Both the position numbers and the translations under genes were made by a program. 64,000 bases of DNA, taken from positions 51,555 to 115,554 of IMG/VR virus record IMGVR_UViG_3300001683_000016; one strand, written 5' to 3'. The stretch comes from a virus. Below the pieces are notes generated by a model. It was given only the letters and a program-made list of their open reading frames with translations. It had not been told where the DNA came from and searched no databases. Positions 1-64,000 of this stretch are shown here, piece by piece; the first letter of the stretch is position 1, and the number at the start of each line of letters is the position of its first letter.

Positions 1-29
1 AGATATTTTTCAAAATAGAAGGTAAGTGA

Positions 30-257
30 ATGAGTGCTTTCACAAAATCTTGGCTATTTCTCAAAACCGAGCCAATTGATATGCAGCAAGGCTCAGATGG
101 AACTTGGCGTGCACCTCAGGAAGATATAACACCAGAAAAAAAATTGTGGCAACAAATCCAAGCAAGAAACGCACAGGCTAGGCAAAACTTGCAGAAACCT
201 GCACAAGTAGCACAACCTAAACCTACACCACAACCGGGGTATTCAGGATGGATGTAA
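30..257 (+). CDS. Small Q/P-rich protein with N-terminal AFxKSWxFLK tag (putative head-packaged cargo)
   Basis: 75-aa ORF; starts MSAFTKSWLFLK, like MVFNKSWNYLK at 259 and AFSLAWNLLK in 3138..3509. Confidence 0.6.
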   Translation: MSAFTKSWLFLKTEPIDMQQGSDGTWRAPQEDITPEKKLWQQIQARNAQARQNLQKPAQVAQPKPTPQPGYSGWM

Positions 258-258
258 A

Positions 259-3141
259 ATGGTATTCAATAAATCTTGGAACTATTTGAAATCAATAAGC
301 GATTGGTCGTCTACTGATAGTTTATATGGTAATGAGTATGAAGATGAACCTAGTATAGAAAGAAGAAATACTCCAACTATGGATAACTCGTATCAAAAAA
401 TCTTACCTCAAGATGACCCAAGATTAGATTATAGAACTGGTTGGAAAGGTGTAGAACCCGTTAGGGCTATTCGTGTACAATCAAATCATCGAAAGGCAGG
501 TCAACCCGTACCTCAAGACGGCTCTAATATAAATTATGAACAAGGTGACCCAAAGTTACCGCCAAAGATTCCTGAGATACCTGATGACGATGACCCTGTT
601 TGGGATGACCCCGACTCACGATGGAGTAAAGACCCCAAATCGGGTTCAAGATATTATATGTCGGGTAAATATGAAGATGGTAAGTATATTTCTCGTAAAA
701 ACAAGCATTTTGTTGATTTGAAAAATGCAAAGGCTGGAACTTGGGCTGCAAACAATACTGTTGGGGATATTAATAATTTATATACTCATAACCAACCTGA
801 TAAGTTGGTCTATATTCGTGGGAGTCCCGATAAATATGGTAAAGTACACAGAAGGGATAGTGACGAAGCGGATGAAGGTTTAGCAGAAATGTTTATCGAA
901 CATAAAAAAGATATTTCACCTGAAAACCTTGTTGAAGTACCGTTAAAGACTCATTATAGAAACCAAACAAAAGATATGGGTACTCCTGACCTTGGGCATA
1001 ATAGACGCTCAAAAAGTGATAAAAGCGGGCGAGTTAGTCGTTGGAGTGATAAACCTGTACCTTGGGGCTACAGCCACAAGAAAAAGGGCGAACCAATGGA
1101 CATAGCCTTCCAGTTGCTCAAGATGTCTGCTGATGAAGCAGATGAGTTGGAAGAGCAAATGCTTTCTGATATGGAAAGAGGGACCAGTAATCCACGCTCA
1201 CGAAGAAAACAGCGAAGTATGGGCGAAAGGGAATCAAAGGCATCTATCCATAATTTTCCCGGTTCATCATCTCGTAGAGAAATGTGGGATGAAAAGCAGA
1301 AAGAAAGAGACTGGGAACGATGGGGAAAGAGACATGCTGAAGATAAAGCAATTGCAGGAAAAGACCTACCCTCATATCATGGGTTTGGTAGCGATAGGCT
1401 AAGAGAAATCCATCCGGGTGATAGAGGGAACGATTTCTCATCTATGAAACCGGGAAAATATGAGTTTGACGGTGTAGGTAGGGAAGAAAGACCCATACCT
1501 TTTGAGCCGGGTGATAACCTTATGGAGTGGTTACAGCCCGGATACAACGAATCTAACAACCTAAGACTATTCAGGGATAAGGATGACTCTAAACATGAGT
1601 GGCAACCAAAACCGTGGACAACAAGTGGCCCTATCAATCATGTTCCCGAAACCCAAGAATGGGTAAACAACCCTTTTGATGAAGAACCAACTTTTCACGG
1701 GATACCATTCAATGAAGATACGGGTTTCACAACAGGTGAACCAATGGACATAGCCTTCCAGTTGCTCAAGGGAAAGACAAGGCAATCTACTCTTTGGGGT
1801 TACGACCCAAAAATGGTAGAGAACTTACTCGCAGAAGATAACAGTAATATTTTCATCGCCGCTAAACCCGGAAACGATGATATGCCCGATGATGAACAAA
1901 ATGAGCGTTCGGATAAAATGCTACAAGACCTCGCCGCACTCAAAGAGGAACATGGTCACTTCGATATAACCAGTGCCACAGGTAGAGCGCAGTGGGACGC
2001 AGAACCATCTTTCATGCTCACTAACGTGCCTGATAGTGCAAGGGATTCCATTAATGAGATAGCGGAAAGATACGGTCAGGAATCCATGGGAATCTCGGAA
2101 AAGGGGGAGAAAGGGGTGAACTACGTTACACCGGAGGGGGAGGTAAAGGACAAGTTCAGTAGTATGGAGATGCAGGAAAAACCGGAGTACTCTACAGATT
2201 TTCCGAGTAGTCAGAGGCTGGCTTTTACGGGTTGGCAGGAAGCAAATAAGGCTAATCCAATGCACATAGCCTTCCAGTTGCTCAAGGGTTGGGCAGGTGG
2301 TGTTAGAGGTATAGGTAATAATGCCACGGACAACATTTATCATTATCCACACGAATTAGATTACGGCGCGATAGACGAATATATGGGTGAGAATCCTGAT
2401 GCTACTCTCGGTAGTATGGTAACGCCGTATCTACAAGGACAGTTTACAAATAATCCTCCTCTCTTTCCAGAATTAAGCACAAATCCGCCAACCTATCAAA
2501 GTGAAAGACCTACTCAATTACAAAGCACAGTTCCGGCACCTTTTCCACAAACCCCCGAACAATCTAAAGGTGTTCAAAATCTCATTGATGATGGATTTGA
2601 AAACTATGAATCTAGAGATAGAACGAGAAAACCCCATTACGATAGCATGAATAATGCAGTCAGAGTATTATCTAGAAATTTAAGAAGAAACCCTGCATAC
2701 AATTTTACGCCGCCGGGACGATTACGAGGCACTAAGGGACAGGGCGGTAGAAGTAGGCAAATGCAGAACATGAAACTAAGAAGTTTGTTAGATACTCCTG
2801 TATCTCAAAGTATGGCAGAGATGAACATACCGAAACAAGGAATACCAATTGCGGCAGGCGAACCAATGAACATAGCCTTCCAATTGCTCAAAGAGCGCAA
2901 GTCACCAGCAGCATTTGCTCACAAGTTAGAGTATGACAAGCAATATCAAAAGACACCTAAGCGCGTAAAGTACCGTGAGCAATTAAACGCAGAGCGTAGG
3001 AAGCGTGGCATATACGGTAAGGGTGGTGCGGATGTTAGCCACACACAAGGTGGTAAACTCACTCTTGAAAGCGCACATGCTAATAGAGCAAGACATTTCA
3101 AAAACAAAGGCACTCTCCGCAGGGTCAAGGTGAAAAAATGA
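259..3141 (+). CDS. Modular putative polyprotein: five segments separated by GEPMDIAFQLLK tags; includes SAM-lyase-like and HNH-like modules
   Basis: 960-aa ORF; tag at 1087, 1735, 2251 and 2857; intervening segments show no mutual similarity. Confidence 0.75.
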   Translation: MVFNKSWNYLKSISDWSSTDSLYGNEYEDEPSIERRNTPTMDNSYQKILPQDDPRLDYRTGWKGVEPVRAIRVQSNHRKAGQPVPQDGSNINYEQGDPKLPPKIPEIPDDDDPVWDDPDSRWSKDPKSGSRYYMSGKYEDGKYISRKNKHFVDLKNAKAGTWAANNTVGDINNLYTHNQPDKLVYIRGSPDKYGKVHRRDSDEADEGLAEMFIEHKKDISPENLVEVPLKTHYRNQTKDMGTPDLGHNRRSKSDKSGRVSRWSDKPVPWGYSHKKKGEPMDIAFQLLKMSADEADELEEQMLSDMERGTSNPRSRRKQRSMGERESKASIHNFPGSSSRREMWDEKQKERDWERWGKRHAEDKAIAGKDLPSYHGFGSDRLREIHPGDRGNDFSSMKPGKYEFDGVGREERPIPFEPGDNLMEWLQPGYNESNNLRLFRDKDDSKHEWQPKPWTTSGPINHVPETQEWVNNPFDEEPTFHGIPFNEDTGFTTGEPMDIAFQLLKGKTRQSTLWGYDPKMVENLLAEDNSNIFIAAKPGNDDMPDDEQNERSDKMLQDLAALKEEHGHFDITSATGRAQWDAEPSFMLTNVPDSARDSINEIAERYGQESMGISEKGEKGVNYVTPEGEVKDKFSSMEMQEKPEYSTDFPSSQRLAFTGWQEANKANPMHIAFQLLKGWAGGVRGIGNNATDNIYHYPHELDYGAIDEYMGENPDATLGSMVTPYLQGQFTNNPPLFPELSTNPPTYQSERPTQLQSTVPAPFPQTPEQSKGVQNLIDDGFENYESRDRTRKPHYDSMNNAVRVLSRNLRRNPAYNFTPPGRLRGTKGQGGRSRQMQNMKLRSLLDTPVSQSMAEMNIPKQGIPIAAGEPMNIAFQLLKERKSPAAFAHKLEYDKQYQKTPKRVKYREQLNAERRKRGIYGKGGADVSHTQGGKLTLESAHANRARHFKNKGTLRRVKVKK
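1087..1122 (+). repeat. 36-nt in-frame tag repeat, copy 1 (GEPMDIAFQLLK)
   Basis: ggcgaaccaatggacatagccttccagttgctcaag. Confidence 0.95.
1735..1770 (+). repeat. 36-nt in-frame tag repeat, copy 2 (GEPMDIAFQLLK)
   Basis: ggtgaaccaatggacatagccttccagttgctcaag; 35/36 identical to copy 1. Confidence 0.95.
2251..2286 (+). repeat. 36-nt in-frame tag repeat, copy 3 (ANPMHIAFQLLK)
   Basis: gctaatccaatgcacatagccttccagttgctcaag. Confidence 0.95.
2857..2892 (+). repeat. 36-nt in-frame tag repeat, copy 4 (GEPMNIAFQLLK)
   Basis: ggcgaaccaatgaacatagccttccaattgctcaaa. Confidence 0.95.
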
Positions 3142-3509
3142 GTAATTATCCGTCATACCCAACGACACCTCCTAAAAAATGTGAATATTGTAATGGTGCT
3201 GGAATTATTGACCCTTATGGTGATGAAGAGGATGTGGCTCAGGCTGACCCAAGATATCCACATGAAACATGTTGGAAGTGCAAAGGAACAGGTATACAGA
3301 CAGAATGGTCATTTAACCCATATATGCCTTCTTTCCACCCCCCTTCTTTCCCCCCCCCTTCTTTCCACCCCCCTTCTTACCACGCCCCTCCCCCGTCCAA
3401 AATGGAATTAGGAGAGCCAACAATTAATTTTGACCCTGAATGGCAAGAAATGAATAAAAGTTCTAGTGTTGCATTTTCATTAGCGTGGAACTTACTTAAA
3501 TCAGAATAA
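3138..3509 (+). CDS. DnaJ-type zinc-finger protein with PPSFH repeats and C-terminal AFSLAWNLLK tag
   Basis: CEYCNGAG ... CWKCKGTG (two CxxCxGxG); ATG overlaps the previous stop (ATGA). Confidence 0.65.
   Translation: MSNYPSYPTTPPKKCEYCNGAGIIDPYGDEEDVAQADPRYPHETCWKCKGTGIQTEWSFNPYMPSFHPPSFPPPSFHPPSYHAPPPSKMELGEPTINFDPEWQEMNKSSSVAFSLAWNLLKSE
3327..3386 (+). repeat. 15-nt pyrimidine-rich tandem repeat x4 (ccttctttccacccc)
   Basis: Four adjacent near-identical units encoding PSFHP/PSFPP/PSFHP/PSYHA. Confidence 0.9.
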
Positions 3510-3510
3510 A

Positions 3511-3594
3511 CTGTCCGATAATTCCGATTGTACGTCTATACAAATATACATAATATTACTTGTATATAGACAATACATTAGATTATTCGGACAG
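3511..3594. other. Long imperfect inverted repeat in intergenic region
   Basis: ctgtccgataat...attattcggacag outer arms; gtctatacaa...ttgtatatagac inner arms. Confidence 0.7.
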
Positions 3595-3641
3595 CCAACC
3601 CTTAAGATGACCCCCACTGTGGGCTAACACGAGGTCACAGC

Positions 3642-4298
3642 ATGAGCAGAGATGTAGGGGATACAAACGAAATGAAAATGACAGGGTTGATTTTATCTCA
3701 ATCGGCCTTAGTTGGATTAGCAATAGGAGTATATAGTTCGGGTTTATGGATGCCCGCAGGTTCAAGTGCAAGTTCAACAATAGATGGTATGACTTATGCG
3801 ATGGGTGCGCTTGCAGTTCAAACAATAGCATATTATTTGTTTAAGATGTTCTTTGAACAGTCTATGAAAGAGAAAGTGGAAGTTGCAGAATTACAAAGAA
3901 ACAGGCAGAATATGTATAGACAGCAGCAAATGGGCTTTGACCAACGTAGAGTAGATTTAGAATTGAGACAAATGGAACTGCAATTAGAAAACGAATTACG
4001 TATGATGCATGAAGACCCTAACAGAGTATTAGATAATAATTTTAATAGCGGTGCAGTTAGTGCTGGTGTTCAAGGTGACTATCATAATACCTTCAACCCC
4101 GGACTTGTACCTGTGCATGGTGCAAAAAATGAGGTACCAATGAATCTTGGACTTACTAGTACACAGGAAGCAGTTGACTCAATGGCTCACTCCAATTTAC
4201 CGCCACGCAGTTTACCTATACCGCCAAGAGACGGACAACCTACAACACAGCGTTTGAAGAAAGATGGTACGCCGGATTTAAGATATAGAGCATCGTGA
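3642..4298 (+). CDS. Membrane protein: two TM helices, coiled coil, disordered tail
   Basis: Hydrophobic LILSQSALVGLAIGVY and MTYAMGALAVQTIAYYLF; heptad-like ELRQMELQLENEL; ends KKDGTPDLRY; gaggt RBS. Confidence 0.7.
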   Translation: MSRDVGDTNEMKMTGLILSQSALVGLAIGVYSSGLWMPAGSSASSTIDGMTYAMGALAVQTIAYYLFKMFFEQSMKEKVEVAELQRNRQNMYRQQQMGFDQRRVDLELRQMELQLENELRMMHEDPNRVLDNNFNSGAVSAGVQGDYHNTFNPGLVPVHGAKNEVPMNLGLTSTQEAVDSMAHSNLPPRSLPIPPRDGQPTTQRLKKDGTPDLRYRAS

Positions 4299-4309
4299 GG
4301 TAGACCGAT

Positions 4310-4597
4310 ATGGTACTACCCGGACAACTAATTCCCTCTCCGTTGCGTATATTTCGTAATATTGGTGATGATTCGGTCGAAGAAACTCTTAGAGCAATGC
4401 ATTTAGCAAATACTGTAGATAATACTTATGAATGGGGACTTGGTTGGATTAGAACAATAGTCGTATCTATTGTTGCTGTTATGTCTGTGTCTGCTATGGA
4501 AGCGAACTCAGATTGGAATCTTTGGGAATTAACAGTAGAATGGTGGTATCAAAAAGTAGCAGATTTTGGTTCTTGGATTACTAATAAGTTTAGTTGA
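4310..4597 (+). CDS. Small membrane protein
   Basis: WGLGWIRTIVVSIVAVMSVSAM TM segment and Trp-rich amphipathic C-terminus; gaggt RBS. Confidence 0.65.
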   Translation: MVLPGQLIPSPLRIFRNIGDDSVEETLRAMHLANTVDNTYEWGLGWIRTIVVSIVAVMSVSAMEANSDWNLWELTVEWWYQKVADFGSWITNKFS

Positions 4598-4608
4598 GTT
4601 GATGCTTA

Positions 4609-5325
4609 GTGGTCGCTGCGAGTGGTAGTGTATTAGTAGGCGTGGCCTTGTATGGTAAACAAGCATACAATAATTGGAAATCTCGAAGAGTAGGGATTTA
4701 TGGTGCAACTATGGTTGGTAAGACAACTTTAGACAAATATATGACTACTCCGGGCGAAATGGAAGAAATACCTGAACATGAAAGAACCACGCATTTTAAG
4801 TTGGTTACTCGCTATATACTTCCTAAACCTACTCGTAAAAGAGTTCGCTGGGAAGGTGAAAGGAGGGTTATTCATTCTGCCGACATAGGTGGCGAAGAGC
4901 GTTTTTGGAATCTTTGGATTGATGATATGGTAACTAGACAATGTGAATACGTTATATTCATGTTTGATGATAGAGCGTTTCAAGGAGGGGATGAGGCTTT
5001 ACAGCAAGTAGGAGGTTTTAGATTCTTAGTTGATAGTATAATAAATAGAAATTATAGGTATAGAAACTGGAAGAGTTGGAGAAGGGGTAAGAGGTATGTG
5101 CCTAAGATGATATTACTAGTTGCAAATAAAGCAGATAGATATTTTGATGCTAAAGCGGCACAGTTATGGAGAGAGGGTAGAATTGGAGAACATAAGATAT
5201 TTGACCCTTTTAGAGAAGACCTAATTAGATTACAAAAAGCAGGTGTACCAACGCGCCGTTCATTCATGGCAACACGTATAGGGTGGAACGTTGAGAACAC
5301 ATTATTAGAGATGATAGATTACTGA
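4609..5325 (+). CDS. Small Ras-superfamily (Arf/Rab-like) GTPase
   Basis: G1 GATMVGKTT, G2 Thr (ERTT), G3 DIGG, G4 NKAD; YVIFMFD strand; hydrophobic N-terminal helix. Confidence 0.85.
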   Translation: MVAASGSVLVGVALYGKQAYNNWKSRRVGIYGATMVGKTTLDKYMTTPGEMEEIPEHERTTHFKLVTRYILPKPTRKRVRWEGERRVIHSADIGGEERFWNLWIDDMVTRQCEYVIFMFDDRAFQGGDEALQQVGGFRFLVDSIINRNYRYRNWKSWRRGKRYVPKMILLVANKADRYFDAKAAQLWREGRIGEHKIFDPFREDLIRLQKAGVPTRRSFMATRIGWNVENTLLEMIDY

Positions 5326-5338
5326 CCTCAAAAGTGAC

Positions 5339-5348
5339 CTTTTTAATG
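5339..5348 (+). promoter_or_regulatory. Putative archaeal TATA box for a leaderless transcript starting near ATG 5369
   Basis: tttttaat about 26 nt upstream of the ATG of the AbrB-like gene. Confidence 0.35.
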
Positions 5349-5368
5349 TGGTAGGGTGTGGGAACGAC

Positions 5369-5548
5369 ATGGCGAAGGGGGCGACGACGACTGCATTAGT
5401 TTCCACAGGAGGCTCTAGTAATTCACTTAGAACTACTATACCTATGTGGATTGTGGAACAATTTGGTTTGTCTGCTGGCTCTAAAATAGAATGGACTTTA
5501 GAAGTTAAAAATGGGGAAATGTCTATTTCAGTATGCCCACAGGAGTGA
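5369..5548 (+). CDS. AbrB/MazE/SpoVT-type DNA-binding protein
   Basis: SLRTTIPMWIVEQFGLSAGSKIEW fits the swapped-hairpin pattern; ORF track starts at 5348, ATG 5369 preferred. Confidence 0.75.
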   Translation: MAKGATTTALVSTGGSSNSLRTTIPMWIVEQFGLSAGSKIEWTLEVKNGEMSISVCPQE

Positions 5549-6522
5549 TATATATGGTAATGGGTATGAATCCTTTTAATAATTCGCAACAACCAAATCT
5601 TGGGCAAGTAAACGACGCTACATTAATGGCATTATCTCAACAAGGAAATCCGAATTTCTCTCATGCTGCCCTATTAGAACAAGCATCAGCACAACAGCAA
5701 ATGCAAAGGATGGCAACAGAAAAAAATATAGAAGTACCTAAGGTAAACTTTTATCCTTCTCGTCATGCTAATCCATATAAAGCAAGAAAACAAGATATTA
5801 ATCAAGCATACAAACTCTTGGCTCCTACAAAACGTGCTTTTTTTGACCCTAGGAGATTATTTCGCCATAGTAAATATATGTATAATAAAGATACTGCTGT
5901 GTGTTGTGTAGATGGTTGTAATGTAAAACAATTAATACAACACGATAATCTGTATGCTAGAATAACTGATGAAGAAAGTGGTAGAACACTTTGGGATATG
6001 TATTGGCAGAATCCAGTTACTGGAGAGCCTGAAGCGTTTATTGCTAGAGAGGGCGTAACTAGCGGTCGTAAAATGAGGGCTACATATTGTCCTGAGCATT
6101 TACATTTGTATCATTTGTTATGTAGGTGGGAGGACCAACAAGATGTTGAAGATGAAATGAAACCTAGTCGCTTCCGTGATAAAATAAAAAGAGGAGTTAG
6201 TATAGTCACAGTACCGATATCCACTGTCACTGGTGTTGATACAGGACCATCTCACCCCATGATTACAAAATACGAAAGTTTCTTTGCTGAAATATCAGCA
6301 GATGCTAGAGGTAGTAACGGTATTAGTATGCAACATTATACTAATCCGGTTACTGGAGATAACGATATAACAACTATAACATTTGATATGAGAATGTTCC
6401 AAAAAGAATTAATGGAAATGAATCAGCCAAATCCAGCGTTTCAGGATATTCTAAACCAACAGGCTCAAGTTCTCGCCCCCGCTCCGACGATACCGGAAGC
6501 AGTAATGGAGGGTATGCAATGA
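5533..6522 (+). CDS. Hypothetical protein with Q-rich N-terminus and possible Zn ligands
   Basis: 329-aa ORF; CCVDGC ... YCPEH; true start probably at the later ATG after ggagtga. Confidence 0.6.
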   Translation: MPTGVIYMVMGMNPFNNSQQPNLGQVNDATLMALSQQGNPNFSHAALLEQASAQQQMQRMATEKNIEVPKVNFYPSRHANPYKARKQDINQAYKLLAPTKRAFFDPRRLFRHSKYMYNKDTAVCCVDGCNVKQLIQHDNLYARITDEESGRTLWDMYWQNPVTGEPEAFIAREGVTSGRKMRATYCPEHLHLYHLLCRWEDQQDVEDEMKPSRFRDKIKRGVSIVTVPISTVTGVDTGPSHPMITKYESFFAEISADARGSNGISMQHYTNPVTGDNDITTITFDMRMFQKELMEMNQPNPAFQDILNQQAQVLAPAPTIPEAVMEGMQ

Positions 6523-7172
6523 CTATGGGATGGAACAATCAACAACCTGCTTCTAATGCATTAAATCTTAGTCAAACGGGTGCACCGAGTATGCAATATG
6601 GTAGTCCACAACCTAATTATTTACCGCCACAACAAGGTTGGTATGGTCAACAACAACAACCTTCATTTTTTAATTCTATGTTTGCTGGTGCTACTGGACA
6701 AGACCCATATAATCAACAAGCGATATTACCTCCGAGTGAAACTGAGATTTTGATGACTATGTTGAATACCTCTTATCCGGTAGAAAGATTTCTTCAAAGT
6801 TCAATCTTCCCTATGTTATTAGAGGTTATTAGTCAAATTACTACATTTTCATTACTGAATGTAATTAAAAATGCAAGTTATAACTTTGATGAAGAGAATG
6901 GTGTTTTTACATTAGATACTGCTAGTTTACCAACTGAATTACAAACTATGAGTTCAGAAAATATAATGTCACAAATGAACTCTATGACTAATATGATTAA
7001 TCAAACAGTTTCAAATGCAGATACACAAAGACAGCAAACAATGCAAAATGCTCAACAAAGTATGTTACAAAGTCAATTGACTAATGCGCTTGCTGACCCC
7101 GGTATGTTAAATAATGTAGCACAAGGTAGTGGTACTTTCTTCCGTAATTTTATAACTGGGGGTAGAACATAA
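6519..7172 (+). CDS. Hypothetical Q/N/M-rich protein with coiled-coil C-terminal half
   Basis: 217-aa ORF, ATGA-coupled to the upstream gene. Confidence 0.6.
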   Translation: MTMGWNNQQPASNALNLSQTGAPSMQYGSPQPNYLPPQQGWYGQQQQPSFFNSMFAGATGQDPYNQQAILPPSETEILMTMLNTSYPVERFLQSSIFPMLLEVISQITTFSLLNVIKNASYNFDEENGVFTLDTASLPTELQTMSSENIMSQMNSMTNMINQTVSNADTQRQQTMQNAQQSMLQSQLTNALADPGMLNNVAQGSGTFFRNFITGGRT

Positions 7173-7441
7173 TGTTAGGTAGTAATGGTTCTAGTAATTT
7201 TGGTATGCCTGTACCAAAACAATTAGCAGATATGTCAATACATATGCTTGCTCCAAAGAGAGAAGTAATTGTAGATATGGTGATGGTACAATTAATTAGC
7301 GCTATACTTATTTTTATGGGTATTCTAATATTCAAAAATAACGATATTAACCAAGGGGAAATGTCTATGTATATGGTAGGAGTATTTTTATCCTTTATTC
7401 TCTTGACATCTATATATCAGCGAATAACGCGGTTTGTATAA
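7172..7441 (+). CDS. Small two-TM membrane protein
   Basis: MVMVQLISAILIFMGILIF and MYMVGVFLSFILLTSIY; TAATG coupling. Confidence 0.7.
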   Translation: MLGSNGSSNFGMPVPKQLADMSIHMLAPKREVIVDMVMVQLISAILIFMGILIFKNNDINQGEMSMYMVGVFLSFILLTSIYQRITRFV

Positions 7442-7459
7442 GCAAGGCTGATTAACCAT

Positions 7460-8161
7460 ATGGTATTCGGGTTATATATGGTTGAGCGAGAGCCAGTTAT
7501 GAAACGTTCCTGTGCTTTCTGTCAAAATGATGACAGAAAGGGTTTGGAAGAGACCATAAAAAATGGTGAATTATCTTGTGCTCAATTGGATAAAGATATG
7601 AGTTGGAGGGCCAATACCGCCGACCGTCATTATCGTAATCACATGGGTCAATATCACATGGCTGCAAACCCGTCTTGCCTTATTTGTTCAAGTGAGAACA
7701 GAGCAGAGTATGAAAGTAGATTCTTCTCTGATGGCACAGAATCTGAATTAATAGCAGAAGAATTAGAAATTAAAGAAACTACGGTATATCACCATATGAA
7801 ACATCACTTTCAGCCACTGGTTCAACGCTCGGCAGTAACCGAGGTTGCAATTACAGTTGGGAATGAAATAACTGTATTACGAAATAATGTTGAGAAACTT
7901 AATACTAAATTAGCAGAATTATTAGATGAAGGTAGTGTACACGAAGAGGGCTTTGTGAGAAATGCAGTAACTTTACATAAAGAAGTTAGAGAGTCAATAA
8001 AAGATTTAACTGGCTTCCAAGATAAATGGGGTACTACAACAGACGGTACACAAGTGAATCAAACTATTAATATACTCAAAATAGAATTAGCAAAAGAAAG
8101 TCCCGATAGTTGGAAGAGAATCAAAAGTAAGTTACAAGCGGAAATGGAGGAAGTTATATGA
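7460..8161 (+). CDS. Putative terminase small subunit / Zn-HTH DNA-binding protein
   Basis: Two tandem CxxC...HxxxH units (CAFC..HYRNH; CLIC..HMKHH) then a coiled coil; lies upstream of the large terminase. Confidence 0.5.
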   Translation: MVFGLYMVEREPVMKRSCAFCQNDDRKGLEETIKNGELSCAQLDKDMSWRANTADRHYRNHMGQYHMAANPSCLICSSENRAEYESRFFSDGTESELIAEELEIKETTVYHHMKHHFQPLVQRSAVTEVAITVGNEITVLRNNVEKLNTKLAELLDEGSVHEEGFVRNAVTLHKEVRESIKDLTGFQDKWGTTTDGTQVNQTINILKIELAKESPDSWKRIKSKLQAEMEEVI

Positions 8162-8562
8162 TACCTGTATCGGATTTAATGCAAGTTCAACATCCGGGTT
8201 ATCGTACTTTTATACAATCTAATACTATGTCCGCTATGCATTATCCTTTATTTTTTGATTATTGTATATGTGTATCAGAAAGATTTAGACATTATGCATA
8301 TCAAGAGGCTAATGTACTAATTAATGAAAATAGTCTTATGCATATAATAGATTGCATAAAACAATTAGATGATACCGATGAGCCTGAAATAGTATTACCG
8401 TTGAGAGAACAGATAAGACATTCATGTTACGAGTTCTTAGAACATTGTAATGATATGTCTACTAAATTCAAAAGCCCAACCAGTATTTCTTTATTTTATA
8501 ATGAGTTAGGACAACTCGTGATGCAGACCGCTTTTGAGTTTGCGGGGGTACAACATGAGTAA
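8158..8562 (+). CDS. Hypothetical protein
   Basis: 134-aa ORF, ATGA-coupled, ggagg RBS. Confidence 0.55.
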   Translation: MIPVSDLMQVQHPGYRTFIQSNTMSAMHYPLFFDYCICVSERFRHYAYQEANVLINENSLMHIIDCIKQLDDTDEPEIVLPLREQIRHSCYEFLEHCNDMSTKFKSPTSISLFYNELGQLVMQTAFEFAGVQHE

Positions 8563-9955
8563 GCCAGTAAAGATTTTGAAGTCAGGTATGACTAGTACTG
8601 GTAGCGATACTCGTATGTATGGACCGAGAAGTGAATCCTCTCACATGTTCCATGGTAATCACGAAGATGAAGGGGATGTTTACGGTGGAGAAGGGGGTGA
8701 ATATCGTGATGCAAGAATTGACCGCAAAAAGAAAGAACGTAAAGAAAGAGAATCTGAAATGAAGAAGTTAAGACATATTTCAGTAACTACAGCAGATTTA
8801 CCTCCTGAAGATGAGGAAGAAAAAGATAAAGACTTAGAACCGACAAAATTCGATAATGAACTTGAGCCTTCTTTAATGACCGGTACTCCGGGTAATTTTG
8901 GTGCTATGACTAGTATGGCTAATCAAGCAAGGGGGCCGGGTTTTGCCGGTGGGCATAATTTTGCTATGGGAGAACCAATGAATATAGCGTTCCAGTTATT
9001 GAAAGGCGGGAGAGCCGGTTTTATAGGTAAAAAACCAAAGAGGGCGAAGGGTGCTAAAGCAGCAAGAGCGCATAAAGAAAGGCAGAAGAAATGGAGGCCA
9101 TCTACTGGTGAGTTCAAAAGGCCGCCGGGTGGTATGACACCGGCTAGTGCTACATCTAGAAGAGCAAAGGCAAGAATGCGAGGTATTGCCGGTAGCAAGA
9201 AAACAGGGTTAGGTAGAGCACATCTTGCTGTCGAAATGTCTCACAGAGGTGTAAAAACTAAACAGCCTATGTCGAAAGATGTAAAGAGATATAGACAATA
9301 CCTAGGACAGTCTGAAGCAAGAAAGCGTTTAGGTAACATACGAACTATTTCTTCTACACCTTCTAGATTTGGTGCACGTTCATACAAAGCGGGGTTAACT
9401 GGCGGTGGTACACTACAAAGTCTACTCCCCGGACAAGCCCAACAAATGAGAAGACCATCACTTAGGTCAATTAGACCTCCACCGTTAATGCCACCTTCTG
9501 CACCTAGTAGAGCCACTTTACCTTCACCTTCCATACCGAGTCCTCCTGTAATGTCCCAACCAAGAATGGGAGTTGGGGTGCAAAGCATGTCCAACCAAAG
9601 TCCAACTTATAGACCTAAGTTACCTAGTTCTTCAATACAAGGTGCACCTGTAATGACTGGTGAGATTGGAGAAGGTAGTGAACTACAAAAAAGGGGACTA
9701 TCATACTATGACACCACAGAATTAAGACAATTACTCCTTGATGCTAAAAGAGCCTTGAACCGTAAAGAGAATAAGAAAAAGGGTAAAGGAGAGAGAAGTA
9801 CAGATGCTGCTAGTCATTTACCCGCCCATACAGAAGCAGGCCCGAAACAGACCACAAGACCTGAAGGCGCTACAGAAGATGCAAATAATGAGCCTCGCAC
9901 ATTTGGTATTAATCCTCTAGACCATCTTACAAGTAGAGGCGGTAGAACACCTTGA
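8555..9955 (+). CDS. Low-complexity putative internal head protein: acidic segment, GEPMNIAFQLLK tag, very basic segment, Pro-rich segment
   Basis: ORF track 8534..9955; ATG 8555 gives MSKPVKILKSG; fifth tag copy at 8969. Confidence 0.65.
   Translation: MSKPVKILKSGMTSTGSDTRMYGPRSESSHMFHGNHEDEGDVYGGEGGEYRDARIDRKKKERKERESEMKKLRHISVTTADLPPEDEEEKDKDLEPTKFDNELEPSLMTGTPGNFGAMTSMANQARGPGFAGGHNFAMGEPMNIAFQLLKGGRAGFIGKKPKRAKGAKAARAHKERQKKWRPSTGEFKRPPGGMTPASATSRRAKARMRGIAGSKKTGLGRAHLAVEMSHRGVKTKQPMSKDVKRYRQYLGQSEARKRLGNIRTISSTPSRFGARSYKAGLTGGGTLQSLLPGQAQQMRRPSLRSIRPPPLMPPSAPSRATLPSPSIPSPPVMSQPRMGVGVQSMSNQSPTYRPKLPSSSIQGAPVMTGEIGEGSELQKRGLSYYDTTELRQLLLDAKRALNRKENKKKGKGERSTDAASHLPAHTEAGPKQTTRPEGATEDANNEPRTFGINPLDHLTSRGGRTP
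8969..9004 (+). repeat. Tag repeat, copy 5 (GEPMNIAFQLLK), synonymously diverged
   Basis: ggagaaccaatgaatatagcgttccagttattgaaa; same peptide as copy 4 with several synonymous changes. Confidence 0.9.
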
Positions 9956-12369
9956 TTGACTCATTCATCATAATGAAATCTCTTTTACTTAGAAAGGGAG
10001 ACGGTAATTACAACCTGTTTGCAGGCCAATTACAAGCCTTGAGATACCCTCCACCTGATTCTCATAATCCTGACCCTGACGGAATGGATATTCCAGCATT
10101 CGCACACACCGGAGCACATGGTGAAAAAGAATCAGGTATTCCCGGCGTAGGTCAGGTATATCCCGGTCAATGGAAAAAAGGAATGCATGGAGAAAATGTC
10201 TACGGTGATGAATCGGGCGGAGAACACATGCATGGTATTGACGGCATTATACGAGCAGTTGGTGATTCTCTTTTACAACACGGTATTAAAGTACCTGCTA
10301 AAGATGTAATACAAAAAGCCATAGACATGCATAATCAAGACCATAAAGAAAATAATCATTTACCAAATGTAGATGACGTTGCTTGGAGAAAAATATATTT
10401 ATCGCCATTAACAGAACAAGACCATAGAGTTAGAGGTAACTATGACCAAGATGGTAATTTAACAACAACATATACTAACAGGCATGGTGATGACCATAGA
10501 AATGGTACTTATTTAGAATCTTATGCAGTACCGTTCAATAATCAACTTGGTCAAGTTATGGGTGAGTTAGGTCATCCTACACCCCAACAACATAGTTGGA
10601 TAAAGAAACCTTACGTTAAACCACATAGATTACATTTAGTTCCTGATGGAGAGGGCGGAATGGAATTTGGCGCACAAGCGGTTGACACAGGTAAAGTAAC
10701 TGATGGGAGAATACAACCGAGTCAAGCAGCAAAATGGGGAGGTAGAATGCCTGATAGTAGAGCCTTTCAAAATATATCATCTTGGGGTATTGCACATCAT
10801 TACCCAAACACATATTACATTCCTCAAAGAGACGCAGCCCCCGGACAAAAAAGCCAACCAAGAACACAAACAATTAATAGTTTTCTTCATCATATGGCTT
10901 TAACGACTGGGAAAGACAGAGATGGTATTCTGAGTAATCTGATAGTTGATAGTTCAGGTGCTATGAAACATTTAGCAAACATACCGGGAGAAATAAACGG
11001 TAAACCGATAAAAGCGTTATTACAAACCCCTGAAGGACAATTAGAGGCAGCAAAATATTTCTCTCAGTTTCCAGCATTTCAAGCAGTTTATGGAGAAAAT
11101 AGAAATCCTAAATTTAATGAAGACGGTAGTGTGAAACAACCGGGTCAAACTGTTGGAAGAATGAATCATTTTTATGGTCAAAGATATGGTGATACAGCAG
11201 AAGAAGGAAAAGGATTCGACCACTTTATGAGCCATAGTAGTAAAATTGGTGTTGAACACCAATTAACTGGTAAAATAGGCCATCATAATAGAGCAAAAGA
11301 TGCTTGGAGTAATGTTGTGCTTGCAGCATCGCAAGGAATTAACCACATGGATGATGAAATATCTCCTGAGGATTTACAGGCCGCTAATATTAATTTGCAC
11401 GATACTCCTGAAACTAGGGCTAATGCTCCAAATATAAAAGCAATACTAGACCATTTGTTTCACACCCACACTATAGCAGGTGGACACGAAAGAAAAGAAA
11501 TACCTACACAAGAAGAATTACAACAACTACAACCTATTGTAGATAATATAATTCAAGGTGGAACACATGAAGATAGAACTCAACTTGGCGTACCTGACTA
11601 TATTAGATATTCAGAGATGCCTAATTCTATGACACCTGTGGGTGCATCTATGCAGCCTGAAGAAAGTTCGTTAAAACCTAGAGATGGAAACGCAAAGGGT
11701 CAAGGCGGTGCACCTCTTCCGATTACCGGCGGGGCGGCGACGGCTGCAACTAATGCCGCACCACCACCTCAAACTCCACCACCTCAAACTCCACCTCAAC
11801 AAATTGGTGTTATGCAAGGCCAACCTGCTAATGCTCCAAATTATCCTCCCCAAATGACATATGATAGAGGTCAAAGATTATCACAACCTGAATCTATGAA
11901 CTTAACGCCACAACAAAGACAAAGGTTACAATTTGCAAACGCTCCTCAAAATGAAGTAGCACAAACAATGAGACAATCGGGCGCTGCGCCACAGAGAGCA
12001 CCTTTAACTCCTGATAGAATGCAACAATTTCAACAAAATGTAGGAGACCCTTATCAGAGATTCATATCGCAATATGCTAAAAGTTCTGATAATCCTAATG
12101 CTGCTAAAGAAAGATTAATCAAAGCGGTTGAAATATTACAAATAGAAGATGCAAGAAATGATAATGAAATAATCAAACACATGCCTTCAACACAATTAAG
12201 TGTAAATTCAATTACAGATATTCTATATTTAGCGAAAATGTTAGAGATTACATCTATGGATGTTAGTACAATCTTAAACACTAAAGGCGATTGGCAAAGA
12301 ATATCCAAGACATACGGTTATTCAGATAGAGTAGTTAAAGTAGTCAAGGTTTCATTCGGAGGTATCTAA
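9952..12369 (+). CDS. Hypothetical His/Gln/Pro-rich protein, possibly head-associated
   Basis: 805-aa ORF; hydrophobic-x-K|[SGA] motifs at both ends (IIMKS, LLRKG, YAKS, LIKA). Confidence 0.6.
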   Translation: MIDSFIIMKSLLLRKGDGNYNLFAGQLQALRYPPPDSHNPDPDGMDIPAFAHTGAHGEKESGIPGVGQVYPGQWKKGMHGENVYGDESGGEHMHGIDGIIRAVGDSLLQHGIKVPAKDVIQKAIDMHNQDHKENNHLPNVDDVAWRKIYLSPLTEQDHRVRGNYDQDGNLTTTYTNRHGDDHRNGTYLESYAVPFNNQLGQVMGELGHPTPQQHSWIKKPYVKPHRLHLVPDGEGGMEFGAQAVDTGKVTDGRIQPSQAAKWGGRMPDSRAFQNISSWGIAHHYPNTYYIPQRDAAPGQKSQPRTQTINSFLHHMALTTGKDRDGILSNLIVDSSGAMKHLANIPGEINGKPIKALLQTPEGQLEAAKYFSQFPAFQAVYGENRNPKFNEDGSVKQPGQTVGRMNHFYGQRYGDTAEEGKGFDHFMSHSSKIGVEHQLTGKIGHHNRAKDAWSNVVLAASQGINHMDDEISPEDLQAANINLHDTPETRANAPNIKAILDHLFHTHTIAGGHERKEIPTQEELQQLQPIVDNIIQGGTHEDRTQLGVPDYIRYSEMPNSMTPVGASMQPEESSLKPRDGNAKGQGGAPLPITGGAATAATNAAPPPQTPPPQTPPQQIGVMQGQPANAPNYPPQMTYDRGQRLSQPESMNLTPQQRQRLQFANAPQNEVAQTMRQSGAAPQRAPLTPDRMQQFQQNVGDPYQRFISQYAKSSDNPNAAKERLIKAVEILQIEDARNDNEIIKHMPSTQLSVNSITDILYLAKMLEITSMDVSTILNTKGDWQRISKTYGYSDRVVKVVKVSFGGI

Positions 12370-12996
12370 ATGGGTAAGGTTTACGTTATTAGAAAAGAAG
12401 GTACACAACCGGGATTTACTAATTCAACTGCTGGTATAGTCGCAGGTGGGAATGGAGCGCAAGTTATGCTAACTCCGGGTGGCGGGAATCGCCCTGATGC
12501 AGCATCTTTTGGCCCTGCGCAATTTGACGATAAGAATGAACAAATAAGCGGTACAGGAGAATACGGTCCACAAGGTTCTTATCAAAACAGATTTGCACAA
12601 TTTGGAGATAAATATGGTCGTTTGGCTAGATATGGTCTTGCTGGAGCAGGTGCTTTAAATTCATTTTACAATACTACGTCTAGTGGAGAACCGGGTGCTT
12701 TGAGTGCGGGTGCAATGGGTGGCTACACAGGATGGCTAGGTTCAGGAGGTACTGAAAGAGGCGCTGCAAACTTAGGAAGTCGATTCGGTGCACGTTTAGA
12801 TAGAAGAAATACTACTGGTGAAATTAGTGAACAAGAGGAAGAAGGAGAAGAAGTCGGTCCTGATGGTAATAATCCAATAACGTCAGCATTGGATAGTTTA
12901 CGGCCTAAGAAGGTCGTTGGACCTAAACAAACTACTCTAAATGATTTTGAAAATAATAATAATAAATATAACATGAATAATTTGCGTGGTTATTAA
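12370..12996 (+). CDS. Gly-rich hypothetical protein, possibly ejected or membrane-interacting
   Basis: 208 aa; ggagg RBS; MGKVYVIRKEG leader; Gly/Ala-rich hydrophobic stretches. Confidence 0.6.
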   Translation: MGKVYVIRKEGTQPGFTNSTAGIVAGGNGAQVMLTPGGGNRPDAASFGPAQFDDKNEQISGTGEYGPQGSYQNRFAQFGDKYGRLARYGLAGAGALNSFYNTTSSGEPGALSAGAMGGYTGWLGSGGTERGAANLGSRFGARLDRRNTTGEISEQEEEGEEVGPDGNNPITSALDSLRPKKVVGPKQTTLNDFENNNNKYNMNNLRGY

Positions 12997-14479
12997 AATG
13001 TCAAAAAGCAAAGAAGAAATGGAAGCATTTATTCTTAATATTGACACGGAGATGTCTAAGAAATCATTCAAGTATTTTTTTGTAGATATGCTAGGTTTCT
13101 TGTACAATCATCATCATGAGTCTTGGAAAGTAGGTTTAGAAGAATCACAGTATTATTGCGTAAAGGCTTCACGCGACCATGGTAAATCTGTTTTCTTTAT
13201 GATGTATGCTTTATGGTTAGCGGCATATAAACCTAATACTCACGTCATGATATTCTCACATTCACTCGAACAGACACTTGAACACATGAGATTTGTACGT
13301 AATATAATAGAGGGTAGTGATTTATTGAGACATCTAAAACCACAGGGTAAACCTTGGGCTAAATCGTACTTCGAGTTTTCTAACGGTAGTCGTATGATGG
13401 CGAAGTCAGTTGGGGGTGCAACTCGTGGTTTCCACCCCGACATAGTAGTGTGTGATGATATTTTATGGGGTACTACCGCCAGTGAACTTGCTAAAACAGC
13501 AGATTGGTTCTATGGTGTTTTGTTACCTGTACTTCACCACAGCAGTAAACTGATGATGGTAGGTACTCCGTTTAGTTACAATGATTTGTATGCAGAATTA
13601 GAAGAGAAAGAAACATTTCGTGTTGAGACATATCCTGCGATAAATGAAGAGGGTGTTGCGCTATGGCCTGAGAGATGGGATTTAGGCGCACTAGAACATA
13701 GAAGAATGTCTATGCCCGCTATACAATTTTCACGTGAATATCTTTGTGAACCAATACATGACGTAGCCAGTATGTTTCCCGGCCCTATGTTAGAAAAATG
13801 TAGAGACCCGAAATTAGTTCTTTTAGATAGAGCAGAGACAAATTACAATGAGGAAGGTGAAGCAGATGGTGTATTTGGTCAACACTTTATTGGACATGAC
13901 CCCGCTATATCTTCTGACAAAAATGCTGATTTTACCGCTATGACTGTAATGAGACAAAAACCGGATGAAATAATAAAAGAAATTGTCCATGTTGTACATG
14001 AAAGAGGAATGTCGTCAATGGCTCAGAAAAGAATGATGGTGCTATTAAATAGTAAGTTTAGTCCTGATTTAATTGAACTTGAAGGAAATAACTTTCAAAG
14101 AATGTTAGAACAAGAAATGAGAGAATTGAGAGCAGATATGCCTATTCGAGTATTTATGACTACACGTACAAAGAAAGAATCTCTTTTCATGTCCTTACTT
14201 CTCGCATTTGAGCAAGGACATATAAAACTTCCATATGGTGATGAGAGGAGCAGGGCTTACACTCATAAAGTGGAACAAGAATTGAATAGATTCGGTATGC
14301 AGAAAAGTGGAAAGTTAGAAAGTGTGGGCGTTCATGACGATTTGGCTATGAGTCTTGCGCTTGCTAATTGGGCTTCTAAAGAGTTCAAAGGTAGCGTTAC
14401 ACTCTTAGATGATTATATGCCCGGATTTGATGAGTGGTTCGCAGGGGATAGCAAAACAGACTCTCTGATGATACCTTGA
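12986..14479 (+). CDS. terL: Terminase large subunit
   Basis: Walker A ASRDHGKS, Walker B IVVCDD, VGTP coupling motif, RNase H-like GHDPA...HDDLAMS. Confidence 0.93.
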   Translation: MVIKMSKSKEEMEAFILNIDTEMSKKSFKYFFVDMLGFLYNHHHESWKVGLEESQYYCVKASRDHGKSVFFMMYALWLAAYKPNTHVMIFSHSLEQTLEHMRFVRNIIEGSDLLRHLKPQGKPWAKSYFEFSNGSRMMAKSVGGATRGFHPDIVVCDDILWGTTASELAKTADWFYGVLLPVLHHSSKLMMVGTPFSYNDLYAELEEKETFRVETYPAINEEGVALWPERWDLGALEHRRMSMPAIQFSREYLCEPIHDVASMFPGPMLEKCRDPKLVLLDRAETNYNEEGEADGVFGQHFIGHDPAISSDKNADFTAMTVMRQKPDEIIKEIVHVVHERGMSSMAQKRMMVLLNSKFSPDLIELEGNNFQRMLEQEMRELRADMPIRVFMTTRTKKESLFMSLLLAFEQGHIKLPYGDERSRAYTHKVEQELNRFGMQKSGKLESVGVHDDLAMSLALANWASKEFKGSVTLLDDYMPGFDEWFAGDSKTDSLMIP

Positions 14480-14482
14480 GGT

Positions 14483-14506
14483 GATGAAGATGAAGATGAA
14501 GATGAA
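14483..14506 (+). repeat. (GATGAA)x4 microsatellite
   Basis: gatgaagatgaagatgaagatgaa immediately after the terL stop. Confidence 0.9.
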
Positions 14507-14559
14507 TGGTACAATAATAGATAATGAGGATATAAATACTAGTACGTGGGTGTGATAAT

Positions 14560-15702
14560 TTGAATACTTTTTCTAAGAACAATGATGGTTGGTTTGAAGC
14601 CAATTTAGGTTATTCTGCATCTGATTTAGTATATCGTTTAAGGAAAGCGAGAAGAAGTAATAAAGATGAAAAAGAATTTATTGATAAAGCAATAGATGAC
14701 ATACGCACATTGAAGAGTATGGAATTGGATGCTACAATAGATGCTCATGAATGGTGTGGTAAATATTCCGATGTGATTAAACAATTAGGAATGTCGGATG
14801 ATAATATGAAAGCATTAAGAAAGTTTGGAGACTCACGTAGTGTTGGTTTACAAAGAGCATGTCATCAATGGGAAAAAGCAGATATTACTTTGAAAATGTT
14901 AGAAGAATATGAAGATGTGTGGGCTGATGAACAAAAAAAAGCATGGGTCGCTGCTATGGATGGCAAAAGAGATGCTAGAAAGATATGGAAGGCTACGTTA
15001 CATCAAATGGATAGATTAACTGATAAAGAACGAGAGGCAATAAATAAAAGTTCTGAAATTCTATTACAAAAAGGTGCTATGAGTGGAAGAATTTTGTTTG
15101 CTAATTTACATGATAGAAATGTATTACATAAAAGTATGACATCAATGAAATTAGCAAAGTTACTTAGTATGTATGGAGAAGAAGTAGATATTATTGCAGG
15201 TGCAACGAGAGGTACATTTGTAAAAATGAGTAGAACAGGATTAATCATAAAAGACCCATGGGCTTACGCTGCTGGATTTTTAGACGCTGATGGTTACATA
15301 ACTATTACTGGTAGGGGTGAACCTAGGGCGGGTTTTATAGCAACGGGTACTAGAGGTAAAGTACATTGTGAACAATTACAAAAAACATTAGATTGCGGTA
15401 TTTTACAGTTAGACCAAAAAATTTACAAAGATGGTCAAAGAAGTCAACATAGACTACAATTTTATTCTAAGGCTGATATAAGTAAATTATTGAAAGGAAT
15501 ATTACCTTTCTTAGAAATGAAGAAAACACAGGCTAAAGCAGTTCTTGCATATATTGAAGAAAACGACGGCTTAAAGAAAGAAGAACTAAAGAAAGTGGTA
15601 AGATACTACAATTGGAGCGATGACACCAATAAGTCGAATGCCCTCCTTTCGGAATGGGGAGTACAGGCTGACGATATAAATAAGTGGGCAGAGGCGATAT
15701 AA
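14560..15702 (+). CDS. LAGLIDADG endonuclease-domain protein with long helical N-terminal extension
   Basis: YAAGFLDADGYI motif in the C-terminal ~150 aa; sits between terL and portal. Confidence 0.8.
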   Translation: MNTFSKNNDGWFEANLGYSASDLVYRLRKARRSNKDEKEFIDKAIDDIRTLKSMELDATIDAHEWCGKYSDVIKQLGMSDDNMKALRKFGDSRSVGLQRACHQWEKADITLKMLEEYEDVWADEQKKAWVAAMDGKRDARKIWKATLHQMDRLTDKEREAINKSSEILLQKGAMSGRILFANLHDRNVLHKSMTSMKLAKLLSMYGEEVDIIAGATRGTFVKMSRTGLIIKDPWAYAAGFLDADGYITITGRGEPRAGFIATGTRGKVHCEQLQKTLDCGILQLDQKIYKDGQRSQHRLQFYSKADISKLLKGILPFLEMKKTQAKAVLAYIEENDGLKKEELKKVVRYYNWSDDTNKSNALLSEWGVQADDINKWAEAI

Positions 15703-15703
15703 T

Positions 15704-17452
15704 ATGGCAGAAGAGCAAGGAAGAATAGGTCGTTTGATATCTGCGTTAGGTAGTCCTTTCAGAAGTCGTACGACACCCGAACCGCAAATGCCGTTGTATA
15801 CAACCGGTATTCAAGAACCTGTATTAGCACAAGGAATTACAATTCCAGCATTGTACGCAGTATCACAAGAGAATTTAATTTTACGTACCGTGATATCTAA
15901 ATTAAGTCAAGAGATATTTAGAAGAGGATATTATTGGGAAAAGAAATTCCAACACAAGTGTATAGATTGTGGAGAAGAGTACAAACAAGAAGCAGAAGAT
16001 TGTAGTTTATGCGGAGGGCAATTAAAACAACCCGATGTACAACAACTACTCTACCCTAAATGGTTATTAGAACAGCAAAATTCAATGGAACAAGATTTCA
16101 TGCACGTTCTACAAGAAATAGAAAGAGACTTAGAGGTGGTTGATGATGCATTTTTAATTTGTATAAAAGAATACTTTGTAGACCCTGAAGATTCTGATAT
16201 CAAGTTTTATAGAGTAAAAGAGGTAATTAGAGGTGACCCCATATTTATGAGAATAATTTCTGATAAGCGCGGTGTACGCGGTGGGCGATACAAGGTATGC
16301 CCTTTACATCGAGACCAAATTTCTTATCCCGGTCAAGACGATAAGTGCGAAGTTTGTGGTAATAATATGCAAGAAGCACATTATGCTAATATGGCTGGAA
16401 GTGGTAAAACACAATATTACCTTGAAGGTGAAGTAATACATCTTAGTAAATATAATCCATCTAAATTGTACGGTAGAAGTCCAGTAAACACAATGTGGAG
16501 ACAAGCAATGACTCTCACTGCGATGGATAATTACATGTATACATCGTATCAGAAGAGAAGAAGTCCTAAGGGGATTATTTCTGTTACTACTGATAATCTT
16601 GAATCAATGAAGTCCTTTTGGAAAGGTGTTGATGAGAAGATGGAAAGAGACCCACACTACATACCTAAAGTTGGTATTGAATCTGCTACAGGTAGAGGTG
16701 GTGTGAATTGGGTCAAGTTCATGGACACTTTAGAAGAAATGCAATATATACCTGTGAGAGATGAATTAAGAAATAGAATTGCGGCTTTCTATGGTGTTAG
16801 TAGTATTTTTATGATTGATAGCGGAAAGAGTGGTGGGCTAAACAACGAAGGTATGCAGATTCTTGTAACTAATCGTGCTGTCGAGTTTGGTCAGAAAGTA
16901 TATACACAAGTATTATTCCCTAGAATGTTAAAGCAAATGGAAGTAACAGATTGGAAATTAACTCTTTATCCAAATGAAGAAGAGGATGAAATTACACGAC
17001 TACGAAGAGATGAGATGGAAGTAAATCTTGCTCAAAGAATGATGATGCTTGGATATAAGCCTGAATTAATGGAACAGGGAGATAGGGATATTAGATTCAC
17101 ATACCGTCAAATGAATCAAGAGCAAGACGGTGCACCTCCAATGCCTCCGGGTATGCAACCACCACAAGGAATGTCACCCGGAAGCGGCGGTCCTATGGCT
17201 GCTGGTGGCGCTATGGGTCAACAAATGGGTGCACAACCGCCGGGATTATTGGCTAATGCTATGCCCCCATCTCAGCCGGGTGGAGAAGGTATGGGAATTA
17301 GAACCCCTAGAGGACCAGCCTCTCCGCAGAATAGAACAAGTGGAGGTATGGGTTCTCCTATGAGTAGTGTTCAGCAACGTGGACCAAAAAATTCCGTTGG
17401 ACAAGATAATTCTCGCGCTTTAATGAACTCTAGACGGATAAAGGGCGCATAA
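15704..17452 (+). CDS. Portal protein with zinc-ribbon insertions
   Basis: Position after terL; LYGRSP, IAAFYGVS and W-x-L-x-L portal-like motifs; CIDC/CSLC and CPLH/CEVC; P/G/M-rich tail. Confidence 0.85.
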   Translation: MAEEQGRIGRLISALGSPFRSRTTPEPQMPLYTTGIQEPVLAQGITIPALYAVSQENLILRTVISKLSQEIFRRGYYWEKKFQHKCIDCGEEYKQEAEDCSLCGGQLKQPDVQQLLYPKWLLEQQNSMEQDFMHVLQEIERDLEVVDDAFLICIKEYFVDPEDSDIKFYRVKEVIRGDPIFMRIISDKRGVRGGRYKVCPLHRDQISYPGQDDKCEVCGNNMQEAHYANMAGSGKTQYYLEGEVIHLSKYNPSKLYGRSPVNTMWRQAMTLTAMDNYMYTSYQKRRSPKGIISVTTDNLESMKSFWKGVDEKMERDPHYIPKVGIESATGRGGVNWVKFMDTLEEMQYIPVRDELRNRIAAFYGVSSIFMIDSGKSGGLNNEGMQILVTNRAVEFGQKVYTQVLFPRMLKQMEVTDWKLTLYPNEEEDEITRLRRDEMEVNLAQRMMMLGYKPELMEQGDRDIRFTYRQMNQEQDGAPPMPPGMQPPQGMSPGSGGPMAAGGAMGQQMGAQPPGLLANAMPPSQPGGEGMGIRTPRGPASPQNRTSGGMGSPMSSVQQRGPKNSVGQDNSRALMNSRRIKGA

Positions 17453-17460
17453 TTAAAGTA
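17453..17460 (+). promoter_or_regulatory. Putative TATA box
   Basis: ttaaagta about 27 nt upstream of GTG 17484. Confidence 0.35.
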
Positions 17461-17483
17461 GCATCGCATGTACGCAAAAGGCA

Positions 17484-17855
17484 GTGAATACCATGGACTT
17501 ATTAAAAATGCACCCAATGGCTAGAAAAATGACCGCCCATAATGAGGCTTTTGCAAAGGCCATTGAAGACGGAAACGCTAACGATGCACGCCAACACCTT
17601 AATGAAATTTTGAAGTACGCTGCTAACTTAGAAACGGATTTAGATTTCGTTGTTACAAAATCAGAAACTGAAGTAGTAACTCCTGAAAGTGGTTGGGAAC
17701 ACAGAAGTCCTGTATTGAAGTTCAATAAAACGGGTTCAAACTTTGACCCTTCAATGAGAGATAGACAATTAAAAGGTACAATAATTTCTGCAAGAACTAA
17801 TACAACAATGCGACCGGCAAGAGGAACTTTTGGTCGCTATTCGCCGGGTAAATAA
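17484..17855 (+). CDS. Small head-module protein
   Basis: 123 aa; several hydrophobic-x-K motifs (DLLKM, FAKA, VTKS). Confidence 0.6.
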   Translation: MNTMDLLKMHPMARKMTAHNEAFAKAIEDGNANDARQHLNEILKYAANLETDLDFVVTKSETEVVTPESGWEHRSPVLKFNKTGSNFDPSMRDRQLKGTIISARTNTTMRPARGTFGRYSPGK

Positions 17856-17870
17856 AATTGAGGCCATAAT

Positions 17871-18221
17871 ATGACAGAAGCAGATGTTACAGAACGTTTG
17901 ATGAACGCTCTTATTTCTAAAATGGAAACTATGGATAGAGATATTCAATCAGTACGTGCAGAAAACTCTGTATTAAGAGAAGCATTTGATAACCCACAAT
18001 TAATTTTAAGAAAAGCAGGTTATATGCCATATAATACACCTATGACAGAAAATGTAAGTGCTGATGTTTTTAGGTCTGATATGGATACTGTATCAGGAAA
18101 TGTAATGAAACAAGATGAGGGGAATCCTGATAAATATTCTAATGAACAAATTCACGAAATGAGTTGGGACGATATACATGATATGGCTGAACAACATAGA
18201 GAAGTAAAGGAGATGTACTAA
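17871..18221 (+). CDS. Scaffold-like coiled-coil protein
   Basis: N-terminal coiled coil; C-terminal MSWDDIHDMA matches MSWDEVHNLA at the end of the protease/scaffold. Confidence 0.6.
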   Translation: MTEADVTERLMNALISKMETMDRDIQSVRAENSVLREAFDNPQLILRKAGYMPYNTPMTENVSADVFRSDMDTVSGNVMKQDEGNPDKYSNEQIHEMSWDDIHDMAEQHREVKEMY

Positions 18222-18222
18222 A

Positions 18223-18615
18223 ATGGTAAGACCGAGATATGAAGAAGCCTCAACAGAAGCATATGAAATGCTAAAGAAAGCCCACAGTCTAGCGGATAGA
18301 TTAGAAACTCTTGAAAAAGATTCTGCAAAGCCAATGTGTTCGTGTGGTAGTGGAAGGGCGCAGAATATCTGTCCGTGTGGTGGTAATGTAGCGAAAGGCG
18401 ACCATCATTATGAAACTACATTTTCTACAGAGCCTGCTGGGGTAGAGTTCCACGCAGAAAGTGGCGGCCAAACTCGTAATGCTTTCTATAACACAAATCA
18501 AAGTCTTTTAGATTCCACAGATGTAGCAAATAAAGGTGCAACGAGTGAAAGTGTAAATCTAGATACTCTCCCACTTAACACACAGGATACAGTAAATCGT
18601 CTCGTCGAGGGATGA
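18223..18615 (+). CDS. Small head-module protein with Cys cluster
   Basis: CSCGSG...CPCGG; ggag RBS. Confidence 0.6.
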   Translation: MVRPRYEEASTEAYEMLKKAHSLADRLETLEKDSAKPMCSCGSGRAQNICPCGGNVAKGDHHYETTFSTEPAGVEFHAESGGQTRNAFYNTNQSLLDSTDVANKGATSESVNLDTLPLNTQDTVNRLVEG

Positions 18616-18764
18616 GATTGAGTAAAGTGTACGTCAAAAAAGGCGTAGCACAAATGGAACCCTGCAAGATGTGTGGAGCAACTGCGTATGAAGGTTGTAA
18701 ACAAGCAAAAGGGCTTTCCTTAGGCGAATGTCCATATTACCAAAGGTACAATACCGGAGGTTGA
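18612..18764 (+). CDS. 50-aa four-Cys microprotein, absent from the ORF track
   Basis: Manual translation MRLSKVYVKKGVAQMEPCKMCGATAYEGCKQAKGLSLGECPYYQRYNTGG; ATGA-coupled; fills the gap between its neighbours. Confidence 0.6.
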   Translation: MRLSKVYVKKGVAQMEPCKMCGATAYEGCKQAKGLSLGECPYYQRYNTGG

Positions 18765-18775
18765 GAGGGGATGTT

Positions 18776-21700
18776 ATGGAAGAAGATGCCGCAGAAGTAT
18801 ACATCAGACACCGTACTGAATTGCTAAAAGCAATTTTTGATAATACTAATCCTGAACAAGAAGTCGGTGATTACTTACTTTCTAAAATAAATCTAGAAAA
18901 TCATGACATAACTTATGATAAGATAGGGTTAGATTTAGTCTGTGACTCTTATAGCAACTATGTCTTGACTAAAGCAAAGGAAAAGAAAGATGAGTTTGGT
19001 ACTTTACACGGTCATAGACCTGCTATGGAGAAAGTGTATGGTAGTAATCATGAATGGAAAAATAGAGTAAAGCGTGCATGGAACGAAAGCGATAATAAGA
19101 AATATAATTACAAACTACATTCTCCACAAAAAGATGGTGAAGATTATCTAAGTTACCACGAAAGAAATTTAATTCCTGACACAATGAAACATTCTTTATG
19201 GCCTGAAATGAACTCTCATACAATTGAGTTTGACCATAAGGATGAAACAAATGAGGCCATATTAAGGCCAGCAGAACATTATAAAGACGCTAATCCATTT
19301 AGTGAAAAGCACCACCCTATGCGTAGAAGAAAAGTAGATACCGGTATGCCTGAGTGGGAAAGCACATTACGAAATTATTATCTTTCTGATTTTGGATGGG
19401 CGAAGAAAGGTAAAGATATAGAAAATGCACACAAGTCTTTCCATACTAATAAAGATAAAACAGGCGTACAGGATATTCGAGAGTTAGTTAAAGTCGGAGA
19501 GGCTATTAAGGATAAAACTGGAATAGCAACTGGTAAGAAAGAAGATGAGTATAGAACTGTGAAAAACCTAAAACACGGTATATATCATGGTATAAATAAA
19601 GGTACTGAAAGTCACAAAATGTCTTTCTTAGGTGGTAACGATGGTCATGAAGGTAGTATGAATCATCAAGATGATATAAGAATTAGAGATTTTGAAAGAT
19701 GGAAAAAAGATTACCCCGAACGTGTAAAACAATTAGAAGAAGATGACAAGGATTTAGAAGAGGCTCATTTTAATGATAGAATGAGAAAGTTAGATAGTAA
19801 TGATATTTTTGAAGAGAAAATAAATCCTAAGACTAGTACTAACGTTTATGAAAATATAGACAGACGTGGTAAATCTACGTTAGATGATGTAAAAACTGTA
19901 CCTCATGGACACGGAATGGGTTGGGATACATGGAATCATGGTTTAGAGTTCTTGAATCCAAAAGAAAGAAGTTTAGTCATGGGGCATATAAACGAACACG
20001 GTACCGATGACCCAGCACATCAATCAGTTACTTTACCTGATGGTCAAAGAATACACATGCATCGAATAAAAGCAAATCTGCAAATGAGGAATAATGCAGA
20101 AGTAGACCATTGGACTAGAAGTCAAATGCACGCTGGCCCAAATAAGGCTAAACACATAGAAGCAAATACTGACAATCTAAAAACAGGAACTGAAGGAGTG
20201 GTATCTAAGGCATTAAAAGACACATTAATAAAAGATAATTTTCCATATCATGGTGAGCCATACGCAGATATAGAAAGAATGGTAAAAGATAAAAAAACTG
20301 GTGAATATAAACCGAAACTTGTAAAGACTAAATTGTTTGATGAAACTGCCCATGAAGCGTTAATTAGAAATTTAGAAGAGCATCACGAAGGGGATAAATT
20401 ACTAGAATACGAAAAAGAGAAATTAACGACTGATGAAGAAAGTGGTGAGACAACAATAGCGCCCGGAAAAAGTAATTTACCACCATTTGATGCAAGAGAT
20501 ATAGAAGAATATCAAAAAAGCCTTAGTCAAGGTAAAACTATGAAAGAAGCATTTGGTAAAAAAATACATGCGGGTAGTGATGTAGTTTTAAGTCCTGAAG
20601 GATTACACACTTTAGTAGGATATAATAAAAATGATTTAACTATCTCACCACATCCAATGTTTAAAGGACAACAAGAACCTTTCTTAGAAAAAAATATAAT
20701 GAAAGAAGTTCTGAAAAATATAGATAGAAGTACAGGTATTGCTAATAAATCTAAAGATATAAGGAATGGAATGGGAACGTTTAGAGCACCGAACGGCCCT
20801 AGAAAAGATAATCCTCTTTTAGAAGAAGGAGAAGAAAAAAACTACTATGACCATGAAGGTAAACTCAGAACTCTAGCATATCCGTTTTCTCGTCCATTTA
20901 CTAATCGAGGTGGTGCTGGTAGACCTATTACTACGCTTATGGAAATTTTACATGATTTCAAATCAAAAGGTTATGATTTAAATCATAATATGGAGAAAGG
21001 AATAAGTACCTTGAAAGCAGGTTCTACATCACCTTTTGGTGTTAAAGACGCAGACAATGTGATAGATGCAAACCTTTCCACTGTGGGGGCTTACGGTCAC
21101 CTTCATTCTGATTACTTACCCACAGAACAACAAAATCATTACTCCGCTTTAGGTATTTTATCAAAAACAGATGCAACTTCACACTCTCAATATTTAACTG
21201 GAAGTAAAAAGGGTAAGGGTAGAAACACCAAAACAAACAGTAGTGACCATGATTCTACTCGTTCTCCCGGTTTAGCACCTTTGTTAGAATATGGTGTGGA
21301 TAAAAAATATAATACTTCACTTACTAAATATTTGACCGGCAATCTTACATCTAACGCTTATACTTCTACAAGTGTTAGAAAACCACCGTCTAAAAAGAGA
21401 ATTAAATCAATGACTGAAAAGCAAAAAAAACAAATCAACATTCAAGGTGAATCATCTGTTAGAAATTTAGCAGGTGAAACACATCATCGTGCAACAGTAA
21501 ATGGTAGCACTAGCCCGCCTAATAACCCAGCGCAGAGATTCTTAAACTTCAAAGATATAGAAAATAATCCTAATTATTTGAGTACAGGTGATAATATAGA
21601 TGACGTTATGACTGCATTACCTAGTAGTCGTGTTAAAAATCCTAAAGACAGTTTACCTGAGGGCTTCTTTGATGAGTTACTATCTATACAAGAAGAAATT

Positions 21701-24367
21701 GAAAATGCAAAAGACCCTGAGAAAATACAATTTCTAAGAAGTATGCTTCGGCCATTACAAGAACAATACGAAACTGCAACAAAGAAACAAAGAGATTATG
21801 GTTCACGACAAAGACCTCATAGAGACTTTGGTAATGTGCGAAGAAACATGGAACAGGCTCACGGAAGCGATAGAGGCGGGATTGCAGAGATATTTAGAAC
21901 AGTAATTGCACCTGCAATTCTAAAAAAGAAACCCGACGCATTCCATGAAGATAATCCTAAGGCTTTACTAAATATTTTGAGAGGTGTAAAAGATGCGCAA
22001 AGACATCTTTATGTTAATGGAGACCACAATGTAAAGATTAGTGCACACACCCACTCATCCGAAGAAGAAGATATGACATCTGATATACATTATAATTTAG
22101 CCAAAGGGATGAAACGGAGTGGTAAAGTAACAGATAATGTAATTGACCCTAGTAAACATAATGTTAATGATGTCTTAGAAATGTTAGATTTACCAAATGA
22201 TGATGCACATAAAAAGCACGCACAGAGATACTTAGATACTTTATCCGGTCCAGTACATGGGTATAGTTTAGGACAACTTGCTACAATGGGATTACAATGG
22301 AATCCTAAAAATAAAGAAATGTTCGGAGTAGACGGAAAAGGAGATGTACACACTCATCTAGATAATACATTAAGAGAGGCTCGTGGAAAATTTCCACCTG
22401 CAAGAAAAGATACTGGTAACGTATATCCCGAAGAACATGAGAAAGCAGGGAAGATTTCTACAACTAAAAACAATGATTACGATAGAGCAGTTACTGAGTT
22501 CATAAGTAATAATCCTATATATCAAGGTTTGAACTTTTTACATCAAAATGCTAGACAAGAACAAAAATTAGATGGTTATGGTTTACAATATCACCAAGCA
22601 CCTGCTCCTTTAGGTGTAAAAAGTAAACAAACTAACGCTCATAATAAAAGCAATGAAGGCACTTTACTACACGAAAGTAGACAAGGGCATCGTTCATTAG
22701 AGTATCACCATGCTAGAAGAAAAGATATTGCAAGTAATATACTGTCATTTGATACTAGTCCCGATATTGATTTGAAATCTAAAGTTGAACCTAAAACAAT
22801 TCACAGCATTGGTTGGGGTAATGAGCAAGTAAAACCACTTAGAAGTCATGAGGGTGCAACTCCAACCGACCAGTTCACCAGCGGTCTAATGGATTGGGGT
22901 TGGGGCGGAAAAGCAGAAATTGGTACAGAACACGATTTTGACGGTAACTCTGTTGTAGGCACTAATATGGGTGAAGAGAACTTCCCTTCTGTGCCTTTTA
23001 GTTATCTAGAGTTTTTACTTCGAGATTCACATTCGCCTGAAAATATACAATCTATGTTAACTAATGCAGAACCCTTTACTCAATATCCCGCACAAATGCA
23101 GCAAAACGCCTATGGTGAAACACCAAGTGATGATTATCAAAGGGTAGCCACTAGTTTCGATAAGATACCTTATAGTAATTTATTGAAGAATCTTCCAAAA
23201 GAAATACCACTAATAGAGCCACTACATAGAATCTTTGAACTTAAAGACATGTCTGAATTAAGAGGCTTTACTGGTGAATGGGTTGTGTCTATTCACAAAG
23301 ATGGTACAAGATGTAAAGTTAGTAAAAAGAACGGTAGAATAGCAATAGAAGACGAAAATGGCGTGGAGCAATCTTGTAGTGATGAATTAAGAGATTCATT
23401 CAAAGCGGCGTGTAAGAAAAATTATGTTGTTGACGGAATAATGGATGATGGTGATTTCTATATTAATGATATTTTGTCATATGATAAGGATGAAGTTACT
23501 GAACTAACTACAAGAGAGCGTATTAAAATCTTAAGAGGGCAGTTTGAGAGTTACCACCCTGTATTCATACCTAGCCCATCCGATATTAGAATCACAGATG
23601 AGGTTGGATTAGAAGGTGCGGTAAAAGAATTAGGCAAAGATTCTGATAAGTTATTACTCCGTGATGCAAAGTCTACTTACATGAAAGGAGAAGAAAAGCA
23701 TCCAAAGTGGGTATTACTTGCTAAATCTGATATTTTATACCATGTACCTTTTACTATGGAAATTGATGATAGTCACTTTATCATCAGATTACCCGAAGAT
23801 GTTGTGAAATACGATATTGTAGATGAGAAGGCCGTGAACCCTGTAGCCGCTATCGGTGAAATAACCAATTCGGATTACTCTATACGGTTAGCAAAAAGCC
23901 TTGAGTCTTATTGGCAAGACGGTTTAATTGAATTGTTAAAAGAAGAAACGCAAATTGAAATACAAGAGAAGGTAGGGGAAGAGACACAGATTGAACCTGA
24001 GTTAAACGAAGAAGAGATAGAAGAAGAAAGTGCTGGAATCTTAAAGCCTAAGAAAGATAGAAACTTGATTATGAAGCCAAATGATATGGCGAAGGCCCTA
24101 TTACTGATTGAAAGAGCCTTAGATAAAATGCAAAAAGGCCATAGTAATATGGCTGGAAGAGGATTAGGAATAGACGTTGGGGGTGGTGTTGAAAGTCCTC
24201 GTGGACCTACATCTCTTACAGCAGAACAGTCTTTACCTGATTGGGATATGAAGAAGCGCCCTACTGAGGACTTGGAGAAACCTGAAGATTATCCGGGTAG
24301 AAAACAGAAAAAGAAGCAAAATGCTATGCAGTCTAGCGTTTTTAATGAAAGAAGCCTTGATGAGTAG
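18776..24367 (+). CDS. Giant head-module protein with C-terminal degenerate ATP-dependent ligase-like domain
   Basis: ORF track 18728..24367; ATG 18776 follows gagagggg; motifs HKDGTR, VVDGI, FYINDIL, LLLRD, KHPKW near 23280-23720. Confidence 0.7.
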   Translation: MEEDAAEVYIRHRTELLKAIFDNTNPEQEVGDYLLSKINLENHDITYDKIGLDLVCDSYSNYVLTKAKEKKDEFGTLHGHRPAMEKVYGSNHEWKNRVKRAWNESDNKKYNYKLHSPQKDGEDYLSYHERNLIPDTMKHSLWPEMNSHTIEFDHKDETNEAILRPAEHYKDANPFSEKHHPMRRRKVDTGMPEWESTLRNYYLSDFGWAKKGKDIENAHKSFHTNKDKTGVQDIRELVKVGEAIKDKTGIATGKKEDEYRTVKNLKHGIYHGINKGTESHKMSFLGGNDGHEGSMNHQDDIRIRDFERWKKDYPERVKQLEEDDKDLEEAHFNDRMRKLDSNDIFEEKINPKTSTNVYENIDRRGKSTLDDVKTVPHGHGMGWDTWNHGLEFLNPKERSLVMGHINEHGTDDPAHQSVTLPDGQRIHMHRIKANLQMRNNAEVDHWTRSQMHAGPNKAKHIEANTDNLKTGTEGVVSKALKDTLIKDNFPYHGEPYADIERMVKDKKTGEYKPKLVKTKLFDETAHEALIRNLEEHHEGDKLLEYEKEKLTTDEESGETTIAPGKSNLPPFDARDIEEYQKSLSQGKTMKEAFGKKIHAGSDVVLSPEGLHTLVGYNKNDLTISPHPMFKGQQEPFLEKNIMKEVLKNIDRSTGIANKSKDIRNGMGTFRAPNGPRKDNPLLEEGEEKNYYDHEGKLRTLAYPFSRPFTNRGGAGRPITTLMEILHDFKSKGYDLNHNMEKGISTLKAGSTSPFGVKDADNVIDANLSTVGAYGHLHSDYLPTEQQNHYSALGILSKTDATSHSQYLTGSKKGKGRNTKTNSSDHDSTRSPGLAPLLEYGVDKKYNTSLTKYLTGNLTSNAYTSTSVRKPPSKKRIKSMTEKQKKQINIQGESSVRNLAGETHHRATVNGSTSPPNNPAQRFLNFKDIENNPNYLSTGDNIDDVMTALPSSRVKNPKDSLPEGFFDELLSIQEEIENAKDPEKIQFLRSMLRPLQEQYETATKKQRDYGSRQRPHRDFGNVRRNMEQAHGSDRGGIAEIFRTVIAPAILKKKPDAFHEDNPKALLNILRGVKDAQRHLYVNGDHNVKISAHTHSSEEEDMTSDIHYNLAKGMKRSGKVTDNVIDPSKHNVNDVLEMLDLPNDDAHKKHAQRYLDTLSGPVHGYSLGQLATMGLQWNPKNKEMFGVDGKGDVHTHLDNTLREARGKFPPARKDTGNVYPEEHEKAGKISTTKNNDYDRAVTEFISNNPIYQGLNFLHQNARQEQKLDGYGLQYHQAPAPLGVKSKQTNAHNKSNEGTLLHESRQGHRSLEYHHARRKDIASNILSFDTSPDIDLKSKVEPKTIHSIGWGNEQVKPLRSHEGATPTDQFTSGLMDWGWGGKAEIGTEHDFDGNSVVGTNMGEENFPSVPFSYLEFLLRDSHSPENIQSMLTNAEPFTQYPAQMQQNAYGETPSDDYQRVATSFDKIPYSNLLKNLPKEIPLIEPLHRIFELKDMSELRGFTGEWVVSIHKDGTRCKVSKKNGRIAIEDENGVEQSCSDELRDSFKAACKKNYVVDGIMDDGDFYINDILSYDKDEVTELTTRERIKILRGQFESYHPVFIPSPSDIRITDEVGLEGAVKELGKDSDKLLLRDAKSTYMKGEEKHPKWVLLAKSDILYHVPFTMEIDDSHFIIRLPEDVVKYDIVDEKAVNPVAAIGEITNSDYSIRLAKSLESYWQDGLIELLKEETQIEIQEKVGEETQIEPELNEEEIEEESAGILKPKKDRNLIMKPNDMAKALLLIERALDKMQKGHSNMAGRGLGIDVGGGVESPRGPTSLTAEQSLPDWDMKKRPTEDLEKPEDYPGRKQKKKQNAMQSSVFNERSLDE

Positions 24368-24377
24368 TCCCGTAGCA

Positions 24378-24385
24378 TATATGTA
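24378..24385 (+). promoter_or_regulatory. Putative TATA box for the protease-capsid operon
   Basis: tatatgta about 30 nt upstream of GTG 24413. Confidence 0.3.
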
Positions 24386-24412
24386 GTAAGGCGTTACGTA
24401 TGGGGAATTAGT

Positions 24413-25780
24413 GTGCTCGGTAGTCAACAACTATTCAGAAACGGCGATAGTCCAATCAGTATCCTCAAGGGTGCTAATGACCTCATCGTTGCTGGTTATG
24501 CCAGTGTGGAAGTTGTAGACAAGCAAGGCGACGTAATAACAAAGGAGGCATTGAAACAAGCATTTCGGAAATTCATGGAAAATCCGTCATACAGAAACGT
24601 TCAATTGGCTCACAGTAATATACAAATTGGAGACGTTGTACCGAATTATACAGATAATGAAGGGAGGTTGTGGAAAAGCGAAGTCGATGATGTCGGAATG
24701 TTTGTAGTTGTAAAATTACGAGACGACATCGAGAAAGCAAAAGAGGTTTCAGCAGAAATCAGAAAAGGCGTTCTCAGAGGATTCAGTATCGGTGGTCAAG
24801 CGTTTAAGAGAGTCAGAAAATCAGACCCAAAACGAGGAGATTACCAAGAAATAAGTAAACTGGAACTACACGAAATAACGATTTGTGAAAAAGGCATCAA
24901 TCCCGAAGCAACATTTAGCATATTAAAAGAAGATAATAACACGGAAGTGAATAAAATGACAGAAACAGAAAATGATAATGAAATGATGAAACAACTTGGT
25001 AGCGTACTTTCACGTTTAGAAGGTCGGCTTGATGACATGGAGAAGGGCGAAAAACCTGCTTTCCTTGAAGAGAAGAAAGACGATAAGAAAGATGACAAGA
25101 AGAAAGAAGAAGTAGCGGCAGTAGAGGAAGTAGAGGAAGTAGAAAAGTCAGAATACTCTGACGTAATTTCATCCGATTACCTAAACTGGATGGAAGATAC
25201 TCTAAAGAGTGGCGGTGTTGATACTGTCAGCGCACGTACACACTTCGACGACTTAGAGAAAGCCAACCTAGGCTCTACACCTGAAGAAATTCAGGCTAAC
25301 CATAAAGGTTTAACTGGTCAAGCACCGGGTAGAACGCAAGAAGGTGGAAACCCATCAACCGGTGCTATTGCAGCAACCACAGGTGGAGGAGTGAAGAAAT
25401 CAGATTTCATTAACCCAGCATCACTTACAGACTCAGATATTGAGTCTGCATATGAAGTATACAAAGCGGCGGCTCTTGAAGAAGAGTTCCGTGGCTCTCT
25501 AGAAAATAATTTCGCATCTCGATACGCTTCAGAGCGTACAACAGAAGTTGCAAAGGCAGAAGCAGCAGCATATGATGCACGCGGACCTCTAGATGAGATA
25601 AACAAGGCAATCAGTGCACTTTCAGAGCGCATTGAAACAATCACTACTCCAGCAGAAACTGGAGAAGAAATCGCAAAATCAGATGCTGATGCACCAACAC
25701 TAACAGTTCCTTCAACAGAAGATTTAGCAAAAATGTCATGGGATGAAGTTCATAACTTGGCATCTAAGGCTTTTGAGTGA
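24413..25780 (+). CDS. Prohead protease (HK97-type) fused to C-terminal scaffold
   Basis: IVAGYASVEVVDKQGD, QLAH, GFSIGG, LHEITICEKGINPEA; acidic coiled-coil tail; directly upstream of the capsid gene. Confidence 0.88.
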   Translation: MLGSQQLFRNGDSPISILKGANDLIVAGYASVEVVDKQGDVITKEALKQAFRKFMENPSYRNVQLAHSNIQIGDVVPNYTDNEGRLWKSEVDDVGMFVVVKLRDDIEKAKEVSAEIRKGVLRGFSIGGQAFKRVRKSDPKRGDYQEISKLELHEITICEKGINPEATFSILKEDNNTEVNKMTETENDNEMMKQLGSVLSRLEGRLDDMEKGEKPAFLEEKKDDKKDDKKKEEVAAVEEVEEVEKSEYSDVISSDYLNWMEDTLKSGGVDTVSARTHFDDLEKANLGSTPEEIQANHKGLTGQAPGRTQEGGNPSTGAIAATTGGGVKKSDFINPASLTDSDIESAYEVYKAAALEEEFRGSLENNFASRYASERTTEVAKAEAAAYDARGPLDEINKAISALSERIETITTPAETGEEIAKSDADAPTLTVPSTEDLAKMSWDEVHNLASKAFE

Positions 25781-25809
25781 TATAGAATATAAAATGGAGA
25801 TGAAATAAA

Positions 25810-26979
25810 ATGGCACGAAATTACGTACGAACAATAACAGACATGGAAAGATACTACTATGGAGCAGGTAACGCAATGGGTTACTCATACTCAGGTAGTG
25901 AATTACTCAAGGCCGACAGCCCTATGCTGTCAACAACAGGTGGTACATACCAAGCAATCTACGGTCGCAAAGTATGGTCACAATTAAATCAAGAGTTTAA
26001 CGCATTCTCTATCCTACCAAAGAAACCATGGGACCGAAGTGGATGGCGAGTTATCACCGATAGACCGAACAGCGGAGCAATTGCTGGTAGCGGTATTGCT
26101 GAGAACGGCACACTACCTGAAACTATTAAACCAGCGTTCCAACATGTGGCAGCAAAACCTAAGACTATCGCTCACACATTCGATATGTCTGAAACTGCTA
26201 TCTTCCTTGCTGACAAGGATGACGGAATGGGCGACATACGCTCAGTCATGAAAGAGGAAATGGGTAAACATCACGCAGAAGTCATCAATAAGATGATGTG
26301 TGGTGACGTTGACACAGTAGCAGGCAACAACTTCGAGTCTCTTGACCGAGTTACTGCTGGATATGCTGCTGGTGCTGCATCTAAGACTGGACTAAGTACA
26401 GACGGTGATGCAATAAACGCAAACGGTGACCTAGACATATACAGTATTAGCAGAAGTGCAAACACATGGTCTAACGCTGAAATGAGTGTAAACGCAGTAG
26501 GTGGGACGCAAACCGATAGAACACTTTCTCTAGACTTATTAGATGAGATGTTCCAAAAGATGTGGATTCGTGGTGGAAACCCGAAAGTTATGTTAACTGG
26601 ATATGATACTCTAATGAGAATCCAGCAACTTCTACAATCACAACAGAGGTTCATGGAAGAGAAGAGAGTCACCCCTACCTATAACGGTGTAAAGGGTGTA
26701 CCCGGAATCGAGGCTGGTTTCATCGTAGCAACATACAACGGTGTACCAATCATTCCTACAAAGAACATGGCAACAGACACATTATCAAGAGTTTACTATC
26801 TAGATACAGATTACCTACACTTTAGCACAGCAATTCCAACACAATACTTTGAGAGTGGAATCGAAACTGGTGACCCATTTGCAATCAACAGATTAGGCCA
26901 AGAAGGACTATACCGTACCATGGGAGAACTATGGACAACTTTCTTCGGAGCACAAGGGAGCGTAAGAGACCTCAAATGA
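25810..26979 (+). CDS. Major capsid protein (HK97 fold)
   Basis: 389 aa after the protease; strong ggag RBS and biased codons; YNGVPII motif; candidate maturation site ELLK|ADSP. Confidence 0.88.
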   Translation: MARNYVRTITDMERYYYGAGNAMGYSYSGSELLKADSPMLSTTGGTYQAIYGRKVWSQLNQEFNAFSILPKKPWDRSGWRVITDRPNSGAIAGSGIAENGTLPETIKPAFQHVAAKPKTIAHTFDMSETAIFLADKDDGMGDIRSVMKEEMGKHHAEVINKMMCGDVDTVAGNNFESLDRVTAGYAAGAASKTGLSTDGDAINANGDLDIYSISRSANTWSNAEMSVNAVGGTQTDRTLSLDLLDEMFQKMWIRGGNPKVMLTGYDTLMRIQQLLQSQQRFMEEKRVTPTYNGVKGVPGIEAGFIVATYNGVPIIPTKNMATDTLSRVYYLDTDYLHFSTAIPTQYFESGIETGDPFAINRLGQEGLYRTMGELWTTFFGAQGSVRDLK

Positions 26980-27007
26980 GGTTGTCTTGGAGATAATAAA
27001 GGAGTGA

Positions 27008-27409
27008 ATGAATATGGCAGATACATTAACATTAGGCGGAACAGCGACAGCGACATTAGTAGGAGCATGGGAACTCAGAGCGGGTTCTCACGACACTACT
27101 GAATGGTTAGATGGAGCAGCAGACACATCCTATCCGGGTGGAGGTCCGGGTACATTCAGCGCAGTAAATAGCGATGGAGCAAACGGATACGACCCAGCAC
27201 CAAAGATGGCATTAATTAACGTAACAGGCGGAGCAGATGGCGAGACAATCATCCTCTCCGGTGGAGCATCAGCAATCCTGAGCGTTATGGCGACCGATGG
27301 AGGCACAGCAGCAGTAGCAGTTGGAGCATCTTTCACAGCATTAACTGCGACTCTACAATACCTAAGTGGCTCATCAAACGTTACAACAGTAATGATACTA
27401 TACAACTGA
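27008..27409 (+). CDS. Putative capsid decoration/minor structural protein
   Basis: 133 aa, G/A/T-rich, directly after the capsid gene with similar codon bias. Confidence 0.55.
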   Translation: MNMADTLTLGGTATATLVGAWELRAGSHDTTEWLDGAADTSYPGGGPGTFSAVNSDGANGYDPAPKMALINVTGGADGETIILSGGASAILSVMATDGGTAAVAVGASFTALTATLQYLSGSSNVTTVMILYN

Positions 27410-27419
27410 GGTGGTTTAA

Positions 27420-27848
27420 CTGCCCACTGTAACATTTGTTGGTAATCTCTACATGAGGCCTAATACAGACCCCTCTATGGGCGACTGGATTAGAGGTAAA
27501 CCTGTAGAAGTTACTGAGGATTGGTTAGTTGCTAATAAGAGGCAATTAAAACCGTCCTTATTTACAATAGGTGGAGGATTAGACTTACTAAACGATGGAC
27601 TACCCGATGTAGGCTGGATAAAAGCAGATATAGTCAAATGGTTAAAACAACAAGGTGTAGAAGTATCTAATGGATACAAAACTAAATCCTTATTGTTGTC
27701 AATGGTGGATGATGTTTTAACCCCAGCCCCTGTCGAAGAAGTTGTAGTCGAAGTCGCCGCTGAAATTGTAGAAGAGATTGAAGTCGTAGAGACTCCAATT
27801 GAAGAGGCAGTTGTTGAGGCAGTAGAAACAACAGAACAAGAAATTTAA
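27420..27848 (+). CDS. Hypothetical protein with acidic EV-rich tail; probable CTG start
   Basis: ORF track starts at 27453; frame is open upstream to CTG 27420, 5 nt after gaggtgg. Confidence 0.55.
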   Translation: MPTVTFVGNLYMRPNTDPSMGDWIRGKPVEVTEDWLVANKRQLKPSLFTIGGGLDLLNDGLPDVGWIKADIVKWLKQQGVEVSNGYKTKSLLLSMVDDVLTPAPVEEVVVEVAAEIVEEIEVVETPIEEAVVEAVETTEQEI

Positions 27849-27862
27849 GGAGATGAAAAAAT

Positions 27863-28141
27863 ATGGCATTTAGTAGTACAGAAGATAACAGGACACACGT
27901 ATTAGGCGACCTAATGTTGGTTACCGGAGATTGGAACGCAGCAAGCGTAGCGACAGGCACAATAGTAACTGGCCTATCAGATATACTTGCTTGTGGAGTA
28001 ACGGGCGACACTTTTGGTGACGTTACAGGCGGAGGCGTAGATGGGGCATTTGTAATTGTCGCAGACGCAGCACCCGGCTCACTAGTATTGGATTGTGTGG
28101 CTAGTAATACTGGCTCTTGGTGGGCACTAGGAAAGCGCTGA
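27863..28141 (+). CDS. Small virion structural protein
   Basis: 92 aa, beta-rich, ggag RBS, within the head-tail cluster. Confidence 0.55.
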   Translation: MAFSSTEDNRTHVLGDLMLVTGDWNAASVATGTIVTGLSDILACGVTGDTFGDVTGGGVDGAFVIVADAAPGSLVLDCVASNTGSWWALGKR

Positions 28142-28157
28142 TAAGGCGGTGACCTAA

Positions 28158-28352
28158 ATGGTAAAAGCAATACAAGTAATTGGACCTTACAGCCCTAGAG
28201 ATTTCTCCGGGGCAGGTAATAGTGGCGCATTAAGCACCGCTATGACTACTGATATCGAAGCATTAACTGGCTATGCTAGTGCTAAAATAATCTCAGTCGA
28301 GCCAATCACAGTATTAGGAAATATATTTTTAGTAATATATCAGAAAGCATAA
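28158..28352 (+). CDS. Small hypothetical protein
   Basis: 64 aa; ggtga RBS. Confidence 0.55.
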   Translation: MVKAIQVIGPYSPRDFSGAGNSGALSTAMTTDIEALTGYASAKIISVEPITVLGNIFLVIYQKA

Positions 28353-28371
28353 TAGAAGGTGGTGTGAGTGA

Positions 28372-28671
28372 ATGTCAGGATTCGAGTTACAAACGCTTGA
28401 TATTGACGACATAAGCAGAGCACAGAAACAAACAGTTCGCGCAGATATTACATACGACGCTCATACAGTGAATACAGACTCGCCTTTGAGTGGTATCATT
28501 ACTAAACAGAGGACAAGAACGAGTGAACTCGCTGATGTACTCGATATAGGAGCGGGTACACGGTGTACTCATTGTGGAATGTTACATTTTCTATGGAGAG
28601 CAACATGCGGTGCTTGCGACAAACCTATGGACTATAATCTCGGTACACGTAACGAGGAGGCGAGGTTGTGA
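28372..28671 (+). CDS. Zinc-ribbon protein
   Basis: CTHCG...CGAC. Confidence 0.6.
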   Translation: MSGFELQTLDIDDISRAQKQTVRADITYDAHTVNTDSPLSGIITKQRTRTSELADVLDIGAGTRCTHCGMLHFLWRATCGACDKPMDYNLGTRNEEARL

Positions 28672-28709
28672 GTGCATTCAACAAGGCTTGGGCTGTGGAG
28701 GGTAACTGA
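28668..28709 (+). pseudogene. 13-codon remnant consisting almost only of the AFxKAW tag
   Basis: gtg agt gca ttc aac aag gct tgg gct gtg gag ggt aac tga = MSAFNKAWAVEGN; overlaps both neighbouring start/stop codons. Confidence 0.6.
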
Positions 28710-30517
28710 TGCCACAAGTATTCAGTCCGGGTGAAGGCGAGACAAGACCTCTTGACCCAACAGCAGTCGTTTATACCACAGCACAGAAAGTTGCTGATTT
28801 ATTAGACATAGGCCCACAAGAAGCGGTGGTTGCCTCATATAATAGCGATAATAACGGCGTGTATGTTACTGGTGCTGATTATAGAAATATTGGATTCTCT
28901 TCAGGAGACGTTATACTTGTTTATTCAGATGCAGACCCAATGGGATTTGAAAAAGAAATTGGCGCACCTACAACAAGCATCAATGGTGTAAAATTACCTT
29001 TTGCTAGTGGTACTGTTACCGCATCAGATTATCAAACTGCTGATAACACTTACATTCAGAATCAAGCCTCTTTCTCTAATGGTAGAACACGAGGTGTTAC
29101 GAAAAGTAAGGTTGAGGGTATTATACTTCGTATGCAAGACCACATAGACAATAGAACCCATAATGCTTGGAGACCTTATCTTGTGCAAGCAGAATACATT
29201 AATTTCGATACATACAAGCCGTATAGACGTAGATACTACACAGATTATGTAGGTACAGCGCCTCTATTATTTAGAAATGTACAACAAATATTACGTCTTG
29301 AACTATGGCAGGGAGACGATTATAGAGAAATAGCAGCGGCAGAAGTGCGTTTACAAATTCCTGAAACGGTACAAGGAGTCACAGGCTCTATTGTTCTATC
29401 ACCGGGTAACGGTACAGCAGCGACATTAACAATAGGTACAGGTACTAATCAATGGAGGTCTGCTTTTGATAAGACTACAACTGCACAAAACCTTGCTGAT
29501 TTAATTAATAAAGAAGATAGAGTAAGTAAAACATCTGTGGAGTTCTCGCCCGCTTTCAAATTAGAAGGTGATGCTGTGAACAATGTAGGAGTACATAATG
29601 AGTTTTTAGCATCTGCAAATTCAGATTATGGTACAGGGACATTAAAAATTACAAGTATGAGAGATACAAAAGGTGGAGAGACTTGTAGTATTGTCTCAAC
29701 AATTCCCGGTGTAGGAATAAGTCAAACAGGGTCAGCATCAACAACGTTTTCTAGTTTAAATGGTACTACTATTACAGTAACTAGTACAGGTACTACTGAT
29801 GGTAGTGTTACATCTTTTAGTACAATAGTTGGAGGTAGTGGGTATACTGCTGCTAATAACGTTACTACAAGCGGTGGTACAGGTTCAGGTCTTACTGTAA
29901 ATACTACTGTAAATAGTGGTAGTGTTGAAAGTATAGTGATTGATTCACCGGGTACAGATTATGCTAATGGAGACGTAATTACAATAAATGGAGGTACTGC
30001 AACATTTACGGTGTCTGCTGTTTCTTCCAACGGTTTTGTAGATGCTGGTGTAGTTATAGATAGTAGTGGAGATGTATTCAGTTATACTGGTAAAACAGCC
30101 ACTACATTTACAGGATGTACAGCGGTACTAGGTTCTTTAAGCGCTATTACAGGCACTCTTACTCAACATAAATTAATTATAGATTTACACGGCGGTAGTT
30201 CTAGTGGAGATAAAGGTCGTTTGCGCGATTGGTGGATGGATTCGGAAATGGGTATTATTTACTTTAACAACTCATATCCTTTCTTTGAATGGAACGCAAT
30301 CAAAACATCTTACATTTATGGCGAGAGGTATGTAGACAAGGCTATTGAAGATATATGCACTAAAATGGTAGCCATTGACTTACTCTTAAGTGATGATAGA
30401 AGTGTACTCATACCTGAAGGTACACAGAATGTAGACATATCGTCTAAGATTCAACTTTACAAAATGGATATAGAAAAGACATTCCCGCGTTATATAGAGG
30501 TGGTTGCCTTTGAGTGA
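28709..30517 (+). CDS. Head-tail adaptor/neck protein with inserted beta-rich modules
   Basis: Adaptor-like ends (YTTAQKVADLL; YIYG...AIEDICTKMVAIDLL); central T/G/S-rich insert. Confidence 0.6.
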   Translation: MPQVFSPGEGETRPLDPTAVVYTTAQKVADLLDIGPQEAVVASYNSDNNGVYVTGADYRNIGFSSGDVILVYSDADPMGFEKEIGAPTTSINGVKLPFASGTVTASDYQTADNTYIQNQASFSNGRTRGVTKSKVEGIILRMQDHIDNRTHNAWRPYLVQAEYINFDTYKPYRRRYYTDYVGTAPLLFRNVQQILRLELWQGDDYREIAAAEVRLQIPETVQGVTGSIVLSPGNGTAATLTIGTGTNQWRSAFDKTTTAQNLADLINKEDRVSKTSVEFSPAFKLEGDAVNNVGVHNEFLASANSDYGTGTLKITSMRDTKGGETCSIVSTIPGVGISQTGSASTTFSSLNGTTITVTSTGTTDGSVTSFSTIVGGSGYTAANNVTTSGGTGSGLTVNTTVNSGSVESIVIDSPGTDYANGDVITINGGTATFTVSAVSSNGFVDAGVVIDSSGDVFSYTGKTATTFTGCTAVLGSLSAITGTLTQHKLIIDLHGGSSSGDKGRLRDWWMDSEMGIIYFNNSYPFFEWNAIKTSYIYGERYVDKAIEDICTKMVAIDLLLSDDRSVLIPEGTQNVDISSKIQLYKMDIEKTFPRYIEVVAFE

Positions 30518-30842
30518 TACAGAAAAAATAGTCTACGATGAGTGGAAGAAAACTATAACTGCTGAATTAAGTAATAAAGAGTATCAAGCAGATTTACAAA
30601 AGGCAGTCACAGAAGGTCCGGCTGAATATAGAGAGGCTGTAGAACGTTCTGAAAGAGGAGAAGAATCCAAAAACATGAGCATTGAGCAAGAATCTGCGAT
30701 GAAAGATAGAGTCAATAGACGAATGATGACGGAATCTCCCGGTCTTATGGAACATAAACTCAAGAATGATGGTGGTAAATTAGTACCTGATTTCAAAGCC
30801 CATGAGCGAGAAAAACGTAAGAAGGAGTTTGCTAAATGGTAG
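30504..30842 (+). CDS. Hypothetical charged protein
   Basis: 112-aa ORF in the neck cluster. Confidence 0.5.
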   Translation: MPLSDTEKIVYDEWKKTITAELSNKEYQADLQKAVTEGPAEYREAVERSERGEESKNMSIEQESAMKDRVNRRMMTESPGLMEHKLKNDGGKLVPDFKAHEREKRKKEFAKW

Positions 30843-31285
30843 CGACATTCGATGAAGGTATTGATGTAGTACTTGATGTACTCAAAAATAACTGGACTAG
30901 AGGTAACACTAACAATTACAAACCTGTGATTATTGATATAGCAGATGAAAGTCCTGAGCGTGGAAAAAGACTTGACCTTGATAGAACAGATTATGTAATG
31001 GTATTTGAAACAGCACATAACGAAGAGTTACCTGAAATGCTTTATGATTTTGTCACTACAAGAATCAACATTACAGTAGATATGCGTACCACTAGAAGTC
31101 GTGACCAACTAAAAAAGATGGAGAACGAACTTAGAAGGTGTGTGCATCTAAAAAGAAAGGGTGATGGTGTGAATTTTGACAGACTTGTTTATAAAACCCG
31201 TACCGATTTATCAGATAGAAGCAAAAAACTGTATAGAATGACCTTTCAGATAGAAGTTGTTATCTTTGCAGAACTAATCCCATGA
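30836..31285 (+). CDS. Putative tail terminator/completion protein
   Basis: 149 aa directly before the tail tube gene; alpha/beta pattern (INITVDMRT; YRMTFQIEV). Confidence 0.55.
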   Translation: MVATFDEGIDVVLDVLKNNWTRGNTNNYKPVIIDIADESPERGKRLDLDRTDYVMVFETAHNEELPEMLYDFVTTRINITVDMRTTRSRDQLKKMENELRRCVHLKRKGDGVNFDRLVYKTRTDLSDRSKKLYRMTFQIEVVIFAELIP

Positions 31286-31299
31286 GGTGAGAGAGAGCC

Positions 31300-33600
31300 A
31301 TGCCATCGACAGTATACAAGGGTGATTTGTCCGAAATAACCTTCGGACACGAAACAGGAGTAAGATTAGAACACGGATATGCTGGCTCATTTAAGTTCAC
31401 AGCATCCTTTGACCCGAATGACCCTGCACCCGCCAATGCCCCACACCAAGACTTAGTGAAAGACACTAGTGTAATCGTGTTGAGTGGTGGAACTGAAGAT
31501 AGCCCTGTGTTTAGTGGAGTATTGGAATATCCAAACGGAATGTTAGTTGGTAGCAAAGTCATTTTCACAATAGCATCGTCTAGCCCTAATTGGAGTACAG
31601 ATGACGATTACGCAGTATCAGGTAGAATGTATACTATAATCAAACAGGAAGTCTCAGATGATACGACCGGCCAAAATAACAACAAGACTGAGATTACGGT
31701 AACACCTGCATTAAAGACAGACCATACAACAGCAGACAAAGATTCTAAGGCTAATGATGTAATGACTATCTTACCTTTTACAACACCTGCAATTGATGTG
31801 GGTATGGAACACGCTGATGCAGCAAACGCATCTGCTGAGAGTGTATTGACTGACCAATTCGTTGGACTGGTAAGCACCGTTGCTCTACCTGAGACTAAAG
31901 TAGACCTCAAGAGATACCATGTCGTAGGACTTGGTAGAGATATAGCAGTACAAGTACCGGGCAGATTTACTAATACCGGTGGCTCGTTCGAGTGTAACAT
32001 ACACAATGGTCGCTGGTTCTATTATTGTCTAGGCCACGAAGTTGTAAGTGCACCGGAAGTTAGACAAGATGGGCATGGAAGTGATACATTCAAACTAGTT
32101 GGAACGCATTATTCAGGAGATTCTTATATTAATTTTGACGGTACGTTAGCAAACGGTAATGCGGGGAGCACTAATCCAGCAATTAATTCTGTGAATGTAG
32201 GCGTAGGCGACTACATTTTCTTACTCGGCGGTGACAATACAGAAGGTGTTGACAAAGTAGATGTGCAGAGTTACAGAGATACAAATGTAAATGCGGAAGT
32301 TTTTACAAACGCTACTTGCGTTACTACTAACACAGATGCTAGTATTACAATAGATAGTACTGCTAAGTTGATTGTCGGAATGTCTGTTTCCGGTACTGGT
32401 ATACCTACTGGCGCTACTGTATCTAGTGTGAGTAATGCAACTAGTTTTGAGTTAAGCGCAAATGCTACTGCCTCTAACAACCCTATCACTCTAACTTTTG
32501 ACCCAAGAGATATTTCTGCATGGCCGAATGTAAATGCTACACAGATAATTGACAAGGCTATGAAAGAAGAAGCAAGAAGAATAGTAGCCATTACTGTAAC
32601 TGGTGGGGTCGGTAAAGTTTGGTTAGATGACCCTCTACAATTCTCGTATGAAGATAATACAGTAGTAGAGTTTGCTAGATATGCAGCAGACGATAGTAAC
32701 GGTAGTCCACATAGAAACACAACCACAGGGGCAATCACTAAACCAGTCAGTCATTTATTCTTCTCTCGTACAACTATTCCTTCATTTGCCATGGAAGTTA
32801 GCATTAGAAGAAGAGACATAGACAGTAACGATGGTGCTACCGATGGCGGTACAGGAGATTCAAAACAACTAACACGTGTCTTTAGAGGTTGCAAGGTGAA
32901 AGATTGGGCGCTTACCACAGACACAGACGCTGCTCTAAGATTGACAGCAAATTTTGATTCGGCTCTATGTTACACGGATACAGGAAGATTAGAAGCAAGT
33001 AACAAGGGAGACCGATATAACACTCACAGACTTTTCGAGGATACTGCTAATACAGAAGTAAAGAGAAAGATTTCAGGTATTGGTAAAGGGACTCAGAAAC
33101 CATTTATGTTTTACAACGGTTCTATATCTATGTTAGGTACAACATTGGGTCAAGTTGTCTCATTCACATTAAACGGTAAGACTGGTGTAGAGCAGTACTA
33201 TACTATTGGTGCGGCTAACATAGCAAATAGTGCTACCGACCAAGTGCCATTTGCTGGTACACGTAACCCTACACTAGCAGTAGAGGGTAAAACAGAGTAT
33301 GACCTTGAAATGGAGATAATCGTAGACGACCCATTATTCTACCATAACATGCGTAGAGCAGTTGAAAACTTTGATGAAACAGACGAGACTGAACAGACAG
33401 ATGCTGACATGATACGTTTATCTTTCACAAAACAAGTATCTAGCGGTACGGCAGAATCTATTGACATACTAATGGATGATTATTACATCGTTGAAGCACC
33501 ACTACCCGTACCTGAGGATAAAGGACCATTGAGGGCAAAACTAAAGATTCTACCTAAATCAGTCAAGGTTATTGCTGTTGATACAGTTATACACGCTTGA
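31300..33600 (+). CDS. Major tail (tube) protein with large insertions
   Basis: YKGDLSEITFGHE start; RVFRGCKVKDWAL and EGKTEYDLEMEI tube-like strands; followed by chaperone and tape measure genes. Confidence 0.7.
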   Translation: MPSTVYKGDLSEITFGHETGVRLEHGYAGSFKFTASFDPNDPAPANAPHQDLVKDTSVIVLSGGTEDSPVFSGVLEYPNGMLVGSKVIFTIASSSPNWSTDDDYAVSGRMYTIIKQEVSDDTTGQNNNKTEITVTPALKTDHTTADKDSKANDVMTILPFTTPAIDVGMEHADAANASAESVLTDQFVGLVSTVALPETKVDLKRYHVVGLGRDIAVQVPGRFTNTGGSFECNIHNGRWFYYCLGHEVVSAPEVRQDGHGSDTFKLVGTHYSGDSYINFDGTLANGNAGSTNPAINSVNVGVGDYIFLLGGDNTEGVDKVDVQSYRDTNVNAEVFTNATCVTTNTDASITIDSTAKLIVGMSVSGTGIPTGATVSSVSNATSFELSANATASNNPITLTFDPRDISAWPNVNATQIIDKAMKEEARRIVAITVTGGVGKVWLDDPLQFSYEDNTVVEFARYAADDSNGSPHRNTTTGAITKPVSHLFFSRTTIPSFAMEVSIRRRDIDSNDGATDGGTGDSKQLTRVFRGCKVKDWALTTDTDAALRLTANFDSALCYTDTGRLEASNKGDRYNTHRLFEDTANTEVKRKISGIGKGTQKPFMFYNGSISMLGTTLGQVVSFTLNGKTGVEQYYTIGAANIANSATDQVPFAGTRNPTLAVEGKTEYDLEMEIIVDDPLFYHNMRRAVENFDETDETEQTDADMIRLSFTKQVSSGTAESIDILMDDYYIVEAPLPVPEDKGPLRAKLKILPKSVKVIAVDTVIHA

Positions 33601-33609
33601 GGTGAAATA

Positions 33610-34383
33610 GTGTTACCAACTGCTGTTAAAAGAGTTCAATTCTACTCACGCAATTCTCATGAAAAATATGTCTATTGGCTAATTGATATTGTCAAAGTAC
33701 CATACGATGAGGCTTTGTTAAAGACTAATTCTAGAAATGTCGTAGATGCGATGGTTGTTAAAATGATACACGAGGGTAAAACCATTACAGAGACTACTGT
33801 ACTAGCGCCCATAATTCGAGAAATAGAAGATGTTACAGAAGATACTGTAGTAGAACCTATAGTAGAACCTATACTAGAAGAAATAGAAGAGCAGATAGAG
33901 CAGATAGAGCCGTCATGGGTTGAATCCGCTAGAGACGCAATAGGTGATGCGGTAGACGGTGTTGTAGATGAAATACAAGAGAAGGTAGAAGATGCTATTG
34001 ATATTGTTGAAAATGTTATTGAAGATACAGTAGGATTTACTTTTGATAAACCTGCTGAAGTTACTGAGGAAATGATGATAGTCCCCGAAGAGGAGAATCC
34101 ATTTGGTGGTGAGGTTGATTATAATTCTTACACCATAAGAGAACTCCAAAAAGAATGTAAGGCAAGAGGAATTACTATTCGTGGCACTAAATCAGAGGTA
34201 GTGTTAAGGCTACGACACGATGACATAGGTATTGTCGAGCGACCGACACAAGGTGTGACAGATGCCCCCTCGCAAGAGGCTGCTGACGTAACGCCGGATG
34301 CCCCCTCGCAAGAGGCTGCGACCGAGGAAGTGACAACAAATGACGATAGTAGACAAACAGAACTTACTGACGAAGAAGAGTGA
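33610..34383 (+). CDS. Acidic protein with SAP/HeH-like domain
   Basis: YNSYTIRELQKECKARGITIRGTKSEVVLRL. Confidence 0.7.
   Translation: MLPTAVKRVQFYSRNSHEKYVYWLIDIVKVPYDEALLKTNSRNVVDAMVVKMIHEGKTITETTVLAPIIREIEDVTEDTVVEPIVEPILEEIEEQIEQIEPSWVESARDAIGDAVDGVVDEIQEKVEDAIDIVENVIEDTVGFTFDKPAEVTEEMMIVPEEENPFGGEVDYNSYTIRELQKECKARGITIRGTKSEVVLRLRHDDIGIVERPTQGVTDAPSQEAADVTPDAPSQEAATEEVTTNDDSRQTELTDEEE
34261..34319 (+). repeat. 23-nt direct repeat x2, each with a cctc-GCAA-gagg hairpin
   Basis: gatgccccctcgcaagaggctgc at 34261 and 34297. Confidence 0.85.
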
Positions 34384-34702
34384 ACAAAGGCACGAAATCC
34401 GTGTAGACAAAGAAAATCCTGATTTAATGATGGAAGTATGGGTTAGAGAATTAACTTTCTTTGACGTACAAAAAGCCGCACAAAGTATGTTTCAGATGGA
34501 TGGCGATGACATATCGCTGAATCTAGAAGGATACTGGCGTTACGCATTTTCAAATTGGGTAGTTAGAACTAACCCTGAATTAACCGTAGATGATATGATG
34601 AACCTAAATGCATATGTCGGTCAACAAATTGCCTCTCTATTACCAAAGCCCGATGAACTGGCGGAGGCAATGCAGGGGGGTTTTACGAAAGCGAACAACT
34701 GA
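34340..34702 (+). CDS. Tail assembly chaperone (gpG-like)
   Basis: 120 aa between tube and tape measure; ends in a slippery site. Confidence 0.75.
   Translation: MTIVDKQNLLTKKSEQRHEIRVDKENPDLMMEVWVRELTFFDVQKAAQSMFQMDGDDISLNLEGYWRYAFSNWVVRTNPELTVDDMMNLNAYVGQQIASLLPKPDELAEAMQGGFTKANN
34678..34684 (+). other. -1 programmed ribosomal frameshift heptamer G GGT TTT
   Basis: X XXY YYZ in the correct phase; the -1 frame is open (GFYESEQLRV...) and joins ORF 34756..34977. Confidence 0.85.
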
Positions 34703-34977
34703 GAGTTCGGCAATTTCTAAAGAAAAAGGTAATAAAAAATCCTGATGATTTAGAAATGCAGATGCAGTTGTTCGCCTACATCGTAGCGAAACATTACAGC
34801 ATATCGCTGTCTGAGGTATACCATATGAGTGAAGGCGTGTTCAAACAATCCCTATCTTGGGCATTGGCTATTAATGAAGAAGAGCGTCTCGCAGAGAAGA
34901 AGCAAGACCTCGAAAATAGAACCGATAGTAGCGATGTTGTAGACTTCGATTATACATTTTTAGAAGGAGAGGATTGA
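34684..34977 (+). CDS. Frameshift extension of the tail chaperone (gpGT-like)
   Basis: Open -1 frame from the slippery site to the stop at 34977; includes the 73-aa track ORF. Confidence 0.75.
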   Translation, partial: YESEQLRVRQFLKKKVIKNPDDLEMQMQLFAYIVAKHYSISLSEVYHMSEGVFKQSLSWALAINEEERLAEKKQDLENRTDSSDVVDFDYTFLEGED

Positions 34978-35831
34978 TTATGGCTCTAGGTGCATTACTC
35001 AATTCTTTGGCTTCTATGACTAGTTCTCTAAGCAGTATAGGTAACATAATGAGTTCATTAGGTAGCGCCGCATCTAAGATAGGTGAGGCTTTAGGTAAAG
35101 CCTTTAGTTTTGCAAAAAAGAAAGCAAAACAAGTATTTGATGAAATTAAAGATGCATTTGAGTCTTTGACGGTTGTATTAAAGTTGGTGTGGAATGCTAC
35201 TGTGATACCTATGTGGAGTTTGATGAAAACTGCTATGATGTTTTGGGTTAACTTATTTTCAGGTGAGTGGGGCAAAGCCCTAGATAATGTCAAAACGATA
35301 TGGGGCGCTACATTTGGTAAATTATGGAGTGGGTTAAAATCTGCCGCAGGTAAAGCATTAGGGGGCATCAAGACTTTATGGGGTGTTATAGTTGGTACTA
35401 TGGGTACTATATTCGATGCTACTATTGGAAATGCATTTGATAAATTAAAATCAGCAGCACAAGGTGTATTTGATACAATAGGTAGTGCATGGGATACTGT
35501 CACATCTGTTATGTCTACCATATATGATAAAACATTAGGTAGAATATTTGATGCAATAGGTGGTGCACTCAAAGGTATATTTAACTTCGGTAAATCGGTA
35601 GTAGGTGGTGTAGCAGACCTAGGTAGTGGTGCTATAAATGCCGTTACAGGTGGTAGTGGAGATAGTGATTCACCTTCTTCGGGTGGCAACACGTTCAATA
35701 TGACATTCAATTTAAGTGGTCTTACAGACCGTACAGATAAAAGAGAATTGGCGAGAGAAATAAGTGATTTGATACAACAAGAATTGTCACGTAGTTCAGG
35801 CGGCGGTGGAAGAATTGGAAGGGGATACTGA
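34974..35831 (+). CDS. Short tape measure protein
   Basis: Follows G/GT; Ala/Gly-rich amphipathic helices with periodic W/F; C-terminal NTFNMTFNL...ELAREI. Confidence 0.7.
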   Translation: MIMALGALLNSLASMTSSLSSIGNIMSSLGSAASKIGEALGKAFSFAKKKAKQVFDEIKDAFESLTVVLKLVWNATVIPMWSLMKTAMMFWVNLFSGEWGKALDNVKTIWGATFGKLWSGLKSAAGKALGGIKTLWGVIVGTMGTIFDATIGNAFDKLKSAAQGVFDTIGSAWDTVTSVMSTIYDKTLGRIFDAIGGALKGIFNFGKSVVGGVADLGSGAINAVTGGSGDSDSPSSGGNTFNMTFNLSGLTDRTDKRELAREISDLIQQELSRSSGGGGRIGRGY

Positions 35832-36958
35832 TGGCTGCTGGTATACCGATTAGATTAGTTCAGGAAAATCACAACACAATAGAATTAGACGCAACGTCTA
35901 TGACTCTTTCTACTTCTAGAAAAGTGGGTGGTTCTGCTTTACCACTTACAGGAAGTAGACGTATAGGTATGGACTTAAACGTAAATAAAGCCATGATAAA
36001 TATTCAAGGTATTATTGCAGATGATAGAGAAGGAACATTAGCCACTGCCCATACCGCTTCAATTAACTTTGGTAGAAAAATAGAAGGGCAGCAATTTACC
36101 ATGGCTTCTAATTTAGAGGCTTTACTTAATCAAGAGTTACGATTACAGACTTTAAGCACTGCGACAAGTAATCAAGAAAAAACAATAACTTTCACTAATA
36201 CCGCTTCTGCTGGCGCAACTGCCTATTCATCTAATGGTGGCGCAGGTAGCACCCCTACTGTACTTGTCAACACAAGTGACGCTACATCAGTTCAATTAGC
36301 AACAGCAGTTGTAAATTATATTAATAATCAACTAAGTTCTGATTTTACTGCCACACTAGTCGAAGGTACTAATTATGAATCTAAATCAATAAATTGTGTA
36401 GTGAACATTGTAATGGTTGCTAAAGGTAGTGTTACCGCTATGAGAAGAACAACGCCTAAGTTTAAGCAAATAGAGAATCCAGTTAATGCAGTTATTTTTG
36501 AGCCTCCGAGAGTGTCACCGAGGTTTGGCGGAGGTACGGATAGTGTAAAGAAATCTGCTGGTGATAAGGCTATGGATTTGTATGGAATTATTAACAACAG
36601 TACAAGACGTACATTCAGAAGTGCTAATCCTATAGATTTGTATGGTACACGCAGATTACCTGACCATGTGAAAGATTACATTATAGGTATTCAAATACCT
36701 TACAATTCTTCAATTAAAGCAACGGGTGGAGAGCAATATGTTGCAAGAAACTTCTTTATGCCCACTGGATTTTATTACGGTAAAGAAAAAACATCGGAAG
36801 GTAATGACCATCCGGCAAGTGTGACGTTTGACCCCTCAGAAGAAACAACTGGGATACAAGGCTCAGTTCAAAAGTTTGATATTACATATGACGCTGGAGA
36901 GTCTGTTTATAATTTTAATATGATATTTGCACCAATAGATAACTTAATAATAGGTTGA
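35831..36958 (+). CDS. Putative distal tail/baseplate protein
   Basis: After the tape measure; C-terminal IQGSVQKFDITYDAGESVYNFNMIF. Confidence 0.55.
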   Translation: MAAGIPIRLVQENHNTIELDATSMTLSTSRKVGGSALPLTGSRRIGMDLNVNKAMINIQGIIADDREGTLATAHTASINFGRKIEGQQFTMASNLEALLNQELRLQTLSTATSNQEKTITFTNTASAGATAYSSNGGAGSTPTVLVNTSDATSVQLATAVVNYINNQLSSDFTATLVEGTNYESKSINCVVNIVMVAKGSVTAMRRTTPKFKQIENPVNAVIFEPPRVSPRFGGGTDSVKKSAGDKAMDLYGIINNSTRRTFRSANPIDLYGTRRLPDHVKDYIIGIQIPYNSSIKATGGEQYVARNFFMPTGFYYGKEKTSEGNDHPASVTFDPSEETTGIQGSVQKFDITYDAGESVYNFNMIFAPIDNLIIG

Positions 36959-36970
36959 GGGGGGAATTAA

Positions 36971-39900
36971 ATGACAGTAATTAGCCGTAAAACACATGGG
37001 TTTTTCTTTAACGGTATTACTGACAGCATCATAGTCCCCGAAGGTGACTTTAGTGAGTTAGGTCATAGAACCACAAGAGGCACTGACGATGTGCGAGTTA
37101 TTTTATCTGAGAATGCACCATCATCTACACGCGATAATTCTGCGACATCGGGTATAGATAATCAATTTTTAACAATAGAAGCGTGGGTAATGCCTGATTG
37201 CGGCGGTACAATAATAGAGAAAGAAGGTCAATACAAACTTTCACTTGGTCACGTAGACACGCCCGGACCTGCATCTTTTGAAGTATACATGGAAGGTGAA
37301 GGGGGTGAAGAAAGTTATTTTCTAACCACAGCAACCTTAGAGACAGATAGATACGAAGGGACTGTATACCCACATATTAAGTATCAGGGTCTACAAGATT
37401 CATACAATAGATTTGTTGGAAGTAGAGACGACGCAACCGAATTAAACAAAAATCATAGACCTTTGATTCATGTAGTAGCGGCGGTAAAAAGCGATACAAT
37501 AGATTTGTACATTAATGGAGAGTTAGTTGTAAGAGAATCTATAAAAAATAGAGGTTTAATGTTAAAAACATCAACTAAACAAACATACATTGGTGGTAAA
37601 GGTGGTCAGTTTAGAGGTACGTTAGAAGGTATTCATCTTAATTCATCGTTCAAAACATCAATGATAAACGGTAATACACCTCTAGCAGACGATGATACAT
37701 TACTTCTATACAGATTTGAAGAGCCTATTGCACCAATTGAAACCGTATACACATTCTCTTCAATTGCGAATAACAGCACACAGATAGACGGGCAGAGTGT
37801 GGCAATATCGCAAATTAGTATGAGCACAACTGATGCTATTGATTTAGCCAAAAAACTTACTGGGTTATCCAGTGTATCAGGTAATTATGTTTTTAGTAAA
37901 GATAGTTCAGGAGTTCACAATTATTCGAGCGGAGACTACAAAGTACTAGATTCTCTATCAGGCACTCTTGTTGAGCATTCTGTATCCCACACTCCATATA
38001 ATCTTCTAATCAATCCTGATGGGATTAACCCTGATACAAAAGCGCCTAACAATAAACCACCTGAGAGAGTAAGACTGCATAACATCAATGTGGGTACAGG
38101 TAATATGTTAGTATCTAGTATTCATCTTGATTTTGCTACATCTGTGAATGGTTTGCGTAGCGCGTTGCATACTAGAACCTCAGGAGTCGATAATCACTTT
38201 GTGGTAGTGAGTGCCGATATGTTACTTGAATCATCTACGGGTAATCCGTATCAACCGCCCCACTATTCCTCACAGATAATAGATAGAACAGGACAAATGG
38301 TATTAGATGAGAGCGTTTTCGGGAATCATGGTTTTGTGTATTCTAGTGCAATTGCTACAACCACATCAGATACAAATAATCCGTTTGCTGTGGCGTGGCC
38401 TACTAGCATAAGTGAAGATTTTCAAATAGGTCACAGCGGTAGACATATTAAGAATCATGTCGAAGGCCACGCTTTCTTACGAATGCTACCTAAGGCTATT
38501 GATGAGATAATAGACCAAGAAGCAGATGGTGGTCCTTATGCTGATATTATAGACGTAATATACAATAATATGCATAGAGGCATAGACAAGCAAGTTTCTG
38601 TTAATAGTCTAGTAGATGTGTATAGAGATTTTAATGAGATAGTTATAGATAACGTTGTTAACACTAGTACTGTTACTGTAGCGTATAATTCTTACAATGG
38701 TACTAGCAGTCCACCTGCTGGTAAAAGAAAGTTAATTGCGATAGGTGGTCCTAATTTTAACTACACGTCTTTTGCACTAAAAGGTCCAATTCCGCAATTC
38801 AATATATACGATGAGGATAACGATGAAACTCATCACGATAGTAACATTAGAGATTACCACGTTACTCCTTCTAAAGAAAGTAGAGTTGCTATATTACACG
38901 TACCTAGATTAGCAGACTTGACTCCATCTCTTTCTCCATTTGTGGAAATACATTACAATGCAATTGATTTAACCGGCGCTAGTATGAGCGGCACAGTACA
39001 ACCTTTACTTATGGTAGAAAAAACCGTACCTTCATCTGATACATTAGTGAGCGGCTCAGAGTATGTTTACGATTCTATAATCCATGCGATTGGTTCAGGT
39101 ATGACATTACATGCACCCGGTGGATACATAGATGTGAATAGAAGCGATGTGGGTATTGAAAGTCCAATAGTACAGGAACATGGTTTAGTGGGCGACACTT
39201 CGGAAGGATATTCTGCTGATACAGAAGTCGATGAATCGTTAACACCCGCTAATTATACTCCAAGAAATAATGCAGATTCTATACAAAACGGTACACCGCA
39301 AGCCATAATTGAATCTGTGAGTGCAACTGGGGTGCATGAATCTTCATTTAATAAATTATATCTTAATAAAATAAACCAAATTAAAACCTTAACTGATAAA
39401 GGTAATTATTCTAGAATAGCCCCTGATGTAGTGTTGGATAGCGGCTCTGCTGGGCAGTTCGATACTGGTACTGTGTCCTCTTCATCTCCTATACACGAAA
39501 CATTTGACATAATAGATAATCACATTTTAGCAGGTAGAGATAACGCTGATTTTAGAATCTTCATCCAGCCTACTGACCGAAGAAGAAGTATGCAACTTGC
39601 TAATGTTAATTTATCTACTACGTTTAATAGCGCAACTATACTTTACTTAATGAGTAGAGCAAAAGTAAGGTCGATAGAAGAAAGTGAAGGCGATGAGGGC
39701 GGTTACACTACACTAAGTTGCATCGGTGTAGGAGATAGCCTAGTATCCCGTTCAATTGATTTTACTGGTAAGGGTAGCCCTGATTCACACATAGTCAAAG
39801 AAATAGAGCCTAATGCACCTGTTGTTACTGTTACGCTTGGTGGGCCGGGTCAAGGCGCTATGGATACTAGACCAGTATTCCAACGCAGTATATTAGCACA

Positions 39901-42900
39901 CGAAGCCTATTCTACACGCAGGTCGTATGCTGTAACTGCTACTAAATTAACAGTTAACTGGACATCAGGGGCTTGTGTGCTTACTGTAAACGCTCTTAAT
40001 AACGAAAGTGAAGATATAGCCAGTTGGGGCACATATGGATTTCCTAAATATGGTAGAATATACTTACCTGATGGTAGTAGTGCTAAATACGCTAGTAAAA
40101 CAGGAAACACTTTTACATTCACAGCAGCAAATGTTGGCTCAGGGGATTTTCTTTCATCCGATAATAGTGAATACGACAATGTTGCTAAATTGCTGAATAG
40201 TCTAGGACATATGGTTGGTGCAACTAATGGAACATCAGTTGTTATAAATGGTAATTTTACAGTTTATAATGAGGGTAACTTTGGTGAAGAATCAGATTTA
40301 GAAAATGGTAGTACTATAAATGATAGAATGCATCAGAGTATGAATGATGTATCTCATGATTACCAATTAGGCACTCAATACGCTAGTACTAGAGCGGTTG
40401 CAGAAATACCGTTTTTCTCTAAACAATTTTTTGCTCCATCTGTTGGTCCTGATAACGCATTTAAGATACATATAGACGCTACACACACTGCACATACTTA
40501 CAACCCTAGTCCAGTTGGTAGAAGATTCATAGACACAGAACCAACAGATAGAGAGGCTAATTCTGCTTATTCTATGGCTTTACAAAACAGAGAATACTTA
40601 GATTCAACATTCGTCACTAAATGGACGGTTAACAGTACGACAAAAAGACTCTATGTAAACAACATAAGTATATTTCCACCTTCTTCTATATCCACTGCAA
40701 CGTATCAAAATGTAACAACATCATATAGATACAGAAAGATAAACCTAGCAAATGGTGAATGGGCATGGTATACAAACACAGACCCTATTGGAGACGAGTA
40801 TCTCAGTATATCTACCACAGAATACGGACATAGTGAGAACTTCTTTGAATCTTTAGAAGTAGGTATGTATGTATTTATTACTAGTGCTAGTATTGATAGA
40901 AACTTATTGTCTATTAGTTCTGATGGGTTTACACCATCGTCTGACTACGAAGATAGAGATGAATACTACCACGATAGCGCAAGTGTAAAAACACAAGGAG
41001 GAAATGTAGATTATGGTCTACGTCAATATGTTAGTGCAGTTGAGTTTAAGGCTGGGCCTGAAAGTAATCCACACGCTGCGAGAATAGAAAGTAAAAGAGC
41101 ATCTGTAACGCCTCTAACTGTTAGTTCTGCAATTTCTCTCACAGGTGATGACAAAGCGATAATACTTACTTTTAGCGAGGATGATTTTGCTAAACTCCCG
41201 TATTTAAACTACGATACTTTAGCCGAAGCATCGTCATCTCTTGGAGATTTAAGATACGATATGCAATATACTTTAGAAAGCGGTGCTGTACATAGTTATC
41301 AATATCACGGTAACATAAAGACTCTTACTGGTGCTTCTGTTACAATTAATCCTCCAAATAGTATCACACTTGTATATCACACTTATACTAAATTAGGCAC
41401 TTCATATCCTTCTGCAAACGATTTAGTTGGTAAGAAATTAACTCTTGCACGTCGTAGTCGTGAAGTTTTTGGAGATGTAATTACTGAAACATTAAGCGAA
41501 GGTAGTTTGGCTTATGCAGAAGTAAAGAGTAATCTAATGGTTGATGAAAATATTGCCATAACAGCATATTCTTTAACAGCAAGAGCACTTATTGAGATAA
41601 CTAACGAAGCGGGTAAAAATGTAAACAACCTACATGGTATAAATGTAAAGAAAGGAGATTCAGTTTATTATTTCATTAATTCAGGTACAGATACGGTACG
41701 AAGAATAGGTACGGTAACCAGCGTCACTCAAGCGTTGAATACTAATAAACAAACAATTAATCTAAGTGGTAACACAAACGATGTACCTGCAAACGCTAAA
41801 TTAGCAGTATGGGTTGGTAATTATGAAGATAAAGACGCTGTATTAAACGCAACGTGGTTAAACCCATATGCACAAGGTGGATTACGCAACGGTGATACAG
41901 TGTGGGCTAATATGTCGTACAATAATCCACATGCGGTTGAGGGATTATTTGCTAAGAGCAGAGGTGTGTTAAACGAATCACAAGTATGGAATGCGTTTAA
42001 CGGAGGTACTGGTGAATTAGATACAACTAATCCAAGAGACAGCATACCTCTAGAGAACTTTTTAATTGGTAACACTTGTTTAGAAACTGCGAGAAACTAT
42101 GTACAACACGTAAACAGAACAGTTGAAGAAAATTATCTAGCACTCGGACTTACATCGGCTCAAGCGCCTGTTGTAGCCTATATTGACCCTTACTTGTCTA
42201 CTGACGAACACGCGCGTGTATTACTATACAATGTAGCGCATGACAAGGAGTTCATCGCATTCCAAGATATACACATGCAAGTGCAAACTAGTTCACAGGC
42301 TACACAAATAGGCTGGCCTAAAGAAGTGGTAGAAAGCGGCGGCACAAGTAGAACAGAATTACACAAAGTCAATGCTGTGTACAACGGTGCTGGCCCAAGC
42401 CCATGGACTACGCAAATAGATGTTACAAACGGCTTTTTATCTCAGAATCCATACATACGAAGCACTCAACAATCTAAGTATATTGAAAGCGCCTACGCAC
42501 ATGACTTAGCAAATAAACATACTAGTGATTTAATTGACAGCAGTACCATTGCTAGTTTGACTACTGCTTTACCAACAGATGGTAGAAGAATAGAAGGTGC
42601 TAGATTATACGGTAAAGCACACGGCCATTATGTACACACAGGTTATTCCTATGGTGGTACATATGACGGACTTTCAACTGGATACAGCCTTACACCTAGA
42701 ACTAATGATAGCGTAGCGTTATACAAAATTGCCAACACTTTACATGATTTTACAAGAATACCAAAAGATGATAGATTTTCTTATGTCAATGCTTTGATTA
42801 ATCTAAGAAATGGTACTACCGATTGTTCTTTAAGAGACCCGTCTACTTTTTTTGATACTCCTGATGGTACTAGAGTTATACCCGCATTCTTGTGTCTAAA

Positions 42901-45900
42901 GGGTATACGTAATACTACTCTTGATTTATCTTCACATGGTGAATCTAGATTACAGCACTTACCTCAATGGAAAGATATGGATTTTATCAGAAGATTGACG
43001 ATTGACTTAGGTGTAGTAGCGCAAAAAGATGGTGTAGTAAATACTCTAGCGGGTGCAGAAGAAGTAGTTCGCTTAGTTAATCAACATGCTGCGTTAACCG
43101 CTAGAGTACAAACTGGTTCAGCGCACGACCCCTCACCGTTTTGGGATACTGATAACGGAGACAGGGGTACACACATGGGGTACATACGCGCTCACATAGG
43201 CAGAGAGGTACAAGACTTGAATGGTGATGTTGGTTATACGGTTGTCTTACACAGCACAGTACCCGGTGCTAGTGGTAGAAACTTTTGTGCTTGGTTGGAT
43301 AACAGTAACGGGCAATCTCTGTATGAACCTCAGTTCTTAGTAGGTCATGGTGGAAGGTGGCGTAACTTTTGGGCGTTACCCGATGAAAGAGAAGGAGAGA
43401 ATATGCACCCCGCGCCTATGCCGTTAAACAAACACGGTAGACCGTTTGCACCAATCACTACACTACAACAATATGTCACATCAGTAGAAAGTGGTGAAGA
43501 CGTAGAAAGTGTAGCCGAGTTCAAAGACAGTAGCACAATGAGAGCAGTATCTGATTCTATAAGTGGTAAGAGTCATAACAGCATAAACACAGAATCTTTA
43601 GACATTAAAGGTTCATCGTCTTCTTTAGTAAGGGGTCTAAGAACTGGTACAAGCCCCACTAGTAGAGTTAACTTCGGTGGGTTAGTAGCAAGCGGTGTAC
43701 CCGGTTTCGCTCCTAATGCTGGTATTTGGGGATTCGGTGTGAATGGTGAAAGTAGGTTAAATAACAGATACGGTAGTTCTTCCACATCTTCTTATTCTTT
43801 ACACGTACCTACCACACAATCCTCTCAAGATGTTGTAGGTAATGCAGATATATACGGTATGAAATTAAAGAACAACCTTGGTGAAGAATCTACTATAAGA
43901 TACATATACAGAACTATGGGTGATTCGTTTTCTAATAGAAATACATCACTACCCGATACAATAGAACAAGATGTTTGTGTTTTCTTCGATGATAGAGATA
44001 TATCTCAAGGTGGTTTCACTATTGGTAGTGCAATGCAAGGTAGTGGTGATGCTACTGGTAGAATGAGTTTTAGTGCAGTTAGTCAAGTTTTAGGTAGTTG
44101 GAGAGGTGCTAGATGGAGAGGTGTTAATTCACCAAATGCTGCAACGTTAGTTACTGCTGCATTGAGCAGTGGCGCTTTGGCTATTACATTCGTAACACCA
44201 TTTAACGCAAGTTTTACAGATGACAAATTAGGCTATTTAGGATTTCCAAAAGAAAATGGTTTGATACAAATAAGCGATTATGATGGTGCTGGCGATGCCA
44301 ATGTTGGGTTGACTCTATCTTACACTAGTAGAAGCACAACTACGTTTTATGGTGTTACGGGTGCAGCATCATTAACAAATACTTCATATTTGATTTCATC
44401 TATATTAAACCAAACAACCTTAGTTACAGATGAGTTAATTGCTGCTGTTACTGCTGCTGCAATTAATGCAAGTGACGAGATAAACACATTAGATGGGCAT
44501 ACTTTTGATTGTAGAGACATGTATGCCACCGATGGAAGAACATTTGGTGATTGGGGTATAAGTAAAAATGCAATTAAGATAAGAGCGTACAACATTGATA
44601 AAAAAATCAAACCACTAAACCTTTCTTATAATGCATCTGTGTTTAGAGACTTGGGTATACAAGCAGCACACCTTGAGTTTGGTGAGGTTGAGAAGGTAAC
44701 AAGACCTACTGGTACTGCTGATTGGGCTTTTGGTACTTCACGTGCTGTTATAGACACAATCATAGATGCAAGCAGAAGTATAGATTGCGGATATATACCA
44801 TATAACATATTACAGATACGTACAGTTGCTAAAGGTAGTAACGGAAATACTGCAACACCAAATATTGTAGATTCTAGAAACGCACCAGTAGATATTAACA
44901 AATGGTCTAGAGGGTTGAAGGGGTTAGAGTATACTAGATTTTCAGGTGACCATATTCTACCTTGCATAAATAATCCGCATTCTGTATATTCAACAGCATG
45001 GACATCCATTACTCAACTAGAAGTAGACAATAATAATGGATATTCTGAGGGTTATACAGGGGCAATAGCAATTGATTCCGGCAATTCAAATCAATTGACT
45101 ATTGGAGATTTAATCGCTGATACTACTGGAAGAATACTAGGTTCGGTTACTGCAACAAACACTACAACTAGTTTCTCAATAGACTCACTACGTGTGGGCA
45201 TCTCTGATAACCTGATAATAAACAAAAGAATGGGCATAGCAGATGTTGCTACTAATTGGCAATCGTCTGTAACTCTTGCTGCTAATATGTTTCATTTCCT
45301 AATACCTGCATGTACTGATACCACATCCAGCAGAATACCATCTTTCGGTGAGAGAAAGAGAATATACCTGACGGATAAGAAATCAATAGTTGTTGAGAGT
45401 AAGGTAGGTAGCACAGCAGCCACCGAATTATCTTGGGATATTGATATATCAGAAAATATGCCTAGAGAGATAACTTTCCACGGAAATATATTATCGACAC
45501 ATATGAATCCTGAATTTAATGGACTGCGCTCTATCGGTAGTGTATTTTCTGAGCCAATAGTCTACTTCCGTGGCGGTAAGAGTAGCAAAGACCACAGCGT
45601 GCCTTTGTTCTTTGGGGGCGGCTTCAGCGGTGTAACACTCGATGTTAACGACGGTACAAACAACGACTATTCTACTTTCTACACACACCCATATTCTACT
45701 GGACCAACTGGTGTCACCGGATTACAGAATGCCAATGAAATATCTACGAGTTACGCTATGTTAGATGGAAATGCAATGTTTGCATTCTTCCCCGGCGCTG
45801 CATTGTGTAATCAGCATCGTGGTAGTATTACACCACCTGCATTCAATCAACAAAACATACTCGCACCTGATTTGTCTAAAGGTGGTGTAACATACGGTAC

Positions 45901-48900
45901 AGGTGAGATAAAAGCGAAACCAGTACCACTTGTATTGAGGTTCGCTCATCCAACAGCACGATATGAAGACCATGCAGATGGTACAGATAGTAAGACCACT
46001 TACCTAATATTTGGACCGGGACAAGCATTCCCATTTACACAAGAAGTGGCTGATGCAGATAGTGGTAATGCCGCTAATACCAAAGAGCCATTTCCGGGCA
46101 GAGTTATCGTAAGCGGTAACACGTGGGCTTCTATACCATTAGACGAATCAATAGCCAATTCAAGGCACGTATTCCCGAACCATATCGCTAATGAGAAATA
46201 CAATTTCATGCCACCGAGCAAGGTATACTACGACGCTACTGCGGGTTTCCATTGGAGAGCAATGGTAAATTGGGAAAGCCCTGCTGGATACTGTTGGAAG
46301 GGTAAGTTCTCACAAAGACCTGAACATGGTAGGCATTATGGTCAACAGTTCAACGATAACACACCACACGACGTTACAGGCACATCACAAATAGGATATG
46401 ACTTGACGCATATACATCCTAAGATGCATACGCCTACTATCGGATTCGGTATCACTATGGCAGCAGATACAGTATGGCACATGGATGGTGGTTTTCATCC
46501 GGGTGGCTCATGGTTAGACAACCAACTTACATTCAATCCACCACACGCGGGTAAATCTGCTGCTAGAGTATTAAGTAGTAATTGGGAACGCGCAAACCAA
46601 ATACATCCTACTGCGTTTAGAACGTCGGGTGTACTTACAGGTCGCATTCTAGATTACATAGGAAATGGTAGTGAGGCCGTAGCAACAGCAGACGCAAAGA
46701 TGGAATACATCGTAGTAGATGGAACACGTTGTCAAAATGGTGAAGAATTGTCAACGGTGCTAGGCGCTGCGATAAACGCATTCCCCGGCGCTGGGGCACT
46801 CAAGTCTCTAGGTGGCACACACATGCCGTCTATGGGTAACGCAATGCGTCAAGATAGATATGGATGGATACCACTTGCTGGAACATCTAATTATGTGAGT
46901 AATAGCGCTACTGGTAATTACATAGATAGTCCATCAAGTAGTTCACAAACAACATTAGAACAATTACCTACATCGGGTTGGATTAGATTACATCAAGGAA
47001 CTAACACTAGATTTGCTTGTTATCATTCAAGAGAAGTGTTAGCAGATAGTAGTAATTGGAAAGTTAGATTCTATCTTGCGCCTAATAGATTAAATGGTCT
47101 AAATAAATTAGAAGCGCCTGAAACGTGGGAAGTACTCAAAGATGGAACTGGGTCTTTTAGTGAGGCTATTTCTAGTTCCTATACTCTTTACGTATGGAGC
47201 AAAGCAGGTACAATGCGTTTCAATAACGAGAATGTGTCAGCACGCGACCACATGACACAGGTTCACTTCTCAGGTATTGTAGATGCTGTTGATAGAACAA
47301 AACCAATAGGTGCAGTTGGTTGGCATGGTGAGAGATACTCTTATCTGAATAGTTTGAAGATAACTAAGAATACAAGTGGTACAGGATATGCTGCTGGATT
47401 AGGCGCATACCATGAGATGCTTAACTTCTCACCATACGGAACTGCTGGTACAGTAATGAACGTACATAGTAACATACCTGTTGTAGCACCAATGCAAGGG
47501 AGTCCTGAAAGTACACCTACGATTGACGGTATAGGGGACTACCTAGGCACGCATTTAATTAAATCGGGTTTTTATTCTAAATTAGATTTAACGAGTGGTA
47601 GTGGTTCAGGATGGGATACCTACACATATAATTTCAATGACACAGACGAAGCAGGTAATGATAACCAATGGGTCGCACCTACTAACTACACCACTACATT
47701 ACCCAAGGAACTAACGACACCGCAAGGATTGTACAGTAGCGCATTCCTAGTAGTCAGTTACGAATGTGAGAGTTCATTAATTGCAAAGTTCGATAGAGAT
47801 GCAATAACTGCAAACGGTGACTGGTTACAAGTCATAGGACAGGGTAGTAACCCAATCACATACGCTGGTACTACACAATGGGATGAAAGATTCCACGGTC
47901 AAGATAGATTCATTGCACCTGCAAACGCTGGACCTAATGTAGAGGCTCTAATCGTTGAAGGTACAACAGTACCTGTTGGAGACGGTGGTGGTAATTGGGC
48001 TGATACAACATTCTCAGGCGGCTCAGGAACATATTTTCACAGCGCCACACCTACTGATTTGTTATTGAAAAACGCTACACCGGGTCTAAATAAGACAGGT
48101 GATTTACTATTCGACCTAGACCATTCTGTTGGTTCTGCTTTACTACATACAGATGATGCAGAACGTAATACATCTGCTGATAAATATGCAGCAGCACATA
48201 GTAGTGGTTTCCCCGTTAATTATTGGATGGGTGATGTAAACGCATTACAGATGTATCAAGATTCAGCCGCTAAGAACTTCTCAGTAGAGAATATAGTGTG
48301 GAAGAGAATGGATGGTGGTAACCTCAGTATGCCAGCAATCAATGCACGTGGTCTTGGTGCAGTACCGTGGATGACACGTGTGAAAAGTAACACAGCATAT
48401 CAGACTGGTGAGAAGATATATGGTAACGTAAGATTCTCCTTTGAAACAACTAATAGTGCAATGTTACCTATACTACAAGCACAGGAGTTAGCACATCCTG
48501 AATTAATGCGTAAACATCCATACAAGATTGGTAATGTACTGAATATACCTAATGAGGAGATACAATTCCAAAGTATTACAGTTAGAGATGAAACAGGGCA
48601 AGTACACAAGATAGAGGGCGGTAGCCCATTGGGGACTATCATACGTGGATTCCGTGTACCTGAAAATAGAGGCGTGAAAGGTAACGCGCCTGCACTTGCT
48701 AACAGTGGTAAGATACCTAACTTGAAAGTACAGTTACCCGACCCTAACAGTATACCGGGTAACATAGTTGTACGTTCAGGGTTTGACCCAATACAAGCAT
48801 ACCAACATGAGACAATAGGTTCAGGAGGTATGATGCATCCTGATATGAGTGAGAGTGACATAGGACATTTATTTGATAATAGTGTAGCAGGGCCACGACA

Positions 48901-51900
48901 AGCACCTACATACGAGAACCATAATTGGGAACGCATCAATCCTGTATCGTATGATTCAGAACTAGGCGCATGGAATGACAACTCTCCATTACAAACCAGT
49001 TATGAGTTACATGACCGTACGCTATTCTTCCATGTTACTAAGATGGGTCATTCTCATACACACCGCTATCCTACTGTGTATACACATGCGGGCGGCGTAG
49101 AGACCGACGTAGTATCTGTCACAGCATGGGATTCTAGCACTAACGTATTGACAGTAGATGCTACATTAGACCCACAAGTGTTTGATGCTGGGTTTGGTAC
49201 TAAAGAAGATACTCGAAAGTTCCTACGCGTGTACAACCCAACAACTGATGAAGGTGCTGTATGTACTTACGCTGGTCAAGATAGTAATAATGACGGAGTT
49301 CCTGATAACGCAACAATCACAGTGGTGGGAGATGTTAACTTTGCGACATTTATGACAGGTCAGACTGTTACAAATCTAAAGGTAGTACCATCGTATTACA
49401 TACCTGCGGGAAGCAACAGGTTCTTCGCAGCACGTCGTTTATCAGACCATGCAGAGGTTAGCGGCAACTCTCCTGATATGGCAAACACTCTGTATTATGT
49501 ATCGGGACAGACAGTAGGCTATGACGCATACAGTAAACCTGTATTGACACCTATGCCGTTCCCAAGAATGGGACATCACTTCGTTACACCTACTATGCCT
49601 ATGCTGCCCGGACATTGGGCGCACCCTGCTTACCAAAGCCTATACAGAAGACATTTGATTGATTACCAAATGACAAACGGTTTCGTTGATTCAGGTCTAA
49701 TTAGTGATAATATAACATCTACAAATAAGAAAGCGGCAGTAGTCACATCAATAGGTACAGGTGGTATAACTGAAAACATTCACGCAATGGATGCAGAAAT
49801 TAACTTCAGTGGGATAAATGCAGCCCCAAGCGGTCCTAGCGACATACACGGTGGCGCATTTACCCTTATGTTCGAGAGTGGTGTAAAATATGATGGTTAT
49901 GGTGTATTAGCGTCATCTGATGGTACAAGTACAACTTTAGCGGCAACAGTAAACAAAGCAGGTGGTCACAGTGTTGTACTTGAGGCTGCTAGTGAATACA
50001 CGCAAGGTAGACACTTCCCTGACCCTGCGGAAGTGGGTGCATACCAAATAATCATACAGCCTAATGTGTTCGATAATCAATTAATAGGCTATCACAACAA
50101 TTCAGGCGCTGCATTGACCAGTCAGCAAATAAACACAGTTATTGGCATAAAAATGGATAGTAACGGTAATGTGGATGGTGCTAAAGGTGGTATGACATTA
50201 GTATTAGCAAAAGCAACACAAGCAGATGTACGTGGTTGTGAAGTATTCATCAATGAAGCAATATTAGATATTAGTAATGACCAAGGTAGCCAATTTACAA
50301 ATATACCACCTTTAATGTTATACAATCATGTAGGTATACAATTAACAGAAAGCCCCGCATTTACTAGAAAGGGTTTCCCATATAGCACAATGTTCAGTGA
50401 TGCAACCCCAGCGCATACTTTGCATATACCTTGGTGGAGCATATTACACAAGAATGCAATTAAACATAATGGGTCAGCAATTTCAGAAGCGACTGGATAT
50501 AGAAAACTATCTCAATATAGTCCCGAAGATTATTATATGTTTATGAGAAGTACATTAGGAAGTGTAGGAAGTCAATTAACAATTAACGGATATACATCTT
50601 TGTACTTTGATATATACGATAAATACAATAAAAGTATAAGTCTAAATCCAAAATGTACTGTTGTATCTTACAGTACTGGTGGAACTATAGTTGTAGACGA
50701 TGCAAATACGTTCCCAATGTATCCTTACTATACACAACAAGTACAGTATACGGGGAAAAATGGAACTATCTATTCTAAAGAACTAACAAGTGTTAGCGGA
50801 GATACGGCTGCAACAATCAATATACCCAAAACATTGACATTAGGTGCTAAATCAGGCGCTGATGGTTTTTGGGATAACATATATGATGATGCAATACTTA
50901 CTTTAACACATAGTTACAATACATTACCAGCAGGTGAACTACTTACAAATAAACGCAAGAGTGTATTTGCAAATATATTACCTGATATAATACAAGGTAA
51001 TCAAGATACATATAGTAATCATGTACCTGATGCATTCCTATGTATGTGGCATCCTAACCTCGGTAGACCTAATACATACTTCTCAGATAATACATCTCGT
51101 AGTTGGAAAGGTAATGCAGTTAACAAAGTAGCATATAATTCATTACCTGAGCATTTTGAAACTATACATTATCACGATTTCACACATGCTATAAGTACAG
51201 GTCCATTTGATTTCTTAATTAAGAGACCTAATATAGATAAATCAGGTAGTGTAATATCTAATAGTAGTACACACGATGCAGGTGGCACTAATTTGATGCT
51301 TAGTGGCTTTTGGCCTTGTGGTAGTCGTGGCGGCCCACATGCGAGTAAACTAGACTTGTATGGAATGACTTCCACATCATGGAATGTACATAATACGTCC
51401 ACAAGCGCTAATTTCGCATCTGATAGCAATTTAGAATGGGTAGATTCTGACGATGATGGTACTTATGCAGTATCTGCGGGTATCACAACTGCTTCTATGA
51501 ACCAGTATAGAAGAAGGCCGTATGGACACCGTAACGCTGTACGTCAAGCCTATAACAGACCAAGATACGATATCAACAGCGTGCGTGCGGTATACGAAGC
51601 GGATGCTTCAAGCGCTGCTGGTACTAACACTCTGAACTACGATGCTGGCCCACTTGTACAGACTGAGGCTTACAGTAGTTCATGGGCGTATGGTGGCGGT
51701 AGTAGTCTTAGTGCTGCATCTAAACCTATAACATACGTTGGGATTATGGAGCGTCAGACCAATTTTACAGGTATGCTAAACCAAGACCAAGAAGGCTGGC
51801 AAGTTAGATATAGTGATGGCCGAAGGATGTCTAGACCATTCGGTACACCAGTACGTACGATTAGAAATCCAACACGTGTAGAAAGAGACTGGTGGGGTGA

Positions 51901-53521
51901 CGGAGAAGGTAAGGGAGAAACAAGCCTATCTGTGGCCTCTCAGTACTATCTGATAGATTGGTGGGGTAATGAGCGTGGAGAGGCTGTAAGGCGTACTCCA
52001 GTACGTGGATTTGGTATTAGACCATCATGGGACTGTGGTGATGCATATGACAACGGTAGCAACACGGCACATGCACGTATTTGGAATAGTGGTAAACCTC
52101 TATTCAATCTAAAAGGTATAGCCGATTTGACTAACGGAAATATATCAGTAACTACGGGGTATACAATACCTCGATTCGGTGGTGTGTTGAATAATACTAA
52201 CAACGCTAACACGAATGAATTAGTAGATGTGTTTGCGCCTGTGCATTCACTGCGTGTAGGTGATATGGGTAATGGAAGAGGTGTAAGATATCCAACTGCA
52301 TTCAACGAAGATATACTCACAGAACTATCAACTCCTGTGCATAAGACTGGTATTGTACTGAGTCATAATACTGCCGAACCGTTGTTTGGAGATGGCCTGT
52401 TGCGCCCGCGTAACGCTGTACTGCAAGCCGATGAAGTTAAGAGAGGTATCAGTGCTAAACTAGGTATAGATGACTTTGGTTTGTTGAAATCAGAAGCAAC
52501 AGTTAGTGATAGAGTAGAAGAAATAATAGGTACTAGCGTGCATAAGGACGTTATTTCACGAAACAGCCCAAGGATTGGTTTAGACGCACAAGTAGTAGAA
52601 GGTATAGAACAAAACCACGTTGTAATTAATACCGAGGCTCACAGTTTACATACCGACAGAAATATAGGTCAACGAGTTATATTGGAAGGCGCTATGCAAA
52701 TTGAAGGTAGCCTAGCAGATGCTGATTATACATCTATTGGATTTAATAGACAAGGCGCTGGCTCTGCTGTTTCTGCTGTACATAGATATTCACATACTAA
52801 TGTGTTTAGACCATATGGTGGCTCATACATAATTGAAACAAAGAGTTATGCTGGTTTATTCAATGACTTAGGTTGGGGCGTAGCCTCATTAACTGGTAGT
52901 AATGATACTAGTAATCCTTACCAAGACGTTAACCAATATAACACAGATACTGTTAGAAATAATGAAGAAGATAATATTGTAAAGTTCATGATTAGACCTG
53001 TAAGAGTCTTAGACGCTAAACATACTGAAGTATATCGTATACACAATTCACTACATAGTAATTCGCCGCAATATGTTCAAAATTACCTACATGCGACTTC
53101 GGGAGGTAAGTATGGTATATTTACATATGAGACGGAAAATGGTAGAGCGCCAACAGCAAACCTCACGACAGGTAGAAGTATACCTGATGGTAATGGACCA
53201 TACCTACCTATCTTCGTATTTGACCACACAAGCGCATTTACAACCCCTCTAAGTTATGGTCCAAAATTACTTGGTACAGGTGTAACTGGATTTGATAGTA
53301 CTAGTCTAAAATCTAGCGTATCGAGGGTCATTATAAGCGAAAACACGCTACAACACCATCGTTCCGATGCACCTAGAAGAAGGCAAGAGAAAGATACAGA
53401 TGATGAACTAAAAAGGAGTGATTACAGCATAAAACCAAGATTTAGTCAATCTTTACATAATAAAGGTCACAAAGGTGATGTTGATTTTAACGTTACAGAC
53501 CATAGCGGAGATGGCGCATAA
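36971..53521 (+). CDS. Giant (5516 aa) tail/baseplate adhesin-like protein with N-terminal LamG/ConA-like domain
   Basis: TIEAWVMPD, HVVAAV..IDLYINGELV, YIGGKGGQFRGTLEGIHL, LLYRFEE; uninterrupted 16.5-kb frame. Confidence 0.8.
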   Translation: MTVISRKTHGFFFNGITDSIIVPEGDFSELGHRTTRGTDDVRVILSENAPSSTRDNSATSGIDNQFLTIEAWVMPDCGGTIIEKEGQYKLSLGHVDTPGPASFEVYMEGEGGEESYFLTTATLETDRYEGTVYPHIKYQGLQDSYNRFVGSRDDATELNKNHRPLIHVVAAVKSDTIDLYINGELVVRESIKNRGLMLKTSTKQTYIGGKGGQFRGTLEGIHLNSSFKTSMINGNTPLADDDTLLLYRFEEPIAPIETVYTFSSIANNSTQIDGQSVAISQISMSTTDAIDLAKKLTGLSSVSGNYVFSKDSSGVHNYSSGDYKVLDSLSGTLVEHSVSHTPYNLLINPDGINPDTKAPNNKPPERVRLHNINVGTGNMLVSSIHLDFATSVNGLRSALHTRTSGVDNHFVVVSADMLLESSTGNPYQPPHYSSQIIDRTGQMVLDESVFGNHGFVYSSAIATTTSDTNNPFAVAWPTSISEDFQIGHSGRHIKNHVEGHAFLRMLPKAIDEIIDQEADGGPYADIIDVIYNNMHRGIDKQVSVNSLVDVYRDFNEIVIDNVVNTSTVTVAYNSYNGTSSPPAGKRKLIAIGGPNFNYTSFALKGPIPQFNIYDEDNDETHHDSNIRDYHVTPSKESRVAILHVPRLADLTPSLSPFVEIHYNAIDLTGASMSGTVQPLLMVEKTVPSSDTLVSGSEYVYDSIIHAIGSGMTLHAPGGYIDVNRSDVGIESPIVQEHGLVGDTSEGYSADTEVDESLTPANYTPRNNADSIQNGTPQAIIESVSATGVHESSFNKLYLNKINQIKTLTDKGNYSRIAPDVVLDSGSAGQFDTGTVSSSSPIHETFDIIDNHILAGRDNADFRIFIQPTDRRRSMQLANVNLSTTFNSATILYLMSRAKVRSIEESEGDEGGYTTLSCIGVGDSLVSRSIDFTGKGSPDSHIVKEIEPNAPVVTVTLGGPGQGAMDTRPVFQRSILAHEAYSTRRSYAVTATKLTVNWTSGACVLTVNALNNESEDIASWGTYGFPKYGRIYLPDGSSAKYASKTGNTFTFTAANVGSGDFLSSDNSEYDNVAKLLNSLGHMVGATNGTSVVINGNFTVYNEGNFGEESDLENGSTINDRMHQSMNDVSHDYQLGTQYASTRAVAEIPFFSKQFFAPSVGPDNAFKIHIDATHTAHTYNPSPVGRRFIDTEPTDREANSAYSMALQNREYLDSTFVTKWTVNSTTKRLYVNNISIFPPSSISTATYQNVTTSYRYRKINLANGEWAWYTNTDPIGDEYLSISTTEYGHSENFFESLEVGMYVFITSASIDRNLLSISSDGFTPSSDYEDRDEYYHDSASVKTQGGNVDYGLRQYVSAVEFKAGPESNPHAARIESKRASVTPLTVSSAISLTGDDKAIILTFSEDDFAKLPYLNYDTLAEASSSLGDLRYDMQYTLESGAVHSYQYHGNIKTLTGASVTINPPNSITLVYHTYTKLGTSYPSANDLVGKKLTLARRSREVFGDVITETLSEGSLAYAEVKSNLMVDENIAITAYSLTARALIEITNEAGKNVNNLHGINVKKGDSVYYFINSGTDTVRRIGTVTSVTQALNTNKQTINLSGNTNDVPANAKLAVWVGNYEDKDAVLNATWLNPYAQGGLRNGDTVWANMSYNNPHAVEGLFAKSRGVLNESQVWNAFNGGTGELDTTNPRDSIPLENFLIGNTCLETARNYVQHVNRTVEENYLALGLTSAQAPVVAYIDPYLSTDEHARVLLYNVAHDKEFIAFQDIHMQVQTSSQATQIGWPKEVVESGGTSRTELHKVNAVYNGAGPSPWTTQIDVTNGFLSQNPYIRSTQQSKYIESAYAHDLANKHTSDLIDSSTIASLTTALPTDGRRIEGARLYGKAHGHYVHTGYSYGGTYDGLSTGYSLTPRTNDSVALYKIANTLHDFTRIPKDDRFSYVNALINLRNGTTDCSLRDPSTFFDTPDGTRVIPAFLCLKGIRNTTLDLSSHGESRLQHLPQWKDMDFIRRLTIDLGVVAQKDGVVNTLAGAEEVVRLVNQHAALTARVQTGSAHDPSPFWDTDNGDRGTHMGYIRAHIGREVQDLNGDVGYTVVLHSTVPGASGRNFCAWLDNSNGQSLYEPQFLVGHGGRWRNFWALPDEREGENMHPAPMPLNKHGRPFAPITTLQQYVTSVESGEDVESVAEFKDSSTMRAVSDSISGKSHNSINTESLDIKGSSSSLVRGLRTGTSPTSRVNFGGLVASGVPGFAPNAGIWGFGVNGESRLNNRYGSSSTSSYSLHVPTTQSSQDVVGNADIYGMKLKNNLGEESTIRYIYRTMGDSFSNRNTSLPDTIEQDVCVFFDDRDISQGGFTIGSAMQGSGDATGRMSFSAVSQVLGSWRGARWRGVNSPNAATLVTAALSSGALAITFVTPFNASFTDDKLGYLGFPKENGLIQISDYDGAGDANVGLTLSYTSRSTTTFYGVTGAASLTNTSYLISSILNQTTLVTDELIAAVTAAAINASDEINTLDGHTFDCRDMYATDGRTFGDWGISKNAIKIRAYNIDKKIKPLNLSYNASVFRDLGIQAAHLEFGEVEKVTRPTGTADWAFGTSRAVIDTIIDASRSIDCGYIPYNILQIRTVAKGSNGNTATPNIVDSRNAPVDINKWSRGLKGLEYTRFSGDHILPCINNPHSVYSTAWTSITQLEVDNNNGYSEGYTGAIAIDSGNSNQLTIGDLIADTTGRILGSVTATNTTTSFSIDSLRVGISDNLIINKRMGIADVATNWQSSVTLAANMFHFLIPACTDTTSSRIPSFGERKRIYLTDKKSIVVESKVGSTAATELSWDIDISENMPREITFHGNILSTHMNPEFNGLRSIGSVFSEPIVYFRGGKSSKDHSVPLFFGGGFSGVTLDVNDGTNNDYSTFYTHPYSTGPTGVTGLQNANEISTSYAMLDGNAMFAFFPGAALCNQHRGSITPPAFNQQNILAPDLSKGGVTYGTGEIKAKPVPLVLRFAHPTARYEDHADGTDSKTTYLIFGPGQAFPFTQEVADADSGNAANTKEPFPGRVIVSGNTWASIPLDESIANSRHVFPNHIANEKYNFMPPSKVYYDATAGFHWRAMVNWESPAGYCWKGKFSQRPEHGRHYGQQFNDNTPHDVTGTSQIGYDLTHIHPKMHTPTIGFGITMAADTVWHMDGGFHPGGSWLDNQLTFNPPHAGKSAARVLSSNWERANQIHPTAFRTSGVLTGRILDYIGNGSEAVATADAKMEYIVVDGTRCQNGEELSTVLGAAINAFPGAGALKSLGGTHMPSMGNAMRQDRYGWIPLAGTSNYVSNSATGNYIDSPSSSSQTTLEQLPTSGWIRLHQGTNTRFACYHSREVLADSSNWKVRFYLAPNRLNGLNKLEAPETWEVLKDGTGSFSEAISSSYTLYVWSKAGTMRFNNENVSARDHMTQVHFSGIVDAVDRTKPIGAVGWHGERYSYLNSLKITKNTSGTGYAAGLGAYHEMLNFSPYGTAGTVMNVHSNIPVVAPMQGSPESTPTIDGIGDYLGTHLIKSGFYSKLDLTSGSGSGWDTYTYNFNDTDEAGNDNQWVAPTNYTTTLPKELTTPQGLYSSAFLVVSYECESSLIAKFDRDAITANGDWLQVIGQGSNPITYAGTTQWDERFHGQDRFIAPANAGPNVEALIVEGTTVPVGDGGGNWADTTFSGGSGTYFHSATPTDLLLKNATPGLNKTGDLLFDLDHSVGSALLHTDDAERNTSADKYAAAHSSGFPVNYWMGDVNALQMYQDSAAKNFSVENIVWKRMDGGNLSMPAINARGLGAVPWMTRVKSNTAYQTGEKIYGNVRFSFETTNSAMLPILQAQELAHPELMRKHPYKIGNVLNIPNEEIQFQSITVRDETGQVHKIEGGSPLGTIIRGFRVPENRGVKGNAPALANSGKIPNLKVQLPDPNSIPGNIVVRSGFDPIQAYQHETIGSGGMMHPDMSESDIGHLFDNSVAGPRQAPTYENHNWERINPVSYDSELGAWNDNSPLQTSYELHDRTLFFHVTKMGHSHTHRYPTVYTHAGGVETDVVSVTAWDSSTNVLTVDATLDPQVFDAGFGTKEDTRKFLRVYNPTTDEGAVCTYAGQDSNNDGVPDNATITVVGDVNFATFMTGQTVTNLKVVPSYYIPAGSNRFFAARRLSDHAEVSGNSPDMANTLYYVSGQTVGYDAYSKPVLTPMPFPRMGHHFVTPTMPMLPGHWAHPAYQSLYRRHLIDYQMTNGFVDSGLISDNITSTNKKAAVVTSIGTGGITENIHAMDAEINFSGINAAPSGPSDIHGGAFTLMFESGVKYDGYGVLASSDGTSTTLAATVNKAGGHSVVLEAASEYTQGRHFPDPAEVGAYQIIIQPNVFDNQLIGYHNNSGAALTSQQINTVIGIKMDSNGNVDGAKGGMTLVLAKATQADVRGCEVFINEAILDISNDQGSQFTNIPPLMLYNHVGIQLTESPAFTRKGFPYSTMFSDATPAHTLHIPWWSILHKNAIKHNGSAISEATGYRKLSQYSPEDYYMFMRSTLGSVGSQLTINGYTSLYFDIYDKYNKSISLNPKCTVVSYSTGGTIVVDDANTFPMYPYYTQQVQYTGKNGTIYSKELTSVSGDTAATINIPKTLTLGAKSGADGFWDNIYDDAILTLTHSYNTLPAGELLTNKRKSVFANILPDIIQGNQDTYSNHVPDAFLCMWHPNLGRPNTYFSDNTSRSWKGNAVNKVAYNSLPEHFETIHYHDFTHAISTGPFDFLIKRPNIDKSGSVISNSSTHDAGGTNLMLSGFWPCGSRGGPHASKLDLYGMTSTSWNVHNTSTSANFASDSNLEWVDSDDDGTYAVSAGITTASMNQYRRRPYGHRNAVRQAYNRPRYDINSVRAVYEADASSAAGTNTLNYDAGPLVQTEAYSSSWAYGGGSSLSAASKPITYVGIMERQTNFTGMLNQDQEGWQVRYSDGRRMSRPFGTPVRTIRNPTRVERDWWGDGEGKGETSLSVASQYYLIDWWGNERGEAVRRTPVRGFGIRPSWDCGDAYDNGSNTAHARIWNSGKPLFNLKGIADLTNGNISVTTGYTIPRFGGVLNNTNNANTNELVDVFAPVHSLRVGDMGNGRGVRYPTAFNEDILTELSTPVHKTGIVLSHNTAEPLFGDGLLRPRNAVLQADEVKRGISAKLGIDDFGLLKSEATVSDRVEEIIGTSVHKDVISRNSPRIGLDAQVVEGIEQNHVVINTEAHSLHTDRNIGQRVILEGAMQIEGSLADADYTSIGFNRQGAGSAVSAVHRYSHTNVFRPYGGSYIIETKSYAGLFNDLGWGVASLTGSNDTSNPYQDVNQYNTDTVRNNEEDNIVKFMIRPVRVLDAKHTEVYRIHNSLHSNSPQYVQNYLHATSGGKYGIFTYETENGRAPTANLTTGRSIPDGNGPYLPIFVFDHTSAFTTPLSYGPKLLGTGVTGFDSTSLKSSVSRVIISENTLQHHRSDAPRRRQEKDTDDELKRSDYSIKPRFSQSLHNKGHKGDVDFNVTDHSGDGA

Positions 53522-54933
53522 TGGGACTTATTCAATCATCAAAAGGTCGATTCGATAGTACTTTGACTAATGTAATGAACGATATTAGACAACCTGTGTT
53601 CATAGACAACGCAGTACATTATGCTAAGATAGAGCCTAGAAGTGCAGGTAAGACTAGAGTTACTATCGAAGCGGTAAACGCTGATAATTACGATTTAGCG
53701 ACAGAACGTACATATTCTTTAGTTGAATCTGAATCTAGTATTATCATTACGCATACTGAAACTGACGGTCATTCGCTGAAAAGCGATGTATGGTCTAGTA
53801 AAGGTAAAAATACAGTTACAGATTTGTTGTACAGTGAAGATAATCCCGTAGATAGAATTATGAGAAGTACTATGACATCAACTGATAATGGATTGCAGAT
53901 TGATTTACGAAATATGAAAACCCGCACTCTCAAAGAAATAGGCTTTGATGACGACATCATACATTTAGGACAAAATATGGACATAGGCTTCAGAACTACC
54001 GATTTAGCAATTAATTTATCTCAAAGTGTACCTAACGCTATTACCGCTGTAACATTAGGCTCATCTAGAACAGTAACTAAAATGAGCGATAATAGACGTA
54101 AAAACAGTAACGTGTTTTTAGCAGCAGATTTCTATGGTGTTAATCTAATTACCGCTTTACGATTTGTTACTAGACATGATAATCGAGTAACTATAATGAA
54201 TAAACACGGAGTCTTAAACTATGTACCGTTTAACTTTGCAGATGTGAGTAGAAAAATAGATGGAAATATTCGTTTCGGTTCTAAAGATTCTAGTCCGATG
54301 GACAATATAGAAAATCGTATAACCGTTCAAGGTCAACAAATAGCATTAAATGAAAACTTGATTCTTACAATGGATGATAGAAGTAAACAGCAGAATAAAT
54401 ACAGTTCTGATATACTGGAAAACTCAATACCTATTTTTGATGCATCTATCACTAGTACATCTCGTGCAAAAACAGTGGCGCGTCAAATTCTAAAAGCAAA
54501 TGCATCTGTATCGGGTTCGCTAAGGTCTGACGGACATCCTAACTTATGGGATGTTAGACCGGGCGATATCATAGAATATGATGGTAATAGATTAACTATA
54601 CTAAAAGCGCAACATAGATTATCTAACGCTTTGAGTAATTTCACCTTCTTAAGTACAAATTCAGGTCTTGAAGGTGTTTTACAAGGAATAAAACAAGGTA
54701 GTATTACTGAAACATCTAAGAGAAGGCCGGACAAAACAAATCAGATACATACTGAGAATTTTTCATTCTTCGATAATATAGAAATAATTGTCACACCCAC
54801 AATCACAATTACTGAATTATCACACGCGGGCTTCCTTATTGGCCGAAATAGCGAAAGGGGAGTGCTCGGTGGGAACAACGAGACTATCGGACTCATCGAA
54901 AAAGAAACCATAATAATAGAGGGGGAATCATAA
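53521..54933 (+). CDS. Putative baseplate hub/tail tip protein
   Basis: NRITVQG, ARQILKAN and WDVRPGDIIEY motifs; TAATG coupling. Confidence 0.55.
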   Translation: MGLIQSSKGRFDSTLTNVMNDIRQPVFIDNAVHYAKIEPRSAGKTRVTIEAVNADNYDLATERTYSLVESESSIIITHTETDGHSLKSDVWSSKGKNTVTDLLYSEDNPVDRIMRSTMTSTDNGLQIDLRNMKTRTLKEIGFDDDIIHLGQNMDIGFRTTDLAINLSQSVPNAITAVTLGSSRTVTKMSDNRRKNSNVFLAADFYGVNLITALRFVTRHDNRVTIMNKHGVLNYVPFNFADVSRKIDGNIRFGSKDSSPMDNIENRITVQGQQIALNENLILTMDDRSKQQNKYSSDILENSIPIFDASITSTSRAKTVARQILKANASVSGSLRSDGHPNLWDVRPGDIIEYDGNRLTILKAQHRLSNALSNFTFLSTNSGLEGVLQGIKQGSITETSKRRPDKTNQIHTENFSFFDNIEIIVTPTITITELSHAGFLIGRNSERGVLGGNNETIGLIEKETIIIEGES

Positions 54934-55277
54934 TGCCAGCAAACGACCATTTGAAGCGATTGATGATAGAAACAATAGCCGATAACATCAATGAAATGGT
55001 TATCGGATTTGATAGTACGCCTGCTACTAGTAGTGACGGAAGTGCAGGTAGACCAGCGATAACAATAATACCTACTGTACGTATTATGGATAATTCAACT
55101 CTTTTAGTAGAGGGTAGTTTAACAACAGCAGACACATTCGACGAAACACTCAAAGAAGTATTCGTGCAATTAAGGGGTACAAGCGGATTCACCCCGATTA
55201 CAAGACATGTTTTCAATCCGATAAAGAAAACATCAACAAACGAAGTAGTAATCCAATTAATGATAGAGGTAAAGTGA
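54933..55277 (+). CDS. Small baseplate/fibre-attachment protein
   Basis: 114 aa; LKEVFV...RHVFNPIKKT pattern. Confidence 0.5.
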   Translation: MPANDHLKRLMIETIADNINEMVIGFDSTPATSSDGSAGRPAITIIPTVRIMDNSTLLVEGSLTTADTFDETLKEVFVQLRGTSGFTPITRHVFNPIKKTSTNEVVIQLMIEVK

Positions 55278-55281
55278 TATT

Positions 55282-57723
55282 ATGGTAGAAAACGTCATTT
55301 CAGGACATACAAGTACATTGACAGATGGGGATTATATTCTCTCTCCATCTTTAACGAATATATTTGAAGGTATACATGGTAATGGAATCTTGATGTATGA
55401 AGATACAGCGGCAGGTGACAGTAATAGAAATGCGAAGATAACCACACCGGGATATGTATCGGACAATGGAACTAACTCAATTATAGTAAGAGGCGGTTAT
55501 TCTGTATTAGATGGATTAATCATACCTTTTGGTAACATAGCGGCAGGTGCTACACAAACTATAACATTACAACAAAGTACTATCGAAGGTAGCACATCCG
55601 CATTAACTACCGGCCAATCTTGTTTGTTAGTTGTTTATGCTTGTAGTGACACAGAATCCCCAAGATATGGTATCCACATTGAACAGGGCACCGCAGTACC
55701 CACAGGATTTCCTGTAACACCTGAAAATTTCCTGAGTGATACAAGTGGTCTTACAGGAACTAATCTAGCCTCTAAGCAAAGCACAGTCCTCGCAGTTGTA
55801 AAATGTATTTTTAACGCAGGTGCAGGGGATTTAGATATGGAAGTGGATACTGTATATGACGTACGTACATTCGTAAAACCTAGCCCTATTTACCTTAGTC
55901 CTATGACTACAGGCGTTGTTGGTAACCAAAGCAACAGAGTTGATTCAGCAGCAGACCTAGATGGTATGCATGGCGGTGGAGATGAGGTAGGGGGACTATC
56001 ATCTTCCAACTTCGGCGCTATATGGCAATCATACAGTTATGGTACCGATGGCACAGATGGAGACCACGTGCTGTACTTTAGCGGTAAACAAGGCGGCTCA
56101 AGAAGAACACATCGAATCGGTCCGAATAAAATTAGTGTATTGAATACGGCACAGAACGTTAGATTCGACGGGCCGAATATATTTAACGCAACGCCAGCAA
56201 GCGGTGATATTAACATAACACCTACTGGTACCTTTCCTCCAAGTCACATGATTATAGTCAATAATGCTCAGTCTAGTACTCATAAAGTCATATTTGACCC
56301 TAGTGGACTCAGTAATGGCTCTGCTACTGTGGGAGATGTAGGTACATCTTCATCTGCTATATTTGTTTACAATGGTACTGCATGGGTCAAAGTATTCGCA
56401 ACATCATCAGCAGCGGGCGCGAGCGGTTCGGCAGGCGCTATACAAATAAGCGACGGTAGTGCATTCTCTAACGATTCAGACCTTACTTTTACAGGGGGCA
56501 ACACTCTCAACACCGTACATCTTACCATGGCTGGACTTCTCACCGATGCTAGTGGTATAGCACTCAAAGCCAGTGTGACAAGCAACCCTGCTGGTTCAGG
56601 ACCGGATGCACGAACCTTGTGGTATGACGACGGTAACAATGTACTCAAGTTCGGTGCATCAACAGTTCAATTTACTGATAGTGCTGGATTAATGGATATA
56701 AACGGATTATCTGCTGCTGTATTAGCATCAGGTGATTTCGTATCTTTTTCAGACACAAATGCTTCTAATGTTACTAAAAAAGAATCAATAGACGATGTTG
56801 CTACATTATTTGCAGGTACGGGTTTAACCGCATCTAGCGCTGTAATTGGAGTTGACGCTTCACAACCTACTATAACTGCAATAGGCCCAAGTGATGCGGC
56901 GCTTACAGTAGGACAGAATCTGATTGTAACAGGTAATTTAACTGTAAATGGTACTAACACAGTAATTAATTCTACAACACTACAAGTAGATGACAAACTC
57001 ATCGAATTAGCGCATTCACCTAGTGGTTCAGAAGGAGATGATGCCGCAGTAGACGGTGCGGGTATTATTGTCAAGTCTTCTGACAGTGACAAAAGCATAC
57101 TTTGGATGGATGACACAGATGGTTGGGAGTTTAACCAACACGTTTTCCCCGCATCGGATAGTGCTTTGAATATAGGCTCAGATACAATTAGATTTGCCAC
57201 AGGTTATCTCGACACACTTGTTTCCACCAACCTTACAATAGACACGAATCTATTGAAGACTGACTCTGCAAATAATCGAGTTGGTATCAACCAAGCAGCA
57301 CCCGATGCACCATTCCAAGTAGAGGAACTCGGCTTTGGTTACGGTACTGGTACTCGTACATGGAATGGAGTCGTTGGGCACGCTTCAGGCGCATCAGTAA
57401 TAACAATTAATCTGTTTAAGAGAACAGAATTTAAGGCCGCTAAACTACTTGTCTCGGTTGAAAATACTACTGATTCTACGTATGAGACATCGGAAATGGT
57501 GCTTACTCATAGCGGTACAACCAACGCCGTAGCCGATATTATAGCAGACAATGTATTTCTGTCTGTATATGGTACGGTGACAACCGTAACAGCCAAACAA
57601 GGGGTGTATCAAGGCGTTGTAACGGGAAGTGGAAATAGTCAATACATTCAATTACAAGTCACGCCTACGATAGCCAACAAGAGTGTAACGGTGCGCGTAT
57701 CGTGGCAAGCATTAACAATATAA
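55282..57723 (+). CDS. Tail fibre protein 1
   Basis: G/S/T-rich; GNLTVNGT...LQVDDKLIEL; C-terminal FKAAKLLV..E..LTH..YG domain. Confidence 0.7.
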   Translation: MVENVISGHTSTLTDGDYILSPSLTNIFEGIHGNGILMYEDTAAGDSNRNAKITTPGYVSDNGTNSIIVRGGYSVLDGLIIPFGNIAAGATQTITLQQSTIEGSTSALTTGQSCLLVVYACSDTESPRYGIHIEQGTAVPTGFPVTPENFLSDTSGLTGTNLASKQSTVLAVVKCIFNAGAGDLDMEVDTVYDVRTFVKPSPIYLSPMTTGVVGNQSNRVDSAADLDGMHGGGDEVGGLSSSNFGAIWQSYSYGTDGTDGDHVLYFSGKQGGSRRTHRIGPNKISVLNTAQNVRFDGPNIFNATPASGDINITPTGTFPPSHMIIVNNAQSSTHKVIFDPSGLSNGSATVGDVGTSSSAIFVYNGTAWVKVFATSSAAGASGSAGAIQISDGSAFSNDSDLTFTGGNTLNTVHLTMAGLLTDASGIALKASVTSNPAGSGPDARTLWYDDGNNVLKFGASTVQFTDSAGLMDINGLSAAVLASGDFVSFSDTNASNVTKKESIDDVATLFAGTGLTASSAVIGVDASQPTITAIGPSDAALTVGQNLIVTGNLTVNGTNTVINSTTLQVDDKLIELAHSPSGSEGDDAAVDGAGIIVKSSDSDKSILWMDDTDGWEFNQHVFPASDSALNIGSDTIRFATGYLDTLVSTNLTIDTNLLKTDSANNRVGINQAAPDAPFQVEELGFGYGTGTRTWNGVVGHASGASVITINLFKRTEFKAAKLLVSVENTTDSTYETSEMVLTHSGTTNAVADIIADNVFLSVYGTVTTVTAKQGVYQGVVTGSGNSQYIQLQVTPTIANKSVTVRVSWQALTI

Positions 57724-57738
57724 TATAGGTGAAATGAT

Positions 57739-60700
57739 ATGGGTACAGCACGAAACTTTAGTGTAAAAACAGGATTAGATATAGACGACGGCGATTTAAC
57801 ATTAACCGATGGAGATATCTTATTAACGGCTGGATTTTTACAGAGTACACCAGCGTCAGGTAATCCGTTAAAAATCAACGGTTCTACAATTTCAACTTTA
57901 TCAGGTAACCACGCTATTAACATTACACCACACGGAACAGGCTCAGTAGTTATTTCTAAATCGACTTTAACAACGACAGACATTAATGCGGGTACAATTG
58001 ACGGTGCTACCATTGGAGCAACATCTGCGGCTGCTGGTACATTCAGTACGATGACTGCAACCACATCTGTTCTTGGTACCCTCGGTGGGAATGTGGACCA
58101 CAACAACTACAATTCCACGAATGTAGATATCAACAGCGGTGCGATAGATGGCGCGCCTATCGGTGCAAATAGTGCTTCCACAGGGGCATTCACGACACTT
58201 AGTGCGACTGGTGCTGTAACGGTAGGTATTGATGATACGGGCCATGATGTGAAGTTCTTTGGTGCTACTACCGGCAAGTCCATGTTATGGGATGAAAGTG
58301 CAGACCAACTGAAAATTGTCGGTACTGCTGGCAGCGTTGCACTAGATATTGATACAGGTAACTTCACAGTTGGTGCTTATGGATTAACTAGTGCTGGTGC
58401 AGCAACTATTGCTTCAATGGCCGGTAACTGGACTAACGCAGGTAGAACTGTGGCTGACGCTGGTATTCTTACAACTGTTGACATTAATGGTGGTACAATT
58501 GATGCTGCTGATATTACAGTAGGTAGCAGTAAGACACTCGATGTGTCTGCCGGTACGCTTACTCTTGCAAACGACCAAATTAGCGGAGATGCTATCACAG
58601 GCGGTACAATTGGTGTTACTACAATTACGGCACTTACAACTGCTGGAATTACAGCGACTGCTAATCTTGACATTGGTGCTTACACCATAACTGGCACTCG
58701 TTTTATCTCTGATATTGCTACTGGGACTGCACCTTTGGCAGTAACATCTACAACCGAAGTTGCCAATCTAAATGTAGCGAAACTTAGTGGTGCTGATTGG
58801 GATGCACCTCTAGCAATTGGTGGCACTACTGCGGCTGCTGGTACATTCAGTACGCTAACTGCAACCAGTTTAGAAACAACTAGTTGGGGTAAAATAAACG
58901 GAAGTGCAATAGAAAGTACCACTAATTTCCAAGTCAATGCTTCCGCTAGAAGCGGTGGAGCATCGGGAGGTACAACAATATATGCAGAAGCGAGATTATA
59001 TTCTGATATAGCGAATGATGATATGGCAGGGGGATATAATAATTATACAGGTATGGCTAATTCATTAATTTTAGAAAATGCTGAGAATGTAGTTGATTCA
59101 GGTCAAGGTATTATTTACACAGTTGGAACAGGCGCAGATACTGGTAGTACATATGCTGCTGGTAGAATGTCGAGTACGGATAACAGGTACACAATAGGGT
59201 ACTTTGCTGACAACTGGGATGAAATAGGTTATTCTAACTCCGCCAACAATGGTCAAGATACAGAAAATCCACTATTGTTGGCTAATTCTCTCCTTCACAT
59301 AGGTGCTGATGGAGACTTGACGTTACATAAATCGGGAGGAACATTAAGTTTCACTTCAAATACTGATAAAATAACAAGTTTCGTAGGTAGTTCAAGTGCG
59401 AGTGCGAGCGCCGCCTATGTTTTACCAACAGCCGTACCAGCAGGCGGTAGTAAGATTTTACAATCCACAACAAGCGGTGTAATGAGTTGGGTAGCGGCTG
59501 GTAGCGGTGAAACCAATCAAAATGCATGGGGTGTTATTACTGTTCCAGCGGGGACAACAACACAAACAGCAGCAGTAGATGCAGATTCAATTGCTTTTAC
59601 TGTAGCAGACGGAATTAAAATTACCGGCGGAACTGATACAATTGAGTTTGCACTAAATGTTGATGGTGCCGGGGCATCGCCTATTGCAAGCGGTGATTTG
59701 ATTGCTTTTGCAGATGTATCTCATGCTTCTAATAGAACTCAAAAAGAGTCAATTGACGATATCGCTACGCTATTCGCTGGCACAGGTCTTACTGCTGCTA
59801 GTGCTGTGATAAGTGTCGATGCTGCGCAAACGGCTGCTACCAGTAGTATGACTAGTAGTACATCACGTACAATCACAACTCCATTACTTAGTGTCGAAAG
59901 CGGTACTTCTAGTAAACCTGTTATACAAATTAAAAATACACACGACGGTACTACTGGAGCAGAACTAAAATTCGTTTCAAATGACGCATCAGCAGGTGCA
60001 GATGGGGATGATATAGGTACTATCTCATTCTATGCAGATGACTCAGGTGGTAATCAAACAGCCTTTGCAAGTATATTGGCGGAAGTTTCAGAATCATTAA
60101 ACACGGATGAAGCGGGTAAACTATCTTTCTTCATCGCAGAAAGTGATGGTACTAATACAGCACAAACAGCAGCCTTGATTCTTGAAGGAGAGCACGCTAC
60201 TGATGGTCAAGTAGACGTTACAATCGGTGCTGGTGTTGCATCAACAACTACAATTGTGGGAGACTTAGTAGTAAACGGTTCAACAACAACAATATCAACA
60301 GCGCAATTAACCGTTGAAGATGATTTAATTACTGTTTCTAAGGGTAACGATACTATCGCTAATGCGAATGGTAGTGGGTTAGAAATAGACGCTACTCTTG
60401 CAACTAACATTGCATGGAAATATAATCATGCTACTACTGCTTGGCAATCTAACATAGACATAGACACATCAGGTACAGGTAACACGTACAAAATCAACGG
60501 CACTGAGGTACTAAACGCTACTACACTTGGTAGCGCAGTTGTATCATCAAGTTTGACTAGTACAGGCGCTCTTAATGGAGGTAGCATCACATCAGACTTC
60601 GGTACAATAGACACTGGTTTATCCACAATTACAACTACCGGATTAATCTCAGGCGGCTCATTAGACATAGACCATGTGTTAATCGACGGTACTACAATTG

Positions 60701-61290
60701 GTCACACAGATGATACAGACCTAATCACATTAGCAAATGGTCTAGTAACAGTCGCTGGTGAAATCTCAGTAACTACACTTGATATTGGTGGTACTAATGT
60801 AACATCGACAGCCGCAGAACTGAATCTAGTGGATGGTATCACAGCAGGTACAGTAGCAGCCAGTAAAGCAGTTATTGTAGATAGTAGTAAAGATATCACA
60901 GGCTTCAATGACCTAACGGCGGCTGGTGCAGTAAAAGGTGCTACACTCAGCGTTGATGCAGTTGCTATCTTAGATACTGCAAGAGGTGCTGCTTCAACTA
61001 TAACTGGTGCTACTAATTTATTCTCAATAGCAAAAGCAACTTACAAGGCTGCTAAGTTAATTTATCACATAAAGAAAGATGATAACAACCGTACAGATGC
61101 TGGGGAGATATTAGTTACCCACGATGGTACTAACGCTTTCCTTACACATTACGGTCAAGTTAGTACAGATACAGCAGTTGTAGGTACATGGGATTGTACT
61201 GTAAACGGCGCAAATATAGAAGTTAGATTTACACCTACCGTAAACGGTGCGCATACATATGGTATAACAGCGACACAAATGGTAGTCTGA
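57739..61290 (+). CDS. Tail fibre protein 2
   Basis: DINxGxIDG repeats; segments shared with fibre 1; N-terminal NFSVKTGL; C-terminal YKAAKL..E..VTHDG..YG. Confidence 0.75.
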   Translation: MGTARNFSVKTGLDIDDGDLTLTDGDILLTAGFLQSTPASGNPLKINGSTISTLSGNHAINITPHGTGSVVISKSTLTTTDINAGTIDGATIGATSAAAGTFSTMTATTSVLGTLGGNVDHNNYNSTNVDINSGAIDGAPIGANSASTGAFTTLSATGAVTVGIDDTGHDVKFFGATTGKSMLWDESADQLKIVGTAGSVALDIDTGNFTVGAYGLTSAGAATIASMAGNWTNAGRTVADAGILTTVDINGGTIDAADITVGSSKTLDVSAGTLTLANDQISGDAITGGTIGVTTITALTTAGITATANLDIGAYTITGTRFISDIATGTAPLAVTSTTEVANLNVAKLSGADWDAPLAIGGTTAAAGTFSTLTATSLETTSWGKINGSAIESTTNFQVNASARSGGASGGTTIYAEARLYSDIANDDMAGGYNNYTGMANSLILENAENVVDSGQGIIYTVGTGADTGSTYAAGRMSSTDNRYTIGYFADNWDEIGYSNSANNGQDTENPLLLANSLLHIGADGDLTLHKSGGTLSFTSNTDKITSFVGSSSASASAAYVLPTAVPAGGSKILQSTTSGVMSWVAAGSGETNQNAWGVITVPAGTTTQTAAVDADSIAFTVADGIKITGGTDTIEFALNVDGAGASPIASGDLIAFADVSHASNRTQKESIDDIATLFAGTGLTAASAVISVDAAQTAATSSMTSSTSRTITTPLLSVESGTSSKPVIQIKNTHDGTTGAELKFVSNDASAGADGDDIGTISFYADDSGGNQTAFASILAEVSESLNTDEAGKLSFFIAESDGTNTAQTAALILEGEHATDGQVDVTIGAGVASTTTIVGDLVVNGSTTTISTAQLTVEDDLITVSKGNDTIANANGSGLEIDATLATNIAWKYNHATTAWQSNIDIDTSGTGNTYKINGTEVLNATTLGSAVVSSSLTSTGALNGGSITSDFGTIDTGLSTITTTGLISGGSLDIDHVLIDGTTIGHTDDTDLITLANGLVTVAGEISVTTLDIGGTNVTSTAAELNLVDGITAGTVAASKAVIVDSSKDITGFNDLTAAGAVKGATLSVDAVAILDTARGAASTITGATNLFSIAKATYKAAKLIYHIKKDDNNRTDAGEILVTHDGTNAFLTHYGQVSTDTAVVGTWDCTVNGANIEVRFTPTVNGAHTYGITATQMVV

Positions 61291-61291
61291 G

Positions 61292-61313
61292 CATGATGGA
61301 TAGTGAAATTATG
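61292..61313 (+). promoter_or_regulatory. Hairpin catgat-GGATAGTGAA-attatg abutting the RBS of fibre 3
   Basis: 6-bp stem (one G-U) with a 10-nt purine-rich loop; 3' arm overlaps ggtga. Confidence 0.4.
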
Positions 61314-61324
61314 GTGATGAATAA

Positions 61325-63024
61325 ATGGGAACAGAAAGAGATTTTGTAGTAAAGAAAGGATTAGTAGTAACCGAAGATATTGAACTCGGTCATGCTACTG
61401 ATACTACAATAGCACGCTCCAGTGCTGGAGTGATAACAGTTGAAGGAACGACAGTCTTGTTGTCGGGTGCGGCTTTAGGAACACCAGCAAGTGGTGTTTT
61501 GACCAACGCAACGGGCACAGCATCAGGCTTGACAGCAGGAACAGTCACAACTAATGCTAATCTAACAGGTGATGTTACTTCATCAGGAAATGCAACTACT
61601 ATTGCTACTGATGCGGTGGATATAGCGATGCTTTCAGCAACCGGAACTGCTTCATCTTCAACATATCTTAGAGGTGATAATACTTGGGCTACTGTTTCAA
61701 GTGGCGGTGCTACTGCTATTGATGGTTTATCTGATGCACTCAAAGAGAACAATTCAATTTGGCTTGGAAGCGACCCAAGCGGAACAACGGTTTCAGCAAC
61801 CCATAACACCGCCGTAGGAGATACTGCCTTAGATTCAATTACCACGGCAGATTTCAATTCTATTCTCGGCTCAAAAGCGGCCACAGCATTAACAACAGCC
61901 TCATCGGTAGTCGCAATAGGTTATCGTGCATTAGACGCTGCAACCACAGGTGGTTCTGGTGCAGTAGCAATCGGACAAGATGCAATAGGTGGTGCAGTTA
62001 CAGGAAGTTATCAAGTAGGAATTGGATATGGTGCTATTAGAAATAATACATCAGCAAATTACACAATAGGTATCGGTTATAGTGCTGGTAATGGAATTAC
62101 TACTGGTGGCGCGTCAGTAGCAATTGGTGCCAATGCTATGTATAGTGGCTCACAAGGAGCAGAAAATGTCGCTATCGGCTATGCTGCTTTAGGTAGTGCA
62201 AATGCAAGTGATAATGCCTATAACATCGCTATCGGCTCAAATACACTCGATGCAATTACAACCGCAGATTACTCAGTCGCAATTGGCTACAAGGCTGGAA
62301 CAGACCTTACAACAGCCCAAGCCTCAATTATGATTGGACATAAAGCCGGACAGAATAGCGGTTCAAACTCGGTGTATATTGGTTATTCAGCCGGAGAATT
62401 GGCTTCTGCCGCTTCTGCACAAAATAACTTCATAGGATATAGAGCAGGTCGTTATGCAAGTTCAACATACAATATCGCTTTGGGTCATCGTGCTATGGAT
62501 GGTTCAAGTTTCTCAGGCAGTTATAACATAGGAATTGGAACAGATGCTTTAGGTGCTAACAGTCTAACTGGAACAAAAAATCTTGCACTTGGTTACGGTG
62601 CAGGCGATAACATCACTTCAGGTTCTAATAATATCATTATCGGTGCGGCAGATGTAACAGCAACTTCAAACGACCAATTATCTATATCATCAGGAGATGG
62701 TAGCCCTGTTTGGATTACAGGTGATTCAAATGGTAATGTATCATTAAATCAATTAGCAGATGTTGTAGCAGTATCAACCAATACAACACTAACACTGTTT
62801 ATTGGACAGCAGGAACTTGCACTTTACCTGTTGATGCAGCAGTAGGAACACAATTCACAGTATTCAATAATACAGGTTCAAGCGCAACAGTAGCATTAGG
62901 CGCAGGTGATGCTATGGCTGGAAGTTGGGCTACTAATGCGGCAGTAGCAGATAATGATGCAACAGCCTATGTTTGTGTTAATATAAGTGTTAGTGAAAGT
63001 CAATGGGTGCAAGTGGGAGCATGA
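61325..63024 (+). CDS. Tail fibre protein 3 with NxAxG repeats; frameshifted near 62794
   Basis: Track ORF 61325..62845; fibre-like C-terminus TVYWTAGTCTLP...QWVQVGA continues in the -1 frame to TGA 63024. Confidence 0.7.
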
Positions 63025-63605
63025 GTTTCATAGGTTCAGTGGGAGTTGTAGCCCAACAAGGAAATCAAGCAGTTGCTTCTGCACCAACGGATGTATCATT
63101 AGCAACATCAATAAGTAGTAATTACGATGATGCAGTTATCACTAAAGCATATAATGGTTCAACACCCGAAGAAAACATACACATGCAAGAGGGTGTAGTA
63201 GCAAGTGGTAGTTCTATAATAACTGAATTAGATATAACTGAATTAAATCTTTTTTCTGCTGCAAATTATATTAACATTAGAATAGGTGCATATCTTAGGG
63301 CAACAGGAGCAACAAGTTATTCTTATGTTTTACATGATTTAACAGGCCAACTTGATGGTGTAACAACATCATTGGTAACTTCAAGTATGTCCACTACACA
63401 AAATGTATTAGACCCTCATCCCGGTATTGGCGGATATGTAAAAATAGATGCAGGTGGAGGTCGAGGCGGTTTAACTTGGGGTAATAGTGATGATTGGCTT
63501 CAATTCAAAGTTAGAGGAACAGCAACTAATTCAGCAGGTTCAACATCTATTAGCCCTGATATAACCGTTAAAATAATTTGGACACCCGGAGATAGAGGGG
63601 ATTGA
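63021..63605 (+). CDS. Putative fibre-associated/receptor-binding protein
   Basis: Track ORF 63003..63605; ATG 63021 overlaps the stop of the restored fibre 3 (ATGA). Confidence 0.55.
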   Translation: MSFIGSVGVVAQQGNQAVASAPTDVSLATSISSNYDDAVITKAYNGSTPEENIHMQEGVVASGSSIITELDITELNLFSAANYINIRIGAYLRATGATSYSYVLHDLTGQLDGVTTSLVTSSMSTTQNVLDPHPGIGGYVKIDAGGGRGGLTWGNSDDWLQFKVRGTATNSAGSTSISPDITVKIIWTPGDRGD

Positions 63606-63606
63606 T

Positions 63607-64000
63607 ATGAAAATTAATGTTAATATTCCAACAGGAACAAGTGGTGATTTTGAAATTGCTAATTATTCAAATGAAACAACAGATAATAATTGGCAAACTT
63701 ACCTTAGTATGAAAGATGAAACCCATACGAATTATATAGTTCTTCTTAAATCAAATTGTGTTATGCCTATCATGCAAGATTCAGAAGCAGAATACAATGA
63801 ACATCAATGGCTATGGGATAATGCAACAGGAGATGTTTTAATCGGCGGTTTAGGAATAGGGTTAGTTAATCAAGTTCTAATAGACAATCCAAATATTACT
63901 TCGGTCACAATTATTGAAAACTCACAAGATGTAATAGACCTTGTTTGGGAACATTGTTCTAAAGATGAACGCTTTACACTTATACAAGAAGATATAGAAA
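63607..64000 (+). CDS. Class I SAM-dependent methyltransferase/spermidine-synthase-like protein (runs off the window)
   Basis: Manual translation includes IMQDSEAE, DVLIGGLGIG and VTIIENSQDVIDLV. Confidence 0.75.
   Translation, partial: MKINVNIPTGTSGDFEIANYSNETTDNNWQTYLSMKDETHTNYIVLLKSNCVMPIMQDSEAEYNEHQWLWDNATGDVLIGGLGIGLVNQVLIDNPNITSVTIIENSQDVIDLVWEHCSKDERFTLIQEDIE

Follow-up and report, generated by a model that had tools for sequence, protein, structure and literature searches.

A repeated 12-residue peptide tag in a magrovirus polyprotein as a candidate address-and-cut signal for capsid cargo

In the window, that is, the whole stretch of 64,000 nucleotides analyzed here (positions 51,555 to 115,554 of IMG/VR record IMGVR_UViG_3300001683_000016), the plus strand encodes at 259..3141 a putative cargo polyprotein of 960 aa with 467 related protein clusters, in which an N-terminal tag is followed by five modules, A to E, and a 12-residue tag is found at each of the four junctions. 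We consider it about an even chance that this tag is an address-and-cut signal similar to the CTS of phage T4 and served by the HK97-type (S78) head protease of the virus, with putative roles in cleavage, loading, and injection.

The source virus is a magrovirus of marine Poseidoniales archaea, with a genome of 115.5 kb and more than 600 relatives in IMG/VR. Magroviruses, which are uncultured, rank with the most abundant viruses in surface seawater and have a majority of genes without known function. The present genome encodes a capsid protein about 33% identical to those of haloarchaeal siphoviruses, a halovirus-like head module, and a Cpn60/TCP1 chaperonin, and it fits the published description of the group (PMC5434244). 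The magrovirus papers searched made no mention of polyproteins, N-terminal features, or cleavage, the tag strings were absent from the relevant literature, and no description of the tag-and-module arrangement was found in the literature searched.

The polyprotein and its tags

The four in-frame copies of the tag reported in the earlier note were all recovered, at 1087..1122 (tag 1, GEPMDIAFQLLK), 1735..1770 (tag 2, GEPMDIAFQLLK), 2251..2286 (tag 3, ANPMHIAFQLLK, a more diverged copy), and 2857..2892 (tag 4, GEPMNIAFQLLK) of the plus strand. In agreement with the match of 35/36 nt given there, copies 1 and 2 differed at 1 of 36 nt, and the segments, described as mutually unlike, had the same lengths (276, 204, 160, 190, and 82 aa), with similarity limited to the tags. 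Degenerate back-translation of the tag gave four occurrences, versus 0.00 expected in shuffled sequence. Besides these four tags of the GEPM[DN]IAFQLLK type, the polyprotein begins with a diverged N-terminal copy, MVFNKSWNYLK (259..291, plus strand), which scored 5.1 bits with the HMM and is kept in relatives as M[VA]FNKSW[NA][YF]LK.

The modules, all on the plus strand, differed in character. Module A (aa 12-276, 292..1086) typically stands first in this polyprotein family (f3), module B (aa 289-492, 1123..1734) is acidic and missing in the closest relative, and module D (aa 677-866, 2287..2856) is rich in Pro, Gly, Ser, Asn, Gln, and Thr and probably disordered; none of the three had a family match in Pfam or PHROGs. 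Module E (aa 879-960, 2893..3141) is basic, with a pI of 10.8, and belongs to the phrog_6437/cyanophage Syn5 gp50 family (E 9.1e-19, profile positions 11-82 of 86); cyanophage proteins from 21 records are 42-58% identical to it. Module C (aa 505-664, 1771..2250) is SAM-lyase-like (DUF3293/S-AdoMet_lyase) and probably related to S-adenosylmethionine lyase, its enzyme activity being only predicted: it matched Pfam DUF3293 with an E of 0.008 and 17.2 bits, under the 25-bit cut-off, and PF23780 with an E of 2.2e-4 (for the genome) and 17.7 bits, under the 28-bit cut-off and outside formal membership, and the Atlas gave a feature score of 0.89 and a TM of 0.79. The Atlas model of the whole polyprotein had a pLDDT of 0.42 and a pTM of 0.25, and many modules look likely to be disordered, an appearance that we counted against assigning them to the head as S78-processed cargo.

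An HMM built solely from the tags of other genomes detected 19 tags in 13 reading frames of the whole genome, with scores of 5-19 bits versus noise of at most 2.4 bits; about 10 of them lie directly upstream of the window and include a second polyprotein. Three other near-complete magroviruses had 6-10 copies each. The consensus was M-N-P-F-D-Q-A-W-x-L-L-K for N-terminal tags and [GS]-E-P-M-D-I-A-F-Q-L-L-K for internal ones, and both forms aligned residue for residue. N-terminal tags numbered about 10 in the present genome and 95 in the sample, so that, as in signals of the T4 CTS type, one peptide is common to otherwise unrelated proteins.

Tagged genes and exchange of modules

Several neighbors of the polyprotein gene on the plus strand carry the tag too. 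The small ORF at 30..257, of 75 aa, starts with the N-terminal tag MSAFTKSWLFLK (nt 30-65; HMM 11.7 bits), which is kept in the homologues of relatives (f11), and the CxxCxGxG zinc-finger protein of 123 aa at 3138..3509 ends with the C-terminal tag VAFSLAWNLLK-SE-stop (about nt 3465-3500), one of five C-terminal tags detected. The conserved protein at 8534..9955, whose true start is probably the ATG at 8555, has an internal tag, GEPMNIAFQLLK (nt 8969-9004), placed after a weakly acidic N-terminal stretch of about 150 residues (pI 5.6) and before a very basic part of 316 aa (pI 11.5). This basic protein had no match in Pfam or PHROGs, and in its relatives extra module-plus-tag units are inserted at the tag point. 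A tagged minus-strand protein that appeared kinase-like by eye had no match in Pfam or PHROGs either.

Among tagged genes related to these, the product of the sister gene L009:8473-8946 matched Pfam PARP with an E of 0.013 and 15.5 bits versus a cut-off of 26.7, and the ART-PolyVal model with an E of only 0.093. Its structural model had a pLDDT of 71, and the top Foldseek matches all belonged to the ART superfamily (KptA/Tpt1, Arr, PARP, and pertussis S1; E 2e-3, TM 0.40-0.45); the motifs YHGTT and G-x-Y were invariant. The tagged modules look like anti-host effectors, with likenesses to zincins, basic DNA-binding proteins, ADP-ribosyltransferase, and SAM lyase.

As the earlier note had anticipated, the tags were kept in related viruses while the modules between them varied in number and identity. 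Among the best 150 of the 467 protein clusters, there were 0 to 7 tags per protein, and the Syn5-gp50-like basic module was the last one in 110, preceded by 65 different module families; in the loci, the module E family was last in 23/23 proteins. The module C family was seen in six different contexts, and families f12, f14, f17, f21, and f47 each occurred both as stand-alone proteins with an N-terminal tag and inside polyproteins. Since fused and unfused forms interchange freely, it is suggested that the modules end up equivalent, i.e., separated.

The breakpoints of module swaps were located within tags; for instance, the identity between ORF 259..3141 and the relative L110 shifts from 84% to 95.8% within tag 2. 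This agrees only in part with the earlier proposal that the tags act as DNA recombination joints: across genomes every synonymous codon was used in the tag, the first residue being Gly (four codons) or Ser (AGC), and selection for functional in-frame junctions would give the same breakpoints. This codon usage indicates that the tag is conserved as a peptide, with selection acting neither on the DNA nor on a ribosome-binding site. Pairs of tags with identical peptides were on average 3.2 nt apart within a source versus 4.6 between sources, and concerted evolution is weakly supported because there were only nine within-source pairs.

Candidate cleavage site, head protease, and competing explanations

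The end of the tag has the appearance of a scissile bond after LLK. With an anchor that excluded both positions, the last two residues were Leu in 147/154 and Lys in 149/154 tags, and Arg was never found. Proline at position +1 after the Lys was present in 0/227 and 0/236 tags (0/463 in all), versus a background of 8.6%, although positions +2, +3, and +5 have it as one of their most frequent residues. No other conservation was found after the Lys, and its loss was sharp, exactly past this residue. An invariant Lys with Pro shut out of +1 is what is expected for a cut after LLK. Regarding the enzyme pocket, the strict Lys without Arg exceeds what a simple trypsin-like pocket would need, which speaks against cutting and addressing through S78.

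The identification of ORF 24413..25780 (plus strand) as the prohead protease, proposed in the earlier note, was borne out by a match to Pfam Peptidase_S78 of 38 bits versus a cut-off of 21 (PF04586; E 2.4e-9, aa 22-173) and by its PHROG annotation as head maturation protease. It is an HK97-type (S78) enzyme with a scaffold-like C-terminal half, and it is the candidate enzyme for the tags. Conserved φ-K sites were found in it at aa 19, 172, and 265, including the end of the protease domain and the scaffold half. The neighboring proteins, all encoded on the plus strand, showed similar sites: the HK97-fold major capsid protein (25810..26979), 33% identical to that of haloviruses HVTV-1/HCTV-5, has SGSELLK/ADSP at aa 28-34; the 1879-aa protein between portal and protease (18728..24367) has a conserved N-terminal ...RHRxELLK/AI; and the 805-aa protein at 9952..12369, of unassigned family, has weakly supported N-terminal tag-like φ-φ-L-K repeats followed by a conserved GDGNY. 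The 1879-aa and 805-aa proteins matched nothing in Pfam or PHROGs, and the former had no similarity to HVTV-1 gene 115. A φ-L-K within the first 45 aa was present in five consecutive head-module genes, versus an expected 7% of ORFs; in three of the five, those for the 1879-aa protein, the protease, and the capsid protein, relatives keep the site.

These head-protein sites are short and were picked post hoc. The capsid site is uninformative because the N-terminus of this protein is too conserved overall, and the N-terminal xISILK of the protease is a weak candidate for a cut site; it aligns with PVFK of HVTV-1 just ahead of the S78 core and could simply belong to the fold as one of its strands. 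A putative tag mimic at the conserved C-terminus of the protease-scaffold, PSTEDLAxMSWDEVHxLA, was a unique post hoc match to a regular expression and was discarded when the unbiased tag HMM missed it. In favor of a cut after Lys by an HK97-type enzyme, HK97 itself cleaves at K103/S104 (PMC10275583). HVTV-1 had no tags in real frames and no cargo array upstream of the terminase, despite having the same head module, and this counts against the S78 head-cargo interpretation.

Under the address-and-cut explanation, the tag would be a portable amphipathic helix of 12 residues that labels proteins as head cargo, and the S78 prohead protease would cut it after Leu-Leu-Lys. Stand-alone genes would be N-terminally tagged, and polyproteins such as that of ORF 259..3141 would be tag-plus-module units joined in frame, to be cut into single modules within the prohead. 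The freed modules would then enter the archaeal host together with the DNA as ready-made anti-host tools, a set that may comprise the SAM-lyase-like module, the ADP-ribosyltransferase-like and zincin-like relatives, and the basic DNA-binding proteins. As every unit begins with the same peptide, units could be inserted, lost, or swapped at the tags with the frame intact, generating the large combinatorial variety that is observed in nature.

The same scissile-bond signature is also compatible with processing in the cytoplasm by another enzyme, either a zincin-like HExxH module that itself carries a tag or a protease of the host, in which case the tag would serve as a leader or linker that can be cleaved, the products would act in the infected cell and not be encapsidated, and one transcript and ORF would yield many proteins or keep toxic modules inactive until cut. 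An HExxH+E module family does recur among tagged modules, in the sister gene L009:6283-6927 (where H114, E115, H118, E126, and E135 are invariant) and in some polyproteins of relatives, and for polyvalent proteins it is embedded zincins that are predicted to do the processing (PMC5512222); the HExxH modules are an alternative candidate protease to S78. Moreover, one tagged gene lies on the opposite strand, inside a minus-strand gene block upstream of the window, an observation that favors cytoplasmic action and counts against head cargo. We nonetheless regard this explanation as unlikely: neither G002 nor G003, both of which carry tags, yielded a tagged HExxH module; the zincin fold is unconfirmed, with a model of pLDDT 49 that was too poor for a structure search; and the array of tagged genes stands at the head of the strand on which the terminase, portal, protease, and capsid genes follow. 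In addition, five C-terminal tags were found 2-7 residues from the protein end, where they would be pointless as mere cut sites, suggesting that the tag must also address the protein.

Alternatively, the tag could be an uncleaved docking peptide in the manner of encapsulins, bound to the scaffold or to the interior surface of the HK97-fold shell, with the polyproteins as multivalent cargo. The fold of the shell, the prediction that residues 3-14 of the model form a short amphipathic helix, and the presence of the tag at N-terminal, internal, and C-terminal positions all suit this idea. However, a pure docking helix would not be expected to exclude Pro completely from +1 or to lose conservation exactly after the Lys, and the interchange of fused and unfused modules suggests their final separation; we find this explanation quite improbable. 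Less probable still is binding to some other hub, such as the chaperonin encoded by the virus, a membrane or export machine, or a host factor, for capsid-independent folding, localization, or regulation. The genome does have a chaperonin gene, but the tag, short and charged, has no signal-peptide character, and such a role would explain neither the cleavage-like signature nor the occurrence of tags at internal and C-terminal positions. Among 185,579 prokaryote species genomes, the DNA pattern of the N-terminal tag had no match, and that of the internal tag matched just two MAG contigs, of which one has a magrovirus-type gene and is probably viral sequence assigned to the wrong bin; such rarity also argues against another hub.

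Finally, it is highly improbable, and largely refuted, that the internal tags are relic gene starts of fused genes, with internal initiation and no role for the peptide: GGnGAACCAATG looks like a Shine-Dalgarno motif followed by a start codon and the same modules also exist as separate genes, but 24/80 internal tags begin with Ser (AGC, AGT, or TCT), which abolishes GGnGA, the internal Met aligns with the Phe and not with the initiator Met of the N-terminal tag, the ANP of copy 3 is the counterpart of the N-terminal MNP, and the frames stay open over 1-7 junctions in hundreds of independent assemblies. GEPM as a ribosome-binding site plus ATG was ruled out by codon use and by the alignment with N-terminal tags.

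Implications and comparison with known systems

More tentatively, and at somewhat less than even odds, we propose that one position-independent peptide code both loads an HK97-fold capsid and releases the cargo through the head protease, that in-frame cassette arrays, integron-like, exchange anti-host effectors at the tags, and that this may be the first capsid-cargo system known in archaeal viruses. The tag provisionally labels a large share of magrovirus dark matter (19 tags here, and 467 clusters for a single polyprotein family) as probable head cargo or processed effectors. If the address-and-cut explanation is true, T4-style cargo loading would extend to archaeal viruses and to HK97-type proteases, the polyprotein strategy would be unusual among tailed dsDNA viruses, and the injected proteins (SAM-lyase-like, ADP-ribosyltransferase-like, zincin-like, and DNA-coating) would point to the defenses of Poseidoniales. 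A natural 12-residue tag usable at either protein end could also serve as a loading tool for HK97-fold shells, programmable if the explanation is true.

Encapsulin cargo-loading peptides are short terminal peptides that direct unrelated cargo into an HK97-fold shell; unlike the tag proposed here, they are uncleaved and do not join modules. In polymorphic toxins, pre-toxin motifs (VENN in CdiA and PxxxxDPxGL in Rhs) mark the border of variable-module exchange, but these proteins have one variable tip each and depend on bacterial secretion systems, whereas the magrovirus proteins have several modules in series.

Polyvalent proteins, described for bacteria in phages and conjugative elements (Iyer, Burroughs, Anand, de Souza, Aravind 2017; PMC5512222), combine many unrelated conflict-type domains (ART, zincin, and others) in one chain near virion genes, with predicted co-delivery with DNA and cutting (PMC5512222). 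They have 2-15 such domains; ORF 259..3141 has five modules, with a weak family call for module C only, and HExxH, the mark of an embedded zincin, is absent from it. No polyvalent protein has been reported to carry a conserved tag at each of its junctions, or to share one with stand-alone paralogues. In phages phiKZ, 201phi2-1, and SPN3US, several head-internal proteins with a repeated protease motif are cut at several sites (PMC10052503), but the rule there is one of three residues, A/S/G-X-E, versus the 12-residue helix of the magrovirus, and there are no cassette-like chains of unrelated modules with a constant terminal module.

In T4, the CTS is an N-terminal peptide of 10-19 aa on IPI-III and Alt, removed by the prohead protease gp21, and it is believed to give T4-like phages a means of taking up varied cargo (PMC9026906). 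Both systems have a short peptide common to unrelated proteins that ends in the cut site of the head protease, the latter being putative in the magrovirus, and the T4 cargo includes basic proteins, an ADP-ribosyltransferase (Alt), and an anti-restriction protein, which the magrovirus cargo parallels by prediction. The magrovirus system would be an analogue and not a member, as there is no sequence relation and the protease is of the S78 HK97 type and not of the T4 type; gp21 cuts after Glu, whereas the putative P1 residue here is Lys. Moreover, unlike the T4 peptide, the magrovirus tag is also found between polyprotein modules, with up to seven per protein, and at C-termini, and it serves a virus with an archaeal host.

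Virus and distribution of the tag

The source record, whose bases 51,555-115,554 form the window, is 115,554 bp long and was rated complete by CheckV. In the window, Pfam and PHROG searches detected genes for a terminase and a portal, for a prohead protease of the HK97 type (Pfam S78) with a fused scaffold-like half (ORF 24413..25780) and for an HK97-fold capsid protein. The latter showed 31-34% identity to its counterparts in the haloarchaeal siphoviruses HVTV-1 and HCTV-5, and a close homologue is encoded by more than 600 IMG/VR stretches. A Cpn60/TCP1 chaperonin (E 2.2e-121) is encoded on the minus strand at whole-virus positions 999-2426, and chaperonins have been published in magroviruses, a group of uncultured tailed viruses whose hosts are marine group II (Poseidoniales) archaea (PMC5434244). 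By its sequence, this virus matches a magrovirus, as the head genes, the capsid identity and the chaperonin fit the published description (PMC5434244). The last ~25 residues of the protease-scaffold (25690-25780), (V/I)PSTEDLAxMSWDEVHxLAxKxF, were strongly conserved behind a variable scaffold and are probably its capsid-binding end. Other observations in the window were a homing-endonuclease-like ORF between terminase and portal (14560-15702; PHROG HNH endonuclease, E 3.8e-7, and a weak LAGLIDADG_3 match), a small GTPase-like ORF at 4609-5325 (weak Pfam Roc match, E 0.002) downstream of two ORFs at 3642-4597, and a single ORF of 5,516 aa at 36971-53521, after the head and tail genes.

ORF 259..3141 is an open frame of 960 codons. 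The earlier note had described four in-frame tags separating unrelated segments, and this was borne out: tags 1 and 2, GEPMDIAFQLLK, are at nt 1087 and 1735 (35/36 nt identical), tag 3, ANPMHIAFQLLK, at nt 2251 and tag 4, GEPMNIAFQLLK, at nt 2857, all on the + strand. They delimit segments of 276, 204, 160, 190 and 82 aa (modules A to E), no similarity was found among the five, and 0.00 copies of the back-translated tag pattern are expected by chance. The start of the ORF, MVFNKSWNYLK, is a diverged tag.

Tags were also found elsewhere in the genome. On the + strand, MSAFTKSWLFLK opens the protein of ORF 30..257, VAFSLAWNLLK-SE closes that of ORF 3138..3509, and an internal GEPMNIAFQLLK in ORF 8534/8555..9955 separates a weakly acidic stretch of 150 aa (pI 5.6) from one of 316 aa with a pI of 11.5. 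Directly upstream of the window, about 10 further genes have the N-terminus M-N-P-F-[DN]-Q-A-W-x-L-L-K, and a second polyprotein of 352 aa (L009:6924-7982 of the upstream locus; whole-virus 46924-47982) contains an N-terminal tag and two internal TGEPM[ED][VI]AMRLLK; the chain closes with a module E paralogue (phrog_6437, E 2.3e-16). Just one minus-strand gene is tagged, MTIHDAWAFLK... (whole-virus 19748-20416; L167:149-817:-); it showed kinase-like G-rich and D-x-G motifs by eye, and Pfam found no match. When an HMM trained on 212 tags, all from other genomes, was applied to the whole genome, 19 tags in 13 reading frames were recovered at 5-19 bits; the next match scored 4.7 bits, and noise was at most 2.4 bits. 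Amid the tagged-gene array lies an untagged HMG-CoA-lyase-like gene (L009:8947-9795; whole-virus 48947-49795; Pfam HMGL-like, E 1.5e-25), which may be an auxiliary metabolic gene.

Module exchange among relatives

For comparison, three more near-complete magrovirus records were retrieved, together with about 50 additional loci. The tag was present in all of them, with 6-10 copies per near-complete genome, and the modules differed. The closest relative, with a 100% identical capsid protein, is without module B (1123..1734), and DNA identity to it rises abruptly within tag 2, from 84% to 95.8%. In two other pairs, flanks 90-96% identical enclose unrelated middle module(s), with both breakpoints within tags. 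The basic module E (2893..3141) was the final module in 23 of 23 proteins from the loci, where the families preceding it numbered at least 10. A full scan with HMMER against 1.84 billion cluster representatives matched 467 clusters; among the best 150 of these, proteins had 0 to 7 tags (seven in one of 1,040 aa), and module E was terminal in 110, behind 65 different module families. As had been anticipated, module number and identity therefore vary between kept tags; the fixed order and content named beforehand as refutation was not found. Several families occurred in both forms, inside polyproteins and as stand-alone genes with an N-terminal tag, and thus the polyprotein is, on sequence comparison, a stop-free series of tag-plus-module units.

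The further proposal that tags act as DNA recombination joints was partly supported. Breakpoints do fall in tags, and the pair bordering module B is nearly identical, but at the DNA level the tag is not conserved across genomes, and the same breakpoints would be expected if selection favoured junctions that are in frame and functional; the evidence for concerted evolution comes from 9 within-source tag pairs. Across 185,579 prokaryote species genomes, one of two degenerate tag DNA patterns had 0 matches and the other matched two contigs of bacterial MAGs, NZMJ01000140.1 ('Maricaulis sp.') and JAUXED010000011.1 (Bacteroidota), with the exact pattern. The former is probably a mis-binned viral contig, because it carries a magrovirus-type gene. 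No tags were found in halovirus HVTV-1.

A candidate address and cut site

N-terminal and internal tags align residue by residue (M/G-S, N/E, P, F/M, D, Q/I, A, W/F, x, L, L, K). Across 80 internal tags all synonymous codons occurred, position 1 being Gly, in each of its four codons, or Ser, mostly as AGC, and therefore the tag is conserved as a peptide, not as DNA or a hidden ribosome-binding site. A structure prediction modelled it as a helix over residues 3-14. With a search anchor lacking the last two tag positions, these were Leu in 147/154 and Lys in 149/154 cases, never Arg. Past the Lys, conservation ends abruptly: +1 residues are small or acidic, and Pro was never found there (0/227 tags from loci; 0/236 from cluster representatives, used as an independent set), even though it constitutes 8.6% of the ten downstream residues and is among the commonest at +2, +3 and +5. 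This pattern looks like a scissile K|x bond. In a conserved 329-aa family (window 5533-6522), relatives carry Pro (PTKRS) right after a tag-like KQAYKLLK, probably an uncleaved look-alike and consistent with Pro blocking the site; in the present genome, Ala replaces its Lys (AYKLLAPTK).

In HK97, the capsid protein is cut at K103/S104 (PMC10275583). Here, phi-L-K (phi, hydrophobic) was found among residues 1-45 in each of five consecutive head-module genes, and is expected in 7% of ORFs. The sites in the capsid protein (SGSELLK|ADSP), the protease (xISILK|GANDL) and a 1879-aa protein (RHRxELLK|AI) are conserved in relatives, and invariant phi-K sites lie where the protease domain ends and at one point in the scaffold half. 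These sites are supportive, not decisive: they are short, they were picked out post hoc, and the N-terminal one of the protease aligns with PVFK of HVTV-1. We propose that the tag would be an address for head loading and a cut site for the virus's S78 protease, a model to which we give a probability of about 0.5.

A less probable competitor is processing without capsid loading, carried out by a host enzyme or a zincin module, and zincin processing has been proposed for polyvalent proteins (PMC5512222). A zincin-like HExxH+E family recurs among tagged modules; its stand-alone tagged member (L009:6283-6927; whole-virus 46283-46927), with invariant H114, E115, H118, E126 and E135, is a possible alternative processing protease, and its AlphaFold model is poor (pLDDT 49). 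In relatives the family also supplies internal modules. Five tags sit just 2-7 residues before a C-terminus, which is sensible only if the tag has another role besides being cut; that it docks and is never cleaved is nevertheless unlikely. Service to another hub, such as the viral chaperonin, seems slightly less likely still. Fused genes with internal starts are highly improbable given the peptide-level conservation.

Module identities and known systems

Module E is a member of phrog_6437, which also includes cyanophage Syn5 gp50; in cyanophages this family consists of stand-alone proteins without the tag. Module C (1771..2250) matched DUF3293 (E 0.008) and, under its cut-off, PF23780 (E 2.2e-4), with an Atlas feature score of 0.89 and a TM of 0.79; it is probably a SAM lyase, as predicted from sequence and model. 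The structure model (pLDDT 71) of a stand-alone tagged protein upstream showed an ADP-ribosyltransferase-like fold, and its top PDB matches were all KptA/Tpt1, Arr, PARP or pertussis S1, at E ~2e-3 only. Modules A (292..1086), B and D (2287..2856) had no family match and look largely disordered.

Neither the tag strings, in the relevant literature searched, nor polyproteins, N-terminal features or cleavage, in the magrovirus literature searched, were mentioned. The nearest worked example for the mechanism is T4, whose cargo comprises the ADP-ribosyltransferase Alt and the basic proteins IPI-III, of which IPI is an anti-restriction protein (PMC9026906). The magrovirus system would work like the capsid targeting sequence (CTS) of T4, but has no homology to T4 parts and so is no member; it would likewise work like polyvalent proteins and is not one of them, since ORF 259..3141 has no embedded zincin. 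What defines the magrovirus system, a single 12-residue tag that can precede, link or follow modules, is absent from descriptions of the T4 CTS and of polyvalent proteins.

What the first reader, a model, noticed from the sequence alone, without database searches (positions are those of the whole stretch)
3642..7441. Virus-encoded Arf/Rab-like GTPase in a membrane-protein operon
Seen: a 238-aa GTPase with intact G1, G3 and G4 motifs. It has DIGGEERF (Glu where Arf/Ras have the catalytic Gln of DxxGQ) and a hydrophobic N-terminal helix. It is flanked by a two-TM coiled-coil protein, a one-TM protein, two Q-rich proteins, another two-TM protein and an AbrB-like regulator. No holin/endolysin is recognisable in the window. 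Known: small GTPases of this type control membrane remodelling and are unusual in tailed viruses. Inference: a GTPase-switched membrane module for egress/lysis, membrane-anchored assembly or superinfection exclusion in an archaeal host.
Basis: partly seen in the sequence, partly recalled or inferred. Interest (0 to 1): 0.8.

Follow-up and report, generated by a model that had tools for sequence, protein, structure and literature searches.

The report
Arf-like GTPase membrane cassette, magrovirus
A 115-kb tailed virus of the abundant marine group II archaea encodes its own very divergent Arf-type small GTPase, locked in a conserved gene block with small membrane proteins and orphan partners; it is an untested candidate for how these viruses act on, or leave through, the host membrane.

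Summary
ORF 4609-5325 encodes a 238-aa small GTPase with G1 (GATMVGKT), a conserved RTxH switch-I motif, G3 (DIGGE), G4 (NKAD) and G5 (MAT), behind a 21-residue hydrophobic/amphipathic N-terminal helix.

- **Sequence:** no curated family model reaches its cut-off.
- **Host virus:** the genome is a magrovirus, carrying a chaperonin, PolB, an RFC-like ATPase and an HMG-CoA-lyase-like gene.
- **Distribution:** the gene occurs in over 200 IMG/VR contigs and in 13 of 13 relatives chosen by TerL alone. It is under strong purifying selection (dN/dS 0.06).
- **Synteny:** in 147 loci the order is 2-TM protein, small 1-TM protein, GTPase, Cys/His protein of unknown fold, Q-rich protein. A 2-TM protein usually follows, and an AbrB-like gene is present in 62 loci.
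- **Glu96:** this is not a family trait. The position reads Q, E, D or H.

The function is inferred, not shown. I favour a GTP-switched membrane device acting late in infection, most likely in egress. A role in membrane-anchored head assembly is a serious rival. No searchable paper describes the cassette. This scan has already found it on other magrovirus genomes.

The parts
3642..4298 (+). g2: 218-aa membrane protein. It has two hydrophobic helices, then a basic, Gln-rich helical stretch and a conserved C-terminal LKKDGTPDLRYK-type tail.
   Evidence: Homologues occur in 143 of 147 loci, always two genes upstream of the GTPase. There is no Pfam, PHROG or PDB sequence match beyond a weak DUF350 hit.
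4310..4597 (+). g3: 95-aa bitopic protein. It has an N-terminal IF(R/K)xxxD(D/E)xxE helix, one transmembrane helix and a Trp/aromatic-rich juxtamembrane tail.
   Evidence: A small ORF lies directly upstream of the GTPase in 144 of 147 loci. The clade C version is related by hhalign (probability 44%, E 2.4e-4).
4609..5325 (+). g4: 238-aa Arf-like small GTPase. N-terminal helix 4615-4677; G1 4702-4725; RTxH 4783-4794; G3 DIGGE 4882-4896; G4 NKAD 5125-5136; G5 MAT 5266-5274.
5348..5548 (+). g5: 66-aa AbrB/MazE (SpoVT-type) DNA-binding-fold protein, an accessory member of the block.
   Evidence: Pfam PF04014, E 1.7e-5, 25.1 bits against a cut-off of 24.7. Present in only 62 of 147 loci.
5533..6522 (+). 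g6: about 320-aa protein (likely start near 5560). It has Gln-rich ends, a basic helix and conserved C115, C177, H180 and H185, a possible metal site. Its fold is unknown.
6519..7172 (+). g7: 217-aa Gln/Asn-rich protein with a conserved central TMSAEN block.
   Evidence: Found in 137 of 147 loci by jackhmmer. The clade C protein in the same position is related by hhalign (probability 65%, E 5.9e-5).
7172..7441 (+). g8: 89-aa protein with two transmembrane helices and a short basic C-terminus, holin-like in size and topology only.
   Evidence: Found in 136 of 147 loci. Only a weak hit to an unknown-function PHROG.
7460..8161 (+). g9: 233-aa Cys-rich N-terminus plus helix-turn-helix protein. A conserved downstream neighbour that is not clearly part of the device.
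   Evidence: Weak GerE/HTH_20 matches. Present in 136 of 147 loci.

Best explanation
**Shown**
The window is the right arm of a magrovirus, a tailed virus of marine group II archaea (Poseidoniales). ORF 4609-5325 encodes a bona fide but very divergent small GTPase. Its fold and switch-II sequence context are closest to the Arf family. The gene is a core gene of this virus group. It is fixed in a five-gene block (g2, g3, GTPase, g6, g7), usually followed by the 2-TM protein g8. The block lies in the co-oriented morphogenesis gene cluster, about 8 kb upstream of the large terminase gene.

**Inferred mechanism**
1. Like Arf, Arl8, Sar1 and the archaeal vesiculating GTPase ArvA, the protein cycles between GDP and GTP forms.
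2. In the GTP form its N-terminal hydrophobic/amphipathic helix and the adjoining basic cluster engage the cytoplasmic face of the host membrane.
3. There it organises or releases the co-encoded membrane proteins g2, g3 and g8 and the soluble orphans g6 and g7.
4. These bend, perforate or otherwise remodel the membrane late in infection, most probably to time and execute virion release from a host that has no murein wall.

The residue after DxGG is always Q, E, D or H. All four can hold a water molecule, so hydrolysis is probably retained. The invariant Arg next to the switch-I Thr may act as a built-in catalytic arginine.
For: **Host virus:** chaperonin, PolB, an RFC-like ATPase and an HMG-CoA-lyase-like gene lie on the left arm. 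TerL, portal, protease and MCP lie in the window. This matches published magrovirus architecture (PMC10768690).

**GTPase:**
- The motifs are intact and the model has pLDDT 94.7.
- Full-length membrane-bound Arf1 structures align from model residue 9, so they include the N-terminal helix.
- Family profiles hit Asgard ArfR 8oun (E 7e-5 and 7.6e-7) and Arl8 (about 1e-4).
- The nearest named protein-atlas clusters carry the Pfam Arf domain.

**Conservation:**
- IMG/VR contigs found: 156, 58 and 10 in three searches.
- 13 of 13 TerL-selected relatives carry the gene.
- Gene order holds in 147 loci, including a clade whose capsid protein is no longer detectable by BLAST.
- dN/dS is 0.06.

**Membrane context:** three of the partners are small membrane proteins.

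**Literature:**
- ArvA shows that an Arf-like GTPase with an N-terminal amphipathic helix drives membrane vesiculation in Euryarchaeota (PMC10927574).
- The egress machinery of archaeal head-tailed viruses is described as completely uncharacterised (PMC10791045).
Against: - No experiment or expression data exists for any of these genes.
- No curated family model reaches its cut-off: Roc 18.7 bits against 27, small_GTP 15.9 against 42.5, and Pfam Arf finds nothing in this genome.
- The margin of Arf over Rab and Rag structures is only about 2 Z units.
- The helix is not clearly amphipathic in the window's own clade (hydrophobic moment about 0.3).
- The block lies among head-morphogenesis genes. 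In one clade g6 carries the same short (I/V)(A/S)(F/Y)xLLK motif that recurs in neighbouring large proteins and at the end of the protease domain. That points towards virion assembly rather than egress.
- Nothing similar was found in the GenBank phage collection, which should include cultured haloarchaeal tailed viruses. It therefore cannot be a general archaeal tailed-virus solution.
Confidence: 0.4

Rival explanations
1. Membrane-anchored head assembly or virion-associated module. The GTPase and its membrane partners would nucleate or checkpoint procapsid assembly at the membrane, as T4 proheads assemble on the inner membrane. Alternatively, g6 and g7 could be internal or ejected virion proteins whose loading is GTP-controlled.
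For: - The block sits inside the morphogenesis cluster, between large orphan proteins and the terminase gene.
- The motif (I/V)(A/S)(F/Y)xLLK occurs four times in the 960-aa upstream protein and once in the 473-aa downstream protein.
- It also occurs at the end of the prohead-protease domain (residues 168-175), and as SELLK near the capsid-protein N-terminus.
- It occurs in the N-terminal region of g6 in 27 clade B loci. This is the pattern expected of a prohead-protease cleavage or capsid-targeting signal.
- In clade C the viral chaperonin gene lies just upstream of the block.
Against: - The window's own g6 lacks the motif.
- No known tailed virus uses a small GTPase in head assembly.
- Three of the partners are tiny membrane proteins with no structural-protein signature.
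- The motif's role as a cleavage site is my inference only.
Confidence: 0.25
2. Host-membrane hijack other than lysis. The GTPase could mimic a host Arf/ArvA-type switch to drive or block extracellular vesicle formation. It could also act like SR-beta, an Arf-like GTPase with an N-terminal anchor, and help insert viral membrane proteins.
For: - ArvA precedent in Euryarchaeota (PMC10927574).
- JGI's pipeline names some members 'GTPase SAR1 family protein'.
Against: - No ArvB (DUF2073) or ArvC (DUF2072) match among the neighbours.
- A phmmer search of 1.84 billion representative proteins found only 76 relatives at E <= 0.001, mostly short fragments of this same family. In 185,579 species genomes the only full-length relative is an 8.7-kb contig that looks mis-binned. 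Recent capture from a host gene is therefore unsupported.
- SR-beta scores lower than Arf proteins.
Confidence: 0.12
3. Superinfection exclusion, or a defence or counter-defence module at the membrane.
For: Small membrane proteins combined with an NTPase are common in exclusion systems. An AbrB/MazE-fold gene sits inside the block in the window.
Against: - No PADLOC defence family matches any of ten proteins.
- The block is a core feature with fixed order and strong purifying selection across deeply divergent viruses. Exclusion and defence genes usually vary between relatives.
- The AbrB-like gene is absent from 85 of 147 loci.
Confidence: 0.06
4. The window's copy is a pseudo-GTPase. Glu96 in place of the catalytic Gln would leave it a GTP-locked or nucleotide-independent scaffold rather than a cycling switch.
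For: Glu replaces Gln in DIGGE. No GAP or GEF is recognisable.
Against: - G1, G4 and G5 are intact.
- Across 147 loci the position is Q 72, E 35, D 18 and H 16, never hydrophobic. Sar1 and SR-beta use His at this position (established knowledge).
- E and Q alternate among close relatives while dN/dS stays at 0.06, so E and Q appear interchangeable.
Confidence: 0.1

Closest known systems
Arf-family small GTPases (eukaryotic Arf1, Arf6, Arl1, Arl8; Asgard archaeal ArfR, PDB 8OUM/8OUN/8OUK)
   Same: - Best profile hits among solved GTPases.
- An N-terminal membrane-type helix lies directly before strand 1.
- Switch II reads DxGG(Q)xxx(F/Y)WxxW, like Arf DVGGQDKIRPLW, with W103 nearly invariant.
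- NKxD is present, and the G5 motif is an Arf-like (C/M)AT.
   Different: - About 60 extra residues in three insertions: after switch I, after helix 3, and between G4 and G5.
- Below every curated model cut-off.
- No Gly2 myristoylation site.
- No Trp before DxGG.
- The catalytic position varies among Q, E, D and H.
- An invariant RTxH motif sits in switch I.
- Encoded by a tailed virus and tied to orphan partners instead of known GEFs, GAPs or coats.
ArvA (OapA, HVO_3014), archaeal vesiculating GTPase of Haloferax volcanii and other Euryarchaeota (PMC10927574)
   Same: - A small Arf-like GTPase with an N-terminal amphipathic helix in a euryarchaeal setting.
- Encoded in a small operon with partners, one of them a Cys-rich zinc-type protein.
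- Acts on the cytoplasmic membrane.
   Different: - The neighbours here match neither DUF2073 (ArvB) nor DUF2072 (ArvC).
- Direct sequence comparison with ArvA could not be run, because no ArvA sequence was obtainable with these tools.
- ArvA is a vertically inherited cellular gene, whereas this family was found only on viral contigs.
Sar1 and SR-beta (Arf-related GTPases with an N-terminal membrane anchor or helix)
   Same: - A hydrophobic N-terminus.
- Clade C members read DxGGH, as Sar1 does.
- JGI names some members 'GTPase SAR1 family protein'.
   Different: - No SRX/longin or COPII-like partner is recognisable.
Phage holin-type lysis cassettes
   Same: - Clustered small membrane proteins (one or two transmembrane helices, 70-100 aa, short charged tail).
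- Encoded in the same orientation as the late, structural genes of a lytic tailed virus.
   Different: - No holin, endolysin or spanin family match.
- The host has no murein.
- No known holin system includes a small GTPase.

Membership tests
Ras-superfamily small GTPase (TRAFAC P-loop) | G1 Walker A motif GxxxxGK(S/T) | tested here: met
   The window reads GATMVGKT at residues 32-39. G32, G37 and K38 are invariant in the family alignment, and the motif ends GKT in 162 of 164 family proteins that carry it.
Ras-superfamily small GTPase (TRAFAC P-loop) | G2 switch-I threonine | tested here: inconclusive
   T60 in RTxH is conserved in 146 of 147 loci and lies 22 residues after K38. Its role in Mg/GTP contact is inferred from position only.
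Ras-superfamily small GTPase (TRAFAC P-loop) | G3 DxxG, G4 NKxD and G5 (S/C)A(K/T) | tested here: met
   D92 and G95 are invariant. NKxD is present in 145 of 147 loci. The G5 position reads MAT in clade A and ISA(K/R) in several divergent members; it was not matched in most clade B and C loci.
Ras-superfamily small GTPase (TRAFAC P-loop) | Small-GTPase fold | tested here: met
   [not shown]
Arf family | N-terminal amphipathic helix that switches with the nucleotide state | tested here: inconclusive
   A helix is predicted at residues 3-23. The hydrophobic moment is about 0.5 in clade B but only about 0.3 in the window's clade, and the helix is too weakly hydrophobic to be transmembrane. Nucleotide-dependent switching cannot be tested here.
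Arf family | Interswitch toggle (two-residue register shift) | not testable with these tools
   Only one predicted conformation is available, without coordinates. Most of its top matches are GTP-form Arf structures.
Arf family | Match to the curated Arf sequence model (Pfam PF00025) above its cut-off | tested here: not met
   No PF00025 match in this genome at E <= 0.01. Five of 15 family members match only weakly, with a best E of 0.0048.
Arf family | Closest structural neighbours are Arf-family proteins | tested here: met
   [not shown]
ArvA system (arvA-arvB-arvC) | Operon partners ArvB (DUF2073) and ArvC (DUF2072 zinc ribbon) | tested here: not met
   Pfam scan of all neighbours at E <= 0.1 found neither family.
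ArvA system (arvA-arvB-arvC) | Sequence relationship of the GTPase to ArvA | not tested
   No ArvA sequence or Poseidoniales genome handle could be obtained with the tools available.
Roc/COR GTPases | Roc domain above the cut-off, with an adjacent COR domain | tested here: not met
   Roc scores 18.7 bits against a cut-off of 27. The protein ends right after the G domain, and no COR domain is present.
AbrB/MazE (SpoVT-type) fold, for g5 | Match to PF04014 above its cut-off | tested here: met
   25.1 bits against 24.7, E 1.7e-5.
Holins, for g8 and g3 | Match to a holin family, or adjacency to an endolysin | tested here: not met
   No holin or endolysin family in Pfam or PHROGs for the block or the rest of the window. 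Only size and topology resemble holins.

The most novel reading that the evidence does not exclude
The cassette is the missing egress machine of a major group of archaeal tailed viruses. A virus-encoded Arf-type switch would time the moment at which co-encoded small membrane proteins rupture or remodel the host membrane. That would be a GTP-gated lysis system with no counterpart in bacteriophages, and an independent viral use of Arf-type membrane biology outside eukaryotes.
Probability: 0.3. Interest if true: 0.85.

Novelty: new variant of a known kind. Interest (0 to 1): 0.62.

Why it matters
- **Open question:** How head-tailed archaeal viruses leave their hosts is unknown. A 2024 review calls the main players 'completely uncharacterized' (PMC10791045).
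- **A testable candidate:** This is a core, strongly constrained cassette built around an Arf-type GTPase and small membrane proteins. It can be expressed, mutated at the P-loop, and assayed for GTP binding, liposome binding and toxicity without culturing the host.
- **Evolutionary reach:** It extends Arf-type membrane switches, already known from eukaryotes, Asgard archaea and the euryarchaeal ArvA, to prokaryotic viruses.
- **Limits on novelty:** Pipelines already label the gene a putative GTPase, and this scan has found the same cassette on other magrovirus genomes. The new points here are the cassette's universality, its five-gene core, the Q/E/D/H variability and the possible link to head processing.

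Tried and rejected
- **Complex prediction:** Complex prediction with the GTPase and g6 (residues 56-310) returned 'no answer', score 0.00. This is not evidence either way.
- **PDB profile searches:** nothing for g6, g7 or g2.
- **Single-sequence PDB search of the GTPase:** only a chance hit. RecA concatemers in the profile search are P-loop repeats, not relatives.
- **Other libraries:** PHROGs has no family for the GTPase. PADLOC has no hit for any cassette protein. tblastn against 50,697 GenBank phage records found no match.
- **Distant members:** P0009 and P0036 were not found in IMG/VR.
- **Cellular genomes:** the genome-contig scan found only an 8.7-kb 'Maricaulis' MAG contig, probably mis-binned viral DNA, and a spurious 45-residue hit.
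- **Tools unavailable:**
  - The genome search offers no relatives for a virus record, so host Poseidoniales genomes and ArvA could not be searched.
  - Accession ON649702, the magrovirus type genome, is not in the phage collection.
- **Upstream palindrome:** the 85-nt palindrome upstream of g2 is strongly structured in this genome (z -5.4). It is not conserved across relatives (median z -1.5), so I do not count it as part of the device.
- **Promoter and terminator scan:** the sigma-70 and terminator scan was uninformative for an archaeal virus.

Full report
**1. What the window is**

The window is bases 51,555-115,554 of a 115,554-bp IMG/VR virus record that CheckV rates as complete. Nearly all long ORFs in the window are on the + strand.

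- In the window: a large terminase (12986-14479), portal (15704-17452), prohead protease (24413-25780) and an HK97-type major capsid protein (25810-26979).
- On the left arm, mostly on the minus strand: a Cpn60/TCP-1 chaperonin, a family B DNA polymerase, an RFC-like AAA ATPase, a PD-(D/E)XK nuclease, an SNF2 helicase and an ArdC-like protein. An HMG-CoA-lyase-like gene lies at the start of the plus-strand cluster.

Two divergently oriented clusters, a chaperonin, its own replisome and an HMG-CoA-lyase gene together match the published description of magroviruses, the tailed viruses of marine group II archaea (Poseidoniales) (PMC10768690; PMC5434244). The host assignment therefore rests on resemblance to that literature and was not tested here.

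**2. The observation**

The 238-aa product of 4609-5325 carries:

- G1: GATMVGKT, residues 32-39
- G3: DIGGE, residues 92-96
- G4: NKAD, residues 173-176
- an Arf-like G5: MAT, residues 220-222
- an RTxH motif, residues 59-62

In 147 homologues, D92, G95, N173 and K174 are invariant or nearly so. RTxH is present in 146. T60 lies 22 residues after the P-loop lysine, so it is the likely switch-I threonine.

Across the 147 loci the position reads Q 72, E 35, D 18 and H 16. E and Q are mixed within the window's own clade, and the most distant clade is entirely His, as in Sar1. All four residues can hold a water molecule and none is hydrophobic. I read this as retained hydrolysis, which is an inference.

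The N-terminal 25 residues form a helix in the model.

- Their hydropathy is below a transmembrane threshold. The family's median best 19-residue Kyte-Doolittle mean is 1.08.
- The hydrophobic moment is 0.3 in the window's clade and about 0.5 in clade B.
- A basic K/R-P-R/H cluster always follows.

This fits an in-plane or shallow membrane helix better than a transmembrane anchor.

**3. What kind of GTPase**

Curated sequence models barely detect the protein.

- Roc scores 18.7 bits against a cut-off of 27.
- MMR_HSR1 scores 15.0 bits against a cut-off of 21.9.
- TIGR00231 scores 15.9 bits against a cut-off of 42.5.
- Pfam Arf finds nothing in the genome.
- phmmer against PDB finds nothing real.

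Family profiles do better. They hit the Asgard archaeal Arf GTPase 8oun (E 7e-5 and 7.6e-7), then Arl8A/B (about 1e-4), then Rab33B. The aligned stretch is the switch II region: DIGGxxxFWxxW against Arl8's DIGGQPRFRSMW.

|---|---|
| Arf6 | 18.0 (rmsd 2.3 over 160 residues) |
| Arl8b | 18.0 |
| Arl1 | 17.8 |
| Arf1 | 17.7 |
| GerdArfR1 | 17.4 |
| HodArfR1 | 17.0 |
| Rag-like protein (first non-Arf) | 16.2 |
| Rab5 | 15.9 |
| SR-beta | 15.1 |

(All.) Full-length, membrane-bound Arf1 structures align from model residue 9, so they include the N-terminal helix.

The nearest named clusters in the protein atlas are bacterial proteins carrying the Pfam Arf domain.

My reading is that it works like an Arf-type GTPase and is structurally nearest to that family. 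It fails the curated sequence-model test, and its nucleotide-dependent helix switch is untested, so I do not file it as a member. It also differs from Arf proteins by about 60 extra residues in three insertions.

**4. Distribution and synteny**

*Reach of the family*

- A phmmer search of 1.84 billion representative proteins found only 76 relatives at E <= 0.001, most of them fragments.
- In the 5.8-billion-protein set the family is common in marine metagenomes. JGI names some members 'GTPase SAR1 family protein'.
- IMG/VR holds 156 contigs with close relatives, plus 58 and 10 from two more distant groups.
- Among 185,579 species genomes only an 8.7-kb contig binned as Maricaulis carries it, and that is probably viral DNA.

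*An independent test.* I picked relatives by TerL alone (72-85% identity) that had enough upstream sequence. Thirteen of 13 carry the GTPase.

*Gene order in 147 loci*:

| Gene | Loci (of 147) |
|---|---|
| g2 | 143 |
| a small ORF directly upstream of the GTPase | 144 |
| GTPase | 147 |
| g6 | 147 |
| g7 | 137 |
| g8 | 136 |
| g9 | 136 |
| AbrB-like g5 | 62 |

*Clade C.* The most distant clade includes a complete 140-kb genome with terminal repeats. It has a chaperonin, but no capsid protein that BLAST can detect with this window's MCP. It still keeps g2, a small protein, the GTPase, g6 and a 240-280-aa protein in order.

- hhalign relates that last protein to g7 (probability 65%, E 5.9e-5).
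- hhalign relates the small protein to g3 (probability 44%, E 2.4e-4).

*Conclusion.* The deep core is five genes. The GTPase is the most conserved of them, forming 10 clusters at 60% identity against 18-29 for the membrane and Gln-rich partners. It has the lowest dN/dS, 0.06 against 0.10-0.18 for the other genes.

**5. The partners**

- **g2** has two hydrophobic helices, a basic Gln-rich helical stretch and a conserved C-terminal peptide.
- **g3** has a conserved acidic N-terminal helix and one transmembrane helix. In the window's clade it also has a tail of about 30 residues with three to six tryptophans.
- **g8** is an 89-aa protein with two transmembrane helices.
- **g7** is Gln/Asn-rich with a conserved central block.

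None of them matches Pfam, PHROGs, NCBIfam, PADLOC or PDB sequences in a meaningful way.

The genes abut or overlap, with gaps of 11, 11 and 22 nt and overlaps of 4 and 1 nt, which suggests co-transcription. No terminator-like site lies within 3000-10000, although that scan is designed for bacteria.

**6. How it most likely works, and the rivals**

*Shown:* an Arf-like GTPase, core to the virus group, is fixed next to small membrane proteins inside the co-oriented morphogenesis cluster.

*Inferred:* GTP-dependent docking of the N-terminal helix on the host membrane, followed by recruitment or release of the membrane partners so that they remodel or breach it.

Two published facts make egress the most attractive reading. 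In Haloferax, the Arf-like GTPase ArvA, which has an N-terminal amphipathic helix and two operon partners, drives vesicle formation (PMC10927574). And the lytic machinery of archaeal head-tailed viruses is unknown (PMC10791045).

I put this mechanism at 0.4.

The main rival, at 0.25, is a role in membrane-anchored head assembly or in loading virion-internal proteins. It rests on something I noticed in passing. A motif (I/V)(A/S)(F/Y)xLLK, mostly GEPM(D/N)IAFQLLK, occurs at these places:

- four times in the 960-aa protein upstream
- once in the 473-aa protein downstream
- in a related form at the C-terminus of the 123-aa protein
- exactly at the end of the prohead-protease domain
- as SELLK near the capsid-protein N-terminus
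- in the N-terminal region of g6 in 27 clade B loci

That is the distribution expected of a prohead-protease cleavage or capsid-targeting signal, and it ties g6 to head maturation in at least one clade.

The other rivals:

- **Vesicle hijack or an SR-beta-like insertion role:** 0.12.
- **Exclusion or defence:** 0.06. This is disfavoured by core-gene status, fixed order and the absence of any defence-family match.
- **A dead switch:** 0.1, and orthogonal to the others. The Q/E/D/H pattern argues against it.

**7. Novelty**

The magrovirus papers I could search do not mention a GTPase. Automatic annotations do exist: 'GTPase SAR1 family protein' and 'putative GTPase domain-containing protein'.

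After I had formed my reading I consulted earlier notes of this scan. The same cassette had already been followed up on other magrovirus genomes with the same conclusion. Those notes agree with my reading and did not change it.

I class the finding as a new variant of a known kind: an Arf-type switch in a new setting with orphan partners. Interest is 0.62.

**8. Limits**

- The single complex prediction gave no answer.
- Transmembrane and amphipathicity calls rest on simple hydropathy scripts.
- No coiled-coil predictor was run.

Noticed in passing
window 1081-1140, 1729-1788, 2245-2304, 2851-2910 (in ORF 259-3141); 8963-9022 (in ORF 8534-9955); 3447-3506; protease residues 168-175 (about 24914-24937); MCP residues 30-34 (about 25897-25911): A short motif (I/V)(A/S)(F/Y)xLLK, mostly GEPM(D/N)IAFQLLK, recurs widely. 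It occurs four times in the 960-aa protein and once in the 473-aa protein. A related form sits at the C-terminus of the 123-aa zinc-ribbon-like protein. It also lies exactly at the end of the prohead-protease domain, and as SELLK near the capsid-protein N-terminus. It is conserved in relatives and also occurs in g6 of 27 clade B loci. It may be a prohead-protease cleavage or capsid-targeting signal.
   Followed up: partly
window 3511-3594: An imperfect palindrome of about 85 nt, AT-rich, lies in the 132-nt gap upstream of g2. It folds at -23.5 kcal/mol (z -5.4). The outer arms recur in two close relatives, but the feature is not conserved across the family (median z -1.5). It may be a local terminator or operator.
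   Followed up: partly
window 36971-53521: A single 5,516-aa ORF occupies 16.5 kb in the tail region. It was not scanned against any family library here, as it exceeds the 5,000-residue limit. A 1,879-aa ORF (18728-24367), between the small ORFs that follow the portal gene and the protease gene, has no Pfam match.
   Followed up: no
window 14560-15702: A 380-aa ORF lies between the terminase and portal genes. It has weak LAGLIDADG (Pfam, E 0.007) and HNH-endonuclease (PHROG, E 3.8e-7) matches, and is probably a homing endonuclease inserted in the packaging module.
   Followed up: no
L142-L149 (IMG/VR clade C contigs), about 3200-4800 in each locus: In the most distant clade the viral Cpn60/TCP-1 chaperonin gene (510-517 aa) lies just upstream of the GTPase cassette, with at most one small ORF before g2. 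In the window's genome it lies at the far left end.
   Followed up: partly
L152 (NZMJ01000140.1, 8.7-kb contig of a MAG labelled Maricaulis sp.): A contig binned into an alphaproteobacterial MAG encodes a 66%-identical copy of the viral GTPase. It is most likely magrovirus DNA mis-binned into the MAG.
   Followed up: no
window 33610-34383; left arm L004:4590-5528 and L004:12947-13795: The window encodes a SAP-domain protein within the tail module. The left arm encodes an ArdC-like anti-restriction/metallopeptidase protein and an HMG-CoA-lyase-like auxiliary metabolic gene.
   Followed up: no
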